NCBI GenBank assembly: GCA_025558095.1
Contig: JAIVFI010000039.1
Span: forward strand, 62,001 to 126,000
Length of the DNA: 64,000 nucleotides
From: Hyaloraphidium curvatum SAG 235-1
Lineage: Eukaryota; Fungi; Monoblepharomycota
Reading direction: 5' to 3'
Shown here: positions 1-64,000 of the stretch, piece after piece
Position numbering within the stretch: position 1 is the first letter of the stretch
How the letters are laid out: each line of letters opens with the position of its first letter
Made by a program: the position numbers and the translations under genes
Notes under the pieces: generated by a model
What the model was told of the DNA's origin: nothing
What the model saw: only the letters and a program-made list of their open reading frames with translations
Databases searched by the model: none

Positions 1-435
1 CATTCCAGAATCTGACCGCACATTGTCGCCAGGGCGGAATCTCCATGGCGTCATGGTCCACTGCGGGTACGACCTGCCCGGCATCACCGACGTGCGGCAC
101 CACGATTGGCACCGTGAGTCCCGACGCCTGATAGAGCTTTCCGGGCGAGCTGACTTCCATCCCCATCTGTCCAGACCGCAAGTTTGACGGCAACTGTGAG
201 TCTCTGGCGGCTGGCCCTCCTCGCTCGCCGTTTCGCTGACGGCCTCAACCCAGACGGCATCTATGCCGGCATCATCACCCTGGACCGCATCTTCGGCACC
301 ACGTCGCCGTCGTACCTCAAGTGGCTGACGGAATGGAACAGGAAGCGGGATCCCCTGACGCACCTGGAGCTCAAGGAGGAGCCTGCGGTCGGAAGGAAGG
401 AGGCGGACGCGGATGGAAAGGCGGTCGTCGCGTAG
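1..435 (+). CDS. 3' part of a fatty acid hydroxylase / sterol desaturase family gene (multi-exon, begins before the window)
   Basis: Exons read VHCGYDLPGITDVRHHDWH (His box), FDGN, and GIYAGIITLDRIFGT, separated by GTGAGT...CAG introns; stop at 435. Confidence 0.75.
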
Positions 436-479
436 CGAGGCCAAACAATTGTCGTTTCGTGATGATTAGTCATCTTGTG

Positions 480-1412
480 TCACATCTTTGCTTTGGCGTC
501 GTTGCCCTGGGAGTTCATGGCCTCGAGCCTCCTCCCCATCTCCTCGTGCGCATTGAGCAGTCCGGTCAGCCACTCGTTGTCCTCTTCCCCCGTGATTACC
601 CCGCCGTCCAGCAGCTCCTTCCTCAGGCGCACGCAGATCTCCTTGATTGCCTCGCCGCGGACCGCGAGGTCCCCGTCCGCCGCGACGATCTTCAGCCGCT
701 CCTCGTACCAAGCCGACTCCGGCAGTTTGGAGAACTCGCGCGGGAGCCACTTCCAGTACGGCGCAAAGTCCCCGCCGAGGAGGAACAGCAGCCTCATCGT
801 CCCGGCGACGAACTCGCCGACCGCGATTGCTACCGCCAGGGGATCCTCGCGGTGCACGAGTCTCCAGCAAAAGTTGTATTCTCCGTGGTGCCAGACGCGG
901 AAGCACTCTTCTTTGAGCCTCGTGAGCCGCACGCGGGGAGGGTAACGCGACCACGCGGCGCGGAGTGCGGTGAGCTCGCCAGTGCCGTCGAACCAGACCG
1001 CGCCGCGCCGGAGAAAGTACAGGGATGATTCGAAGCGGGCGTCCCAATCAACGTCCGATGTCGGAGCCGACGGGCGGCCGATCATGGAGGCGAACCAGGC
1101 CGGCACCGACGTGACGATGACGGCCTTGTCTCCCCCGCCCGCCAGGCGGTAACCTTTCCAGGGATTCGGCGACGACGCGTTCAGCTTCTCTGACACCGCG
1201 TCGCCCATCGCCGCAAAGTCCTCCGAGCCCAGGAAGAGCCAGAACTGCGGACCCCACGAGTGGTCGCGCGAGAGCTCGTCGTCGTTCCGGAGGACATCCG
1301 AACCCTGCAGCCGCCCCGCCGCGAAGCGGTCCTCCAGCTCCGGGCAGAGCGAACGGATCGCGGGAAAGCCCCATTCGCGGAAGAAGGCCTCCGCCACGTC
1401 GAGTCCCTGCAT
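480..1412 (-). CDS. DUF4037-like protein, bacterial type, intronless
   Basis: From ATG 1412: MQGLDVAEAFFREWG...GSDVLRNDDELSRDHSWGP...FAPYWKWL, matching the GS-x-GxDDxxSxDHxxGP and APYxKWL motifs I recall for this family. Confidence 0.7.
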   Translation of the reverse strand: MQGLDVAEAFFREWGFPAIRSLCPELEDRFAAGRLQGSDVLRNDDELSRDHSWGPQFWLFLGSEDFAAMGDAVSEKLNASSPNPWKGYRLAGGGDKAVIVTSVPAWFASMIGRPSAPTSDVDWDARFESSLYFLRRGAVWFDGTGELTALRAAWSRYPPRVRLTRLKEECFRVWHHGEYNFCWRLVHREDPLAVAIAVGEFVAGTMRLLFLLGGDFAPYWKWLPREFSKLPESAWYEERLKIVAADGDLAVRGEAIKEICVRLRKELLDGGVITGEEDNEWLTGLLNAHEEMGRRLEAMNSQGNDAKAKM

Positions 1413-1506
1413 TGTGTGACGGGGAGCAGAGGGAAGCTGCGGTTTACGCGTCGATCCGTAAACAAACGCGTCCCGCCCCATTGCCCGGAATACGTCGCTT
1501 CCTACG

Positions 1507-2762
1507 ATGTCGGGCGGCGGCGGAAAGAAAGGCGTGCCGGCCAAGATGCCGGCCGAGGCCCTGGCGCGGTTCCCGAACGCGGAGCCGATCGGCGCGCCCA
1601 CCGCCACGGGCATGGCGCTGAGCGCGGTCGCGAACGCAAAGTACACGAGCGCGTTGGAGCGGCTGTCAACTGCTCTGGTTGCCCTGCGGACGGCAGCGGA
1701 GGCGAAGGTCGCGGCCGGCGAGGATGCCAGGAGCGCCGGAGGCCGCGGATGCACCGTGCGCCCGGCCGCGGACGCCGTGTCGGACCTGGGCAGAAAGGCG
1801 ATCATGGGCGCGCAGCTCCTCGGACCTGGCGCCGCAGCTCCTGGCCGCGCGTCCGTCCGGACCCCTCGTGCAGATCTCTTTCATGGACGCCTTCAGGGAG
1901 GCCTTCCCGCACATCAGGCGAATCGTGCGGATGGCATCGGACAAGGCGCTGCTCAACTACTTCGTCGCTGGGCCTGCCAAGTTGGTCGGGCTGCCCGTCG
2001 CCGACCCCAAAGGGTACTCCATTTTCAGCGTCCTCGACGTGGACCCGCGCTCCCTTCCCCGCATCGCATTCACGAAGATCTTTGGCGCTTACGTCAACAC
2101 GGACGTGTTCCAGATCGCGTGTCGCGTGCCCGTCGACGCGCTCTTCGGATTCCCCAACCACCAGTCCCTGCGCCGCCGCATGTCCAAGGAGCTCGATTTC
2201 TGCGACGTGCTCATCCAGCGAAACGCTGGACTGGATCCTCGCCTACGAGCTCGGCGGCCCGCCGGGGCCCGAGGACGCATGGAGCTTCGCCCCGAACGAG
2301 GCGGACAAGATCGCGCAGATGATCAGCCGCGTGGTGTGGGCCAGCCCCAAGGCGTGGAAGCGGCACATGGAGGCGCCCGACAGGGAGGCCCAGGGTCTTC
2401 CCACTCCCAGCGCTCTGCTGGACGCACTGGAGCGCATGGCAGCGGCGCTCCCTAAGGCGGACCAGGACACGGTCGGCCGGCAGCTCCGCCAATCCCGCAT
2501 CCGCTTCGCCGAGATCCTCGCCCCCGAGCAGGCCAAGGCGATGGAGGCGGCGGCGTCGCCCGCGCTGCGGCGGGACCTGGCGATGCTGCGCAAGGCCGAG
2601 GGGTTGCTGGCCAAGCACGATCAGGTGTTTTGCGACGGGTGCTGGACGCAGGCAAAGGGGCCGCTCAAGATGTGCTCGAGGTGCAAGGTCGCGTGGTACT
2701 GCTCGGTCGAGTGCCAGCGCAACGCTTGGAAGGAGCACAAGGTCGAGTGCGCTGCGGACTAA
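1507..2762 (+). CDS. MYND zinc-finger protein (spliced or frameshifted; exon structure approximate)
   Basis: C-terminus CDGC...CSRCKVAWYCSVECQRNAWKEHKVEC; upstream coding is spread over several frames. Confidence 0.7.
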
Positions 2763-2880
2763 GTTAAAGCAAAGCGATGTATTTGCCATAGGGAATGCAA
2801 ATCGTGCTCCGAGGCGGGGAAGTTGACGGCCGAGCTTGGCGGTCGCCTGCCAAATCCGGGAACCCACGCTCGCGGCTGTA

Positions 2881-3561
2881 ATGCCAATGGAGCTCGCCAA
2901 ACAACATCTTGACGTCGGCCTCATCACGACGGACTGGCCGGCGTCGGAGGCCTTCTGGAAGCACGATGCTGGGCTGAACTACGAGGAGCTCCTTACCATC
3001 CCCGGCACCCCGATCCGGCAGCACCGCTTCGGCTGCAACGGCAGCGTGGTCAAAGTCAACGCCGCGGAGGAGACGCCGGACAACCCGACCATCTACCGTG
3101 GTCTCCGGATCGCGTCAGAAGGCGTCACCGCGCCCACGGTCCTTCCCCACCCCGACGGCGTCGAGGTGGAGCTCGTGCCCCGCGGACACGACGGCATCAC
3201 CGGGATCGAGATCACCATCTCGACCGCCGACCCCGCTCAGGCGCGGCGGTTCTACGTCGGCGCGCTGGGCGGCTCGGACCTTGGCGACGGCCGCTTCCTC
3301 GTGGGGGACACCGTGATCCGGCCCGTGCACGCCCCAGGATTGGCCCCAATGACGGCACGCGATGGCCGTGGGATCCGATACCTCACCGTGCAGGTCCGCA
3401 ACTGCGACGCCGAGCACGCGAGGATCACGGGGATGGGATTCGGTGAGGGTCTGGCCCCGATCACTCTGGGCGAGGTGGCGAGGATCTCGTTCGTCCGCGA
3501 TGCTGACGGGGGATGGGTGGAAGTGTCGCAGAGGGCGTCGTTGGTCGGGAAGCTAAGCTGA
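2881..3561 (+). CDS. VOC/glyoxalase family protein, bacterial type, intronless
   Basis: MELAKQHLDVGL...RQHRF..NGSVVKVN...ARRFYVGALG...GIRYLTVQV...ARISFVRDADGGWVEVSQRASL; two VOC repeats. Confidence 0.75.
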   Translation: MPMELAKQHLDVGLITTDWPASEAFWKHDAGLNYEELLTIPGTPIRQHRFGCNGSVVKVNAAEETPDNPTIYRGLRIASEGVTAPTVLPHPDGVEVELVPRGHDGITGIEITISTADPAQARRFYVGALGGSDLGDGRFLVGDTVIRPVHAPGLAPMTARDGRGIRYLTVQVRNCDAEHARITGMGFGEGLAPITLGEVARISFVRDADGGWVEVSQRASLVGKLS

Positions 3562-3685
3562 TTGGGGCCGGAAGGGGGGCTGCTCTGGTTGGAATTTCAA
3601 TCGACGCGGAGCTGTTCCAAATCTTCGCAAGACTATCGACAATTCTGCTACTTGATTTCGAGATGTCCAGAGATTGCGCCGCGCT

Positions 3686-4708
3686 TCAGGGACCACCCGC
3701 GGCATCCTCCACAGGCCCAGCCGCCGACTTCTTTGCCGGCGGCCTGCAGTCCGGTTTGTGCCGCGGCCAATCCTTCTTCTGGCACTCGCCCGAGCAGTAG
3801 TAAGTCAGGGTGCAACGCGAGCACCGCTGCAGATCCCGCTCCACGTCCTTGGATCCCTTCCCGCACAGGTGGCAGACAGAATACAGCCGCACGGGGAGGT
3901 CCGTCCCGTCGGGCGTGCCCTCCTTCTTCATGTACGCGAGCGCGGTCTTGATGACATCCATCCTGCAGCCGCCACAGTACGGGAACCCGAAGAGGGTGAC
4001 TGAGCGCGGCCAGCCCTCGGGCGCGAAGTACTCAAACACCTGCAGGTCCTTGGCCTTGATGCCGCAGCGCACGCAGTCGGGCTTGCTGGCGAGAAAGTGC
4101 TTCACGGTGAGCTGGCTCCCCTCGGAGCTGCGGACGTGCTGAACGAGATCCTCGGGTTTGTTGATGAGCGGCGCATCGACGAGGATGTTCTTTCGGCGCT
4201 CGTCCAGGTCCCAGCCCGGCGGCGATCCTTTCACCAACGACGTGCAGAGCCTGCTGATGACTTCGAGCGGGTGCTTTCCGTTGACAGGCGCGGGCCTCTT
4301 CGTGCCCGACAGCATATTCTTGGCGTCTCTCGTCAGGTTGGACTTTGCTTTGGCCCTGCACACCTCCGATTCGCAGACCAGCTGCAGCTCGGAGACGGTC
4401 CACCCGCGCGGGTCGGAGATCAGGGGAAGTTCCCCCGGCATGGCCCCCACTGCCGGCTTCCTGCACTGGAAACATTTCCGCGCGGAAGGCCGGAAGGGGC
4501 CTAGGTACTTGTTGACCTGGACGTTGGCGAAATTGAAGCCGTGTCCAGGATCAGGCGCTCCACGGTGGGGTCGCGCATCCGCGACACGGGGACAGGCAGA
4601 GGGCAGGATGTCCAGCGGTCCACGGTCGTGTCGCCGTCGAGGATGTTGATGTACATCCGGCCGGGCTCCGCCTGGGAGAGGTTGCGCATGGGCTCCGCGG
4701 CGGGCATC
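3686..4708 (-). CDS. MYND zinc-finger protein (5' end uncertain; ORF 3686-4441 plus a probable upstream exon)
   Basis: CHLC...CSRCTLTYYCSGECQKKDWPRHKPDC, with an extra CxxC...CxxC upstream. Confidence 0.75.
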   Translation of the reverse strand, partial: DARRGAHAQPLPGGARPDVHQHPRRRHDRGPLDILPSACPRVADARPHRGAPDPGHGFNFANVQVNKYLGPFRPSARKCFQCRKPAVGAMPGELPLISDPRGWTVSELQLVCESEVCRAKAKSNLTRDAKNMLSGTKRPAPVNGKHPLEVISRLCTSLVKGSPPGWDLDERRKNILVDAPLINKPEDLVQHVRSSEGSQLTVKHFLASKPDCVRCGIKAKDLQVFEYFAPEGWPRSVTLFGFPYCGGCRMDVIKTALAYMKKEGTPDGTDLPVRLYSVCHLCGKGSKDVERDLQRCSRCTLTYYCSGECQKKDWPRHKPDCRPPAKKSAAGPVEDAAGGP

Positions 4709-5471
4709 TTCCTAGTTTCGCTGAGCACCACCGAGGACGCGTAGGGCGCGTCGGCGAAACTAGGACAGTGGCCAATTGGCCCTAAGAGCGTCGAAACGCG
4801 TGCTTGTAGCCCGGCAGCTCCCGAGGGAACGGATCGGGCACAGAGTCGCGATCAGGGTAAACAACGGCAAACAACTTGAAGACGCAGCTGCCGCCGAAGA
4901 CCGTTGAAGCATGCCGTCCTATGTGAGAAAAAAATATCCCTCGCGCCCGGATATGGCGATCGACAGCGATGAGGCGTTGCACCCGTCGGTCGCACGTCTG
5001 AATCGCGCCCTGGCCAGGTGCAGGGCGGGCGAAACGGAGACCGATCCCGCGGCCAAATACTCCGCCGCCGCTTTCCGCCTGCTGGCCGCGCAAAGGTTTA
5101 CGAAGCCGCTGCGAAGCTGAAGGACGAGGACCGGGCGGACATCGACGCGTCGCCGTTCGCCCTTTTCACGGACACGTGCGACGGCAAAGCCTTCGGAGTG
5201 CACGTCGACATCATCCGCGACCTCAACGGGTGCTTCGACAAGGAGCAACAGTTTCGTGCCGCGCCCGGCTACGGAAGCTCGTCGTCGATCGGTGTGCCTG
5301 GAGGAGTGGCGAGCGTGATTGATCTCTACAAGGCCGGGATCGGGGTCGGCAGGAGGGAGGGGGCGCTTGAGGATTCCGCGAGCATGTATTGTATTCCCTG
5401 CAAGAAATCCCCGCTGAAACCCAAGTTGCGTCGAGATCACGTCGCTCGCCGCACGCGACGCATTTCCAGCT

Positions 5472-6135
5472 TCAGCCGTCCAGCGTCTTGTCGAACCAGC
5501 ACTCGCCGAGGCTCCAGTAGACGTGCTTGAGTTCGTCCCTCCACGGGATGGCGAGAAGCTCCCTGGTGACCTCGACGGTGGGGCGGAACTCCACGAAGGA
5601 CCCCGACGGCTCCATAACGCGCATGTGTAGCTCGGCAACCACAGGGGAGTGGCAGCTTGGTACCTCCATGGGCTGCGGTTCCAGCTTCTCGTCCTTCCGC
5701 TTCTCCTTCACCGACTTGAGAAACTCTTTCGCCACGTCAGCGCAAGTGCTGGTCTTCGAACAGTACGGCACGATCTCCGTGGTGACGCCGACGTGCGGGT
5801 GCGAGCAGTGACCGCACAGAGTGCCTTGCTCGGGTCCTTTCCAGCCCGGAGGGACGAAGTACCACGCCTCCTCGAGGTTGAACCTAGAGGGCTTCCCGCA
5901 ACCGAGGCACGGCCAGTCCCGAGACGCCCAGACCTTCTTGCGCCACTCGACACCGTAGGAGCCCAGGCCCGTACCGAAAGGAGAGGGGTCGACGGGCGCC
6001 TGGAGGACCGAGGAGGGAACCTCCATCACGAGCAGTTTGTCGCCGGAGTACGGGACGCCGCGGCACTGGAACTCGAGCGGGGCGGCGATGCGAACTTGGA
6101 GAAGCACCGGAAGCGAGGCAAAGACCTCGGTCATT
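5472..6135 (-). CDS. Hypothetical Cys-containing protein, possibly a truncated paralogue of the neighbouring MYND-associated family
   Basis: Protein-like ORF with WPCLGCGKP...PYC...C resembling the pre-MYND region of 3686-4441; no MYND finger present. Confidence 0.4.
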
Positions 6136-6606
6136 GCTGGGCTATGGGTTGTGGTGTCCGTGGGGGAAAGAGAAGAGTCGCCGAAGGAGTCACCGCGCGT
6201 TTGCCTGCCCTGCTGATGAGGCGCAATGTTTGGATAGCGTCGCGACTCCACGCATTCCGCGGGCGAATTGTGTGCCTATCACCGCGGAAATCCCACGCTG
6301 CGTCAGCATCTGAACGAGGTCTCGAGTGTCTAGCCTTGCTCGGTGCCGGAGGATCGTGAATCAACTGGACTGATCTTGAGTCACTGACGATCTGGCGGTT
6401 CTGGCTTTACTCTTTCGCGCTGTCCCATGCAGCAGCATGAGGGCGCAATCATCCATCGTGAAGGGCCTCGGGAAGCGAAGAGGAACTAGAATGCTCGATG
6501 GAACGAACAGTCTGCTGGGTTCAGGCACGTCGCGGCGCTGCCCTTGCCACCTGTCTCCCAACTCCAAACCAGAACCGGCCCTTGACCTTGGCTTGCCCAG
6601 TCCAGA

Positions 6607-8121
6607 ATGGCCTCGCGCACGGCGCAGATTGTCGGCCACCTCGCCGCGCCCGCGGAGCTCGTGTGCGACTTCCTCGTCGTCGGCGCCGGCGCGTCCGGGC
6701 TCGGGTTCAGCGATGCCTTGCTGCTCTGCGACCCGTCCGCCACGGTCGTCTGCGTCGACCGCCTCGCGGGGCCCGGCGGGCACTGGAACGACGCGTACCC
6801 GTTTGTTCGTTTGCACCAACCGTCGGGGCTGTACGGCGCGTGTTCGCTGCCGCTCGGGACGGGCTTCATCGAGACGGCCGGGCACTCGGCAGGGATGGCC
6901 GAAATGGCGTCGGGCGCCGAGTGCCTGGCCTACTTTGACAAGTTGCTGCGGACCGTGCTGCTCCCCACGAAGCGGTTCACCTACCTGCCGATGCACGAGC
7001 TGGACTGGGTCAAGCTTGAGGAGGGAGGGGAAGGTTGCGAGCGCGAGGCGGGCACGGCCTGGGCGACCAACCTCGTCACGCGGAAGCCGGTCAAGATCGT
7101 CTACCGTCGCCGCCTGGTCGACAGCACGCACGCCGGCGTGACCGTGCCGTCGACGCGGCCACCACCCTTTGCGCTGGACGACGGCGTGGACTGCATTGAT
7201 CCCTCGAAGCTGCCCACCGCCTCCGCCGCTGGCGCCGTCGCAAAGACCCCGCGGATCTGCATCGTTGGCGCCGGCAAGACGGGCATCGACGCGATGCTCT
7301 TTCTCCTGGACCGCGGCGTGGAGCCCGACAAGCTCACCTTCGTCGTGCCTCGCGACCAGTTCTTTTACCCCCGCGAATCGCTGAACCCAACCGTCCCCGC
7401 CTTCCTCCCGCTCGTGGGCCGGGTTGAGGCCGCCACGCGCCAGGCGGTGCGCACCGCCAAGACCCCGCGGGAGTTCCTCGACCAGCTCGAGGCCGCCGGC
7501 GCCCTCGTCCGCCTGGACGACGACGCGCCCTACCCGACCATGTTTCATGGAGCCACCGTGACGGCTTCGGAGCTCGACGCCATGCGTACGGTGCGGCACG
7601 TGGTCCGCAAGGGCCGCATCCGCGGCGTCACCCGTTCGGGCATGGACATGGAAGGCGGGCACGAGCCCATGCCGTCGGGGACCCTATACGTCGATTGCAC
7701 CAACGACACCAACACTCCGCGCCCCTCCGAGCCCGTTTTCCGCCCCGGCCGGATCACCGTGCAGGGCTGCATGCGCCTCCACCCCACCTTCTCCGCCGCC
7801 CTGATCGGCCACCTCGCCACCACCGACCTCCCCGACGCCCGGCGCAACGCCATGACGCGCGTTGTGCCGCACGCCGACAGGCCGTGGGAGGTGCTCACGA
7901 TGCGGCTGGACACCAACCGCAACGCGAGGGAGTGGATGCGGCACCGGCCCACGCGGGACTTTCTGGCCGGGTGCAGGCTGTTTGGTGGCTGGCTGAGGAA
8001 CAAGCCGGCAAAGGGGGAGGCGGGGGATAACGTGGCGGGGCAGGTGGTTGCGATCGCGGACGAGGAGGACGCGCCGCTGGCGGCGCTGGTGGAGATGGCG
8101 AGAAGGGGGGAAGGTCTGTGA
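6607..8121 (+). CDS. FAD/NAD(P)-binding oxidoreductase, bacterial type, intronless
   Basis: VVGAGASG Rossmann motif, PGGHWNDAYPFVRLHQPS motif, second dinucleotide motif IVGAGKTGID; 504 aa. Confidence 0.85.
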   Translation: MASRTAQIVGHLAAPAELVCDFLVVGAGASGLGFSDALLLCDPSATVVCVDRLAGPGGHWNDAYPFVRLHQPSGLYGACSLPLGTGFIETAGHSAGMAEMASGAECLAYFDKLLRTVLLPTKRFTYLPMHELDWVKLEEGGEGCEREAGTAWATNLVTRKPVKIVYRRRLVDSTHAGVTVPSTRPPPFALDDGVDCIDPSKLPTASAAGAVAKTPRICIVGAGKTGIDAMLFLLDRGVEPDKLTFVVPRDQFFYPRESLNPTVPAFLPLVGRVEAATRQAVRTAKTPREFLDQLEAAGALVRLDDDAPYPTMFHGATVTASELDAMRTVRHVVRKGRIRGVTRSGMDMEGGHEPMPSGTLYVDCTNDTNTPRPSEPVFRPGRITVQGCMRLHPTFSAALIGHLATTDLPDARRNAMTRVVPHADRPWEVLTMRLDTNRNAREWMRHRPTRDFLAGCRLFGGWLRNKPAKGEAGDNVAGQVVAIADEEDAPLAALVEMARRGEGL

Positions 8122-8251
8122 TCGAACTTCAATCCATTGCCGTGGCAGCGAATCCATTGCCGTTGCAGCTTCGACAAGTCACCTTGGTGATGGTGGGTCG
8201 GGGTCTGCCGCGCCTTCCGCTGCGGGAGGGACCCCGAAACACCCAAACACC

Positions 8252-8743
8252 ATGACCACCGAAGCGCCTCCGGACCTCGTCGCGGCCTGGGAACGGCTCG
8301 ACGCCGCCGTCAACGACTCGGACGCGCGGGCCGACGCGGCGCGCGAGTCGTTCGTGCCCATTTACGACCGCGCCGACGCGCTCATCGAGCGCAACGCGGG
8401 CCTCTCGCCGCCGACCGAGGCCGAGGCGGAGTGGAACACCATCGAGCCCGCCATCCAGGCGCTGCAGGAGCAGATCGTTGCCGCCCAGGGCGAGGTGGAT
8501 GCCCTCCAGGAGAAGCTTGGAGCCCTGAGGGACCCGGTGGCCGAGGCGGGGGACCTTGTGGAGGCCGGGGACGACGCCCAAAGGCAGAAGGCGAGGGCGG
8601 ACATCGCGAGGCTGGAGGGCGAGGTCGCGGCAATCAACGCCCAGGTTGACGGCGTGAAGCGGGCGAGGGCCGACGCGATCACGGCAGGGTTGAACGCGCA
8701 GGAGGACAAGATCAAGAGGCTCGAGGCCATGCCTTCTTCCTGA
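8252..8743 (+). CDS. Hypothetical coiled-coil protein
   Basis: Heptad-rich A/E/L/Q ORF from MTTEAPP with GC-ending codons. Confidence 0.55.
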   Translation: MTTEAPPDLVAAWERLDAAVNDSDARADAARESFVPIYDRADALIERNAGLSPPTEAEAEWNTIEPAIQALQEQIVAAQGEVDALQEKLGALRDPVAEAGDLVEAGDDAQRQKARADIARLEGEVAAINAQVDGVKRARADAITAGLNAQEDKIKRLEAMPSS

Positions 8744-9416
8744 GGCGCGACTGGACAAATAGCAGGGTATCCATTACATCGCCAGTCTCCTTTACCGAGA
8801 ATCTTCTCCCTCTAGGCTCTCGGCCTCGCGATCCTCCTCGGAATCCTTGCTGGTGAGGATCTTGGCCAGCAGCCTGTCCGAGACCATCATCGCCTCCGCA
8901 AACGCCTTGGTTGGATCGTCCACCCGGTATCCGACGGCGTGGTTGCCGACTGGGGGCGCGGGGTGAGGTCGAACGCGAGCTTGAAGCCCGAATCCGAGAT
9001 GCTGTCGAGGAACTTGACGCCTAGATGGTGCGCCGCCATCGCGTCAAGAGATAAACTGCATCGGCATTCGCTCCACGAACAGCCGCAGAGGGCCACAGAC
9101 TAAATCATCTCGGAACAACGTGTGCAGTTAGAGCTGAGTTGCCATGGCGGCGGCGAACTTCCTCTGCCGAAGTTCCCCGCGCAGCTTGAAGCTTTGTTTG
9201 GCAACGAAGAGGTAAAATGGAGGCGAAGAGGTGAGATGGGGGCTTCGTCTCCCGCTACGTGTGCGCGTCTCCCGATCGCGCCGCCCGCCCGGTACAGCCC
9301 AAGCAATCGAGTCACACGACACGGAAGTCCTCGCAGGACGCGCTTCCGGGGGCCTCGCGGACCTCCCACCTTCCCGACGAGTGGTTGGCGCCATTGTTGT
9401 CGCCGGGTCGGCTCCA

Positions 9417-10457
9417 ATGAAGCGCAAAGCTGCCGCGGCAGCCCCGGAAGAGGGCGATGTCGGACCGAAGAATCCTCCGAAGCAGGCCAAGAAAGCCGCT
9501 GCGGACCGCAAAAAGCTTTCGAAACAAGTCCGACGGAAGCCGATGAAGATCACGGACCTGCCGGACGACGTCCTCCGCGACCTCTGCAAGTGGGTTGCAC
9601 GAGAAGCCCCGAGGGCGAACGGCTGACCCCTTCATCCCAGCACCCTCGGCATCGTCAACCTGGTTGCCATCGTTCGCTTGTCGGCGACCTGCCGCTCTCT
9701 GCGCGCCGCCATCGGCGCCATTGCACCGTGGCAGCACACCCTGCTTGATCTCGCTGCAGCCCCGATAGACGACTCGACCGAAGGCCCGAAGGCGAAGCGC
9801 CCCGAGAACACGGTCGATCCGAAGGATCTCGTGCGCAAGCGCGGTGCGATGGACTGGTGGAAACCGCTCGCCAAGTACGGCGCCCGCCTCTGCCTCGCCT
9901 GCTGCAACCTGCACCGCCGGGCCGACGTCCTGCGGGTGGACGCGCCCGCCACGCTGGTCGATCTGATGGCGTGGGAGATCCAGGAGGGAGAGGACGTCTA
10001 CCCCATCGGGATCTGGGACGAGGCGAACGAGGCGGACGACGATGATGCGGACCATGCAGAGGACGACGAAGACTGGGATCTGGTCCAGAGCGCGCGCACT
10101 TCGCTCTGCGCCTCCTGCCGGCAAGATCTCTGGACGCTCGCGTTGATCCTGGCCCGCGACGAGCCCCGCGATGTTCCCGACTGCGCCGACGCTCTCGATC
10201 GCAAGGCGGGCCTCTGGGTCAACAAGAAGGACGGCGAGCGACGCTACCACCTGCGCGGGCTGATGGGCAACATTCCGCACGCCGAGGTCGTCATCGCGAC
10301 GAGGTACCGGTGGCGCGGGTCGTCCGACATCATCGAGTACCGCTACGACCTCGATCGCGTGCTGATGCGGGCGTGGGAAACGCACGGGGGGCCATGGGGC
10401 TTGCAGGTGAGCGGTTTTTGGAACCATCGACCCCATCACATGGTAACCTCGGTGTAG
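9417..10457 (+). CDS. F-box protein with a basic N-terminus (intron at about 9590-9640; 3' end approximate)
   Basis: ITDLPDDVLRDLC followed after the intron by VRLSATCRSLR, an F-box consensus. Confidence 0.6.
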
Positions 10458-10614
10458 GCCATTCAGGACAGGGACAGGGAGAAGAGGAAGCTGAGGGAGA
10501 AGAAGCGGAAGGAGAAGGAGAAGCCTTAGGCACGCGCCCGTCTTGGTCAAGACTAGCATCTGTACCTTCATCTTCGCCCAATCATTTACACAAGGAGGTG
10601 CAACTAGTCAAGAA

Positions 10615-12091
10615 TCAGCTACGGTCGGTCTCGCTGTCACTGCTGCCATCACCGGGGCACGGGCCTCCGATCGACTCGGGCAGTGCGAAGGCAGGCGCCT
10701 TGCTGCGCTTAGGCCGGCACACCTTGCCGTGCTCATGCCATGCCTCCCGCTGGCATCTCTCCGAGCAGTAGCGGGCGAGCTTGCAACCGCCGCACCGCAG
10801 GAACTTTGCCCCCTTGCTCCCACGGCTCCCGACCTTTGCTACTCTCCCCACCGCACCGGAACCGCATGCATTATTGTCGCACGTGTCGTCGGCGTGGTAC
10901 TCGTGCGCCCATGTCGCGCAGTCCTCGGCGAAATCCAAGTCCTCCTGCGACGAACCCGGCTCCGCGAGGCCCACGGTAGTGAGAACGTAACGCATCGATA
11001 GCTCCAGGTCGCGGTCGCTCTTTGCCGTCTCCGGCCGGCAGGTTTTGGACCAGGGAGTCTTGCTTCGGATCGAGCACAGGCGCCGGATGGCCTTCTGGAA
11101 CTGCTCGACGGGCAAAGGGATGCCCTGGGACCGAAGATCCAAGCAGTGCTCCCGCCACGGTTTCGGCCTTGCCGCCGCAACGTTTTCCAAGATCAGCGTG
11201 CTGCCGAGCATGTCCTCCACAGCTTCGTCCAACTCGTGATCTGCATCGTCCGATGTCGCCATTGTCTCGAGGTCCGGGAAGATCTCCTCGAAGCTGAGTC
11301 CTTCCAGTTTGAGTGCCTCGACGACACGGACGTTGTAGAGAGCGCTCATCCAGTCAGGCGACAGGGCACCGTAGAGCGACACGGCATCCAGTAGCTCCGG
11401 ATCCTCGGCGATCCGGCGCCGCACGGCCGAGTTGTAGGTCATGATCACCAGGATCGCGATGGCCTGGTTGGCCTCCCGCCCGAAAAGGCCGTCGAACACC
11501 GCGGTGGCCCAGCGGCCCGTCTGCCCGGCGGAGGCGGAGGCGGGCTGCGCTCCCCACGCCGCTCGGCGCTCCGGATCCACGAAGGCCATGATCACCCGAC
11601 GCAGGACCGGTGCGACCTTGGGAAAAACTGTGCTCACCGTCCGGGTGAGAACTTCCCGGGGAAAGCCGTTGGGCGAAATCAGCGGGAGGTGACGTGCCAG
11701 CGGGGAAGAACGGCGCCACGCGGGCCCAGTCCGAGAGCTTCGCCTCGAGGGCGAGAGTGTCGACTTGTTTGTAGATGATGTGAAGACAAGAGCCGCCTTT
11801 GCAGTGCCCGACGGGGTCGAAGTTGTGAGTGTGAAGGAACTCTGCCTCGTACTGCCCGTATTCGGCAGCCGTGCTTCCCCCGGGTGCGAGCCGCTCTGGA
11901 GGCCTCTCCGTCCCGTCCAGAAACTCAAAGTAGCGCGGGGCGAACACGTCGCAGACGTGTCGGCAGACGTCGGCCGAGAACGCGCGAATGTCAAACTCAG
12001 ACCAGCGGGCCGGGCGCACCAGGGCCGACCCGGCGGCCGCTGCTCCGCTCTCTGCAGATGAGCCGGCGACCGTTGCGTGCTTTTTGGGCAT
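10615..12091 (-). CDS. MYND zinc-finger protein (spliced)
   Basis: CDNNAC...CGGCKLARYCSERCQREAWHEHGKVC; probable start MPKKHATV at 12091. Confidence 0.7.
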
Positions 12092-12277
12092 GTTGGAGGA
12101 CGTCTGGCGGCCCTGGGGCGAACTGATGAACGGTGACGGTGCGCGTCGCGCCGGCCGCCTCACTCACGATCCCTGCTATCCTACAGCGTGCTTCTCTGGG
12201 CCATAGTTCGCAAGACTGGTGATCATGCAGTTGATTCTACGACCAAAGATCTACCGTCACCTTGCTCTACACGCGGT

Positions 12278-15200
12278 TCACCGCCTGCCTTGGTACCGCG
12301 GGTCCGCCTCCCACCGCCTCGGATCCCTGGGATCGTAGCCGTATTCCCTCCGCGCCGCGTCTTCCCTCGACATCCCCGGAGGTCCCGGCGGCACGGGCGG
12401 TACGGGCATCCGGTCGTCCCTGGGAGGCCCGGGAATCCTGTCGTCCCGCGGCGGGGGAACCGGCATCCTGTCCCACTGCGGGTCCCTGTACCTCCCCGGC
12501 GGCACGTCGCGGCGGTCCGCGAGATCACGGCGCTCGTCGAACCCGCGCTCGGGGGGTGCGTCGCGCGGGAAGACGCCGGGTCCGCGGGGCGGCGGGGGAG
12601 GAGGAGGGACCGGCGCCCCGTAGTCGCGCCCGCGCGGATCCTGGCGCGCATCCCATTCCTTGCCCCTTGACGTGGTCGGTCCGTGCGGCTCGTACCTGCG
12701 GTCGTCGACGTGGATCCGAGCTTGCACCTCGTCCCAACCGCGAGGCCGTTCGGGAGGGAAGCTGGGCGCCGGCGGCCCGCCGGGCGCGCGTGCCTGCCAC
12801 TGGCCGGGCTCGGAACCCCGCGGCGGCGGTACAGGGCCGCGAAACTCGCCGCGGGGCGGCTCACCTCCGCGCCAACCGTACCCTTGCGAGGTCCCAGCTG
12901 CATACGGCTCGCCACGCGCGTCGCGATCCCGGTAGCCTGGGCCCGGTGGAGGCACGCTCCTGTCGAACCCCGAACCCGGCGGTCCCGGCGGCCCGGGTGG
13001 CGCAGACGGGGGCCCGCGGAAGTCGCGGTATCCCGGCGCCTGGGGAGGGTACTCCCCCGACCTAGGGGGGCCGTACCTCCCTTGCCCAGGCGCGACCGGC
13101 GTCCCCGGCTCGCCCCTCTCGCGCTCCCACTCTCGCGCGCGGAACTCACGCTCCTGACGTTCCCTTTCGCGGTCCCGGTCCGGCCGTTCCCCGTCCCTGG
13201 ACCTGCGCCGCGATCGGCCGCCCTCGGAGCTGCCGCTCGACGCGCTCGAGACGGAGGAGCTGCGCGGGCGCTCCAGCTTGGTCATCTTGATCTGGATTTG
13301 CCCGCGCTTGGCTCCTTGCTGCTGCTGGTGCTGCGGCGGCGGCGGTGGCGGCGGCTGGCCGGCGCGCAGCGCATCGACAGGCTGTACCGGCGAGCGGTAG
13401 TCGGGGTAGGCGCGCGGGTCGTAGCGGCCGCGGTCCACAGGGTCCACGTAGCGAGGCGGCTCCCCCGGCGGAGTCCTCCTCCCCGGCTGCGGCGGCGAAG
13501 CAGTTCTCGACGGCGGGAGCGGCTGCGGCTCGGGCGGCGTCGCGGCGCGCGAGTACGCTGCCGAAACGGGGGGAGGCGGCGACGCACGCATGACCTCGGA
13601 GCGCTGGGCAGGAGATCTGCCGTGCATGGGCGAGACCTTCGGATCCGCGGGTGTCCCGCCGCCATGGGGCGGCGTCCCGCCGTGCACCGAGCCCGCCTTG
13701 AGCGCCTCCACGGGCTGGTTGTAGATCGGGCTGGCCGGGATGGGCACCGGCGAGGCGATGGGCGAGACCTTGGCGGTGCCAGGGAAGGCCACGGGCGAGG
13801 CGGCAAAGGTCGGCGAGAGGGCATGCGCCGACGCGAGCGGGGGTGACACGGGACGCCGCGAAAGGGGGAGGTCGAGCTTGGGAACGGGGAAGTGCACCGT
13901 CGGCGACGCCGGCAGCTTGCCATCCCTGGGCGAGGAGGCCGACGGCAGGGGGAAGCGGCCGTCCTTGGGCGACGAGATGGGGAAGCGGGTGTCGCTGGGC
14001 GTCGGCAGCGGGAACTTGCCGTCCTTGGGCGTCGAGAGCGGGAACTTGCCCGTTTCGAGGGCCGGAGAGAGGGGGAACCTGCCCGAGTCCAACGCCGGAG
14101 GCAGGGGGAACTTGCCCAAGCCGGCCGCCGTCGGCGTGCTCAGCGGGAACCTGCCCGTGTCCGGCGTCGACGGCAGCGGGAACTTGCCCGAATCCAGCGC
14201 CCCCGGCAAGGGGAACCTGCCAGCTCCGATGTCCGCCGTCGCGACGACGGGGAACGTCCGCTCGGGCCTGATCTCGGGCGAAGCTGCCAACGAGCTCCCC
14301 GCCGACGCCGTCCGGGCGACCAGCTCGTCCTCCACCTTGGGAGCAAACAGCTCCAGCGGCGAGCGGATCGGGAAGTACGCCCTTGCCTCGTCCTTGCGCT
14401 CGAAAGCCGACCCCGCTGCGCCCATGCCCTCGCCCATTTCCGGCATCGTGGGCACGGTCGGCGTCGACGGCGTCGCGGGCTCGCCGCCGCCCTTCTTGCG
14501 CATGAAGTCCTTGAGCGTGAGCTTCTTGACCACCACGGGCGGCGGCGCGGGCGAAGGCGGTTTGGAGGGCGGCTCGACGGTGACCTCGGGCACGTCGACG
14601 TCCATCGCCGCCGCGGCGGGCGAGGCGGCGAACGCCTCGCCCCAGGCGCGCTTGGGATTACGCCCCGGCACCTTGGGCTTCGCCGCGACAGGCGGCTCGG
14701 CGGCAGCGAGGGCAGGCGGCGGCGCCACGTCCCCGAACATGCGCGCCGCCAGCTCCTGGTTGCGCTTTTCCTCCTCCTCCTTCCGCTTGCGCTCCCTCTC
14801 GGCCTTGCGCTCCTCCTTCTCCCTCTTCCTCGCCTCCTCCACCTGCCTCTTTGCCTCCTCCCTCCTCGCCTCCTCCTCCTCCGTGTCGGTGCCGCTCGAC
14901 TCTCCCGCCCACGTCCTGTTCCCGACCTCGGCCTTCTTCCCCCCTGCCCGCTCCTCCTCCACCCTCCGCACCAGGCACCCCGCCCCGCGCTTGCCGCACG
15001 CGCACGGGTACCCGACCCACTGCCTCCCCCCTTGCGCGGGCGGCAGCTCCAGGAGCACCTCCTCCCCCTCGCGTATCTCTCGCAGCGAAACCGCCACCAG
15101 CCTGACCCGCCGCGCGTTGGCCTCGTCGGGGTCGGCGTTCCACCGCATCTGCGCGCGGTCCGTGACGACGGTGCGCAGGGCGGCGTTGCCGCCCCCGCGG

Positions 15201-16754
15201 GGGCACGCCCACCGGAGGAAGCGGCCCGTTTCCTCGCCGACGCCGGTGCAGTCGACCATGTACGGGAGGCCGGGGAAGGGGAAGCAGAAGGGGGAGGGCG
15301 GGGGGCGGCGCGCGTTCTTCTTGGTCTTGGGGATCGGGCGCACGGTGCCTGTCCACCGGCGCTTAGGCACCGCCCGCGATGCAGCAGCGCGGATGGACCC
15401 ACCCTTGATCTCGCAGATGTACCTCCCCTTGGCGACGTCCCCCGCCACAAAGACTCCGTACTTGGAATCCATCGCCCTCTCCTGCACCTTCTCCCTCTCC
15501 CTCTCTGCCCCCCGCGTCCTGCGCCCGCCCTGGGCAGCCTGCTGCCGTGCCTCGCGCTCGTCCTCGGTCGCCTCCCCGTCCTCGTCGTCCTCCCCGTCTG
15601 TCGACTCGTACCCCTCCGGAATCGGCCGCACCGTCGCGCACGTGTACGCGTAGGGCAGCACGTGCGCGGGGAGGTACCGCGGCGTGCGCGCCCCCCTGAT
15701 GCGGGCGCGGGTCCACCCCGCCTCCGGTTTCGGCGCCGTGCGCGGGTGCTCGGCGTCGAACCGCGCGGCGATCTTGGCCAGCGGGGGTACCAGGTCGTCC
15801 GGGTGGAAAAGGGGCGGGTCGGTGCCGGCGAGGGGGTGGAAGCCCAGGGCGTAGGTGCGGTATTCCTCCGCCGGTCCCGGCTCGGCGGCCGAGGAGGGCT
15901 TCGGCTCGGGAGGGGGTGGGGGGCGGGGGGCGGCCTGCTGCGCGGCTGTGGCGCGGCGGGTCTGCTTCGGTTTCGGGGGTGGGGGAGGGGGGAGGCGCGG
16001 TTTCTCGGGCGGAGGGTCGGGTTTGGGGAGGGTGCGGCGGACGGGTTTCGGGAGCGGGGACTTCGGCGCCTTGGGCGGGGCGGCAGGCTGGTTGGGGTCC
16101 GTGCGCGCCTGGAGCTGCAGCGTGATCGCTCGCTGAAAAGCGAGAGGGTAAAGAGGTCAGAAGTGTTGTGGAGGTGGGAGATCAAGCCTGGGGAGGCCAG
16201 ATCTCCCTGTTCGAGGCACCCACCTGCTTGTCGACGTAGCGCGGCCGGCACATCTCGCAAAAGTACTGCTCGTCGTCCTTTGGCAGCGTCTCCTCGGTCA
16301 GGCCGACGCAGCGGATGTGCTGCCACACGCGGCAGCCGTCGCACTGGATGGTGTAGCCGTCGTCGTGGTCCATGGCGCACACGCAGCGGATCACGCCCTC
16401 GGCGTCGGCGGCGGCGGGCGCGGCGGTCTTTTTGCGCTTGCCCTGCAGGCCCTTTGGCTTGGGCCCGGGCTTCTTTGCGGTGCGGCCGTCCTTTGTGAGC
16501 CGCGCGTCTTTTACGTCCTCGTCCTTGTCCCTATTCCCCGCCTGACTGCCACCATTTCCCGGCTTAGAGGACGAGTCCTTGGAGCCCTCGGCGTCGGCGG
16601 CGCTGCCCCTCCGCGGCGGCCGCTCGGCGTCCGAGTCGTCCTCGGTCGCCGGCGCGTCGGGCGCCAGCGGCTCGTCGTCCGTGGCCGCCGCGGCCGCGTC
16701 GAACGCCGCTCCCGCGAGCGCCGCCGCGGCGGCGATTTCGGCCAGCGCCTCCAT
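12278..16754 (-). CDS. Set3/MLL5-like PHD finger + SET domain chromatin protein (spliced) with a long low-complexity C-terminus
   Basis: PHD: IRCVCAMDHDDGYTIQCDGCRVWQHIRCV...YFCEMCRPR. Degenerate SET: YGVFV...FLRWACP..NA...REIREGEEV, then post-SET CAC. Intron at about 16137-16222. Confidence 0.8.
13910..14225 (-). repeat. Coding peptide repeat G(K/R)FPL(P/S), about 9-10 copies, within the PHD/SET gene
   Basis: GRFPLP, GKFPLP, GRFPLS, GKFPLP, GRFPLS, GKFPLS, GKFPLP, TRFPIS, GRFPLP in the ORF translation. Confidence 0.8.
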
Positions 16755-16892
16755 CGCCCCGCTCCCCGCCGCGGGTTTTTCGAAACCCGTGCTCGATGTT
16801 GAGATGGGGGGTTAGGATTTCAATGCCTCGCGCGCGTTTAACACCGGAATTCCCGTATCTGCGCGGTTAGCGCAACGGCGTCGCAGCCGTCT

Positions 16893-18668
16893 GTGACGCT
16901 TCAGTCCTCGCCGATTGAGACACTGCTTCAGATCATACTTCTCCCTTCGATGCCCTCCGCGGCACGCCTGCCCGGCATCTTGGCGATCCATATTCTGGCG
17001 GGCCCCGTTTGGCGCTGGCTGGGCGACGCGGCGGCCCTCCTGGCGGACGCAGTTCCCACCGCAGCCCCGCGATGGGCTGCAACCCTGATGATAATCATGT
17101 GCGTCGCCTGGTGTATCCTGATCCCGCATCTTGCCGATTGGCTCCTCGGCGAGGCCGAAAACCGGCTGCGCGGCATCGGGGTCTCCGCGAGCTTCCGGAG
17201 GCACGGACGACCTCGGATTTTCTCTCTCGCGCCGTCACTGGAATTGAGGAACGTCGCCGTTCAAACCAGTGGCGGCCTGCGCGTGACATGCGAAGCCTTG
17301 ACGCTCACACTCAACCTGTATCGGTTGGACATCGCCCTCGCCGCTAGGAGGATCAAGGTGCAGCACGATGAAGAAGGAAAGGAGCCCGAAGGATTGGCGA
17401 TGGACTTTGTTGTTGCGTCCGCCGAGGTGTCCCATTCCATATTGCATCTTGTCAGGGCCCGCGCCCGCAACCTGGAGTTGTTCGCAGGCGGCACCGGGGT
17501 AAGGCTGCGGCTATGGCCCCGCAGCCGTCCAGATTGCGCCTCGAAGCTGCGTTTCGCTTCCTTCGAAGTGGACTTTGGCGGCCAGTTTGGCACTGGACGG
17601 AAGCAACTAAAGCTCACGGCCGCGAACCCTTGTTTGAGCTTCGTGGGAGGTGGCAAAGGACGCAAAGCGGTCCTGGCCGGATCCGTGGAGGCATCTTTGA
17701 CATGGCCGATAGTCGGAACCGAACCTCGGATGGTTGTGCGTGCACACAAGTTGTGTGTTACCAACTTGGACGACCTGGACGACACACCTCTGCTGAACCG
17801 CGTTCGACGCACCGTTCTAGGCTTTACGTGCACGGGCCCGGTGACGCAACCTGCTGACAACAGTACGAGCATGTACGACTTCCGCATCGGCCTGCTGGAT
17901 CACCGGGATGGCGAGAGATTGGGCGTTTCGGCCACCTTGGCTATACCACGCAACGCGGCGCATGCCATGGGATCGCTCGCGCTTTCGATTACGAAGCTCA
18001 CCCTTTCGAGGAACGGCCATGAACTTCGCGTCGTTGCCGACTCGATCTCCCTGAAGATGACCATGTTGCACGCCTTTTTTGCAGACGGGCTCCCAACCTT
18101 GGTGCTCGTGTGCGACCAGCTGCACTTCGAAGGCGGCGGTGCCCATCTTCCAAACCTCCAGACCAATATCGGGACCTTGCGCCTCACGCTCTGGCCGCGG
18201 CAAGCATGCTGGGTTTACGGCGTCGATCTAGTGCTTTCGGATGGGTCGACGCAGACCGAGGTGATGCGCCACCTGGCCCCCGACGCCGGAGCCATGGCCT
18301 CGCTCGCCCGTTCGTTTTCACGGGTGGTCCGCTCCTCGGCCACGGCGTCTTTGGAGCTGCGCCCCTACGAGGGCACGATCCGCGGGGCGAAGTGCACGGC
18401 GAGGCTCGATCCGTCCATGCTGCCTTACGTGGACGTGGAACTGTACGAGGGCGGCCTGGATCTTGCGACCCTGGCGTGCGACTTTGGGTACACCGTCAGG
18501 GTCGACGTGCCACTGCCCTTCATGCTGTTTTCGTCGCTGGGCTTGATCGCCGGGACGATCATAGGGATCATCCAGGCGAGCAAGGGTGGGATCGCCAAAG
18601 GAAGGTTCACTCGTGGACAGCTGAAGCGGACGTGGATGCAAGAAGTGCGGAGATTGATGGCTCGATGA
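16893..18668 (+). CDS. Hypothetical membrane-anchored beta-rich protein
   Basis: 591-aa ORF with hydrophobic segments near both ends and an alternating beta-strand pattern between them; no family recognised. Confidence 0.45.
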   Translation: MTLQSSPIETLLQIILLPSMPSAARLPGILAIHILAGPVWRWLGDAAALLADAVPTAAPRWAATLMIIMCVAWCILIPHLADWLLGEAENRLRGIGVSASFRRHGRPRIFSLAPSLELRNVAVQTSGGLRVTCEALTLTLNLYRLDIALAARRIKVQHDEEGKEPEGLAMDFVVASAEVSHSILHLVRARARNLELFAGGTGVRLRLWPRSRPDCASKLRFASFEVDFGGQFGTGRKQLKLTAANPCLSFVGGGKGRKAVLAGSVEASLTWPIVGTEPRMVVRAHKLCVTNLDDLDDTPLLNRVRRTVLGFTCTGPVTQPADNSTSMYDFRIGLLDHRDGERLGVSATLAIPRNAAHAMGSLALSITKLTLSRNGHELRVVADSISLKMTMLHAFFADGLPTLVLVCDQLHFEGGGAHLPNLQTNIGTLRLTLWPRQACWVYGVDLVLSDGSTQTEVMRHLAPDAGAMASLARSFSRVVRSSATASLELRPYEGTIRGAKCTARLDPSMLPYVDVELYEGGLDLATLACDFGYTVRVDVPLPFMLFSSLGLIAGTIIGIIQASKGGIAKGRFTRGQLKRTWMQEVRRLMAR

Positions 18669-18766
18669 CATCGGCGTGCGACGAAGCTGATCTAGGGGAA
18701 GTCCCTGACAGGCAGGGATTTCCTACATCGTCGCCCACGAAACTTTGAGACCCCAGCGCGCCCTCC

Positions 18767-19713
18767 ATGGCCCGCCTGCGCCACATTGCCGCGCTCCTCG
18801 CGCTCCTCGTTGCCTTGGCCGGTCCCGTCGCCGCGTCCTGCGGCTGCCAGGGCGGTCCCGGCGCCGGCGTGGTCAACAACGCGGACGCGCCGCGGTGCGG
18901 GGCCGACCTAGGGGCGCAGGGAAGGGGAGCCGAGGATGCTGCCGAGTACAGGCTGCTCTGTATGTTGCTCTCGTTCTGCCTGTCTGCCATGAAACCGCTA
19001 ATCTCCTATTCCCCTTCTGTCTCCCTCTCGCTTACGAAACCGGACCGCCCGACCCGTTTTTACCTCTCTTGCACGCATCGAATCCCTCGTGGCTAGACTT
19101 CGACGTCAAGGGCGCCGCCGAGCCCATCCGCAACCTCCTCCGCCTCGCCCGCCAGCCCTTCGACGACGTCCGTTTCGCCCCCGCCGGCCCCGACCCCGCC
19201 TCCCCCGCTCCGGGCAGCAAGCCTCACTATGCCTCGCTCGGCCAGCTGGACGCCAACCTCGCCCGCGCGCCGGTGCTGTTCGTCGGCGGCCGCTCGATAG
19301 GGCAGTCGGGCGCCGTCGCGCGGTTCGTCGCGCGCAAATTCAACCTGATGGGATCGGACGAGGTCGAGGCGGCGCAGTGCGATGCGGTGTGGGAGCACGT
19401 CAAGGACATCAAGGCGGACTACCGCGCCGCGTGGGCCGGCAAGGGCGACGGGATGCCGGCGGCAAAGGCGGCGTGGATCGCGGAGAAGCTGCCCGTCTGG
19501 CTGGGCAAGGTCGACAGGGCGCTGGACGGCACGAGCGGGTTCGCGGTGGGGAGCAAGCTGTCGCTGGCGGACGTTATTTTGGCGAACTTCCTGTTCGACC
19601 ACTTCGATGATGTGGAGGGGGTGCTCAGGGCCGCGGAGGGGGCGCCGAGGGTGCTGGCGAGCGCCAAGAAGGCGAGGGAGGCGCTGGCGGCGCTGGATGC
19701 CCCGGAGGCGTGA
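18767..19713 (+). CDS. Glutathione S-transferase (sigma-like) with an N-terminal signal-peptide-like leader; intron 18960-19096
   Basis: Splicing GTATGT...CTAG gives YRLL-YFDVKGAAEPIR; also APVL, GQSGAVARFVARK and GSKLSLADV. Confidence 0.8.
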
Positions 19714-19862
19714 TTACGGAATATAAACTGCCCACGTAGCAACAATATTTGTTGGATGTGTGCCATCCGATCCCAACCGGGGCAGTACCAGGGGGGAACC
19801 AGAGTGAGGCGGACGGGCGGTCGTCGACACACAACATCCTCTCCGCCCCGCACCGCCGAGCC

Positions 19863-21476
19863 ATGCTCTCGCTCATACTGGAGCGTTACCCGCTCATTTT
19901 CTTCCTCTTCTCCGCCGCGGCTGCGTACTTCCTGGCAAAATGGACCGCGGACATCGCGTTTCCGCCCGCCGAACCGCCGGCGGAGGACGCGCCGTACGGC
20001 GGATCCGGCGCCGCAGGGCAACAGGCTGCGGCGCGGGGCGGTGGCGAAAATGGGCGGGAAGCGGGCCGGACGCGTTCGGCGGGGCATGCCTTCGAAACGG
20101 ACTCGGAAGGGGATCTCGGGTTCCGCGGTCCCGCGGGTTCCGGAGGCGAGAGTTCGGACGAGGACGAGGAGGACGGAGATGATACGGACGACGACGAAGA
20201 GGACGAGGACGATACTGACGACGACGAACTCTCCGAGGACTCCGACGGCGACTGGATCTACGACCCCTACGAGGTCTCGGACGGCGAGGACTCGGATTCC
20301 GACGCCATCCCCTCCTTCTCCCCCTGGGCAGGCCTGCAGTGGCGGCACCTCATCCGCGTCACCACGCGCTCTTTTGACGCGTTCGACGCCTGGCTCGAAC
20401 CCCTGCTGTCCCTCGAAGATCCCGACGCCGCGAGCGGGACCAAGAGCACGCGGCTCGCCCTGCGCGAGCTCAAGGAGGCGTGCGAGACCATCGAAGCGAT
20501 GATCAACCCGCTCGAAGACGACGATAGGACGGAGGAGCTGCTGTCGTTGTATTTCCCCGGGGGAGCGGTGCCGGATTTCTGGGCCAGGAACGAGGAGCAG
20601 GTGCTGGACCCTGGGCACCTGACCAAGCCCCTCCTCGCGCTCTTTGCGCGGTGCTTCCCGTGCCTGCGCCGGATCGTCGTCACTTTTTCCAGCCGCCGGG
20701 AGATGCCCCCCGCGTGGCGGAGGACCACGGAACCCAACGGCTCCCTCCCGCACCGTATCGGCAGGCTCCGCGCCGTGGACACGGTCGCGGACGCCATGGT
20801 CAACTCCTTTGCCTGCGCTCACATGGCGCTGTTCCGCCTCTCCGTCGTGCACGCCGTCGCGGGGAGGATGGCATCCGACACCGTTTTCCTGGACGCGCTG
20901 GCGCTTGCAGCGGGCGACGAGATCGCGGGCCTGCTGCGCGACACCTTCCACGAACGGTCGTCCCCGCCCGATGAGGCCCGGATAAGGGCGTGCGTGAAGG
21001 GCCTCTTCAGCCTGCGGCTCCTCACGTTCGTCGCCAGTGTCAGCCCGGGGGCCTGGACGCGCCACTGCGCCGCAACGTACGGGGACGGGAACGGGAGGGG
21101 TGCGCCGCTCCGGTACGCGCTCGAGAAGGCGGCGGAGCTGTTGCTGGCGCTGACGCCGCACGTGGAGCGTCTGGATGACACGGCGCTTTTTGAATCCTAC
21201 GAGATGGTCGCGGAGCTCGACCTGCCCGTGCTGTTGCGCGTCGCGGTTTCCGGGCGGGACGGGGCACAGTTGGACGGGGTGCTGCGGCAACGCCACCGCG
21301 AGGACAGTTCCAAGCCCCCGGACATCTGCGACCACTGCCGTCGGGTGCCCGGGCCGGGCGCGCACCTGCTCAGGTGCGGGAGGTGCAAGGTGGCGAGGTA
21401 CTGCGCGGCGGGGTGCCAGAGGGCGGCGTGGGAGGCTGGGCACAGGGGGCGGTGTGTGGTTGCCAGGCCGGCGTGA
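19863..21476 (+). CDS. MYND zinc-finger protein with an N-terminal TM segment and an acidic tract
   Basis: CDHC...CGRCKVARYCAAGCQRAAWEAGHRGRC at the C-terminus. Confidence 0.8.
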   Translation: MLSLILERYPLIFFLFSAAAAYFLAKWTADIAFPPAEPPAEDAPYGGSGAAGQQAAARGGGENGREAGRTRSAGHAFETDSEGDLGFRGPAGSGGESSDEDEEDGDDTDDDEEDEDDTDDDELSEDSDGDWIYDPYEVSDGEDSDSDAIPSFSPWAGLQWRHLIRVTTRSFDAFDAWLEPLLSLEDPDAASGTKSTRLALRELKEACETIEAMINPLEDDDRTEELLSLYFPGGAVPDFWARNEEQVLDPGHLTKPLLALFARCFPCLRRIVVTFSSRREMPPAWRRTTEPNGSLPHRIGRLRAVDTVADAMVNSFACAHMALFRLSVVHAVAGRMASDTVFLDALALAAGDEIAGLLRDTFHERSSPPDEARIRACVKGLFSLRLLTFVASVSPGAWTRHCAATYGDGNGRGAPLRYALEKAAELLLALTPHVERLDDTALFESYEMVAELDLPVLLRVAVSGRDGAQLDGVLRQRHREDSSKPPDICDHCRRVPGPGAHLLRCGRCKVARYCAAGCQRAAWEAGHRGRCVVARPA

Positions 21477-21486
21477 ACCATCGATG

Positions 21487-21850
21487 CTATATGTGCTTCG
21501 GTAGTTTTCGATCGTTTGGAGCAAGTTGGCGTTGAAAGGAGGTCGATCGTCTTTCCTCTCTCGTGTTAATGCGTGACGGATCTAATTTGAGGGCGGTGTA
21601 GATGGCTGCGTTGCCCTTCATGCACGCCACAGAAAGGCGCTGGCGTGCGCGGCAGGTGAAGAGTGCACACAAGCCATCCTCATCGTTATCCTCGGCGAAC
21701 TGGACGTGGGCGATCTTCTTGATGAGACGCTCTTCATCCTCGTTGAATGCCCCGTAGCTCTCCATGATGACCGGGACGAGGCGTGTGGGTCCGACCAGAG
21801 CCCGCTCCCACCACCGCGCGTCGTTTGCTTGTGTCACCTTCCGTCGCGTA
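21487..21850 (-). mobile_element. 5'-truncated relic of an RLE-type (CRE/R2-like) non-LTR retrotransposon, C-terminal endonuclease tail
   Basis: LVPVIMESYGAF...LIKKIA...RQRLSVACMKGNAA matches the F.P..vE..G....QRlS.a.qrGNA tail of RLE-clade ORFs; lower GC than the flanking genes. Confidence 0.65.
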
Positions 21851-21870
21851 CCCGAATTCAGACACGCGAG

Positions 21871-23256
21871 ATGCCGACCGCCTGGCAGCGGACTCCCTCT
21901 CTCATTAGGAGGGACCACCCTGCTTTTGCCTGGTACCTCCGCGTGGCCTTGCGCCGCTCGGCGCCCTCGGCCGACACGACCTCCCTTGGGGTTTTGCTCG
22001 TCGAAATCCTGCGGTACGTCGCCGAACGCCCCGAGGACCTTGCCCGCGTGGACCGCACCTGCCGCACGCTGTCGTACCACGTCGCCGACTCGTCTCTTTG
22101 GCGCGGGCGGGAGTTCGTGGCGCGGCACCCGCCCGGCATGCACGACCTCGGCAAGCTGCGGGGCCACTACGTGTTCATGCGGCAGCTCGCCGAACGGATC
22201 GAGGATCGCTGCATCGTCGAGGAGTCGCCGGGCATCCTGCGCGCCCGGGTCTCGGGGCCGGACCCGCGGCGCACGCCGGGCTTCGACGAGGACGAGGCAA
22301 CGGAGGGCGTCGTCGGGGCCTCGTTCGACGTGGTGCGGTCGCTGCTCACGTACCGCGACATCTGGCTGGAGAGCCTGGAGCTGGATCTGGAGCGCAGCAC
22401 GTGCTTCACGGACCTGATGTCGGCCGTCGGCGACGATCCCGAAAAGTGCTTCGACATACGCAACCTCAGAGTGCGTGCTTACGACTTGCCCGGGTTCTAT
22501 CCCCGGAATCCGGTTCGCGACGAGGAGGCCACATCGATCCGCAAGCTATTGCAGCGGCTGTCCCGCCTGGACCTCGACTCGGTGCGAACGCTCGAGCTCC
22601 GCGACGACTACGCCCACGACCTCGACCTGGAGCCGACCTGGTCGGACATGTCCGATGATGATCGCGAACATCATGCCCGCGAACACCCGGACGTCGAGGA
22701 TCACCGCTCGGACCTGGACCTCGGACCGCGGTCCCTGGCCTTCACCGTCGACACCCGGCTCCCGGCGGTGCGGGAGCTCCGCCTCCTCGGCGGCCGGGAA
22801 TACCCCCAGCTCCCGCTGTGGATAATCGAGCCGGGTCCCCCCGCCCGCGTTTTCGCCAACGTCGAGGTCCTCCACCTCGGACCCGCGTGGCGCATCCAAG
22901 GGTGCCATTTGGCCGCGGGGATCCCGACGGTCGTCCGGTCGCTGGCGGAGCTGCGCGAGCTGCACGTCGTGCTGCCGGAGGACTCGGCGTCCGCCTTCAG
23001 GGAGACAGCCTGGGACGTGCTGAGGCCCGTGTGCTGCATCCTGGCGCCGCGGCTCGAGCTGGTTGCCGTGGACGCTCATCCATCCGAGGCCGAACTCGGG
23101 GACGGCGAGTGGCTCGCCCGACGGATCCACGGTGTGCTGGGGGAACGCAGGCGGAACGGATTGGTGGTCCCGGAACGGCTAAGCAGGTTCCGTTACGCCC
23201 GGCAAGAGTTCGCGGTGCGACCCTTCTTCGAGAGACCTCAATCTTTTGCACAATAG
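21871..23256 (+). CDS. F-box-like protein with LRR-like segments
   Basis: LLVEILRYV...LARVDRTCRTL...DSSLWR, plus LxxLxL repeats (VRTLEL, VRELRL, VEVLHL, LRELHV). Confidence 0.6.
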   Translation: MPTAWQRTPSLIRRDHPAFAWYLRVALRRSAPSADTTSLGVLLVEILRYVAERPEDLARVDRTCRTLSYHVADSSLWRGREFVARHPPGMHDLGKLRGHYVFMRQLAERIEDRCIVEESPGILRARVSGPDPRRTPGFDEDEATEGVVGASFDVVRSLLTYRDIWLESLELDLERSTCFTDLMSAVGDDPEKCFDIRNLRVRAYDLPGFYPRNPVRDEEATSIRKLLQRLSRLDLDSVRTLELRDDYAHDLDLEPTWSDMSDDDREHHAREHPDVEDHRSDLDLGPRSLAFTVDTRLPAVRELRLLGGREYPQLPLWIIEPGPPARVFANVEVLHLGPAWRIQGCHLAAGIPTVVRSLAELRELHVVLPEDSASAFRETAWDVLRPVCCILAPRLELVAVDAHPSEAELGDGEWLARRIHGVLGERRRNGLVVPERLSRFRYARQEFAVRPFFERPQSFAQ

Positions 23257-23327
23257 ACAGCGACACCGCGCTGTTCCGCTCTCAAGGTGTCCTGGAGCGC
23301 ATCCCACGTATGCCAAAACGAATTCAG

Positions 23328-25118
23328 CTACCTCCCGAGCCTCACCAGCGACCCGTCCGCGCACCCGACGTAGAGTACCCCGACGTCCGACACGGCGATC
23401 GAAGTGGGTGCCGAGCACGGCGGTTCCGGGGCCACCGGCTTCCACCCGCTCCCCTCATCCGCGAGTGGATCAAACGCCGCGACCCCCTGGGCGAGACCGG
23501 CCCCAGTCTCGAAAGCGAACGCCCCGACAACGTAGAGGGTACCGTTGGTGAAGGCGAGGCCGGATACCGACGAGGCGTGCACGGGGAAGGGAGAGAACGC
23601 CACCCCGGCGCCCCACTCCGTCCAGCCGGCCAGCGAGCGGCACAACTGCGAGCCGCATTCGGCCGCATCACCGAGAAAGTACGAGTGCACGCCGTCGGAC
23701 ACCAGCGCCGACGGGCGGGCGGGGACGCCGTCGGGACGGAAGATCGGCTGCCACCGCACGCCGTCGTACAGCGCCACGGTGCTGCAGATCCCGCCGGGTT
23801 CGCACCACGGCGTCTGCAGCACGGCCATCACCCGGGTGCCGTCGTAGTGCAGCAGGTCGGACCCCGTGATGGCCGGGAAGCCGCCGCCGTCGCCGGGCAG
23901 CGGCGCCCACGCGGCGACGTCGGGGTCCCACACCGCCGCGGGCGCCTCCGTTCGCGTGCCGTCGGGGAGAACCATCGCGCCTCCGACGGCCAGGCGGCCG
24001 GATGCACGGTCGAGCCCGATGGCAGCGAGACGGTCCGCCTCCGGCTCGGCGGCCCCTACGGGCGCCCACAGCTCGGACGCCGCGTCCCAAGAGGCCAGCC
24101 TCGCGATCGGCAGTCCGCGCACTTCCAGGAACCCGCCCGCGGCGTATAGCAGCTTCCTTGCTGGGTCGAACGCGAGCGCCGCAACGTCGTCCATATCGTT
24201 CTCGGTGCCGTCGGTCCCGCCGGGGTAGGCGAGAGCCCCTCCCTCGCGGAACGAGGCGACACCATGCAGGAAGGTGCCGCCCAGGTGCACGGTGCCGGTG
24301 TGGGGATCCAGCGCCAGGGCGCGGATGATGCGGGTACCGGTCCACGAAGGCTCCAGCTGCGCGAGGGGACGCCAGGCCTGCTCGGGGGTGCTCGTGGGAG
24401 TGGCCGAGGTCGAGGTCGCGGTCAAGGATTCCAATGTCGCCGTTTCCCAGTTCGTGCTCGGCGGCGTTTCCGAGGTCGTCTCCGTTTCTGAGGTAGGGAC
24501 ACGGTACGTGCTGGTGACCGATCTTGTGGAGCCCGTGGTCGACGCGATAGTCCGAGTCTCCGAGGACGAGGTGGGTGTCTCCGAGGTCAGACTGGAAGTC
24601 TCCGAGGTGGAGCTGGAAGTCTTCAATATCGAAGTGGAAGTCGAACTCGCGGTCGCAGTCGCCGAAGCCGTGGCTAGCCGTGCGGTCGTCTCGCTCGCCG
24701 GGTTCGATGTCCAGCTCGTCGCGCTCTGCGACGCCGTTGATACGGTGGACGACGTCCATGTGCGGCTCGCCGCACTCGTTCTCTTCGTGGCAGTGGCCGT
24801 GGTAGCCGACGATGTCGAGGCTGCTTTGCTCGATGTATCGGCCGGGGAGGTGGAGGAGCTCCGCGTGCATGAAGCGGACGACGAGGAAGCTGCGCTGGAC
24901 GTCGACCGCGCCGTCGTCGACATCAGCTTTGCCGCGGGCGGTGCCCAGGCGGGCGGGCCGCCGCCTACGTTCTTGGTGCCGCCTTTGCCTTCGATTTTGC
25001 GCCGGAACACGCCGCCGGCCGCGCGGGCGGGGCCGCCGCGCAGCGGCAACGCGAGCGCAAGGGCGGCGCATTCGAGGGACGCCGAGAACAGCGCGAGGTA
25101 AAACAGCAGGTGTTTCAT
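23328..25118 (-). CDS. Secreted Ser/Thr-rich protein with a C-terminal beta-propeller (Rax2-like blades)
   Basis: Signal peptide MKHLLFYLALF..., long S/T stalk, repeated LYAAGGF / LYVVGAF / W.P.. blades. Confidence 0.65.
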   Translation of the reverse strand: MKHLLFYLALFSASLECAALALALPLRGGPARAAGGVFRRKIEGKGGTKNVGGGPPAWAPPAAKLMSTTARSTSSAASSSSASCTRSSSTSPADTSSKAASTSSATTATATKRTSAASRTWTSSTVSTASQSATSWTSNPASETTARLATASATATASSTSTSILKTSSSTSETSSLTSETPTSSSETRTIASTTGSTRSVTSTYRVPTSETETTSETPPSTNWETATLESLTATSTSATPTSTPEQAWRPLAQLEPSWTGTRIIRALALDPHTGTVHLGGTFLHGVASFREGGALAYPGGTDGTENDMDDVAALAFDPARKLLYAAGGFLEVRGLPIARLASWDAASELWAPVGAAEPEADRLAAIGLDRASGRLAVGGAMVLPDGTRTEAPAAVWDPDVAAWAPLPGDGGGFPAITGSDLLHYDGTRVMAVLQTPWCEPGGICSTVALYDGVRWQPIFRPDGVPARPSALVSDGVHSYFLGDAAECGSQLCRSLAGWTEWGAGVAFSPFPVHASSVSGLAFTNGTLYVVGAFAFETGAGLAQGVAAFDPLADEGSGWKPVAPEPPCSAPTSIAVSDVGVLYVGCADGSLVRLGR

Positions 25119-25428
25119 GCTTGTGGAGGTTCCGATTGTGCGCGAATGACTCCGAGAGGTTTGAGTTTCGCGGATGAGTCGCACATGACTCGGAGCGTCC
25201 TGGGACGCACATGCCGACACAGCCCTCCCTTCAATTAGATTACCGCCAGCTCCTCACCTCGGTAGCTCCGGAATTCTTCTAGGCGCTTCTGTCGGCACGA
25301 TTCGAGTGGTGACTGGATCCTAGGGAGCGTTAGGAGTTCGCCGTGTTCAAGGAACGGCAATCTCTATACCACAACATTCAGTCAACATCTCCGCCTTCCA
25401 CGTTCCCGGGCATCCCCCTCCCCCTTCG

Positions 25429-26974
25429 TCACCGCCTCAGCCCAATGTCCCCGTGCTTGTCCGGATACCGCAGCGTGATCCCGATCTTTGGGTCGTCCCA
25501 CCTGCTCCCGAACCCGTCGACGCCCTGCACCCCCTCCCACCCCTGGATCGCCTCGACGCGGACCCACGAGAACTCGGAGCAGCAGTTGCTCTTGGCGGGG
25601 TCCCAGTAGTTGCGCTCCTTGGCCACGAGCGCGTAGCCGTACTCTGCCCGACCCCAGGCATCAGCAGGAGGAGCAAGCCGTCGCGGTGCGGCGGGGACCC
25701 ACCGTCCATGAGCTTGTATATCCGGTACAGGTGCTCGAACCAGTTCCCGTTCTCGAGGTACGGCTTGGGCAGCGAGTCGTTGAAGTTGGCCAGGTCGGGC
25801 GAGTGCGTATGGAGCTCGACCCAGAGGATGACCGGGAGGAGGTCCTGGTTCTCCTTCTTGAGGAGCATCTCCAGGACGTCATACTCGGCGGCTTCGACGT
25901 CCATCTGCGGGAAAGGGTGTGAGGCATCGGGGACGCGGCGGTGCCCCGGGGCCAGGTACCTTGATGGCGGTGATGTACTTGTGCCCGAGCTGCTTGGCCA
26001 GCGCCGGCAGGTCCGAAAACTCGGCCGCGTTCATCCCCGTCTTGGGCGGCCCCACGCAGATCTTGTGCATCTCCGTCGCTCCGTCCTGCCACGTCCCCGT
26101 GCAGTCGAACGTGTGGGTCTCGCACCCGCCGCGGGTGTGGCCCGCGATCGAGTGCTCGAAGTGGAAGTTGCCGTTGCAACCCAGGCTGTAGACGATGCAG
26201 GCGGGCTTGTTGGCGCCCCGGTCGCCGAATTTGGCCATCTGGCGGGAGCCGGAGCGCTGGAGGATGCCGCCGAGCTCGCCGCAGGACCATTTGCCGCCGT
26301 CGCCGCCGCCGAACCGCTCGAACTGAAAAAGGGGGCCTTTGAGACCTGGAGCCCCGGCCAGCAGCGAGCCGGCAACCCACCTTGTTGAGGTCGCAGTCCA
26401 GCGTCGGGGTGAACAGGGCGTCAAAGACGGCCCACCCCTTCCGCTCCCCGACGAAATCGAACATCGTCCGCTTTTCGGGCGGCAGCTCCGACATGGCCTT
26501 GAGCGTCTGCAGGGCCATGCGCCGCTTCTGGATAAACCAGCAGCCGTCCTTGTAGGATTTCGGGTCCGCAAGGCAGTCGGCCGTGGCCTTGGCCACGGGG
26601 TCGTCGACGGGCGGGCCCGGGTCCTTCTTGACGGGCTCGTCCTTCGCGCTCTCCTTGCCGCCCTTTTCCTCCTCTTTTTTCGGCTCCTCTTCGTCGTCGT
26701 CTTCGTCCTTGCCGGCGCCCTCCGTGGCCTTCTCGGCCTTGCCGTCCGAGTCCTTCGCGTCCGCCTCGTCGTCGTCGTCCTCCTCCGGCTCGGGCGGCGG
26801 CGCCACCTTCGGCCTGCGCTTCGGCGGCGGCACCGCCTCCACGCGCTGCTCGACCTGCGCGGCGCCGACGTCCGCGGAGAAGGCGCGGCGCGTCGACGGC
26901 AGCGTCGCTATCGCGAGGACGAACAGCACCGCGATGAGGATGGCCTGCGTCCGCGACACGCCCGCGGGCAGCAT
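25429..26974 (-). CDS. Type II membrane methyltransferase-domain protein (Methyltransf_22/FkbM-like), multi-exon
   Basis: GGGDGGKWSC, CIVYSLGCNGNFHFE, CETHTFDCT, K-MDVEAAEY, WVELH, CCSEFSW. Confidence 0.8.
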
Positions 26975-27203
26975 GGCGGCGGCGGCGAGGGACGCAGAGG
27001 CCGCGACGGCCGAATGGCCCGGGGAGGGGAGAGCAGAAGGGTGCGTGGCCGGGGTCAGGCTGCGGACGCCCGCCCCGCCGCGGACCCGCTGCCCCGGCTG
27101 CCCCGCACGCAGCCCAAAGAGATCTGTTGAAGTCCAATCTCAAGCATACAATACATCCAAAAACTACCAGCAAATCGTCGGAAAAATGATTGGGAACCCG
27201 CCA

Positions 27204-27884
27204 CTACTCGGGCAGGTGGCCCGGCAGCCCCTCGAGCCTCTTCCGCCACGCTGACACCCCCGGGAACGCGGCCATGTCGATCCCCGCCTGCTCCGCCACC
27301 GAGATGTACCCGTACAGCGCGATATCGGCGACCGTGAACCTGCCCGCGGCAGCCCACTCGCGCGGCTGGCCGCGTTCGCCGCCCGAGAGGTGCCGCTCGA
27401 GCGCGTTGAGGGCGTCGGTGGCCGTGTGCAGCTTTTCCGCGTAAACTTGAGGATACTCCTTGTCCTTGCCCGTCTTTTTCATGAACCTCGCCGTTCCGAC
27501 GGTGCATTCCACCATGTTCTTCGCGCCAACGCGTCAGTCCGGCCTGCGGGAGCCACACGCGTCCGGACCCACCTGCTCGAAAAACATCCACCTCAGCACG
27601 TGCGCCCTCTCCAGCCTGTCCTTGGGGTATACCCCCTCCCCTTCGGGCCCGTCGGCCAGGTAGGTCAGGATCGCGTTGGACTCTGGCAGGCATCCCCCGT
27701 CGGGAAACTCGAGCACCGGCACCCGCCCCGCGGCGTTCTTCTTCAGGAACTCGGGGACGCGGGATTCGCCCGCGAGGATGTCCACGGGGACGTTTTTGAC
27801 CGGGAGCTTGAGGTGGGAGAGGAGCAGGCGGACCTTGTACCCGTTTCGCGAGATGGGGGAGTCGTAGAGCGTGGGCTCCGCCAT
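27204..27884 (-). CDS. Glutathione S-transferase (bacterial GST-like), one intron
   Basis: LYDSPISRNGYKVRLLL, NAAGRVPVLE, LPESNAILTYLA, WMFFEQ, FTVADIALYGY, FPGVSAW. Confidence 0.85.
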
Positions 27885-28388
27885 CTCGGTCGCGCGGGCG
27901 AGGAGCGGCTGCGGAGGAGGAGGGGAAGGTGCGCCCGGTCCGGGAGGGAGCGCGGCGGGGTGCAGGTGCGGGGGGAACGCGGAGCGGCTTTTGTTTACCC
28001 GCCGGTCGGTGGAGCGGACGGCACCTCCCCACCTGACGTTGCGCGTGCGGAAGGTCCTTGCCTCTGAGTATTCCGCACGTCATCGATCACAATCTATTGA
28101 TCTCGCAGGCGGAAGAAAGCTGGCGTTGCTCGCTGGCACCGCTGTGACTCTAGACTAGTACACCGGTGCGCGAACCGGACGTTGTACAGGGCGCTCATCC
28201 ACAAGGCAATGGCGTCCAGGAGCTCCGAGTCTTCCGCGTTCCGGATCCGCACGTTCGAATACTTCATGAGCAAGGCTCCCTCCCGCCTGCGCGCCCGGCC
28301 TGCAATCCCTTCTGAGAAGTCCTACCTTGTGCCACGAACGCGTTGGGGTGACCATGGCGACGCCGCGGCTGGCCAAAACCCCTCCAAG

Positions 28389-29369
28389 ATGACCAATATC
28401 CCCCTCTACCTGCTGGCTGCCCTCCTGCTTCCCGCCCTCGCCTCCGCCGCCGTACACCGCGCGACGTTCGGCCCGCACACCGCCTTCGTCCTCACCACGC
28501 CGCACCTCGAAGCCGTCGTCGTTCCCTCACTCGGGCGCCTCATGTCCCTCCGCCTCCTCCCGAACGGGACCAACGTCCTCTGGACCGACCTGCGCGCCGC
28601 GCCGCAGGGCGCGCAGGGGGGCTGGGTGAACCACGGCGGGGACAAGGCTTGGCCGGCGCCGGAATCGCGGTGGGGCAACTTCACGGGCTCCAAAACGTGG
28701 CTGCCACCGAAGGGGTTCGACGGGATGCCGCACGACGGACGGGCGGAGGGGGAGGCGGTCGTCATCGAGGGGCCGGTGGACCCCTCGTACGGGATCCGCG
28801 TCGTGCGGACGTTCCGCGCGAGTCCGGACAGACCGGTGCTCCGTGTGCGTACGACATTTCACCGTGTCGCGAACGGTACCCACCCCGGCCCGATAAGGGT
28901 CTCGGTCTGGGTCATCTCGCAGCTCGACGACCCCCGGGCGGTGTACCTCCCCGTCCCGAAGGGGTCGAGGTTCCCGAACGGTTTCTCTGCCCTCGACTAC
29001 CACAACGGCCCATGGAACAACGTCAGCATCCGGGGCAACCTGCTCCGCATTACGCGCGACCGCAAGACGTACCACAAGCTCGCCTCGGACGCCGACAGGA
29101 TGGTAGCGATCGGGAGGGACGGCACCCTGTTTGCCGTGCTGTCCCGCCGCACGACGGAACCCTCGCTTGAGTTTCCGGACGGGGATGCCAGCGCCGAGGT
29201 GTACACGAACCCGGATCCGAAAAAGTACGTGGAGCTTGAGACTTTGGGCCCGCTGGCGGACCTGGAGGTCGGAGGTCGGACGTCGAGGAAAAGCACGTAC
29301 GCGCTGTTTCGGGCGAGGGGACGGGGTGCAGTGCGCAGGGCACTGAGGGCGGTGGGCAGGCTGGGATGA
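28389..29369 (+). CDS. Secreted DUF4380-like (galactose-mutarotase fold) protein, intronless
   Basis: Signal peptide, VVPSLGRLMSL, WVNHGGDKAWPAPESRW, EVYTNP...YVELETLGPL. Confidence 0.7.
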   Translation: MTNIPLYLLAALLLPALASAAVHRATFGPHTAFVLTTPHLEAVVVPSLGRLMSLRLLPNGTNVLWTDLRAAPQGAQGGWVNHGGDKAWPAPESRWGNFTGSKTWLPPKGFDGMPHDGRAEGEAVVIEGPVDPSYGIRVVRTFRASPDRPVLRVRTTFHRVANGTHPGPIRVSVWVISQLDDPRAVYLPVPKGSRFPNGFSALDYHNGPWNNVSIRGNLLRITRDRKTYHKLASDADRMVAIGRDGTLFAVLSRRTTEPSLEFPDGDASAEVYTNPDPKKYVELETLGPLADLEVGGRTSRKSTYALFRARGRGAVRRALRAVGRLG

Positions 29370-29527
29370 GATATAGGCCCCTTCGGCCCAAAAGACTGCA
29401 TCGTGCGCACTCGGCTCGATTCTACTCAACACAGCACGTCACCTATCGGACAACTGTACAAATCTCCCAACCGTTCTGCTCATCTGCCCAAAGGCCGACC
29501 CAGCACCCGCCTCCCGCGATCGGCTCG

Positions 29528-30500
29528 CTATGAGATCGGGCACGCCATATCCATCGTGAACGTTACGCCGGCCCCCTTGAGCAGCGTCCACAACCCGAGC
29601 GCGACGGTGAATCCCGTCACCACCGCGGTCCGCGTCAGCCCGTGGCTGACGGCGGCGCCAAACAGCCGGGCCTTGTACCGATCCACGGCCAGGTACGAGG
29701 TCAGCACCAGGTCGTGGTTGCGCAGCGACGCGGAAAGGAGGTGCGGCGCGGACGCGGCGTCGGCCGCGCGGCGGAGCTCCCGGATGTCCCGGATGGCGTC
29801 CTGGTACAGGTCCGTGACGGCCGAGATCTGCTGGTTCGCCACCCCGAGGTTGACGAGGTCCACGAAGAGCAGGAAGAGCATGTAGGCGATCAGGAGCACG
29901 GTCCAGAGGACCACGCAGCCGCCCGCCGCCAGGTTGACGACGAGACCCGCGACGGCGGTGAGGAAAGTGTACATGGAATAGACGACGTTGCTGACCACCG
30001 GCCGCGACCTCCAGGATTCCACCAGGGCGGCGTGCAGGACGGTGTACGCTTCCGGCACGGCTCCGGGCCGCGGACCGCGAGGGACGGGTCGGCCCCGCCA
30101 AAGATGGATTCCCGGTGGCGCCGGATGAGGTCGGCGAGCGCGATCGCGGCCGCCCGGTGCTGCAATCGAACCGAGAGCTGTAGGCTGGCCAGAATGGCGC
30201 CGCCGCGGGCTAGGCCGGGTATGAGGTGGGCGGCGAGGTCCGCCAAAAGGTACAGCGCCGCCAAGAGCGCGGACCACCAGTGGGAAAACGTCGCCGGCGC
30301 AAAGGTGACGAGTGGCGTCCAGACGAAGACGAAGCCCACGAGGTTCACCAGGAGCAACCTCGAGAGGAACTCGACGAGCCGTTGCAGGCCCGCCACCGCG
30401 AGCACCCCACCGACACATTCCCTCCGCTGGCAAGGGCACAGCGCGTCGCCATCGACGTGTTCCAGCAAGCCGCCAGAGGCCCGAGCGCTTTGCTGCGCCT
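29528..30500 (-). pseudogene. Frameshifted, 5'-truncated member of the 7-TM family seen at 50278-51929
   Basis: DALCPC motif and TM3-4 are in one frame; TM5-7 and the DLVNL..AN.QI...RLFG..V...CP tail are in another. The switch at about 30050-30080 has no plausible intron. Confidence 0.6.
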
Positions 30501-31109
30501 CGGCATCGCCATCATCGTGGGAGGAAAGCAGTGACCACCGCGCGCGATGACCGCGAAAGGATACGATCCAGCGGTTGGAGATCCAGTGGAACTACCTCAC
30601 CTCCACCAGGTCCGTCCTGGAATCGCTCCGCAGCGGAAGGATCCGGGAGCTGATTGTGCGGGACATCATGGACTCCGGACCGGATGGGTACCCATACGAT
30701 GAGCCCAGGCTCGCCGCGGCGGTGTTCAGAACGCTGGGGCCGTTGAAAAATGACGGGCATGGGCTGGGCATGTGGAAAATGGGGATGCCGGTGGATGAGG
30801 TCCGCCCTACCGATCGCCCTTGGGGACCCAGCTAGGAGACACTCGTCGGTTTCAAGAGCACTCATTCGGTTTCAAAAGTGCTGGTATAGAAGTCCGCTTC
30901 CCCTCGAAAAGACCAACCCCGTCTTCGATTGCAAGCGCTCAGAAACATGACGCGGGTCAGGATGTGGAACCGGTCTCCGGTGGCATGACGTTTTGTTTGC
31001 AACAGATATCGGGTCCGGGCCCACGGCGGCCACGCGGGGTCCGAGTGGTGACATTTTCGCGAACGTGCATCTCGCGCCACCGCCGGCCACACACCGCCAT
31101 TTTTCAGCG

Positions 31110-32249
31110 ATGCGGCTGCATGTGATCGCAATGGCCTGCCTGGCGCTCCTCGGGGCCACCGGGCCTCGATGCACCGCAATGCCGGCGCGGCTGTCCCCGC
31201 GACAGGCCAAGGCTCTGACGTCGCCGTGCTCCGCGTCGGGCCCCGAATGCGCGTCGGGCTGCTGCTTCAACGGGCAGTGCGCTTCCGGAGAGACGTGCTT
31301 CGGCCCGCAGCCGCGCTCCATCGGGGCGCAATGCAGCGCGTCGGACCGCGCGCAGTGCCCGGACAGCGGCTGCTGCTTCGGCGGGCGGTGCGCCGCCGCG
31401 TCGGTGTGCTTCGGCGGCGGCGCCGGCGGGATCGGGGCCGGCTGCTCGGCGTCGACCTCGGATCAGTGCCAGTCGGGCTGCTGCGTCGGCGGGCAGTGCG
31501 CCGCCGCCTCGGTCTGCTTCGGCGGCGGAGGCGGCGGCGGGGGCGCCGCGTACGCCGGCCCCGCCGGCCCCCTGCCCAACTACGTCATCCGGACGTGCCG
31601 CCAGCCTAACCACATCCACCTCACGTTCGATGACGGCCCGTTCGCACCCTGGACCCACGGCGTGCTGGACGTGCTCCGGCGGCGCGGGATCAAGGCCACC
31701 TTCTTCACCATCGGCGTCAACATCTACAAACCGGAAAACGTGGACGCCATGAGACGCGCGTTTGCCGAGGGCCACTGTATCGGTCGGTTTGCACGTCGCA
31801 GGTGCTCTTGCGCGGGTTGACAGTTCCCGTCCGCAGGCGACCACACCTTCGACCACGTCCCCCTTGTCCCCCTCGACTACGACCGCCGCCGCTCGGAGCT
31901 GCTCGGGCAGGCCAACAAGATCCGCGAGATCACCGGGGCCTACCCACGACTCGCCCGTTATCCGACGGGCTGGGCCGACCAGGCCCTGATCGACCTCACC
32001 AACTCCCTCGGGATGGCGGCGATCGGGTGGAACGTCGACCCCCGTGATTTCCAGTACGACCCGGAGAACTACCTGAACCGCGCCCGCTCGGACCTCGACG
32101 CCCGTGGGGGCTACGGCTGCGTGGCCATCGTGCACGACTACAAGGACAGCGCGCCGTGGGTCGCGGAGGGGATCATCGACATGGCGCTGGCGAGCGGGCT
32201 GACGTTCGTGCCTGCGGACGTGTGCTTTGGGATGCCGTGCTACCAGTGA
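31110..32249 (+). CDS. Secreted polysaccharide/chitin deacetylase (CE4, NodB domain) with three N-terminal Cys-rich repeats; intron at about 31783-31837
   Basis: HLTFDDGP, KATFF, G.HTFDH, RYPTG, WNVDPRDF, IVHD; repeats C....C.SGCC..G.C.....CFG. Confidence 0.85.
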
Positions 32250-32449
32250 GCCGGCCGATGCATGCGGAGGTGACGGCCGGGTTGCGGGAAAAGGACATGG
32301 GGGTGGTGGGAGAGGACATGGCTTGATACCCCCGGTTGGATGCGGTGCCTACAAGGGCTTGGAGTGCCGCACGCGCCGCACGGATAGACGGGCTCCGTGA
32401 CTGACGCTCCTGATTCGCTGCTTGCGCCGCCCCCCGCTCCCGCCGTCCG

Positions 32450-34219
32450 TCACCACTTCCCCTCCGGCCCGCACCACGGGCACTTGACCTCCGTCCCCAT
32501 CCTCTCCCCGAACGGAATGGCGGGCAAAAACGCCCCCTTGGCCATGCACCCCAGCATCCACCCCCTGGAGGACTGCGTCCTCTTTGGCCCCGCATGGTGC
32601 GAATGCAGCACGGAGAAATCGACCCCCGCGCGAGTCATTGCAGCGTCCTGCGCTGCCCACTCCGCCCCGTGCATCCGCGGATCCGTCGCGCCCGCCGGGG
32701 AGCCCGAAGGCAGGCAGACGGCGGCGCCGATCGTCGCACCCAGCGTCCTCGCGCGCATGGAAAACGTGCTCCAATACGTCTGCCGGAACGCCCCCTGTTC
32801 CCCGACGTGCGGCGAGACGCGGTCGCCGCACCCCAGCAGGATCTGGTCCGTCACTAGGTAGGCGAGGTCCCAGAAGGCGTCTTCCCTCCCGGCGCCGTGG
32901 CGGGCCGGCATCACCATCTGATCGGTGAAGTTCAACGAGGGATGGGAGAGGACGGCGCGGTACACCGTCTGCATACCCGCGGCATAGCGCACGGAAGGGC
33001 CGGAGGCGGAGATGCCGGCTTCGAGGCGGCGGACGAGCACGTCCGACGCACCCAAGTCCGTGGCGGCGTGGGCATGCGCCGCGGAGGGGTGGCGGATGGT
33101 ATCGCCCGCGACGAAGATGATTCGCCGGTCCGGCGGGAGCGAGGCGTTCTCCTTGGCAATCGCGAGCAAGGCATCGGCGGCGAGGTCGTCGGTCGTCGCG
33201 CAGAGCGGGAACCGCAGCCGGTGCGCGCAGTAGGCCACGTGGTTGCTCCCCGACCGCACGTGGGCCGTGTTCAACGAGGGCACAGGCACGGGGTACCGCG
33301 CGTATTCGGGCTCGTCCAGCTCCGGGATCGCTGGCGTCCGCCCGATCTTGCCGAGCACGTTCGCTTCCCACCCCGCGCTGTCCATCCCCCTCCACCGCGG
33401 CCCGGAAAGCACGCCGTTCCAGAGGATCCACTTGGCGGCCCGGAGAAGCTCCCTGCGCGGCGGAATCTCGGCGGACCCGTCCTGCTCGACGGTGCAGCTG
33501 AGGTTGAGCAGGAACGGCTGCGGTATGCCGACGAGGCGGCCCGAGAGGCGGCGGCGCAGGCCGTGCAGCAGTGTGTCGCGGGAAGCGGGTTCGACATAGT
33601 CGGGATGGGTGGCCCATTCCCGGAGGACGACGAGCTCGGAGCAGCGGAAGGGTTGGGTGAAGTTGGCCAGCCGGGGGTCCCCGAGCGAGTGCGGGCCGAC
33701 GAGGCAGGGGAGGCTGAGCACGCGGTCGTCGACGTTCCGGTACTGGTGCAGGCCGAACGCGGCGCGGTCGCGGATAGCATCCCCCTTGTTGCCCTGGGGC
33801 TTCTCGCCCGGAAGAACCGCCATTCCGTTTGCCGCGGCCAGCCCGCGGACCCACGCCGCGTCCTCGCCTTCCAGGTCGACGAACACGTCCGAGGGCGGGT
33901 CCTTCAGGTAGAATGCTTCCAGGGGAATATCACCGTGGCCCCAATCCCTCGCCGGCCCGTGGCTCATGAACAGCGGCAGCACACGGCATCCGAGCACGCG
34001 GGCGATGCCGACCACGCGCGACGCGACGAGCAGCTGGTTGGAGTGCATGCACGTGCAGGGCGCGGCGAACAGCAGGCAGGACTCCGCCGGGGGTGCTGCC
34101 TGGTTCGGATCCCGGTCGGCGGGCGGCTGCGGGGCGGGAGCCGCGGGGGGCCGGAGGAGCGCAGCCAGCGCCGCCATGGCGAGGAGGGAAAGGGCTTTGG
34201 CAAGGCGCTGCTGCAGCAT
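32450..34219 (-). CDS. Type II membrane protein, possibly O-fucosyltransferase-like glycosyltransferase
   Basis: N-terminal anchor; HSNQL...ARVLG..VLP and a late DQILL motif; weak similarity by eye only. Confidence 0.45.
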   Translation of the reverse strand: MLQQRLAKALSLLAMAALAALLRPPAAPAPQPPADRDPNQAAPPAESCLLFAAPCTCMHSNQLLVASRVVGIARVLGCRVLPLFMSHGPARDWGHGDIPLEAFYLKDPPSDVFVDLEGEDAAWVRGLAAANGMAVLPGEKPQGNKGDAIRDRAAFGLHQYRNVDDRVLSLPCLVGPHSLGDPRLANFTQPFRCSELVVLREWATHPDYVEPASRDTLLHGLRRRLSGRLVGIPQPFLLNLSCTVEQDGSAEIPPRRELLRAAKWILWNGVLSGPRWRGMDSAGWEANVLGKIGRTPAIPELDEPEYARYPVPVPSLNTAHVRSGSNHVAYCAHRLRFPLCATTDDLAADALLAIAKENASLPPDRRIIFVAGDTIRHPSAAHAHAATDLGASDVLVRRLEAGISASGPSVRYAAGMQTVYRAVLSHPSLNFTDQMVMPARHGAGREDAFWDLAYLVTDQILLGCGDRVSPHVGEQGAFRQTYWSTFSMRARTLGATIGAAVCLPSGSPAGATDPRMHGAEWAAQDAAMTRAGVDFSVLHSHHAGPKRTQSSRGWMLGCMAKGAFLPAIPFGERMGTEVKCPWCGPEGKW

Positions 34220-35798
34220 TGTGCAGAGGGGCACCGGGCGTCGCACAAACAGGGCGTCCTCCGAACTCTGCCCGCGGCGCACGCGCGTCCACGGGCTGCT
34301 GAGCTAAGCGCCGCACGACAACCGGCGAGATCCGTCGAGCCGGTCCTTCAAAGTGCCATTCGGGATATCGGATCCGGCAGGGCGGCCACCTTTGACTATT
34401 GGCGGTGGCGGCGTCGGGGAGCCGCGGCCGTCTAGCTGGACGCGTTAATTGGGGATAGAATTTCAGGCAATCAGAGTCTAGAAACCGCATCTACAGAGAT
34501 ACAAAACCCCCTTATAGAATTGCACGCGCGCCATCGAATTGCACCTCGAGCCATAGAATTGCACCCCCACCCCCCGACCTCTCTGCGGCCGTTCGCACCG
34601 ATTGGGACCGCCAATCTGCCGGAGAAACATCTGAACGAAGTTCCGCGGGGTCGGCCGAACCCGCTTGAAGCTCGGGAGACTTCGTGTCGGCCGTAGCGTC
34701 CCGTGACCCCGACTCGGGCGAAGCCCCGAATCTCTTCACCTGCCGGCGCCGAGCCAGGGCCTTTTGGACTCGATCGACTTTCTCGACACTTTGCGCGACC
34801 GCTGAGGTGTTGTGGCTCGGATCAGCCTCAGATTCGCTTCAGCACGCACTCGGACCTTCGCCCCTTCGTACACTTCCTTCAGACGAGCCGTGAACGCAGC
34901 AAGTTGAAGGATGTCTTCTGCGGCGGGCAAGAAGAAGGCTGCCGGCTTGTCGACGGCCACTGGAACATTGCCATGGCAGCGGTTCAGCTCACCGCGCGGC
35001 ACCTTGGCGTGACGAGACGGTCCGTAGTGTTGCACCAGGCGCCCGCGCAGAGCCCGTACGAGATGGTGCGCAAGGTCCTAGCTATCTTTGACAGGGGTTT
35101 CGGATCGGAACAGCAATGACGAGGTACAAGGTGCTCCGGAGCTTGGATGAGTACCTTCTTGCTTACGTTGCCGACGACCGTGGAGGCCTGAGACGATTGC
35201 GACCGTCCAGCATGCTTGTACTGACTGAACTCCAGCCTCGACGATGAATCTCGCGAGAGGCACGCCCCCGCAGGAAGCTCTTCGCGCAAAAGAAAACGAA
35301 GTTCCGTTGGAGGCGCTCGGCCGCAGGGCCCTTCCATCAATTCGGCGATTGCTTCTCCGCGTCGTACACCGACCAACAGGAGGATCGGCCTAAACCGAAG
35401 CGCAAGAAGAAGGACAGTTCTTGATTGCACTTGTAGTTTCTGGACATCCTATACTGTGACATGGCTCGACCACGCCTCCGTTGTCCCGGCGACGATGGTC
35501 CCGCATCCTCCACGGCAACGGGACCCTTCTCCCAAGCTTTAAGGGGCGGCAGCCCCCTAACCCCGGCCTGGGGATTTCGCCCCCGGAGAACCCGGCGCGC
35601 TTCGCGCGCGAATCAAAGTTTGCGAAAGGTTTTGATTCCACCTATAGCATAACGGGGGGGCAGGGCACGCTTCGGCGCGGCAGCGAACCACCCGAAACCC
35701 ACCTCGTCCCTCGCCCGCCTGTTCCTCAGAGCCGCTAGCGACCTGCTCGCCCTCCTTTCCCCGTGCCGCCCAGCCCGTTTTGCGACCCACCCCTCGCG

Positions 35799-36974
35799 AT
35801 GGCCGCCGCCGCGCCCGCAAAGACGACGCCCTTCTCCCTCGGGCTGTTCCAGGGTGTCCCCCAGCACGAAAACTTCCCGCGCTACAAGGAGCTGCTCGAT
35901 GTCGTCGAAATGCCCGCGTCGGAGAAACCCCACGTGTTCCCCGCCGGCGATGCGCTGACGCTCCCCGAGTCGTTCGAGTTCGACGGGCGGACCGTGAAGG
36001 TCGAGGACGCGCTCGAGGAGACCGACACGGCGGCGCTGCTCGTGCTCAAAGACGGCAAGATCGTGTTCGAGAAATACTTCCTGACCGGCGGCCAGGACGT
36101 GCAGTGGACCTCCTGGTCGGTCGCCAAATCCTTCGTCTCGGCGCTGGTCGGCATCGCCGTCGCCGAGGGCCACATCAAGTCCATCGAGGATCCCATCAGC
36201 GCCTACATCGATGTTCAGCCGGGCTCAGCGTACGACGGCGTGCGGATCAAGGACGTCCTCCAGATGTCCTCGGGCGCGCGCTGGCTCGAAGATTACTCGG
36301 ACCAGACCTGCGACGCGCTCCAGCTCGGCTTCTGCTTCTCGGGGGAAAACACGTTCGACGCCTTCGTCGCCGGCATGAAGAAGGAGCTCCCGCCCGCCAC
36401 CCTGTGCCGGTACAACTCGGGCGACACCCAGGCCCTGGGCACCCTCCTGATCAAGGCCACGGGCAAACCCCTCGCGGAGTACATGCGGGAGAAGCTCGTG
36501 CTGCCGCTGGGTTTCGAGCACTCGGGCTATTGGCTCGTCGACCGCGAAGCTCGCGAGGCCGCGTTCGCCGGGCTGCTGCTGACGGCGCGCGATTTCGCGA
36601 AGCTGGGCGAGCTCTACCGCCTCGGCGGCAAATGGCACTCCGGCGCGCAAATCGTCCCTGCGGAATGGGTCTCCGCCTCGTCCCACGGCGACGCGCCGCA
36701 CCTCGCGCCGGGCACCCCCGTGATCGGCGACGGCATCCGCCTTCCCTACGGGTACGGGTACCAGTGGTGGCTCATGCCCGGCCCGGGAGGCCAGTTCGCC
36801 GCGCAGGGGGTGTACAACCAGACGGTGCAGGTGGCACCGGAGGAGGGGGTGGTGGTGGTGAAGCTGTCGGCGACGAAGCTGTACGGCACCACGATGGGGG
36901 AGGAGACGAACAAGGGGGCGTTGAACGGGGCGCTGCTGGGGGCGATCGTTGCGGCGGCTGGGAAGGCCAAGTAG
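35799..36974 (+). CDS. Serine hydrolase, beta-lactamase class C / NylB-like, intronless
   Basis: SWSVAKSF (SxxK), YNSGDT (YxS), ARDFAKLG, YGYQWW, AQGVYNQ. Confidence 0.9.
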   Translation: MAAAAPAKTTPFSLGLFQGVPQHENFPRYKELLDVVEMPASEKPHVFPAGDALTLPESFEFDGRTVKVEDALEETDTAALLVLKDGKIVFEKYFLTGGQDVQWTSWSVAKSFVSALVGIAVAEGHIKSIEDPISAYIDVQPGSAYDGVRIKDVLQMSSGARWLEDYSDQTCDALQLGFCFSGENTFDAFVAGMKKELPPATLCRYNSGDTQALGTLLIKATGKPLAEYMREKLVLPLGFEHSGYWLVDREAREAAFAGLLLTARDFAKLGELYRLGGKWHSGAQIVPAEWVSASSHGDAPHLAPGTPVIGDGIRLPYGYGYQWWLMPGPGGQFAAQGVYNQTVQVAPEEGVVVVKLSATKLYGTTMGEETNKGALNGALLGAIVAAAGKAK

Positions 36975-37910
36975 TGGGTCGCGCTGTGCGTGTAGCGGGT
37001 GAGGGTAGCGGGGCGACGCAGGAGCAGCTGGTCGTGTAAAGCGAACACGTTTCTTATGGCTGCTTATCGTCGGTGACGTTGAAGTTAAGAGAGCATCAAT
37101 GAGGGTCGGAGCCCGTCGCTTCCAGGGTTGGCGCCTCCCCGCGCACAGTCAACTCACGTCACACGCAGTGCTACGCTGCACCCTCCGACATTCTCACCAT
37201 GCCGACCGCAGTCCTCGCCTCGTCTGCCGAAGGCGCCGCCTCCGCCGTAGGGCCACCGGCCCGCTGGGCCGACTTTGAGCGCCTTCGTGGACATCGCCAC
37301 TGGTAGTGCGACGCCTTCGTCCCGTTCGTGGAAAGTTGTGCCTTTTTCATTGCGATGTTCCAGGATCGGAGAGAGTCAGCGTCCGTCCGCACGCGCGCGC
37401 ACTAATCTGGATTCAGGTGCGTTGACCCCGCGTCACTCCCCAAGAGCTCACGTATCGCTCCTTGCATGCTAGAAGGTGAAAGCTTCGCGAAGCACACATA
37501 GTTGTACGAAACTCCAAGCCCGAGAGCGAAAGTGTCCTGCGCATATGACGCGTGGAGCCCGAGTCTGTGCAACTTCTGTCGGGTTTAACGGTCCGAACTT
37601 TCCAGGATTTGTCAGGGTCCAGGGTAGGTTGTCCCACCCAGCTCCCGCATCGCCCCTGCTCATTCGAGGCGGCCAACACTCGGGATAGGATTGCATCGGT
37701 ACAATTATATCAGCCCGAGGGCAATTGCGGTCGCCGGCTCGCAGCGCGCAGTGTCCCTCCGTTCCGGCCGCCGCGGACCCTTCAAGGGTCTCCGGGGTAT
37801 ATGAAGGCCACGGTGCTCTCCCATCACCAGGCACCACGACGCTCGGCTCCCGGCCGTCCTCAACTCTCCTCCACCGGCCGCACCGCCCTCGCACAATAAG
37901 CTCCAATAAG

Positions 37911-38404
37911 ATGGCCGACGAGGTGAACCCGGCACCCCCGCAGCCGTCTCCGCTCCGGGCAGGCCCCGCTCACGCTATTCGCCACCCAAGCTCTCCATGG
38001 AAGCGCCCCTCACGACCGCCGAGGCCATCGCCGTCCTCGAGCAGGGCGCCGCCGCGCCGGCCTCGGAGCTGGCCCGCCTCGCGGCGTTCCTCGACGCGTC
38101 GGAGGAGAACAGGGCCGCGGTGGCGGCGTGGGCGGCCAGCAACCAGGACAAGTTCAACGCCATGCACGCCGCGATGGATGCGGCCGGCGGTGGGCAGGAA
38201 CGGAGATGCGGCCCTGGCCCATCGGGTCCTGACGCGCTTTTCGGTCAGGTGACATGGCGGCGAAGGCGGGCGGCCTGAAGGGCTGGTTCACCAAGGTATG
38301 CTATCGGTCGGTGAGATCCTTCCTCCGCAATCATACTAAAGATGGCGTCCCTTCCACAGCTGAAGGGAACCGTCAATAAGATCATTGACCAGGTGACAAA
38401 CTAA
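37911..38404 (+). CDS. Small hypothetical protein, probably four exons
   Basis: MADE / LSMEAPL...MDAAG / DMAAKAGGLKGWFTK / LKGTVNKIIDQVTN*, joined by GT-AG introns. Confidence 0.5.
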
Positions 38405-38981
38405 GAACGGGTAGACGTCAACTGCAGCCGCGGGGCATTGCTCTATGCCCAACCAGCAACTTTTGTACTCCTGTCAATCTACTCTTTGTGTTGCATCGTT
38501 TTGACATGGAGCGGTGTCCATTATGTCGCACTGCTTGGCTGCGGCGCATGGCGCTGTGGACGGCGAGCCGGCGAGGATACAGAAAGCGGCGGTGCGGGGG
38601 AAATGGACAAGCAATCCGCCGGCTCGGCGGCAGGCAAACTCAGGAGAGCGGCGAGGAGGCATCAGCCAGCGCGTTATCGTACCCCTGTGGTTGGTTGAAG
38701 GAAGTGCTTTAGCATGACTGGTCCCTTTTGGGGGCCGGCAGGGCATCGTGCAGGATCCTGGACCATACAAGCGGCAGAGTGATTGTCCCGCCGGCTTGTG
38801 GTGGATTTCACGGCTATCAAGTGCGGTTCAGAGCACGTCGCACGCGAGGATCCCGGAAGTTGCTCGATTACGGGCCGCCCAATGCGACATGCCGCGCGTT
38901 TCTAATATTGGAACGTGCATCGACCGAGCTCCCTCCGCGCGCGTGGGAGCGCAGCGCTTCCACCAGACCGTCCGGCCAAGC

Positions 38982-39686
38982 TCAGCAGTTGGTCAGCTCG
39001 TAGATCCTGGTCTCCGAGGGATCCGGCGACCCGACGTCGCAGGCCGCCAAACTCGCGTAGCAGGCGCAGTACCCGTCCTCCGAAACCCTGCGCGGGCGCG
39101 GCGTCGCATCAGCCCGCCGGCAGCGGGAAGCAGCGGCAGGCACTACCCACCACCAGATGGCCCCGGCCGAGACGCCCCTGCAGTACGACACGCAGTCGGC
39201 GGAAACCGCGGAACCGGTGCCCGCGGTGGCATTGTAGCCGTCGCGGATGGCGGTGCCGGAGCAGTAGGCCTTGGAGGCGATGAGGTTCACGCTGCAGCTG
39301 TCGTAGCTGCGGTACAGCAGGCGGTGGCTCTCGCCGTACGCGACGCAGGCCACGTGGTCTTCGGGGGTGCCCGGGTAGCCGAACTCGCTGCAGGATCGTG
39401 GTCGTGGGGGAGATAACGTGAGCCCTGCGGGTGCCCTCGACGCGCGCGGTCCCCGGCCCACCAAAACTCGTGCGAGGAGGGGCAGTCGGCGCACGAGCGC
39501 GCAAAGAGCGCGCGGGTGGACTGCGGCTCGACGGCGCTGCGGATGGCCGGCGCCGGTGAGCGCAAACAAAGCGGAGAAGCGAACGCCGCCCGCCACGCAC
39601 TCGGCGTCGGCAACGGGCGCCTGGACCGAGCCGCGGGCGGCGCCGAGCAGGAGGACTACCAGGAGGCACCAAGCGGCGCGCATCAT
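38982..39686 (-). CDS. Small secreted Cys-rich protein (spliced)
   Basis: Signal peptide MMRAAWCLLVVLLLGAARG, many Cys residues. Confidence 0.5.
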   Translation of the reverse strand: MMRAAWCLLVVLLLGAARGSVQAPVADAECVAGGVRFSALFALTGAGHPQRRRAAVHPRALCALVRRLPLLARVLVGRGPRASRAPAGLTLSPPRPRSCSEFGYPGTPEDHVACVAYGESHRLLYRSYDSCSVNLIASKAYCSGTAIRDGYNATAGTGSAVSADCVSYCRGVSAGAIWWWVVPAAASRCRRADATPRPRRVSEDGYCACYASLAACDVGSPDPSETRIYELTNC

Positions 39687-40135
39687 CGTTCTCTCGGCGG
39701 TGCTTCGCTGTGTTTGGACGTTGTTGTCCTCCCCTCGAAACACTTTGGGTCCAGGCCAACCTCATCGGCCCGATCGTCAGCACTTGCCACACACGACGAC
39801 AGGCCGGCCGACGATCGCCGACCACTGGGCCAGCTGCAACATGCCCGATGAGCTTCCACGTTTGGATACTAACGACATCGCCCGCGGTTGGTGCTCTGGG
39901 GCGTCCGAGGTTCGCGCAAAAACTTCGGTCCCGCCCGAAAGCCGCCCGTGGTGCCGCCCGGGCGGACACTCAAAACGATTGCCCGCGGACCAAAGGAGAG
40001 CAATGGACCTCGATCCATTCGCCATCTGGTGCCCAAAACCCACTCTGCCCCGATCTTCCCCGCACCGGATGTCAATTCGACGGCGAACCGTGCCGCCGCC
40101 AACCCCCCCGGAAACCACATCCCGCAGCCTGCGGA

Positions 40136-42207
40136 TCAATCCGCCATCTCCGTCGCCGCGAACTTCCTCGACGCCTCGTCCACGCTCGCCACGCTGATCG
40201 CCAGCGCGCTCCCCGGATCCCCCTCCACCTTCCTGAACCTGAGCAGCCCCAGCTTCCCGGGCACCTCGCCCTCCTCGCCCACCGCGCCGAGGTCGATCCC
40301 GGCCTCGGCCACGCTGCGCCGCAGGTTGGCCGCGGTGCGCGCGACCACGGGCCCGTAGTTGGCCGCGATCCCGTCGACGTACCGCGACACGGCGGCGAGG
40401 TCCTGGGCAAAGGGGGAGCGCGGTGCCTCGCCGGGGGGCATCAGGTTCGCGGCGGCAAAGTTGACCGCGGCGACCTTGAGCAGGTCGTAGAGCACGGAGA
40501 ACTGGGCGCACCGCAGCTCCGGGTCAGCGCGGATCTGCGCGCGGAAGAGGCGCGCGGCGGCGACGCAGCCGTCGAGGACGGCGACGAAGCCCTGCGAGCG
40601 GAAGATGGAGGGGTCCGCGGCGCGGGGGTCCCCGCCCAGGTGGTGTTCCACGGCGTAGGTGTAGAAGGGGATGGACCAGGTGGCGAAGAGGTGCCCGTGC
40701 GCGGGGGTGCGGAACCACGGGCCCGAGAAGAGGGGGAAGGGGTCGCCGTCCCGCAGGGCGGGGCCGGCGTCCGGGGGGAGGGAGGCGTAGAATGCCGCGA
40801 CGACGGCGTCGAACATGTTGACGTGGGAGCGGTAGGCCGCCTCGTCGGGGGTGAAATCGGCCGGGTCCTTGGTGAGCATGGTGACGGCCGAAATGCCGCG
40901 CGCGGTGGCGAAGCTCCGCAGGCGATGGCGCAGGTGGCGGCAAAAGTTGGTGGTGTGGAGCACGCAGAGGAAGGAGGCGCGGACCTCGAACACCGGGGCG
41001 ATCATGGACCGAACGGCGGTGGCGCCCGCGTCCGCCGACGGCCGCGCGGCAAAGGATGCGAAATCGACCGCGGCGGGGGGCATGCCGCGCGCCAGCAGTG
41101 CAGCATGCGCTTTTTCGGGGTCCTCGTGGTCGAAAAAGACCTCGTGCGCGGGGAGGGCGAATGCGGCCGTGAAGTACGGCCGCAGCGCGGTACGGTTGGC
41201 CGCGAGGTAGGCAAATGTCACGTCGATGGACCCCCACACGATCCACAGGCGGAGCGCCGAGTCCCGAACCACCCAGTCCTCCGGGTCCAGGGGCATCTCC
41301 AGCATGTCGGGCGTCCCCAGCGGGCACACCCGGTCCAGCGCCTCGATGCCCAGCTCCATGAGCCTGAGGAGCTCCTTCCCGAAGCCTGCCACCATGAGCG
41401 TGTGCACGAGCAGCCACAGCACCTGCGTGGCCTCCAGGTCCGTCACGGGCCGCTGTTCCAGGCCGCCGAAATATCCCGCAAGGAGCGCCTCCTTGGCGCG
41501 GTCGCAGTGCGCGCGCGCCTGTTCCATCCGCTCGGCCGAGTCGCGTCCGGTGCGGCCGACGAGGGATCCCATGGCTGCCGCGGCGTGGAGGAGGGCCAGC
41601 GGCGGGCGATGGCCGTAGGCGCGCACGCCGCCCGGGGCAAAGGCGCGCTCGAACAGGGTCCTGTGCACGACGGGCACGGCCGAGTGGAAGTTCTCCCAGT
41701 AGGCTGCCAGGGCTGCGAGCGTGGCGGCCGACGAGGGGCCGGGCGAGCTGGGCGGCGGGGCGGGGGGCGACAGGGAGGGCGACGCGAGGGCGGCGGCGGG
41801 CAGGTCGAGCGGCGGCGAGAAGGGGCCCCCGGGCGGCGAGAAGGGGCCGCCGGCGAAGAACCTGAAGCCGCGGAAGGCGTCTGGGGAGATGGGCGACGGC
41901 GCCGCCTGCGAGCCCGAGCCCGAGCCCGCGCCCGGCGAAGAGCCCGAGCGAGTGAGGAGCGGCCCGGCCTGGTTCCGCTGCTCGCGCCGCTCCCGCTCGC
42001 GCTGCCGCCGCGGCACCCGCGAGTCCTGCGGCACGCACGCGCGGCCGACGCGGAGGCAGCGCTCGCACGGCGCGGGCGTGCCGTCGGGCTGCGGCGGCCC
42101 GCGTCGGCACTTCCCCTGGGCACGGACGGGTTGGACGAGGACGCCTCCACACGGCGCACGCCACTCGCCTTGATGTTGCTGCAGTGCTGGCAGCTCGGCG
42201 TCGCCAT
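40136..42207 (-). CDS. Zn(II)2Cys6 fungal transcription factor with a middle homology domain (intron in the Zn cluster)
   Basis: CQHCSNIK/KCRRGPPQPDGTPAPCERCLRVGRAC, AYWENFHSAVPVVHR.F, RLWIVWGSID. Confidence 0.85.
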
Positions 42208-43330
42208 CGTGCGCTCCGGAGGCGCGGCGCTCGCCGGCATGTGCGGAAGGGGCGCGCCTGGACCCGAGCTCCGCCTCGCCGAGCCCGCGCGGAGAATCGC
42301 GCCGGCGTTCGCCCGGACAACCGAAGCGGCCGAGCGCCGGGCTGAAAAGGCGCCGGAATCCGTCGGAAACCGAACCGAGCCGGCGATCGGCGGCGGCGCC
42401 GGCGCCTCCGGGACCGCCTCGCCGTTTGCCACAGCTTCCGGAGGTCCCTTCTCCCGCTGCCCTTGCGCCGAAACCGCCGCTCCTTCAGCCGACGACGATC
42501 AGGGCAGGCGGTAGATGGTCGACGTTGCTTGGGCCGTCCCGAAATTGGGGCGGAAAGGACCCGCCGGCGGGGGTTCCCGCGGTCGCGCCGCTTCCGCCAC
42601 CTCTTTGGTTCCCGGCCGCCGATCCGGGTTCCTGAGCGCCAAATGGTGGCCGCCTGCCTTCCTCCGGGGCAACGATCTTCCCCGGCCGGTTCTGGCGCCG
42701 CCGGGCGGCACCGCGGCGTGTCCGATGGATGGGAGGCACTTCGGAAAGCCTGCGGAGCAGGGCACGGGGAACGCCCCGGCCGGGTTCCGAGTCGCTCTGG
42801 GCACACGTGCGGCGGTTCCGACGTCAGGCTTCGCGGCGGCCTCGTCGGAAACAGCGTAGAAACGACGCGGCTTTCGCACGCCTCTCGGCCTCAATCGCCT
42901 GGTGCTTCGACGACAGTTCCACAATCCGACGTCCAAAGATCCAAAATCATTGCCGTGCCTTTCATGCTCGTGCCGCACACTACGGCATTTGGATCTCTTT
43001 GAGGTTCTCCTTATCTTATTCAGCTTCAAGCTGAGCCTTCCTGCTTCCTTACGTTCTTCCCCTACGCGGAAATGACCTCGGCGGTCCGGAAAAAATGAAG
43101 AGAAACGTACATTGCGGTCCATCCACGCGGGCGCTCGGCGTCCTCGGGGATCGGTGGCACTTTGCAGCTTCCCAGAACGCTGACTGTGCGCACGTGAAGC
43201 AGAAAAGGGGTCCCCGCAGTCCCTTTGCCCGCCTGCTGCGGGAAGTTCCGTCCCCCCCCGCGCCGCCCGTTCCGCCGGCCTGGCCGCGCTCCGCAGCCGC
43301 CTCCCTCTTTCCGCCCGAGTGTTTCCGCGG

Positions 43331-45152
43331 ATGGCGCAGGCGCCTCCCGCCGACGGCGGGCTGTCCGCGCCGCCCGGGCGGCCGCGCCGGCCGTCGCTCG
43401 TCGCCGTCGACGGCCCCGCGGCGCTCGAGGCGCTGACGGCGCCGCCGACGGTGTCGGAGGTCGTGGGCGCCGTGCTCGCCGCCACGCCGTTCGGCTCGCC
43501 GCGGACGCGCATCTCGGTGACGCGCCCGACCGCCGACCTGGCCGTCCCGGCCGACGACGAAGGCACAAACAACGACACAAACAACGACGCCGAACGCCGC
43601 GGCCGCACCGACGCCGACGCCCACCGCTCCGCCCCGCACGGCTCCACGCCGCCGCGCTCGCACTCGGCCCTGCGCCGCATCTTCACAGACACCCTGCGCC
43701 GCTTCACGCCCGAGCCCACGGACCTCGAGGGCCCGCCCGAGACGGACTTTGACCGCGAGGCAACGCTGGCGCGCTCCCGCCCGCGGACCCCCGAGGACGA
43801 GACCGGGGCGTCGGAGCCCGTGCAGGACGCGGAGCCCGAGCCCGAGGCAGACCACTCGCGCCTCGAGCCGCCGCCGCCGCGCCCGCCCGGCCGCCGCAGG
43901 TCGTGGGTCGAGCTGGCCGCCGACACCGTCATGGACATCCTGCTGCCCAAGGACGCCTTCGACTTTGAGCTGTCCGCCTCGGCCGGCAGGGAGGCGCGGT
44001 TCCTGGGGCACTACACCTACGACGACCTGCGGCAGTACATCACCGACTTCGGGATCAAGGACGAGCTGGCCAAGCGCGGCTACACGGACCTGATGTTCAA
44101 GATCGACTCGTCCGACGGGTTCGTGCAGCGGCTCACCGTGACCGACTCGTCGCTCCTCACGGACGCCGAGCGCGCCCGCGGGGCAAAGATCGCCGTCACC
44201 GACCGCAACTTCATCCTGGACCTGTTCGTGCGGATTAGGGACTGCCGCGCGTGGGACTTCCACGCGTACCAGGAGCTCGTGCGGCTGCGCGACGGGGACC
44301 CGGGGTTCCTCTTCAGCAGGCCGTCGGGCGCGGAAGAGTCGGCCGGGCGGCGCGCGGCGACCCCCGTCGCGGGGCTGGACCCCGACACGCACCACGTCTC
44401 GATCTGCGACCTGCCGCCGGAGGAGGCGGGGGAGGACGTGGCGATGCTGGAGGGGGCCTTCTCGGAGCCGCCGCTGAACGTGACGGTGGTGGACTGGCTC
44501 GAGATCCAGAACCCGCGCGCGGTGTTCACAAAGACGCGGCCGCCGCTGCCGGGACAGCGGAATCCGGGGCTCAAGGTGGCGAGGAAGGTGGTCTCGCTGA
44601 TCCTCTCGCTGGCCGAGTGGAGGCGTGGGTGCCGTTGCGGGCGGCCTTGTTGCGTCGAGTGACCTTCTGCCCCCCCCCTCCAGACCGAGACTGCCTCTCC
44701 AACTGCCCCGACAACTTCCACAACGCGTACCTCTACTCGCGGCGCGGGTTCCAGTACCTTTCCCCAAGCATGCAGGGCTTCTTTGCCGCACTCGCGGACG
44801 ACCTCGAGCCCGCCGTGGCGCGGTACGGCCTCGCCCCCGTCGCGTGGGCGTTCCGGCTGGGGCACCTGAAGGACAGGGCGTCGGGCAAGACCGTCGTGTG
44901 GGTATCCTCCCCGGCGCCTTCTGGGGTGCCCGTCTGACGCCGCCCGACAGCTGGTCCTCGACGCAGGAGCAGGTCTACCCCACCTCGGACCGCATGCGGC
45001 GCTACTTCACCTCGGACCGGTACATCCTCCAGGCCGAAAGGGCGCGCGCGGCGTACGGCGGCCGGTTTGCGGTGGACTTTGAGGACCCGAAAGTGCAGGG
45101 CGACCTCAAGGCCGCGATGAACTGGGGCGAGCTGCCGTTTTCGCCCAGGTGA
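43331..45152 (+). CDS. Hypothetical protein with a conserved bacterial-type domain, spliced
   Basis: WLEIQNPR..F...RPPLPGQRNPGL...P..FHNA.LY resembles a domain I recall C-terminal to some bacterial deacetylases; two introns near 44620-44685 and 44900-44950. Confidence 0.55.
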
Positions 45153-45676
45153 TGCCGGATGGCGGGGCGGGGTCGGGTTTTGTTTTGCTGCGGGGGAAGA
45201 ACGCTGCGTTTTTGCGCCGATTGGGGGGTGGAGACAGCGGATTCCCCGCCCCGCCCCTCCGTAAGAAGCCCGCCGTGCCGTCCGGTCCGATCTGGTCCGG
45301 GGTCCGCGCGGTCCCTCTCCAAACGAATTAATTGCATACAGCGGTCGGATCGGGAAGGGAGACGGGGAGATCGGGTTAGGCGAGGGGTTGCCGCCGGGGG
45401 TCCAGGCCATCTGGCAATTGGGGGCGGGCTTGCGGGGTGGCCGCGGGGATTGTTCCGGGCGTCGGCCGGTGCGGAACCCCATCTGCGGACGCATTCAATT
45501 GCAACGGAAGTTGTCCGGGACCTTTTTTCGGGCCGGCCGAGTCCGAAGCCGCCTGGGGTCTTCGGGGCTGTGTGAGTGCGGGTGGCCGACGTTGGGCCGT
45601 TGTTTGCCCCGGATCGCGGGGAGCCCACGCCCCCTAGCGGGCCGCCGGGCGGCCGCAGCGCACGGCATCGGTTAAA

Positions 45677-47416
45677 ATGGAGCCGGGCAGCCCTGCGGAG
45701 GGGCCGGCGGGGCGGGCGGACGGGCTGCCGCCGCCGGCCGGGCGGTGCTTCGGCTCGCCGGCCGAGCTCGGCGCGGCGCTGTCCGCCGCGGTCGAGGCGC
45801 ACGCGCACTGCCGCCTCGTGCCGTACTTGCTGCTGCCCGGCGGGAGCTGGGCGTATCTGGAGCGGCCCGACTCGCGGCCGCGCGCGGTGGTCGAGGTGCT
45901 CCGCCCGCGGCCGGCCGCCCCGCTCAAGCACGCCCGCCTCGACTGGCGCGACGAGCCGCGGCCGGTCATCGCAGTCGATGCAGTCTACTTTTCGCCCCGC
46001 GGCAGAATCGAGCGCCGCTTCGAGCTGCCCGACGAGCGCGGGAGGACGCCGAAAGCCGCCGCGGAGCAGATGGCGCGCAACGCCGCGCTGCAGGCCGCCG
46101 GGCCCGCGGACCGCTGCGAGTACCGCTGGCGGCGGGAGTTTGTCGCGCAACCCGGCGAGTGGGTGCGCAGGGACGCAGAGCCCGCGTGGGGGGACTGGGT
46201 CGCCGCGGCGCACGCGAGGGGCATGCGCGCCGCCAGGGTCATGCGCGGGCTGGACTCGTACGGGTTCCCCCCCGAGGGGCCGAGGCCGGACCAGGTCGGC
46301 GTCGAGGTCAGGGTGCTGGACTGGCTGCCCGCCGGGCGGGTGCCGGGCAGGGTCAGGTGCCGCTGCGTGTGGCCCGACGCCGAGAACCCGCGCGCGTGGC
46401 AGGGGCCGGACGACGGGTTCGAGAAGCGCAAGTGGTTCCTGCTTTACGAGCTCGACGCCGATCGGGGCCCAACGGGGGCGGAACACGCCGTGCACGGCGG
46501 GCTGGCCGTGCCGCTCGCCATCCCGGACAGTGTGCCAGGGACTCCCCAGACCGCGGTCACACCCAGCACGCCTGCACCGGGCACCCCAGTCGTCTCGCCC
46601 ATCACTCCGGGCTGGACCGTGGCGGTTGTTGCTGGGCGGGCCGAGACGGAGGAGGAAGAGGAGGCGGCGGAGGCGGAGCGGACATCTGCAGTCCCGGCCG
46701 CCGGCAAAGACGACCCGGCACCCGACGCCCCCTCCCCGCTCCCGGAACTCCCCAGCAGCCCCTCCAAGGACACCACCCCCTTGCCCACCCCTTCACCCGT
46801 GCCCCCCACGCCCTCCCCACTTCCCCCCAACCCCACCCTCCCGCGCAGCCCCCTCCGCTCCCCCGCATCCAACCCCGCCTCCCCCCCCGCACGCATCCGC
46901 TCCTCTACCTCCCCCTCATCCACCCCCCTGCGCTCCCCCGCATCCAACCCCGCCTCCCCTGCCTCGCCGCGCATCCACTCCCCCGCCTCCCCTTCCTCCC
47001 TCCCGGGCAGCCCCTCCCGCCGCCAGGGCGCCCCGCTCAACCCTTCCCCCTCCCCCGCCGCCCAATCCCACGTGCGCAGCGCCAGCGTCGTCGGCCGCTC
47101 CACCTCTGCCGACCGCTCCCATGCGCACGCGCGGAGGCTCAGCGCCGCGTACCCCTCCCCGTCCCCGGCCCCCCCTCCGATCCCCATCACCCGCGCGGCA
47201 AGCGGCCGCCACGCGCTGCCGGAGCTGCGGGTGGACACGGGCCGCTCCCCGATCCTACTTTCGGCGGTGCACCCCGAGGCGCAGGGGGGCGGGACGCCGG
47301 GGACGGGGGGGAAGACGCCGACGCCCAAGACCGGGGTGGGATCGCCGAGGGGGACGACGCCGGGGACGGGGGCGGCGGGGCTGCCCGGGTTGCCGGGGGA
47401 GACGTCGGAGGGTTAG
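45677..47416 (+). CDS. Hypothetical protein: globular N-terminus, Pro/Ser-rich repetitive C-terminus
   Basis: 579-aa ORF; PLRSPASNPASP occurs twice. Confidence 0.55.
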   Translation: MEPGSPAEGPAGRADGLPPPAGRCFGSPAELGAALSAAVEAHAHCRLVPYLLLPGGSWAYLERPDSRPRAVVEVLRPRPAAPLKHARLDWRDEPRPVIAVDAVYFSPRGRIERRFELPDERGRTPKAAAEQMARNAALQAAGPADRCEYRWRREFVAQPGEWVRRDAEPAWGDWVAAAHARGMRAARVMRGLDSYGFPPEGPRPDQVGVEVRVLDWLPAGRVPGRVRCRCVWPDAENPRAWQGPDDGFEKRKWFLLYELDADRGPTGAEHAVHGGLAVPLAIPDSVPGTPQTAVTPSTPAPGTPVVSPITPGWTVAVVAGRAETEEEEEAAEAERTSAVPAAGKDDPAPDAPSPLPELPSSPSKDTTPLPTPSPVPPTPSPLPPNPTLPRSPLRSPASNPASPPARIRSSTSPSSTPLRSPASNPASPASPRIHSPASPSSLPGSPSRRQGAPLNPSPSPAAQSHVRSASVVGRSTSADRSHAHARRLSAAYPSPSPAPPPIPITRAASGRHALPELRVDTGRSPILLSAVHPEAQGGGTPGTGGKTPTPKTGVGSPRGTTPGTGAAGLPGLPGETSEG

Positions 47417-47906
47417 GCTGTGTACACACGAGAACGGGTAAAGAAGTTGGAAGGCAATCTGCCCGGGGTGCTGTCCGACTAAAGTTAGATGGGATAGGAC
47501 CGGGGTGATCGTCGAAAGGCCCTAAAGGAAGCGCATGAGAATGCTCATGGCTAAGAGCGCCGATCTTCGATGGAACCCGTACAACCCGGTGGCAATGAAG
47601 AATGCGATAGTGCGATCGCACTATCGCATAGAACCGCTATGGGACTCCATGAGGATGCAGCAGAGCTGGAGGTGATCCAAAGTCGGCACCTCCACCGACT
47701 CATCGGCACCGTCTTGAGCAAACAGGGGCCGCATCGGGACGGCATCCAGCCCAGAGTGGCTAGCAGGGACTCGGACATCTTGTTGGTCCCTTACCATCTC
47801 GATTCGGGTGTCCTCGTCTGGGTCTTGGCGCGAGGAATCCAGCGAGACTCGGGGCGCAGAATCCCGCGAAGATTCTATCGATCTCGTCCCACCCAACAGA
47901 CATCCG

Positions 47907-49170
47907 ATGGCCCGCCCGCACGGCGGGGAGCCGCCTCCAGAGCCCTCCGCCGCCGAATGGCTCGCGTTGTTCCCGCGCCGCCCGCCCGACCCGCGGCAGG
48001 GGCTCTCCGGTGCCGCGGGGTTCGCCGACCCGCCCGGCGTCTCCCGCGGGCCGCTGCCGCGGAAGAAGGCGCTCGCTCAAGTCGAACCCGGGCGGGCTGG
48101 GCCTGCTCCGGCATGATCCTGGCGACGCGCTGTGCCCCTGTCCAGCGTCAGAGTGCGCCGGGCGGGTGCCGTGGAGGGCAGCCGCATTGGAGCTCGGCAG
48201 CATGTTGGTCGTGAATACGGCGCTGGCCTTGTCGGTGGTCATGTTCACGTGGACAACGATCGCCACGTACGGCGCGAGGTTCTGGTCCACCGGCTGGGGC
48301 GCGGCACTGGGTGCTCTAGCACGTAGGTCTTCTGCGCGTTACATCGGCTCCCACTCACACGGGCACTGTTTCGCCCCTCAGTCTTTGTGAACTTTGGCTG
48401 GAGCTGGGGAACAGGGTGCACGCGGCGCATCTGGCTCAGTGTTCCGCAGCTCCGCCTGTCCGAACGGCTGCGGCACCGCGCCATGGATGTCGCGCTGACC
48501 TCGATGCTGGAACGGTTCCGGAGCGGGCTGCGGGGCGATGCGGAAGAGGCCGCGCGGGCCATCATGCAGGACGACGGCTACCTCCAGCTGCACACCAACA
48601 TGGCCGCAACATGGGAGGCCGGCATCGCGCAGAACAACATGCGCTGGGGCTTCCTGACGGTCAGCATCGTCGTTCAGACGGTCAACACGATCGTCAACCT
48701 AGTGAGCTTCCGCGCGGCCCGGCGCGCCAAGCCCACGCACTGACCTTCTTGCGCCGCAGGCCGCCGGCTCCTGCATCATCTGGGCTCAGCTCTGGATTTT
48801 TCCCTACCTCCTCGTCCGCATCGGATGGGACCTCGTCAACCTCGCCGTGGGCAACTCGCAGATCGCAGCCGTCACCTCGCTCCTCTCCTCCGCCCGCCGC
48901 GAGCTCCGCGCCCTGATTGTGTTTTCGGACCGGCTGCCCCCCGATTCGGCTCGGGAGGCTTTGGTACGTGCGGCAGCGCACCACGAGGCGCTGCTCGGAT
49001 CGCTGGTGGAGCGCGGGACGGTCCGGGGGAGGTTCATGGGGTTCGCAGTGGATGCTGGGGTTATCAGGACCTTCTATGCTACAGTTTTCACGCTGGCGGT
49101 CGGGCTCTTCAGCGTGATGAGGGGTTGGGTGTTTGTCACGCTGGAGGGGGCGTGCCCGCTGCGGCCGTAG
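47907..49170 (+). pseudogene. 7-TM family paralogue with an internal deletion of about 380 bp and a frameshift
   Basis: Aligns to 50278-51929 but jumps from PLPRK to the GL...HD.GDALCPC region; stop at 48116. Confidence 0.75.
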
Positions 49171-49266
49171 CGGCGCCGACACGTGTAAAGAAAGGCCTTA
49201 ACTCTATTCGCCGCGCCAGCTGAGTGCGACCCTTCCCCACCCTTCCGAATCCCACCCCCATCCCGG

Positions 49267-49750
49267 TCAACCCACCTGTGGTTTAGCGCACAGCTCCTCC
49301 CACATCCTCCTTCCCGCCACCTCCCTCGCGAACGCGTGCAACTCCGCATCCAGAGCGTTCATCGCCGCCAGTCTTTCCACGACGGGGTGACCGGCGGGGT
49401 AGGCCGCGGAGAAGGACGAGTTCTCGAGGGTGCCGGCCCGGTGCTTGTTCACCTGGCACGTACCGCGTCAGCGACGCCGTTCGGACGCGGCAAGATCTGG
49501 TCACGCACGTCGAATTCTTTCCACCCGAGCTTGGAAGCCAGCTGCCCCGCCGTCGCCACATAACTCGCCGGGTCGTCCGCCACCAGGGCGACGGAGAAGC
49601 ACCCCTCCAGCGTCCGCTTGGCTCTGTCCAGATGGTCCCGAGTGAAGGGGCCGAGCCCACATCCGCCAAATACGCGGACATTGAAGTCAGATATCCACAA
49701 GTGGGCGTCGGGGAGGGGTTGCGCATTGGCCATCTGCTCCAGGGTGTTAC
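49267..49750 (-). pseudogene. Duplicated 3' half of the sulfotransferase-like gene
   Basis: TLEQMANAQPLPDAHLW...GWKEFD and the last exon match 52026-52505; no HKAGGST exon is recognisable upstream. Confidence 0.65.
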
Positions 49751-50277
49751 AATTGATGGAGGCCGGAAGGATGCAGAGAAAAGGCCCGAGTCCAGCCAAG
49801 GCAGTTTCCGGATCGATTCGAGGGTGCACGCTTGGCTTGGGGCGCGGATGGATGCTACACAACCGCCGCAGTCCCGTTTGGCGAAGAATGAGCCCAAACG
49901 GTTTGGCCGAAGACACGCTAGCCTGCGGCAGCGCGCTCCGAGAATGCTAGCCATCCAAGCGCACGAGTCCATCGACGAGCACGTTCCGGCGCGTCTATAT
50001 GGCGATTCGCAACTACCTCCACATGCCCGGGCGCCCGGCCTCCAAGCGCGATGAGAAGTGCCGGTTTGGATGACGGACTTCGGGAGGGTTGTCCACCATG
50101 AAAAGACAACGACCGACGGTGCCTGCAGTACTACTCTCTCCTATCTGGAACAATAGAGGGCGCTTGGTCTTGTACAAACTACAACTCGATAGATCGCCTA
50201 ATAGAACCTAACGTGCGCGTGTTCTTGACGCGCTTGGGCATAACGTTCGATCGCGCACCCCCGCAACGGACTTAAAA

Positions 50278-51929
50278 ATGGCCGGCCTGCAACTCTCGGA
50301 GCAGCCTCCCGAGCCCTCCGCCGCCGAATGGCTCGCGTTGTTCCCGCGCCGCCCGCCCGACCCGCGGCAGGGACTCTCGGCCGCCGCGGGGTTCACCGAC
50401 CCGCCCGGCGTTTCCCGCGGGCCGCTGCCGCGGAAGGAGGTGCTCGACGCGCTCGCGGACGACTGGCTGCTGCGCCTGGTCGTCAAGTTCCAGTCGGGAG
50501 CCGCTGCTCGGTTCGTTGGCAGGCTGTACGTCCCGCTGACCATCCTGTGGCTCCTGCCGAGCACGGTCGTGTACTGCCTCGTATGGTACTTCAACGACGG
50601 CACATTCGGGCCGGCACAGATGGCCGCGGGAACGTTCGTACTTGCAAATTGTTTCTACGCCAACGGGTTTCTGGTGGCCATTTTCCGCGTGGGCCTGGAG
50701 AGGGACGAGGCAGCCGGCTTTGGGGACTTCGCGGCGTCGAACCTCGCCGGGATCGTCAGATGGAGGCAGCTCGTCCGCGGGGCAGTCAACAGTGGGACCG
50801 AGACCGGCGACGGCGTTGAGCTGGGGCGGAAGGTCGACCAGGAAGGGCTCGGCCTACCCGTGCACGACGCCGGGGACGCTTTGTGCCCATGCTCCGCCCA
50901 AGGATGCGCTGGGCGGGTGCCGTGGAGGGCAGCCGCATTGGAGCTCGGCAGCATGTTGGTCGTGAATACGGCGCTGGCCTTGTCGGTGGTCATGTTCACG
51001 TGGACAACGATCGCCACGTACGGCGCGAGGTTCTGGTCCACCGGCTGGGGCGCGGCACTGGGAGCTCTCGCACGTGGGTGTCTCGCCGGGCACAAGCCCT
51101 CATGGATCACACTGACGGAAATAGCACCGGTATCGCCACCGCAGTCTTTACCAACTTCGGCTTCAATTGGGTATTGGGGCTCACGCGCCGCACGTGGCTC
51201 AGCGTGCCCCAGCTCCGGCTGTCCGAAAGACTACGGCACCGCGCCATGAACCGTGTGCTGACGACGATGCTGGAACGGTTCCGGAGCGGGCTGCGGGGCG
51301 ATGCGGAAGAGGCCGCGCGGGCCATCATGCAGGACGACGGCTACCTCCAGCTGCACACCAACATGGCCGCAACATGGGAGGCCGGCATTGCGCAGAACAA
51401 CATCCAAGGCCGCTTCCTCACGATCAGCGTGGTCGTTCAGACAGTCAATACGATCGTCAACTTGGTGAGCCCCCCGGGCCCGCCCGCCAGCACACGTACT
51501 GACCTTGTTCCGCCACAGGTCGCCGGCTCCTGCATCATCTGGGCTCAGCTCTGGATTTTCCTCTACCTCCTCGTCCGCATCGGATGGGACCTCGTCAACC
51601 TCGCCGTCGGCAATTCGCAGATCGCAGCCGTCACCTCGCTCCTCTCCTCCGCCCGCCGCGAGCTCCGCGCCCTGATTGTGTTTTCGGACCGGCTGCCCCC
51701 CGATTCGGCTCGGGAGGCTTTGGTACGTGCGGCAGCGCACCACGAGGCGCTGCTCGGATCGCTGGTGGAGCGCGGGACGGTCCGGGGGAGGTTCATGGGG
51801 TTCGCAGTGGATGCTGGGGTTATCAGGACCTTCTATGCTACAGTTTTCACGCTGGCGGTCGGGCTCTTCAGCGTGATGAGGGGTTGGGTGTTTGTCACGC
51901 TGGAGGGGGCGTGCCCGCTGCGGCCGTAG
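50278..51929 (+). CDS. Seven-TM membrane protein, 508 aa; exons 50278-51073, 51145-51464, 51519-51929
   Basis: Both introns are GT-AG with CTGAC branch points and restore one frame; seven hydrophobic segments; C-terminus GRFMGFAVDAGVIRTFYATVFTLAVGLF. Confidence 0.75.
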
Positions 51930-52025
51930 CGGCGCCGACACGTGTAAAGAAAGGCCTTAACTCTATTCGCCGCGCCAGCTGAGTGCGACCCTTCCCCACC
52001 CTTCCGAATCCCACCCCCATCCCGG

Positions 52026-55000
52026 TCAACCCACCTGTGGTTTAGCGCACAGCTCCTCCCACATCCTCCTTCCCGCCACCTCCCTCGCGAACGCGTGCAA
52101 CTCCGCATCCAGAGCGTTCATCGCCGCCAGTCTTTCCACGACGGGGTGACCGGCGGGGTAGGCCGCGGAGAAGGACGAGTTCTCGAGGGTGCCGGCCCGG
52201 TGCTTGTTCACCTGGCACGTACCGCGTCAGCGACGCCGTTCGGACGCGGCAAGATCTGGTCACGCACGTCGAATTCTTTCCACCCGAGCTTGGAAGCCAG
52301 CTGCCCCGCCGTCGCCGCGAAACTCGCCGGGTCGTCCGCCACGAGGACGACGGAAAAGTACCCCTCCAGCGTCCGCTTGGCCCTGTCCAGATGGTGCCGG
52401 GTGCAGGGGCCGAGTCCGCATCCGCCAAACACGCGGACATGGAAGTCATTTAGCCACAAGTGCGCGTCGGGTAGGGATTGCGCCTTGGCCATCTCCTCCA
52501 GCGTCAAGTTGCCCCAGTCCCCGCCCACCGCCCCGTGCTGGCCGGAGGTTAGCGAATAGACTGGGAGGGGGTAGTGGGAGGGGGAGTGGACTGTGCGGGG
52601 CGCTCGCAAGCTCGCCGTAGGGCCCCGCAGACTAGGGGACCTTGGCTACACGGTCTGTGCTTGCGTCCTTGTCTCACTGCCTTGCCGACCCCTGCTTTGC
52701 CGGTCCCCTCACCTACTTGCTAAGCAATGTGCTTAGCAACTTGCTTACCTTTTCTAAAACCAACTATTCTAGTCGTTTTCATAGTCGTTTTCTTGGCTTG
52801 TATAGTCGATTTTATACCTCATTTTGGCTCTGATAGTCGATTAGTCGATTTTGAAAAAAAACTTAACCCGTTTTCAAGTTTCACCTAGGTCCTACCCTAT
52901 ACAACAACTTAGGCCACCTTTTCCTCCAAAATCGACTAATTAACTATTTGCTTTGTTTCATGCTTCAACTTCTAGATCTCTTACCATTTTCCTTCTAGCT
53001 TCTTTTTCTCAAAATCGACTAGAACCCAACTTGGTCCTAGTCGTTTTCTAATTCACAAAGAATTTCATGACAGTGATGACAACTTTTTTGAAAAGTGGTT
53101 TGGCGAAGCCATATTTTGTGTCTTCACCACTCTTTTTCCCCACCAGTCTTACCCCACCACTGAGTACCCCACCTGTCTTACCCCACCACTGAGTACCCCA
53201 CCACCTCTTCCCCCACCACCTCTTACCCCGCTCCCCCATCGCAACTTCGTTGCTACCACGTGCTTTGAACGAAGTTCATTTGTGGTTTGGCGTAGCCATT
53301 TCTCCCGCCCCCGCTCCCTCGCGTACCAAAAGGAGAGAAATCCCAGCAAGCCTGGTACATCTTTGAAAATCATATTTGGAACAAAGTAGACAGCAAGTCA
53401 GTGAGCCTACAAATCAAGTCTGAGGCATACACAAGATTATTTCATACGGCGGAGAGAGTATACAGAGGATTGCAAATTCAGACGGACCAAGAGCGCAAGC
53501 AGCAGGAACAAAAGCTAAAGCAGATAAGAAATGTGATCAAGTCATTGCAATCAGCAGGAACAAAACGATCAATAACAGAGGAGTATGCGACATGTTGTTT
53601 GAAGAGGGACTTTTTGAGTCTTTTGAACAAGAAGAAGAATTTGCTTCCCTTTAAAAACGGAGTCTATGAACTGGAGACATCAAACTTCAGGGCAGGGCAA
53701 CCAGAGGACTACATGACCAAGTCGGTAAGATTTGACTATGATCCATTGAAAATGAGAGACAGTGCCATGCTAGCCGAATTGATGAAATTCTTGGAGTCAG
53801 TCTTTCCGGATGCAAGTCTAAGAGCCTGGTGCATGCGATACTTTGGAAGCTTTTTGGCGGGATATACACGTGATCAAATTTTTGTGTTTGGTCACGGGTC
53901 AGGTTCGAATGGGAAAGGCATTTTGCTCAAACTTCTGGAGCATGTGCTAGGGGACTTTGTTGCGAAGATTGAAGCATCTTTTCTGAGTGAAACGACAAAA
54001 GCAGATTCAGCAACACCAACACTGACATCGATGGTAGGAGCACGTCTAGTGCTTATATCAGAGACAGTGGATGGTGCAAAGCTGAATGAGCAGAGATTCA
54101 AAGCTCTTTGTGGAGAGGATACACTTACTTACAGAGAACTATTTAGCGAGATGTCATCATTTGTGCCGGATTTCAAGCTGTTCATGGTGTGCAATTCACT
54201 ACCTATTTTTAATGGCTCGGACTGGGCAATGCGTCGGCGTATAAAGGTGATACCATTTATGTCAACATTCAAGAAACTGGACGAGAATCCAGACCCAACA
54301 AAAAATGAGTATCCATTGGATTCAACTCTGGGAGAGAGAGCACCAGAATGGAAATATGCGATGATGCATTTGCTTCTGGAGGGATACAAAGAGTATAAGG
54401 AGCACGGATTAGGACCAGAACCAGCAACATTGAAGGCAGCAACGCAACTATATGCGAGGACAAACAACATTTATGAAGAGATTCGTGACAATTATTTGGA
54501 AAAAGATGCATCAAGTGGGGTGACAACGGAATGGTTTGTGAATCAAGTCAACAAAAAGTGGAACGATTTCTATGGGGAGTCAATGAAAAAACCAGGGAAA
54601 CAGAAAATGTATGAGAGTATTGATGTGGCGCTGTTGAACGAGAAGCAAAAGACGGAGAAGAGAAGGTTTGGGAATCCGCAAAGATACGGATGGAAAGGGT
54701 GGAGGAGGGTGAAAGAGGCCGAAACCACGTGGATGGACATATAGCGTACAGCTTCGCTGAATCACATAAAAACAGGTTTTTGCAAAGCAGATGTGTGAAA
54801 GATGTTTCTGCACGAAGTGCTCTCTGAAATAGCAAAACACTGTGACATAGATACCCGATGCAAGTTGGCTGAGGCACTTCTGCTTGAAAAGAATGCATTT
54901 ATTGTGAAATTATCGCCCGGAAACCAAGGAAGTATTACAACAGATGCTTTTCTTAAGTCGCATCAAGCAGCAATAACTGCAAAGATGAAGAAGCGAGGGC

Positions 55001-58000
55001 AACTCAAAATACATATCGAATGCAAGTTTCATGTTGGCATACTATTCAAAGGTAAAAGGGTGGGGATGTGGTATCAAGCAAATCGGATGAAGTGCAGCGT
55101 ATCGTGGACAAATGACTTTGGAGAGTTTGATCAGATGAGATTTGCAGCAATCAACAAGGAAGACCATGATCTTACTAGTTGGAGGTACTTTGTTGAAGGT
55201 GACATGTTATGTGAATACGGGAGTGTGAACCAAACAAGGCAGCAACTAAAAGAGTTTGAAGAGCAAATTGAATCAGTGGAGTCATATATGTATGGGGAAT
55301 AATTGTCTATTCAGCCAAGTATTTTGCTTCGAGATCAGGATAGCGATTTCCAAATCTATCATAAACACGGTATTCAAACTTGAATCCAGTAGCTAAAGCA
55401 GCATTCTTTTTCGCGATATTGCGTGCTCTTTCTATCTCGTATGTGTACTGAGATTTCACTTCAATGAAAGATGATCAGCAAAAGCAATGTAGAAATCAGG
55501 GATGTAGTCTTTCCAACGATTGTTGTCAGCAGGATCTTGATACCTTACTCTGGGAACAGCTTCGTCTCCGTGAACTATGCCAATGTCTCTGAACTCTCCG
55601 GAATCCACGAAAAATTTCTCAAATCCTTGCATGCCAAAATATTCATCACCGAATTTGGAAACATAATCATATTTGCGGAAAGGGGGAGAGACAGGTTCGT
55701 CAATCGACAAGGTTTCAATGTTTGGTGCAAAAAAGTGGTCGAGAAACGACTGTGGGAGAATGTATTCGGTAGTAGTCATGTATATAAGAGACAAAACATC
55801 GAAAAACATGCTCAGAATACGAAGAAAGTTCACACAAAACGAGTTTTTTACCAACACAAACTTAATTGAAGCCAAGTGATTTGAATTAAGTATGAAGCAA
55901 CTTGCATAAAAAGGCCAAGGTTGCAATGGTAAATTAATGATTCTTAAAGCACGTGGTCTGGGCCAATGTTTGCCATGGAAGAACAAACTTACAAGGAAGA
56001 GACCGGATTGCCAGCATACACAAGCCGTACTTATCTTGTTTCGTTTGGACACATTAAAGATGACAAGAGTTTGAGCCGAGCAATAGTATTAGCAAAGCAT
56101 AAGGAGAAGGGCATCAACAGTTTGGAACTACTGGAAAAAGAGACGCAGGAGCTTCATGAGAAACTAGGGATAAAATCACCGCAATGGGAAAAAAGAGACA
56201 AATGGTTTCCCTGGTCAGAGCTGAGGGAACTGGCAGAAGAAGCAGAGAGCAAGTGTTGGAAGGTCCTGGGCTTAAGAATTGCGTTCTATGCAACGAGGGA
56301 TGATGAGTCATATTATCAATACTCACTCTTAAACGCAAAAGTTCGAAATGCCAAGTTGCAAGTAGACATTTGCCCAAGAGAGGAGGATCAGGGACACTAT
56401 AAAGGCCATTTTAGTTTGATACTGGACTTTCACCGCTACAAAGGGATAAAGAGAGAAGTCCGTGGATATGTCAAGGGCAAAGTTCCGTCAAACAAAGTAA
56501 TTCAAGGTAAAGATCGCACGAAATTGGTGTTGGAGGAATTGACACGTGTTTTTCAGAGGGTGTACTAATATCAGACTTGAGGAAACAAGAGAGGGAAGCA
56601 CGCATGAAACAAAAGGATTTTGTTGAAAAGCTTCGGGAATAGCACAAATGAACTTCGTTCAAACAAAGCAACTTCGTTGCAAAAATGACTTCGTCATATG
56701 ACTTCGTCAAACCACATGTGACTTGGCGAAGCCCTATAAGGGAGGGGGGGCGGGAGGCATAACCAACAGGGCTTCGCCCAAATGACTTCGTCAAGCCACG
56801 TGACTTCACCGAAGGTGAAATGGCGAAGCCATGTGAGAAATGACTTCGTCAAATCACGTGGTTGCACGAAGTGCTATGAGGGAGCGGGGTAAGGGAGCGG
56901 GGTAAGGGAGCGGGGTAAGGGGGAGAAGACAGCACTTGGTGAGGCAGAAGGCCTGAACACCTGAACACATTTGGCTTCGCCAAAGCACGTGATTGGACGA
57001 AGTCCTGTTGGTATGGACGAAGTGGATATGGGCAGAAGGCCGACAGAAAAGAGTCAGAGAAAGTGGATGGTATTTTGTGAGAAAGCACAGGGAAACAAAG
57101 CTATATATATATATAGTCAGAGATGTCAGAAAAGTCAGAATAAGAAAAAAATAATTATTATAATAAAAGAGAGAGGACTATGTAGTAAGAGAGTAGTAAA
57201 AGAGATACATGTCTTGAAAAGTTCTGACATTGCTGACATTTCTGACAAAGTAAGGTAGCTAAGCAAGATGCTAAGCAGTTTGCTAAGCAAGTAAGTAGAA
57301 CAAAGAAGGGGTAGGTGAAGCTCGTGAAGCCGTGCCCGGGAGGGACCCGGAGGGAGGCCCAAGGGGGATGGGCCGGAGCGAGGGACGAGCGCAGGACCCC
57401 TCTCCCCCTCCTGCCAACTCAGGCATATCGTATCTTGAGCAAAACCCCGACGCTGAGGTGCATATTCGTCGGAACCGGACTCAATACGCATCGGTATTGC
57501 CCCGTGCATTTGCCGATGAACAAATGTCACGATATCTTGCACCCGCAGCGCGGAGAGTTTTGGTGGATATTGAGGCATTGCTTAGACAACAAGTTGAGTT
57601 TGATCCCGCCGGGTGGGAAGCGCAAGATGTGGATTTGGGGGTGGAGGAAGAAGGAGGGGATGAAGATGATTAAAGCACCTTCGGTATATGACTTCGTCAA
57701 ACCACAGGTGACTTGGCGAAGCAATATAGCACTTCGTGCAACCACGTGATTTTGCGAAGCAATATAGCACTTCGTGCAACCACGTGATTTTGCGAAGCAA
57801 TTACTCAAATGATTGGATCAATCGATCAGGCAGAAACTTGCATAAGTCTTTTACAAGGGCTGTACACCTTAACCACTCGGTCAACCTGTCGAGAGAGCAA
57901 ATTGAAAGGGTGGGACACGTGGTGCCGGGACATTGCGGTGGGGCATCGCGCTCGGACACAGCACTTCAGCCTTATACGGCAAAGCCAAGTGAATGCCGTT

Positions 58001-61000
58001 CACAGCACGTAATTTGGCGAAGCCATATATTGCATCGCAAAACCACGTGCTTTAGCGAAGCTATATGAGCGTAAGCCCGCTTAGAAGAACCACGACGCGT
58101 CGTTCACATAGGCACCAATGTATTCGTTGCGAAACGTAAACGTAATGGAGCACCAACCTCACTCACACGATAAGGAACCGGGTAGTAGACATGAAAGATC
58201 AGCACAGATGCGACTGCCAGATGAGCTGTGGTTGCAAATCATGAATAGTCTTGGGTTCGATGACAGAAAAACATTGGGAAAATGGTTGGGGTGGACGACA
58301 GTTCCTCGATTCAGAATCCAAGGCACTAATACACAAATAAAACGAGCAACACAGGAAATGGAAAAGGAAAGCAAAGGTAAGAATTTTAAAGTGAATGTTC
58401 TAATTGACCACAAAATACAAATCATTCGAGAGGTGCAAGAGCATTGCATGAAGACAAGAGTATGGTTTCTGGGAAGCAATATAAGGTTTGAGCTTTATCC
58501 TGAGTTGCCAGATGGTATATGGGTAGTTTGGGATGGGGACAGAGTATTGTTAAAGTATGAGTATTCAAATGTAAGTTGGAAAGATTTAGAACAAGTGCGT
58601 AAAAGGTTGAACTCAGTGTGTATGTAGTGAACATAAGTGAGTTTATTTTTTCCAAGCACAGCGGGAAGTCCGGGCAGGGAACGGGTCCGAGCAGAGTGCA
58701 AGAGAGCGAACGTCTGGGCGCTCCGCGGGAGGCAGGTTGCGGGGCGATGCGGAACCGATAGAGCTTCCGAGTCCGGCAAAACTCTGTCCCGTCTCAGAAG
58801 AACGCGTTTCGTGACCCCATTGCGCAACCACTGGGGGCTCGCTCTTGTTACCGCATCGCGTTCAGACGCCACCGCGCTTGAACGGGCACGTGGCGCTCCC
58901 ACGTCGCGCTCCGTGTTCCGAACGCACGGCGCGGCTTTCCCGTTTTCGCGCTTTGCGGTCTCGCGAACTTGTTCCCGCCGCAGAGCGGCGGCTCCCCCGG
59001 GCTCCAACGCCACCGCCTTTCCCCCAAACCACACGTGCTGGAACGCGCTACCTCGCACGGGACGCTGCGCTCCAGCCTCTGGCTTGCTCGGGGCTCTGAA
59101 CCCACAACGCGCCTTTCCCGCGCGCGCGCCGTGATACTGTGCTGCGCGGACCTTCGCTCCTCGGACGCCGCGCTCGGACCGGCCGAGGCTTCAATTGACC
59201 TTGAAAATGGGTGATGTTCGTTTGTTCTTCGCTTTTTTTCCTGTTCCCTATACCTTAATTACTATGAGTTCAGGTTGTGACACTCCGTCAATACCTTCTT
59301 CAAGTTCGCAACGTCGATCCTTCAGTGGAGCGTCGCCTACGAAAGAAGGTGTGAGCCTTGAGGATTTTGTGGCAAACTTTCTAAAGACTCCGGATGAACT
59401 CATTTATCCCCGACTCGTTTCAAAGCTTCGATACCGATGGTCTCAAGCATGCATTACGTATCTTGAGCAAAACCCCGACGCTGAGGTGCATATTCGCCGG
59501 AACCAGACTCAGTACACATCGGTTTTGCCTCGTGATTTTGCACATGAAAAAATGTCACCCTTTCTTGCTACCGCTGCCGATAGGGTTGTTGCAGATATTA
59601 GAGCATTGCTTAGACAAGAACTTGATCAAGTGGCTGCTCATAATGTGGATTTGGATTTGGGGCCAGAACAAGAAGGGACGGATCCAGATGATGATGAACC
59701 TTAGGCATAAGCAATATATGACTTCGTCAAGTCACGTAGTTGAAACGAAGTTTCATTGGCGAAGCCATGTGAGAAATGACTTCGTCAAATCACGTGGTTG
59801 CACGAAGTGCTATGAGGGAGCGGGGTAAGAGGTGGTGGGGGAAGAGGTGGTGGGGTACTCAGTGGTGGGGTAAGACAGGTGGGGTACTCAGTGGTGGGGT
59901 AAGACTGGTGGGGAAAAAGAGTGGTGAAGACACAAAATATGGCTTCGCCAAACCACTTTTCAAAAAAGTTGTCATCACTGTCATGAAATTCTTTGTGAAT
60001 TAGAAAACGACTAGGACCAAGTTGGGTTCTAGTCGATTTTGAGAAAAAGAAGCTAGAAGGAAAATGGTAAGAGATCTAGAAGTTGAAGCATGAAACAAAG
60101 CAAATAGTTAATTAGTCGATTTTGGAGGAAAAGGTGGCCTAAGTTGTTGTATAGGGTAGGACCTAGGTGAAACTTGAAAACGGGTTAAGTTTTTTTTCAA
60201 AATCGACTAATCGACTATCAGAGCCAAAATGAGGTATAAAATCGACTATACAAGCCAAGAAAACGACTATGAAAACGACTAGAATAGTTGGTTTTAGAAA
60301 AGGTAAGCAAGTTGCTAAGCACATTGCTTAGCAAGTAGGTGAGGGGACCGGCAAAGCAGGGGTCGGCAAGGCAGTGAGACAAGGACGCAAGCACAGACCG
60401 TGTAGCCAAGGTCCCCTAGTCTGCGGGGCCCTACGGCGAGCTTGCGAGCGCCCCGCACAGTCCACTCCCCCTCCCACTACCCCCTCCCATAGACAGGGTG
60501 TCCACAACGGGGGAGACGAACCTTCCAGTGGGAGAGTATCCGATCCAGAGGGTGCCGCACAACCGCGACAAACACGGCGTCCCCCGGGGACGGCAGCGGC
60601 GGGAGCTCCCACGGCTCCAGCGCCAGAAAGTCCACCCCCTTTTGCGCGGGGTCGAGAAACTCCGCGAGTCTCTGGGCGTCGGTGATGGGCTCCATTGGCC
60701 GCCAGAGGCAGTTGTCCGTTTGGTTTGTCCGGTACCCATTGGCCGCGGCCAAGGTGCAGACCGTGCTTCCCCCCGCCTTGTGGACGTGCGCAAAGACCAC
60801 ACGGTTGGACCGTAGCTTGGCGCGTCGTTCGGCGACCGCCCGCCCGGCCGCCAGCGCCGGCTCGTCGAACCCTGTCGGCCGCGGGCGAACCAGCCCGCCC
60901 GGCGGCCACGGCAGCGCCGGCGCGCACGGCTCCAGCGATGTCGGCAGCAGAAAGAGCGCCAGCCCCGTGAGCGCCAGCAGCAGCCGGCCCACGTTCGGGG

Positions 61001-61010
61001 AGGGCTGCAT
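52026..61010 (-). CDS. Golgi-type sulfotransferase-like protein, 314 aa; exons 61010-60522, 52537-52268, 52211-52026; intron 1 contains the 7.9-kb element
   Basis: N-terminal anchor, 5'-PSB FAHVHKAGGST, 3'-PB VRHPLDRILS, C-terminal NALDAELHAFA; all exon lengths are multiples of three. Confidence 0.8.
52562..53235 (+). repeat. Left terminal inverted repeat (674 bp)
   Basis: Reverse complement of 59816-60489; mirrored ORFs 52642-52833(+) and 60218-60409(-) translate identically; first mismatch at 53236/59815. Confidence 0.97.
53320..54744 (+). CDS. D5/P4-type superfamily 3 helicase (D5_N + ATPase), 5'-truncated, primase domain missing
   Basis: WYIFENHIW, LLPFKNGVYEL, Walker A GSGSNGKG, Walker B VLISE, motif C MVCN, Arg finger MRRRIKVIPF. 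In-frame TAG at 53293-53295 with no ATG before the domain starts. Confidence 0.9.
   Translation, partial: RVPKGEKSQQAWYIFENHIWNKVDSKSVSLQIKSEAYTRLFHTAERVYRGLQIQTDQERKQQEQKLKQIRNVIKSLQSAGTKRSITEEYATCCLKRDFLSLLNKKKNLLPFKNGVYELETSNFRAGQPEDYMTKSVRFDYDPLKMRDSAMLAELMKFLESVFPDASLRAWCMRYFGSFLAGYTRDQIFVFGHGSGSNGKGILLKLLEHVLGDFVAKIEASFLSETTKADSATPTLTSMVGARLVLISETVDGAKLNEQRFKALCGEDTLTYRELFSEMSSFVPDFKLFMVCNSLPIFNGSDWAMRRRIKVIPFMSTFKKLDENPDPTKNEYPLDSTLGERAPEWKYAMMHLLLEGYKEYKEHGLGPEPATLKAATQLYARTNNIYEEIRDNYLEKDASSGVTTEWFVNQVNKKWNDFYGESMKKPGKQKMYESIDVALLNEKQKTEKRRFGNPQRYGWKGWRRVKEAETTWMDI
54802..55302 (+). CDS. Element-borne protein with an F-box-like N-terminus
   Basis: EVLSEIAKHCDIDTRCKL; C-terminus resembles that of 58208-58627. 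Confidence 0.6.
   Translation: MFLHEVLSEIAKHCDIDTRCKLAEALLLEKNAFIVKLSPGNQGSITTDAFLKSHQAAITAKMKKRGQLKIHIECKFHVGILFKGKRVGMWYQANRMKCSVSWTNDFGEFDQMRFAAINKEDHDLTSWRYFVEGDMLCEYGSVNQTRQQLKEFEEQIESVESYMYGE
55307..55779 (-). pseudogene. PD-(D/E)xK (TnsA-like) endonuclease of the large-DNA-virus type, one frameshift at about 55468
   Basis: MQGFE...VPRVRY...YIPDFYI in one frame continues as IEVKSQYTY...NIAKKNAALATGFKFEYRVYDRFGNR in the next; adding one base gives 157 aa. Confidence 0.8.
55966..56568 (+). CDS. Element-borne hypothetical protein (200 aa)
   Basis: Intronless AT-rich ORF with the same purine-rich coding strand as its neighbours. Confidence 0.65.
   Translation: MFAMEEQTYKEETGLPAYTSRTYLVSFGHIKDDKSLSRAIVLAKHKEKGINSLELLEKETQELHEKLGIKSPQWEKRDKWFPWSELRELAEEAESKCWKVLGLRIAFYATRDDESYYQYSLLNAKVRNAKLQVDICPREEDQGHYKGHFSLILDFHRYKGIKREVRGYVKGKVPSNKVIQGKDRTKLVLEELTRVFQRVY
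56649..57005. promoter_or_regulatory. Cluster of C-GAA-G/C-TTC-G mini-hairpins and CACGTG-centred dyads
   Basis: 13 short inverted repeats around TTC or GAA; further clusters at 53241-53298, 57677-58063 and 59719-59810. Function unknown. Confidence 0.75.
56821..56893 (+). repeat. 73-bp exact direct repeat of 59757-59829 (entry into the right TIR), running into three 13-bp GGGAGCGGGGTAA units
   Basis: Direct comparison of the two segments. Confidence 0.9.
57417..57673 (+). pseudogene. 5'-truncated paralogue of ORF 59264-59704
   Basis: YLEQNPDAEVHIRRNRTQYASVLPRAFADEQMS versus YLEQNPDAEVHIRRNQTQYTSVLPRDFAHEKMS; homology starts abruptly at about 57418. Confidence 0.8.
57716..57800 (+). repeat. 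38-bp tandem repeat (about 2.2 copies) of the hairpin dyad unit
   Basis: GCAATATAGCACTTCGTGCAACCACGTGATTTTGCGAA occurs twice. Confidence 0.9.
58208..58627 (+). CDS. Element-borne F-box-like protein (alternative start 58118)
   Basis: MRLPDELWLQIMNSLGFDDRKTL matches the F-box LPxE(L)xxxI consensus. Confidence 0.7.
   Translation: MRLPDELWLQIMNSLGFDDRKTLGKWLGWTTVPRFRIQGTNTQIKRATQEMEKESKGKNFKVNVLIDHKIQIIREVQEHCMKTRVWFLGSNIRFELYPELPDGIWVVWDGDRVLLKYEYSNVSWKDLEQVRKRLNSVCM
59264..59704 (+). CDS. Element-borne hypothetical protein with an acidic tail
   Basis: Conserved in-element paralogue at 57417-57673 supports coding status. Confidence 0.7.
   Translation: MSSGCDTPSIPSSSSQRRSFSGASPTKEGVSLEDFVANFLKTPDELIYPRLVSKLRYRWSQACITYLEQNPDAEVHIRRNQTQYTSVLPRDFAHEKMSPFLATAADRVVADIRALLRQELDQVAAHNVDLDLGPEQEGTDPDDDEP
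59816..60489 (-). repeat. Right terminal inverted repeat (674 bp)
   Basis: Reverse complement of 52562-53235. Confidence 0.97.
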
Positions 61011-62116
61011 GAAAAGGGCGTTTCACAGCGGAGGAATATGGGAAACGCTCCGGCGGCGGCCTGCGCCCGCAACGAAACGCCAAAGGACGGCAACGCACCA
61101 AAATCAATGAATCCCACGGGAAACTCACCAGGTAGTGCGGCAAAGTGTGATTGAATATGCTCGTAATGTATTCCGCGGGTTTCCTGTTGGGCAAGCGCGC
61201 CAACCAAGATTGTCCGTTTTGCATGGCCGGCGGACCCTACGACGGCCAGTCGGCCCCCTAAATCAAAGGGCCAACCAACACAATGAAGTTCATGATGTCC
61301 AATTTCAAGAACGCGGCGGCGCCTAAGAATGAGGCCAAGCCGTGCCCGGGGCCTGCCGTTCCCGCGACACCCCCGCGATGGAGACAAATAGGTGGAACGC
61401 GCGCCACCTTCGTTGGGCGATTCGCGCGTGAAAGCGGGCAAGGCCACCTTTCTGCGGTGCTGGAGATCGGAACCTGGCCGGTAGGAGCCTGGGTGGAATG
61501 TTCGGGGGTGTGCACACAGAAGGTTCTGCTTTTCGTTGTGATGGGGATTCGACGAAAGATATACAAGGGGGCGCCGCTCGCCTGGCTCCTCTTCTCTGCG
61601 CCCCCAAGGAACCGAAACACCGGCACAGGCTACGACCACGTAGTCTTGGAAGGCTCCTGGGGCCCTGGAAGTCCAAGGTCGAGGAGTTCCGTGTCTCCAA
61701 GGTGATGTGCCTTGCCGATGCTTTCGTGCCCAAGGCAGGAGAATTGCACGGCCGTTGCGAGCTCGAAGGAGGTCGGCAAGTGGAGCACCGGCAAGCGGAG
61801 CAGACAGGTACACTCAAAGAGGCGACGCGGAGTTCCTCCTCATCTCCGCGGAGAAGAACGCGGTACGAGGCGTGCTCCAAAGACAAAATGAACGTGCCGC
61901 GAAGCGAGCGTGAACGATTTCCTGCAGGATTCGTGGGGTTTGGGAATCACCTTTTACGCGTGCGGGGCCCGGTGGCGGAGGTCGGCCGGCTCGTGAGTGG
62001 GTGACACTTTTCCGGCTTGCCTCCCCGCGCCGCACCCCAGCAAATCCCCTGCCGGCCCTCTCCGCCGGCCTTTCTCGAGCGTTCTCTTTCCCTTTCCTCC
62101 GTTCCCGCAGGCAGCC

Positions 62117-63436
62117 ATGTCGCGCCTCCTCACCCTCGCGGTGCTCGCGCTCCCCATCGCGTACCTCGCGCAGCCGGGCGCCCTCAGCTCCATTAAGCCC
62201 TTCCTCCGCCCCGCCCTGTCGCTGCTGCCCTTCTGGCACGGCATGCCGTTCGACCCCGCCGAGGTCGGTCGGCACGAGGACCTGCTTGCCGGGGAGCCGT
62301 TCGGCACCGAAGGGTGCGAGATGCGGTTCAAGGGCGTCGCGGACGCGTGCGAGGACGGGCAGGTGCACTACCCCTCGCACACGGCCATCTGGGCGTGCGG
62401 CACGATATACGGGAGGCAGCACTTCTGGCCGCCCTTCAGGCTGTACAACCGGACCTCGGGGAGGCAGCAGGACTACGTGGTCACGTACAACATGGAGACG
62501 AACAAGGTCCAGCGGCTCAAGACTCCCGGGTACAACGGGGAGCTCAACTTCCACGGGATGGGCATCTGGTATGCCCCGGACAAGCAGAACGAGGTCTACA
62601 TCTTCCTGGTCAACCACAAGTCGGAGCCCCAGTCGTGCATCACCATCTTCAAGCACACCATCGGCACGGACAGCATGGAATTCTTCCACGAGAACTGCGA
62701 CCCGCTGATTGTGTCGCCCAACGACGTGGCTCCCACCGGTCCCAAGAGCTTCTACATGGTTGGTTCCGTTGCTGGCCCGGCGCCATCAGGGCTGAGCATC
62801 TCCGGTCCCTGCGCCAAACAGGCCAACGCGCACCGGTTCAACGACCACGGCCGCGGGGGCCTCCAAGGTTTCCTCGCCCGCATCGAGAACGAGCTCGGCC
62901 AGTGGCAGTGGACCAACGTCATCTATTGCGACGGCACCAACCCCTGCCGCAAGGTCGCCGGCAACCACGTCGGCGCCAACGGCGTGCTCCTGGTCGGGGA
63001 CCTTCTCTACGTCGACGACTGGCAGGGCGCCTTCGTCGCGGTCTACAAACGCGAGAAGGACGACTCGCTCACGTTCCTGGAAAAGATTCCCCTGGGAAGC
63101 CCGATCGACAACCTCTCGTACGACCCCAAGGCCGACGCATTCCTCGGCGCCACGTTCCCCTCGGTTCCCCGCGCCACGGCGCACCTGTGGGCTCCCCGCG
63201 ACCACGTGCTGGTCCCCTTCACCATCACCCGGATCAAGCGGGCGGCGGACCCCGCGCCCGGAAAGACCAAGCACGAGGCCACCATCATCATGTACTCCGA
63301 CAAGATGACGGGATCCGTGTCGACGGCGCTGTCGGACGCGAGCATCGGCAAGTCGGTTGTGGGCGGGATCGTGAACGAGGGTCTGCTGGTGTGCGACAGG
63401 GCCCTGGCCGAGGACGTGAGTGCTTCGATGCCGTGA
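62117..63436 (+). CDS. Paraoxonase/arylesterase-like six-bladed beta-propeller (probable in-frame intron near 62760)
   Basis: ACED, NFHGMGI, FLVNH, SPNDVAP.GP.SFY, GANGV, IDNLS. Confidence 0.85.
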   Translation: MSRLLTLAVLALPIAYLAQPGALSSIKPFLRPALSLLPFWHGMPFDPAEVGRHEDLLAGEPFGTEGCEMRFKGVADACEDGQVHYPSHTAIWACGTIYGRQHFWPPFRLYNRTSGRQQDYVVTYNMETNKVQRLKTPGYNGELNFHGMGIWYAPDKQNEVYIFLVNHKSEPQSCITIFKHTIGTDSMEFFHENCDPLIVSPNDVAPTGPKSFYMVGSVAGPAPSGLSISGPCAKQANAHRFNDHGRGGLQGFLARIENELGQWQWTNVIYCDGTNPCRKVAGNHVGANGVLLVGDLLYVDDWQGAFVAVYKREKDDSLTFLEKIPLGSPIDNLSYDPKADAFLGATFPSVPRATAHLWAPRDHVLVPFTITRIKRAADPAPGKTKHEATIIMYSDKMTGSVSTALSDASIGKSVVGGIVNEGLLVCDRALAEDVSASMP

Positions 63437-64000
63437 GCTTGAGGGATGCGATGGGCTGACTCAGTTGCGGCCGGCAGGTGAACGGGATCCCGGCGTAACA
63501 GGGCGGACGAGGGAGGCGGGTTTCGGGACAGTTTTGGGACTGCGGACCGATGAGTGGAGCCGGAACAAATGAAAAATGGCAGGATGTATCGCGCGCGAAG
63601 AAGAATCGTTGCCTTGAGCATGCAGCCTAGCCCTCCGCGTGAGGACCTATCCGTGTTGGCGCTCGCGCCAGTCAGAGACCCACGGTCGTGCGCGCCACCT
63701 CGCATTGCGTTGTTCCCAACACCCCGGCATACCAACGGGCCCGCGATTGCACTTGTGCGATCGACGGAGAGTTCGGATAGAAGGTGTAGGGACTGAGGGC
63801 ACATCGCTCTTGGCCGGGACTCCAAGGTGGGCGAATGTAGCCGCGCAAAAGCCTTGATTCAAGAATCCTTGAGTACTGGTGGTGGCCGAAAATGTTCTAA
63901 AGGAATTCATCGTCGTAGAAGCTCCAGACCGCCACCGCCGTCCACGCGACCGCCGCGAGCACGATCTCGACCGCGTACGCGACCAGCGCCCTCCCGACCG

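Follow-up and report, generated by a model that had tools for sequence, protein, structure and literature searches.

A mobile element inserted in the window (the whole 64,000-nt stretch of Hyaloraphidium curvatum DNA analysed here, to which all positions refer) carries many copies of a one-stranded unit of ~20 nt, 5'-GTG-NYT-[4-5-bp stem, GAA loop]-3', and we consider the half-sites on each strand to be candidate signals for priming by the primase-helicase that belongs to the element's own family, with a probability of about one half.

Results

The element (Table 1) contains 30 C-GAA-G/C-TTC-G hairpins, each with a stem of 4 bp or more, between 52562 and 60489, and beside them one GTA-loop variant, one GAT-loop variant and two with 3-bp stems, in agreement with the more than 30 mini-hairpins reported in the initial annotation, every quoted example of which was found in place. 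The enrichment over shuffles and host DNA was also borne out: 30 hairpins stand against 0.2-2.1 in shuffled sequence (300 shuffles each; dinucleotide mean 0.24, maximum 2; 3-let mean 0.29; 5-let mean 1.05; 6-let mean 2.13, maximum 7), and CGAAG/CTTCG pentamers bear a stem in 30 of 42 cases in the element versus 5 of 175 in 56 kb of flanking host DNA. The density was 3.8 hairpins per kb in the element and 0.015 per kb across 80 related-helicase loci. The loop is GNA throughout or one base away from GNA. Just 12 distinct 11-mers make up the 30 hairpins, and three of these account for 18, so the hairpins are not independent of one another. An Rfam search of the sequence gave no match. ViennaRNA returned identical energies for both strands of each hairpin, implying that the GNA bonus is not modelled and that the program is of no use as a stability test here; the longer cross-dyad fold that it preferred for some dyads finds no support in the pairing counts given below.

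Table 1. Positions of the element, its genes and its hairpin units in the window
Feature	Position	Strand	Remarks
Host intron	52538-60521	-	51 nt long if the element is taken out; the gene is sulfotransferase-like
Left target-site duplication	52557-52561	+	TAGAC (5 bp)
Mobile element	52562-60489		7,928 bp; ends TG...CA; mosaic; no primase domain
Left TIR	52562-53243	+	682 bp perfect; diverged match on to about 53281
Eight TAGTCG iteron-like repeats	52770-53043		both orientations; AT-rich DNA, left TIR
Solo half-site GTG-GTT-[TGGC GAA GCCA]-TAT	53095-53114	+	inside left TIR
Dyad	53241-53278		two 5-bp stems around CACGTG
Solo half-site, GTA loop	53282-53301	+	
D5-like SF3 helicase frame	53296-54744	+	matches C-terminal half only of ~950-aa Prim-Pol-helicases
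Solo half-site	54746-54765	-	directly past helicase stop codon
ORF, 166 aa	54802-55302	+	no family match
Hairpin without GTG	54810-54820	+	sole one of 31 within an ORF
ORF, 200 aa	55966-56568	+	no family match, no homologue found
Three tandem hairpins and a dyad	56649-56735		dyad centre CACATGTG
Two dyads and two secondary hairpins	56769-56875		paralogue of 59718-59811
Second, internal terminus	56770-57416	+	diverged homologue of right end
Dyad	56970-57005		position equivalent to right-TIR half-site
Partial paralogue	57420-57673	+	81% over 178 nt to 3' part of the 59207-59704 gene
Three dyads	57677-57801		one centred on CACAGGTG; two arose by a 38-bp tandem duplication
Half-site (GTA) and a dyad	58009-58064		dyad has one GAT-loop arm
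ORF, 169 aa	58118-58627	+	weak F-box-like stretch (E 0.11)
Small gene	59207-59704	+	run X1 contigs show two GT-AG joints
Two dyads and one secondary hairpin	59718-59811		inner edge of right TIR
Right TIR	59808-60489	-	diverged match from about 59774
Mirror solo half-site	59937-59956	-	in right TIR
Mirror iteron-like array	60008-60281		right TIR
Right target-site duplication	60490-60494	+	TAGAC (5 bp)

We counted 23 perfect half-sites; of the 31 C-GNA-G hairpins whose stems reach 4 bp or more, 8 have no GTG three bases from the stem, two of these eight having GTA. Among 27 distinct contexts, the loop lies 7 nt from the end of GTG in 16 and 8 nt in three, all of the latter with 5-bp stems; the CACGTG-to-CGAAG distance can shift by a base, but that to the stem base is constant. 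Because the spacer between GTG and the stem stays at three bases as the stem grows, it is probably the folded form that is recognised.

A site search blind to pairing (GT[GA]-N3-N3/4-CGNAG) found 25 of 30 sites fully paired in the element versus 1 of 32 in the host. Nine distinct pairs of 3-base arms gave 25 paired positions out of 27, where permutation gave a mean of 12.1, and the variable positions pair locally in 34 of 36 cases versus 14 of 36 across the dyad. The claim that the stems differ yet always pair has exceptions: two dyad arms (loops 56728 and 57718) carry one mismatch. Within one pair of paralogous clusters 11 of 100 bases differ, six of which form three compensated pairs, and no pair is broken. 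The compensated changes are confined to one 25-nt patch and could stem from a single conversion or template-switch event. On the sequence evidence, local pairing, the GNA-type loop and the fixed spacer support the view that DNA structure is under selection or otherwise maintained, as had been proposed, the interpretation as a whole being supported in part.

Two half-sites placed back to back form a dyad, and 11 dyads were counted where about ten had been reported around CACGTG or a variant; the centre is CACGTG in eight and CACGTA, CACATGTG and CACAGGTG in one each. A combination with a host bHLH E-box had also been suggested. Unlike an E-box or G-box, the unit does not have CANNTG in every copy, and since four solo half-sites have GTG but no CANNTG, the E-box is dispensable for it. 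Outside the hairpin clusters CACGTG was nevertheless found 7 times versus 1.2 expected (none of 500 shuffles reached 7), and given this enrichment it may have a separate role in double-stranded DNA.

Most of the hairpin clusters adjoin iteron-like repeats, at both ends of the element and at the internal terminus, which has its own CTGAC/GTCAG array (about 57053-57247). The hairpin cluster is nearly identical at two termini that are otherwise diverged and bear different iteron-like repeats. The host intron was deduced from its donor, CTAAC branch, CAG acceptor and reading frame. Searches with Pfam and PHROGs gave no match to a capsid or packaging ATPase among the element frames and detected no rve integrase or tyrosine recombinase; several small ORFs have no family match, and no frame other than the helicase exceeds 231 aa. 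The single-sequence structure model of the 200-aa ORF was unusable (pLDDT 39.8); its Atlas neighbours are eukaryotic proteins, which serve as a lead only. For the 59207 gene, the last exon had no Atlas match above 0.81. Contigs of run X1 end at 59704, right before a cluster, and we gave this no weight because contigs do not show transcript ends.

In a quick tree of 41 rows the helicase forms a group with P0031, P0179 and P0001 (SH-aLRT 91); of these, P0031 and P0179 carry Prim-Pol (PF09250). Primase types are swapped in the wider clade (P0040 and P0044 with AEP_C962R). The predicted N-terminal domain of P0031 has its best match in the pRN1 primase-polymerase (Z 14.6, rmsd 3.1, 170 aligned); its Z against NrS-1 is 8.4. 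No helix-bundle (PriCT) domain of P0031 was found in Pfam, only a weak UL52-like match (E 2.7e-4). As this copy has no primase domain, the partner enzyme is deduced from relatives about 45% identical. Contigs of the close relatives are mostly 4-8 kb. The single related small-element locus found (44% identity, 2.6 kb) carries iteron-like repeats and no half-site; 79 giant-virus-type loci at 26-33% identity served as control only, and two further protein-based locus searches gave nothing. A second copy of the element's DNA did not turn up among the sequences searched. Motif scans of viral contigs (29, 7, 6 and 0 loci) yielded 42 loci with at most three such hairpins each, which we rejected as chance, and the full dyad pattern was found in none of the prokaryotic genome contigs.

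Discussion

The priming reading builds on what was observed, namely the unit, its fixed spacing, the back-to-back layout on CAC/GTG, the iteron-like arrays at three termini and the kinship of the helicase. A full-length Prim-Pol-helicase, acting in trans for this copy, would bind the iteron-like repeats and unwind the DNA, and the exposed strand would then fold into GAA mini-hairpins resistant to single-strand-binding protein; a GAAA-loop mini-hairpin is reported to bind SSB poorly (PMC13037366, section 4.1). The primase would dock at the hairpin and begin its primer at GTG or just 5' of GTG, so that a CACGTG dyad would give two primers back to back, pointing apart, and bidirectional synthesis from one site. 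The high copy number of the units may reflect duplication together with a mosaic of several element ends. Among the functions listed in the initial annotation (priming, protection of single-stranded DNA, transcription start or termination), priming is the best fit, given the Prim-Pol-helicase family and the iteron-like repeats nearby.

A close parallel in geometry, taken from published text, is ssiA/ssiB of the IncQ plasmid RSF1010, used by the archaeo-eukaryotic-type primase RepB': in ssiA a hairpin spanning nt 7-27 is followed, after a gap of 3 nt, by GTG at nt 31-33; ssiA and ssiB lie close to the origin, on opposite strands (PMC8567376), and the ssiA loop is CCGAAGG (PMC13037366). Like the element, ssiA combines a C-GAA-G loop with GTG 3 nt from the stem base. 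The two differ in that ssiA is a 40-nt unit with a 21-nt hairpin, GTG 3' of the hairpin and one copy per strand, whereas the element, in a eukaryotic host, has hairpins of 11-13 nt, GTG 5' of the hairpin and 23 perfect copies. The primase of pRN1 primes only on GTG-containing templates, starting 5' of GTG, and primer synthesis requires its helix-bundle domain (PMC2965215). Since P0031 has no helix-bundle match, this specificity is not simply transferable, although pRN1 ORF904 shares with our system the Prim-Pol fold (predicted, in the nearest full-length relative), the SF3 helicase and the GTG triplet. The pRN1 origin is likewise a structured site directly downstream of the replication gene, but it is a single 100-nt stem-loop whose GTG is dispensable in vivo, its mutation not stopping replication (PMC4234260).

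Transpovirons are elements of about 7 kb with TIRs, no capsid and an SF1 helicase. Our element resembles them in size (7.9 kb), TIRs and absence of a detected capsid, but its helicase is D5-like SF3, and it does not show the alternative set of pPolB with a DDE transposase either (bioRxiv 10.64898/2026.10.13.758929). Mobility of capsid-less AEP-SF3 elements has been proposed in the same work. Polinton-like viruses and related elements often carry primase-SF3 helicase modules, with TIRs proposed as origins (PMC11296320) and the module lying beside the TIR (PMC11296320; PMC12220804). Long TIRs (682 bp here) and a 5-bp target duplication are shared with those viruses, unlike the capsid, packaging ATPase and integrase, which were not detected. 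The relevant parts of PMC11296320 give no sequence signal for such origins, and no GTG-mini-hairpin signal is described in the portions covered of the literature on Polinton-like viruses, transpovirons and AEP-SF3 elements. The word 'hairpin' is absent from three papers on Polinton-like viruses and occurs twice in PMC11296320, where the passage covered is on poxvirus telomeres.

In a broader form, which we put forward tentatively and at somewhat less than even odds, ~7-kb capsid-less TIR-bounded replicons of microbial eukaryotes would replicate like a bacterial strand-displacement plasmid, a fused Prim-Pol-helicase reading a folded signal of GTG and GAA hairpin, and CACGTG pairs firing abutting opposite primers. 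If the priming reading is true, the element has a structure-coded primase signal in a eukaryotic genome that is readable from sequence alone, and is a natural case of the d(GCGAAGC)-type mini-hairpin at work in an element of a eukaryote; the covered part of a review gives phage and plasmid examples (PMC13037366). The locus offers a precise 20-nt candidate signal with natural compensated variants.

The units could instead be duplex binding sites (CACGTG with CGAAG) of an element or host protein, their stems being by-products of fold-back repair or template switching nucleated at GAA loops, by which the arms stay complementary, and the unit having spread by duplication. Such sites would not by themselves account for a distance that is constant to the stem base and variable between CACGTG and CGAAG, for the sharp limit in stem length (21 of 4 bp, 6 of 5 bp, 3 of 6 bp), for solo half-sites without CANNTG, or for coding-region pentamers that are mostly stemless. 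We regard this explanation as unlikely, with these points in its favour: the distinct stems are just 12 and many come from plain duplication, the compensated changes are grouped in one patch, CACGTG is enriched outside the clusters, and Pol theta fold-back synthesis gives short inverted insertions (PMC11292364).

Two ORFs have hairpins 49 and 61 nt upstream, and the loop-to-start distance would resemble that of the phage N4 early promoters, which have the same C-G-closed GNA loop and stem positions that vary freely if paired (PMC4496689). That the units are such promoters, recognised by an RNA polymerase or a factor on the template strand, or mark transcription starts in another way, is improbable: N4 requires its virion RNA polymerase, and none was seen among the scanned frames of this incomplete copy (Pfam, PHROGs); the units, unlike N4's, stand in opposed pairs with fixed GTG and in both orientations while the mapped ORFs are all on the + strand; and the 59207 gene, spliced at GT-AG like host Pol II transcripts, has 1,150 hairpin-free nt upstream. 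A role in protecting or compacting displaced single strands, or in recombination, excision or packaging by a helper element or virus, has a slim chance, as neither the fixed GTG spacing nor the back-to-back geometry is required for protection, even though GNA mini-hairpins are exonuclease-resistant (PMC13037366), the clusters are subterminal and the integrase, none having been detected, would have to come from elsewhere. The slimmest chance falls to termination or 3'-end signals in RNA or on the displaced strand. The RNA-level form fits poorly because loops are on both strands (15 on +, 16 on -) while all seven mapped ORFs are on +; only three places have the RNA C(UUCG)G form, and the GAAA-loop mini-hairpin melts at 39 °C as RNA versus 76.5 °C as DNA (PMC13037366). 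Clustering after stop codons, another claim of the initial annotation, was confirmed for four of the seven plus-strand ORFs (cluster starts 9, 86, 20 and 19 nt past the stop), the remaining three having no cluster within 785 nt. In favour of such signals, 30 of 31 hairpins lie outside ORFs, which occupy 55% of the element; against them, two of the clusters past stop codons are subterminal regions paralogous to each other.

Mini-hairpins with a GTG at fixed distance

The hairpin set is genuine and greatly exceeds chance. All mini-hairpins quoted in the initial annotation were present where it had placed them. The element contains 30 hairpins that combine a C-GAA-G loop (C-TTC-G on the opposite strand) with a stem of 4 bp or longer, 21 with stems of 4 bp, six of 5 bp and three of 6 bp. 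They comprise 12 distinct 11-mers, several clusters being duplicates. Shuffles keeping 2-, 3-, 5- or 6-mers (300 per setting) gave means of 0.24, 0.29, 1.05 and 2.13, with a maximum of 7. Of the element's 42 CGAAG/CTTCG pentamers, 30 had such a stem, versus 5 of 175 in flanking DNA. No other combination of loop and closing pair recurred beyond a few times.

Oriented by the GAA loop, the consensus is 5'-GTG-NYT-[stem 4-5 bp, C-GAA-G]-TWT-3', a half-site found in perfect form 23 times in the element versus once in the host flank. Sites chosen without a pairing criterion paired fully in 25 of 30 cases in the element versus 1 of 32 in the host. Across 27 distinct contexts, 16 have the end of GTG 7 nt ahead of the loop and three have it 8 nt ahead; every 8-nt case has a 5-bp stem, so the fixed distance is that from GTG to the stem base, a reference point that exists only in the folded strand. 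Eleven dyads consist of half-sites paired back to back on CAC/GTG (two with two additional central bases), and four solo half-sites (three distinct) have the GTG and lack the E-box. Among 31 C-GNA-G hairpins, eight have no correctly spaced GTG; two of these carry GTA and most others lie directly behind another hairpin.

Local pairing holds at 34 of the 36 variable positions in six distinct 4-bp/4-bp dyads; pairing across the dyad holds at 14 of the 36. Of 100 bases compared between two paralogous clusters, 11 differ, all of them within one 25-nt patch; they include three compensated pairs, and no pair is broken. Because no second DNA copy was found, the covariation is confined to paralogues of one locus.

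A mosaic element with a D5-like helicase

The element is a mosaic. The 7,928-bp block (interior 39-50% GC versus 62-75% in the surrounding host DNA) has perfect 682-bp TIRs, TG...CA ends and a TAGAC duplication, and lies in what appears to be an intron, 51 nt long, of a gene resembling sulfotransferases (Pfam E 0.005), which makes the host a eukaryote. An internal stretch aligns over its whole length with the right terminus, differs in its iteron-like repeats (CTGAC vs TAGTCG) and adjoins a partial second copy of the element's last gene. Most hairpin clusters adjoin AT-rich iteron-like arrays.

The main frame matches proteins of 930-1,050 aa, in their C-terminal half only. Its named matches come from the chytrid Quaeritorhiza, a hint that the host may be a zoosporic fungus. 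Prim-Pol PF09250 occurs in six of the ten full-length matches examined, whose contigs span 3.9-7.3 kb (5.9-13 kb for further members). A quick tree of 41 helicase stretches places the element's helicase inside a 25-member clade (SH-aLRT 100), separate from the AEP_C962R/PriCT-2 proteins checked and nearest to three related proteins, P0031, P0179 and P0001 (SH-aLRT 91). In the P0031 structure model (pLDDT 76.5), the helicase half matches ASFV PrimPol and poxvirus D5; for residues 1-193 the best match is the pRN1 primase-polymerase (Z 14.6). Scanning of the element frames turned up no RNA polymerase, capsid, ATPase or integrase.

Features of the element, its flank and a related locus (window positions unless stated)
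Feature	Position	Strand	Observation
Element	52562-60489		
D5-like SF3 helicase	53296-54744		Main frame
Hairpin-free CACGTG	53867, 54726, 55950, 56543, 57916, 58887, 59032		Three in coding sequence; some with dyad-like spacers, may be decayed units
Two adjacent frames	55307-55609	-	Overlap plus-strand ORF; weak DUF7487 match (E 0.045); presumably resemble a broken PD-(D/E)XK-type nuclease
Internal stretch	56770-57416		Diverged second element end; nested or recombinant structure
Gene	59207-59704		Two GT-AG joints in contigs of sequencing run X1
G-rich strand-biased repeats (GGTGGGG, GCGGGGTAA)	53138-53231, 56879-56921, 59815-59913		Between hairpin clusters and iteron-like arrays; possible G-quadruplex formers
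GCTAAGCA repeats	52719-52737, 57258-57289, 60314-60332		Common to all three termini, once in host flank; possible binding sites for integrase or end-binding protein
TIR part	60304-60382		Run X1 contig: 4 substitutions, 2 one-base gaps, then other sequence; suggests a related terminus in that run
Host flank genes	1749-4441, 10615-11589, 19863-23256		Within 22 kb: zf-MYND (4), F-box-like (1)
L037 (related small element)	L037 2040-2582		Related helicase fragment; beyond it, repeats rich in CCCAC and an AT-rich core flanked by inverted CGGAGATA arrays; layout of the element's ends, minus mini-hairpins

Half-sites as candidate priming signals

The best reading, to which we give a probability of about 0.5, is that the half-sites act as single-strand priming signals. 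The DNA would be unwound, the mini-hairpins would fold in vivo, a primase would recognise the half-sites, and a free form of the element would be replicated; if priming begins 5' of GTG, a CACGTG dyad would give two abutting, divergent primers. Synthesis by the pRN1 primase depends on GTG and begins 5' of the triplet (PMC2965215), and the RSF1010 priming signal ssiA has a GTG 3 nt from its hairpin, a partner signal on the opposite strand (PMC8567376) and the hairpin loop CCGAAGG (PMC13037366). The last source describes weak SSB binding by mini-hairpins of this class and their presence at the phage G4 priming site. One half-site lies 3' of the helicase stop, an arrangement like that of pRN1, whose origin lies 3' of its replication gene (PMC4234260).

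Several findings count against priming. This copy is without the primase half, primase types are exchanged within the helicase clade, and the helix-bundle domain had no match in P0031. The GTG stands 5' of the hairpin here and 3' of it in ssiA, and GTG is dispensable in the pRN1 origin (PMC4234260). The 2.6 kb of L037 (44% identity), the sole small-element relative obtained, contain iteron-like repeats and no half-site. CACGTG is also enriched outside the hairpins (7 vs 1.2 expected). Fold-back repair, and not selection, may have kept the stems compensated (PMC11292364). The units might instead be duplex binding sites with stems maintained by template switching; set beside a spacing measured from a folded stem, we find this unlikely.

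Hairpin promoters of the N4 type (PMC4496689) seem improbable, and we give little credence to a role in protection, recombination or packaging. Least probable of all is a terminator or 3'-end signal. The initial annotation had placed clusters just after stop codons; a cluster follows only four of the seven ORFs, and this counts against a reading at the RNA level, as do the loops on both strands (15 on plus, 16 on minus).

Relation to known systems

The half-site is a novel form of a known kind of signal, with a putative function and a little-described carrier. The candidate unit would act like an ssi signal, yet it falls outside the RSF1010 class, from which it differs in order, length and copy number. 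Our literature search, with most subscription journals outside its scope, found no description of a GTG-mini-hairpin signal in a eukaryotic element. By gene content the element is neither a Polinton-like virus (PLV) nor a transpoviron, the latter being recognised by size and an SF1 helicase. It is similar to the capsid-less AEP-SF3 modules put forward in a preprint (bioRxiv 10.64898/2026.10.13.758929).

The related proteins P0031-P0045 and P0178-P0182, Prim-Pol/zinc-finger/D5 helicases of ~950 aa encoded on contigs of mostly 4-8 kb, make up an unnamed clade, likely a family of small replicons, and their primase domains vary within the clade.

What the first reader, a model, noticed from the sequence alone, without database searches (positions are those of the whole stretch)
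52557..60494. Complete 7.9-kb virus-like TIR element with a D5 helicase but no integrase, polymerase or capsid
Seen: perfect 674-bp TIRs, TG...CA termini, a TAGAC 5-bp duplication (equally readable as 6-bp ATAGAC with a 1-nt shorter right end), a strong drop in GC and intronless ORFs. Known: long TIRs with D5-like primase-helicases occur in Polinton-like viruses and virophages. Transpovirons are capsid-less TIR plasmids of similar size but use an SF1 helicase. TG...CA with a 5-6 bp TSD is the footprint of retroviral-integrase/DDE enzymes. Inference: the ends are pristine while internal genes are broken, so this looks like a non-autonomous member of a possibly undescribed fungal virus-like element family, moved in trans by a helper elsewhere in the genome or by an infecting DNA virus.
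Basis: partly seen in the sequence, partly recalled or inferred. Interest (0 to 1): 0.95.

Follow-up and report, generated by a model that had tools for sequence, protein, structure and literature searches.

The report
Broken virus-like mobile element in fungus
A 7.9-kb low-GC stretch of foreign DNA with identical inverted ends sits inside a gene of a chytrid-like fungus. It is a defective, patched-together copy of a small mobile element built around a viral-type primase-helicase, a kind of element hardly known in fungi.

Summary
The inverted ends are 682 nt long and 100% identical, not 674. The termini are TG...CA, flanked by a TAGAC duplication. GC is 0.46 inside against 0.67 outside. The two host ORF pieces on either side share one reading frame, so this is a real insertion into a host ORF. 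The host is most likely Hyaloraphidium curvatum or a near relative.

The "D5 helicase" is only the C-terminal D5_N + SF3 helicase part of a primase-helicase of about 960 aa. About 495 N-terminal codons, including the whole AEP primase domain, are missing. The retained 471 codons have no stop or frameshift but no start ATG.

The element is a mosaic:
- a third, diverged copy of the terminal repeat lies inside it;
- next to that copy is a 5'-truncated paralogue of an end-proximal ORF;
- there is a 0.57-kb block of host-like composition;
- there is a nuclease-like gene with one frameshift.

No integrase, polymerase or capsid was detected. The other ORFs have no detectable relatives.

The closest helicases (36-49% identity) come from Quaeritorhiza and Gonapodya and from unnamed contigs, mostly 5.9-7.4 kb long.

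Best reading: a non-autonomous, rearranged member of a small AEP-SF3 replicase-module family, analogous to transpovirons, integrated by an integrase supplied in trans. I rate it a new variant of a known kind. The contexts of the relatives could not be read.

The parts
52557..52561 (.). Left copy of the target-site duplication (TAGAC)
   Evidence: Read directly. Identical to 60490-60494.
52562..53243 (+). Left terminal inverted repeat, perfect block. From the outside inward: G-rich terminus starting TG; AT-rich middle with six TAGTCG units; six CCCCACC units in 29-nt repeats
   Evidence: 682 nt, 100%; 29-nt repeats at 53138-53219; motif counts.
53329..54744 (+). 5'-truncated primase-helicase gene. 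Only the D5_N + SF3 helicase (P4-family primase C-terminal) part is retained. One truncation removes about 495 codons. The retained part has 0 stops and 0 frameshifts, and no ATG at its start
   Evidence: domains; one tblastn HSP in one frame, matching residues ~496-958 of ~960-aa relatives; the relatives carry Prim-Pol/AEP + D5_N + DUF5906; all 38 invariant columns of the 17-sequence alignment, including the Walker A residues, are kept; no start codon.
54802..55302 (+). ORF A, 166 aa, no detectable relatives
   Evidence: nothing significant. AF2 single-sequence model pLDDT 36. The GC1>GC3>GC2 pattern matches that of the helicase gene.
55310..55779 (-). Nuclease-like gene on the minus strand, broken by one frameshift. 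The PD-(D/E)xK-like reading rests on two short motifs only
   Evidence: The pieces were translated and searched apart and never joined. No profile or structure hit is significant. The codon-position GC pattern favours the minus-strand reading over the overlapping plus-strand ORF 55471-55869.
55966..56568 (+). ORF C, 200 aa, no detectable relatives
   Evidence: no homologue among 5.8 billion proteins; nothing significant. AF2 pLDDT 40.
56782..57407 (+). Third, diverged copy of the terminal repeat in right-end orientation. Its inner border is 90% identical to that of the right end, and it ends in ...CA
   Evidence: 112 nt at 90% to 59718-59829; alignment shows the same order of parts; the remainder scores 189 against 99-120 for shuffles (z 7-8) and 33-118 for control segments; its inner 99 nt fold as a branched palindrome, z -6.5.
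57408..57673 (+). E', a 5'-truncated paralogue of ORF E (one truncation; no stop or frameshift in the retained part). It starts within about a dozen bases of the outer end of the third repeat copy
   Evidence: 63% aa identity, E 8e-34, to E residues 83-166; 178 nt at 81%.
57691..57801 (+). 38-nt tandem repeat (2.9 copies) of the palindromic CACGTG / TTGGCGAAGC unit. The same unit recurs at 53090-53300, 56640-56985, 58005-58065 and 59720-59810
   Evidence: 13 of the 23 window matches to TTGGCGAAGC (one mismatch allowed) lie in the 7.9-kb element, against 6.8 expected for the whole window; fold z-scores from -2.9 to -6.5.
58118..58627 (+). ORF D, 169 aa, sub-threshold F-box hint only
   Evidence: F-box E 0.11, below the cut-off; nothing significant.
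58628..59200 (.). Block of host-like composition inside the element, with no coding periodicity
   Evidence: GC 0.654, CpG o/e 1.28, TpA 0.35, against 0.672 / 1.12 / 0.48 in the host flanks and about 0.41 / 0.7 / 0.55 in the neighbouring modules; no frame has host-like GC3; no match to the rest of the window.
59207..59704 (+). ORF E, 165 aa, with an acidic tail. It lies next to the right terminal repeat and has no relatives outside the element
59808..60489 (-). Right terminal inverted repeat, perfect block
60490..60494 (.). Right copy of the target-site duplication (TAGAC)
60495..61022 (-). Upstream piece of the host ORF that the element interrupts
   Evidence: GC3 0.83; weak Sulfotransfer_2 match, E 0.005, below the cut-off. 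Same frame as 52211-52556 across the empty site, by arithmetic.
52211..52556 (-). Downstream piece of the interrupted host ORF
   Evidence: GC3 0.81. No Pfam hit.

Best explanation
This is a recently integrated, non-autonomous and rearranged copy of a small TIR-bearing DNA element. The replication gene of its lineage is an AEP primase fused to a D5/P4-type SF3 helicase.

Shown:
- Identical 682-nt inverted ends, a 5-bp duplication, and insertion into a host ORF.
- A helicase fragment whose conserved residues are all kept but which lacks the primase half and a start codon.
- A third, diverged end copy.
- A truncated gene paralogue and a host-like block.

Inferred:
1. The left 4.85 kb (left end, helicase, ORF A, nuclease-like gene, ORF C, third end copy) is the remnant of one unit. 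That unit would have been about 6.3 kb with the full gene.
2. This unit lay in or beside a related element, next to a copy of gene E. Deletion and accretion fused the two.
3. The outer 682 nt of the two ends were made identical by copying one end from the other, either during replication as a linear molecule or by conversion.
4. An enzyme that makes 5-bp staggered cuts and accepts TG...CA ends, most likely a retroviral-type (rve/DDE) integrase, inserted the composite. The element does not encode this enzyme, so a helper supplied it.
5. The palindromic CACGTG / TTGGCGAAGC units just inside the ends are the cis-acting sites (origin or promoter).

This copy cannot prime its own replication.
For: - Ends, duplication and composition.
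- Sharp fall from 100% to 70% identity at the inner edge of the arms.
- Gene fragment.
- Third end copy and E/E'.
- No integrase, polymerase or capsid family in any ORF.
- Relatives: the helicase falls in a 24-member clade with Quaeritorhiza haematococci and Gonapodya sp. proteins. Full-length members are AEP + D5_N + SF3. Of the 18 contigs in the counted set (full list in the report, paragraph 6), 13 are 5.9-7.4 kb long and two more are 8.4 and 9.4 kb. This matches the ~6.3 kb inferred for the left unit.
- Literature: mavirus and Maverick/Polinton elements make 5-6-bp duplications and appear as low-GC islands in a high-GC host (PMC8547959). Transpovirons are ~7-kb capsid-less TIR replicons derived from polinton-like viruses (PMC5499653). 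A 2026 preprint proposes mobile AEP-SF3 replicase modules, tandem integration followed by deletion, and endonuclease neighbours (10.64898/2026.10.13.758929).
Against: - Only one copy was seen.
The 'small element family' therefore rests on contig lengths alone.
- ORFs A, C, D and E have no relatives, so nothing shows that they belong to a conserved gene set. A very divergent small structural or integration protein among them cannot be excluded.
- The integrase inference rests on end structure only.
- Identical ends are equally explained by a very recent insertion of a copy that already had identical ends.
- The left subterminal region is homologous to the other two, so the order of the rearrangements is not determined.
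Confidence: 0.55

Rival explanations
1. A deletion derivative of a full-size polinton-like virus or virophage-like element (15-40 kb) that has lost its capsid module, its integrase and half of its replicase gene. On this reading there is no small-element family, and the helper is simply an intact copy of the same virus.
For: - TIRs, a 5/6-bp duplication, a low-GC island and a primase-helicase next to one end are all typical of endogenous mavirus-like elements and polinton-like viruses (PMC8547959).
- Internal deletions are evident here.
- Polinton-like integrases have been reported on giant-virus contigs of zoosporic fungi (PMC13533422).
Against: - No remnant of any morphogenetic or integrase gene was found in 5 kb of non-helicase sequence.
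- Full-length relatives of the replicase sit mostly on 5.9-7.4-kb contigs, too short for a capsid-encoding genome plus a 3-kb replicase. Contig length is weak evidence, however.
- The IMG/VR scan found no relative above 33% identity.
Confidence: 0.2
2. An ordinary non-autonomous cut-and-paste transposon whose terminal repeats belong to a conventional DDE transposon family. It has picked up fragments of other DNA: a piece of an endogenised giant-virus or other viral D5-like gene, a piece of host DNA, and gene fragments. This would resemble the gene-fragment-carrying transposons of plants.
For: - The helicase is a fragment without a start codon.
- The interior is a mosaic of different compositions, including a host-like block.
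- One ORF is present as a full copy and as a truncated copy.
- D5-like genes of giant-virus origin are known in zoosporic fungi (PMC5294986, PMC13533422).
Against: - The terminal repeats share the low GC and CpG depletion of the helicase module.
- The palindromic unit of the subterminal regions also recurs between the internal genes. Ends and interior therefore look like one system.
- The helicase fragment keeps every invariant residue of its clade.
- A third end copy lies just where a ~6-kb unit would end.
Confidence: 0.15
3. An assembly artefact: a chimeric or palindromic join that put foreign or contaminant DNA into a fungal contig.
For: Perfect long inverted repeats and an abrupt composition change can arise from chimeric long reads. 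Only one assembly was seen.
Against: - An exact 5-bp duplication lies precisely at the ends of the repeat.
- The host ORF is in frame across the empty site (plus arithmetic).
- The contig is 485 kb and carries annotated host genes on both sides.
Confidence: 0.03

Closest known systems
Transpovirons of Mimiviridae
   Same: About 7 kb, linear-type organisation with several-hundred-nt terminal inverted repeats. One large helicase gene plus a few small ORFs, and no virion genes. They can be found integrated and depend on other elements. They are thought to derive from polinton-like viruses by loss of the capsid module (PMC5499653).
   Different: Their helicase is a superfamily 1 (Tlr1-like) helicase fused to an inactivated family B polymerase, with an adjacent divergent Zn-ribbon gene (PMC5499653). 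Here the helicase is superfamily 3 of the D5/P4 type and no Zn-ribbon gene was found. The host here is a fungal nuclear genome, not a giant virus of amoebae. This is a functional analogue, not a member.
Mobile AEP-SF3 replicase modules proposed for the polinton-like supergroup (bioRxiv 10.64898/2026.10.13.758929)
   Same: An AEP-SF3 replicase lineage bracketed by its own repeats, without a paired integrase. It shows tandem accretion and deletion of elements and has an endonuclease-like neighbour gene.
   Different: Those cases lie inside viral genomes or endogenous viral regions of protists and animals, and several lack flanking repeats. Here the element has long TIRs and a clean target-site duplication in a fungal chromosome. 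This copy has lost the AEP half.
Endogenous mavirus-like virophages and polinton-like viruses
   Same: A low-GC island in a high-GC host, TIRs, 5-6-bp duplications, a primase/helicase gene next to one end, and compact same-strand genes (PMC8547959).
   Different: They are 14-40 kb and encode major and minor capsid proteins, a packaging ATPase, a protease and usually an integrase. None of these was detected here.
Polintons / Mavericks
   Same: TIRs of hundreds of nt, a 6-bp duplication (possible here under the alternative reading), and integration by a retroviral-type integrase.
   Different: [quoted passage not shown] Both were tested here and not found. They are 15-20 kb.
D5-like primase-helicases of giant viruses and their endogenous copies in zoosporic fungi
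   Same: The same AEP + D5_N + SF3 architecture in full-length relatives. The solved structures of ASFV C962R and poxvirus D5/E5 are the best PDB matches, E about 1e-12. D5-like genes are known in Allomyces and in fungal giant-virus regions (PMC5294986, PMC13533422).
   Different: There is no other giant-virus gene in the 64-kb window. The gene lies in a 7.9-kb TIR/TSD-bounded unit. Similarity to phage/plasmid P4-family primases is at least as strong.
P4-family primase-helicases of phages, satellites and plasmids
   Same: The helicase fragment passes the curated cut-off of TIGR01613. It matches PHROG primase families at 1e-57 and 878 phage records at 25-28% identity.
   Different: Those are prokaryotic replicons. 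Here the element is in a eukaryotic nuclear genome, with TIRs and a duplication, and its clade is 36-49% identical to fungal proteins.

Membership tests
Transpoviron | About 7-kb DNA with long terminal inverted repeats and no virion genes | tested here: met
   7,928 bp, 682-nt arms. No structural-protein family hit.
Transpoviron | Tlr1-like superfamily 1 helicase fused to an inactivated family B polymerase (PMC5499653) | tested here: not met
   The helicase is D5_N + DUF5906 / TIGR01613, superfamily 3. No polymerase domain was found.
Transpoviron | Zn-ribbon gene adjacent and divergent to the helicase gene | tested here: not met
   No such domain in any ORF. The neighbour, ORF A, is co-oriented.
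Transpoviron | Propagation with a giant virus | not testable with these tools
   No read, coverage or virus data are available.
Polinton / Maverick | [quoted passage not shown] | tested here: not met
   No hit in Pfam, PHROGs or NCBIfam.
Polinton / Maverick | Retroviral-type (rve) integrase | tested here: not met
   No hit in any ORF of the element.
Polinton / Maverick | TIRs and a 6-bp target-site duplication | tested here: inconclusive
   TIRs are present. The duplication reads as 5 bp, or as 6 bp if the right end is one base shorter.
Polinton-like virus / virophage | Morphogenetic module: double jelly-roll major capsid protein, penton protein, packaging ATPase | tested here: not met
   No hit. 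The unassigned ORFs are 166-200 aa, too short for a major capsid protein. Fold comparison was impossible because the models were poor (pLDDT 36-40).
Polinton-like virus / virophage | Genome of 14-40 kb | tested here: not met
   7.9 kb.
Mobile AEP-SF3 replicase module (proposed, 2026 preprint) | AEP primase fused to an SF3 helicase | tested here: inconclusive
   Only the SF3 half is present in this copy. Full-length clade members have both halves.
Mobile AEP-SF3 replicase module (proposed, 2026 preprint) | Replicase bracketed by its own repeats, with no paired integrase | tested here: met
Endogenous giant-virus (Nucleocytoviricota) region | Several giant-virus core genes clustered together | tested here: not met
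   This is the only low-GC island in the window and it holds one viral-type gene. The flanks carry host genes.
P4-family primase (TIGR01613) | Score above the curated cut-off for the C-terminal domain | tested here: met
   150.9 bits against 108.7.
Non-autonomous cut-and-paste DNA transposon | The same ends shared with an autonomous copy that encodes a transposase | not testable with these tools
   No eukaryotic genome collection is available. The terminal 20-mer is absent from IMG/VR.

The most novel reading that the evidence does not exclude
Zoosporic-lineage fungi harbour a family of capsid-less DNA replicons of about 6-8 kb. These have long terminal inverted repeats and an AEP-SF3 primase-helicase, and would be a fungal counterpart of transpovirons with a different replicase. 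They would enter nuclear chromosomes with a 5-bp duplication by borrowing a TG...CA-recognising integrase from another resident element: a polinton-like virus, a giant virus or even an LTR retrotransposon. The window holds a defective composite member caught shortly after integration.
Probability: 0.3. Interest if true: 0.85.

Novelty: new variant of a known kind. Interest (0 to 1): 0.6.

Why it matters
- No double-stranded DNA virus has been isolated from fungi, and viral regions were detected in under 1% of fungal assemblies (10.1101/2025.04.19.649669). Giant viruses of zoosporic fungi were recognised only recently (PMC13533422).
- A small element with intact ends, a clean duplication and a viral-type replicase in a monoblepharid-like fungus would show that the smaller parasites seen around giant viruses in protists also exist in fungi.
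- It would give a concrete, bounded example for the current proposal that AEP-SF3 replicase genes travel as mobile modules in their own right.
- It implies that a compatible integrase is, or recently was, active in this genome.
- The insertion also interrupts a host ORF.

Tried and rejected
Searches that gave no usable context:
No contig of any relative could be read, which was the largest loss.
- The genome-contig scan returned only prokaryotic loci at or below 34% identity.
- The metagenome scan gave one 2.6-kb contig at 44% identity and one distant locus.
- The IMG/VR scan gave 22 loci at or below 33% identity. None shares anything but the helicase with the element, and none of those checked has TIRs.
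- Exact-pattern scans of IMG/VR with the terminal 20-mer and with a subterminal 20-mer found nothing.
- A blastn search of the whole element against phage records found no match.

ORF searches:
- ORF C had no homologue.
- Scans of viral contigs with ORF A and with one nuclease-like piece found nothing.
- PDB sequence searches of ORFs A, C, D, E and the nuclease-like pieces found nothing significant.
- Rfam and tRNA scans found nothing.
- Single-sequence AlphaFold models of ORFs C and A were too poor (pLDDT 40 and 36). No fold search was run, because matches to such models are meaningless.

Ideas rejected:
- ORFs A and D as paralogues.
- One long ORF running through the helicase, A and C. They share a frame, but 11 stops lie in that frame across the stretch, and the helicase ends where its relatives end.
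- The plus-strand ORF 55471-55869 as a gene (codon-position pattern).

- The two frames of the nuclease-like gene were not joined for a profile search or a fold.
- No consensus of the three terminal-repeat copies was built.
- The empty site was not reconstructed. The frame was worked out by arithmetic.

Disclosure: the bounds of the two frame pieces of the nuclease-like gene appear in my tool calls, in the generic ORF table and in my working thoughts. Together they bracket the frameshift.

Full report
1. Observation. The repeat finder gives one outstanding inverted pair: 52562-53243 and 59808-60489, 682 nt and 100% complementary. The left arm starts with TG and the right arm ends with CA. TAGAC flanks both ends, at 52557-52561 and 60490-60494. 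The 6-bp reading with a one-base-shorter right end is also possible. The terminal 28-mer occurs nowhere else in the window. GC is 0.460 inside and 0.672 outside, and this is the only such island in the 64 kb. On the minus strand, two ORF pieces with host-type third-position GC above 0.8 abut the element. Their frames coincide when the 7,933 bases of element plus one duplication copy are discounted. I did this by arithmetic and built no joined sequence. The upstream piece has a weak, sub-threshold sulfotransferase match. The feature is therefore a genuine insertion with a target-site duplication, inside a host ORF.

2. Host. The long high-GC3 ORFs include zf-MYND and F-box-like proteins, which indicates a eukaryote. 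Four intronless ORFs are exact NCBI proteins on one 485,554-bp contig; their names are masked. The best named relative of one of them is a Hyaloraphidium curvatum protein, 67% identical, on a 476,666-bp contig. This fits a paralogue in the same or a closely related genome. I take the host to be Hyaloraphidium curvatum or a near relative (Monoblepharidomycetes). This is an inference, not a proof.

3. The helicase.
- ORF 53401-54744 hits D5_N and DUF5906. It also hits PHROG primase families, but only in their C-terminal halves. It passes the curated cut-off of TIGR01613, the P4-family primase C-terminal domain.
- In the PDB the best matches are ASFV C962R and poxvirus D5/E5, at about 1e-12. Phage primase/helicases are 25-28% identical.
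- An exhaustive search of 1.84 billion representatives gives a distinct top group at 36-49% identity, then a plateau at 30-35%.
- The full-length members of the top group are 928-1057 aa. Most of those scanned carry a Prim-Pol or C962R-type AEP domain, and all carry D5_N and DUF5906.
- tblastn of 17 such proteins against the window gives a single HSP in a single frame for all but one. The exception, P0028, carries three D5_N stretches and gives three HSPs in the same frame. For the ~960-aa proteins the HSP spans 53329-54711 and covers only their residues ~496-958.
- The gene is therefore truncated once. About 495 N-terminal codons, including the whole AEP domain, are missing from the entire window. 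The retained 471 codons have no stop and no frameshift. They keep all 38 invariant columns of a 17-sequence alignment, including Walker A. There is no ATG at the start of the fragment.

4. The rest of the element.
- Downstream lie ORF A (166 aa) and ORF C (200 aa) on the plus strand. Between them is a minus-strand gene that reads in two frames, that is, with one frameshift. Its two pieces carry, in order, motifs that I recognise from memory as the hallmarks of PD-(D/E)xK nucleases. No profile or structure search confirms this, so it is only a lead. The pieces were searched apart and never joined.
- From 56782 to 57407 lies a third copy of the terminal repeat in right-end orientation. The first 112 nt are 90% identical to the inner border of the right end. 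The remainder is strongly diverged but keeps the same order of parts. It scores 189 against the right end, compared with 99-120 for shuffles (z 7-8) and 33-118 for control segments. It ends in CA.
- Within about a dozen bases of that end begins E', which matches residues 83-166 of ORF E at 63% amino-acid identity. ORF E lies next to the right repeat.
- Next come a 38-nt tandem repeat and ORF D (169 aa, sub-threshold F-box hint). After those lies a 573-nt block whose GC, CpG and TpA values are those of the host rather than of the element, with no coding periodicity.
- Count of broken genes: primase-helicase, one truncation; nuclease-like gene, one frameshift; E', one truncation.
- ORFs A, C, D and E are uninterrupted but have no detectable relatives. 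Single-sequence structure models were unusable.

5. Cis elements. TTGGCGAAGC, with one mismatch allowed, occurs 13 times in the element; the whole window has 23 matches against 6.8 expected. It is part of an imperfect palindrome of about 30 nt centred on CACGTG. The units cluster just inside all three end copies and between genes. The ~95-nt segments inside the right end and inside the third copy fold as branched palindromes, with z -3.7 and -6.5. Identity between the left and right ends drops from 100% over 682 nt to 47/67 in the next 67 nt. The perfect block therefore looks like a homogenised or freshly copied unit laid over older, diverged homology.

6. Relatives.
- Named members of the helicase clade are hypothetical proteins of Quaeritorhiza haematococci and Gonapodya sp. 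JEL0774. A neighbour-joining tree puts the window protein in a 24-member clade with them.
- Contig lengths for 18 relatives (the ten proteins; P0029, P0030, P0035, P0037, P0164, P0045 and P0167; P0002): 7291, 6983, 7291, 6704, 5909, 7182, 6019, 6459, 6921, 7408, 6288, 6411 and 7029 bp, plus 8390 and 9442, and three shorter contigs (3065, 3875 and 4891 bp). Thirteen of the 18 therefore lie between 5.9 and 7.4 kb.
- Other clade members and close relatives were left out of this count. They sit on contigs of 2.0-3.6 kb (P0001, P0003, P0004, P0006, P0031), 12.2 kb (P0041), 19.6 kb (P0005), about 51-53 kb (P0040 and a cluster member) and 198 kb (P0028).
- The left unit of the window element (left end to third end copy, 4,846 bp) plus the missing ~1.5 kb would be about 6.3 kb, the same size class as the 13.
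- This is suggestive only.

7. Mechanism. The best reading is a non-autonomous, rearranged member of a small AEP-SF3 replicase-module lineage.
- Shown: the anatomy described above.
- Inferred from established knowledge: a 5-bp duplication with TG...CA ends is the footprint of retroviral-type integrases. Mavirus and Maverick/Polinton elements make 5-6-bp duplications (PMC8547959). The element has no such gene, so integration was in trans.
- The internal end copy abutting a truncated E-like gene fits tandem or nested integration of related elements followed by deletion. This process was described for the polinton-like supergroup in a 2026 preprint (10.64898/2026.10.13.758929). That preprint also proposes that AEP-SF3 replicases move as modules and notes endonuclease neighbours.
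- Identical outer ends alongside a diverged inner copy fit end-copying during a linear replicative phase, or conversion. They fit a very recent insertion equally well.

8. Comparison and novelty. The element works like a transpoviron in size, TIRs, a single large helicase gene, lack of a capsid and dependence on others. It fails the defining helicase type and the Zn-ribbon neighbour (PMC5499653), so it is not a member. It is not a Polinton, since it has no protein-primed polymerase and no integrase. It is not a polinton-like virus or virophage as it stands, since it has no morphogenetic module and is only 7.9 kb. It is not a giant-virus region. I found no description of TIR/TSD-bounded AEP-SF3 elements in fungi in the searchable literature. 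D5-like genes in lower fungi have been reported only as giant-virus traces (PMC5294986, PMC13533422). I rate it a new variant of a known kind, with interest 0.6. The anatomy is clean and timely, but only one defective copy was seen and the family context is indirect.

9. Limits and conduct.
- No repaired, consensus, joined or ancestral sequence was built.
- The places of breaks are not listed here. The bounds of the two frame pieces of the nuclease-like gene do appear in my tool calls, in the ORF table and in my working thoughts, as stated under Tried and rejected.

Noticed in passing
window 35799-36971 (+): An intronless beta-lactamase/transpeptidase-like gene. Apart from one Hyaloraphidium curvatum paralogue (67% identity), its closest named relatives are all bacterial serine hydrolases at about 58-63% identity (Actinomycetota, Phenylobacterium, Pseudomonas), alongside many unnamed metagenome proteins. 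This looks like a bacterial gene transferred into the fungus and then duplicated.
   Followed up: partly
L021:1997-2582 (metagenome contig Ga0182030_10180751): The closest metagenomic helicase relative (44% identity) appears fragmented upstream. It is followed at once by a CCCACC-rich tract, then an AT-rich region with many CGGAGATA units in both orientations, and a 79-nt inverted pair. This layout recalls the terminal repeat of the window element (C-rich units plus short iterated units) but in a different arrangement.
   Followed up: partly
relatives P0017-P0045 (no locus available): Thirteen of the 18 contigs counted for proteins of the helicase clade are 5.9-7.4 kb long, and two proteins of different clusters both sit on 7,291-bp contigs. 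This may mark a size class of complete small replicons.
   Followed up: partly
window 53329-56568 and 58118-58627: The low-GC modules are CpG-depleted (o/e 0.64-0.71) with an excess of TpG and CpA (1.2-1.5). The host flanks are not (CpG o/e 1.12). This fits past cytosine methylation and deamination of the element lineage, or a native viral composition.
   Followed up: no
window 60583-60622 and 60898-60937: A 40-nt direct repeat (73% identity), GC-rich, lies within the host ORF piece just right of the insertion. It probably encodes a repeated Gly/Ser/Ala-rich stretch of the interrupted protein.
   Followed up: no
window 12281-16156 (-): A very GC-rich (0.72-0.75) stop-free stretch of 1,292 codons with GC3 0.88 and only a weak, sub-threshold SET-domain match. 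This may be a large lineage-specific host gene.
   Followed up: no
window 483-1805 (-): A host ORF with a DUF4037 domain (E 1e-18). The first-ATG model is not an exact NCBI protein, so the annotated gene model differs or is absent.
   Followed up: no
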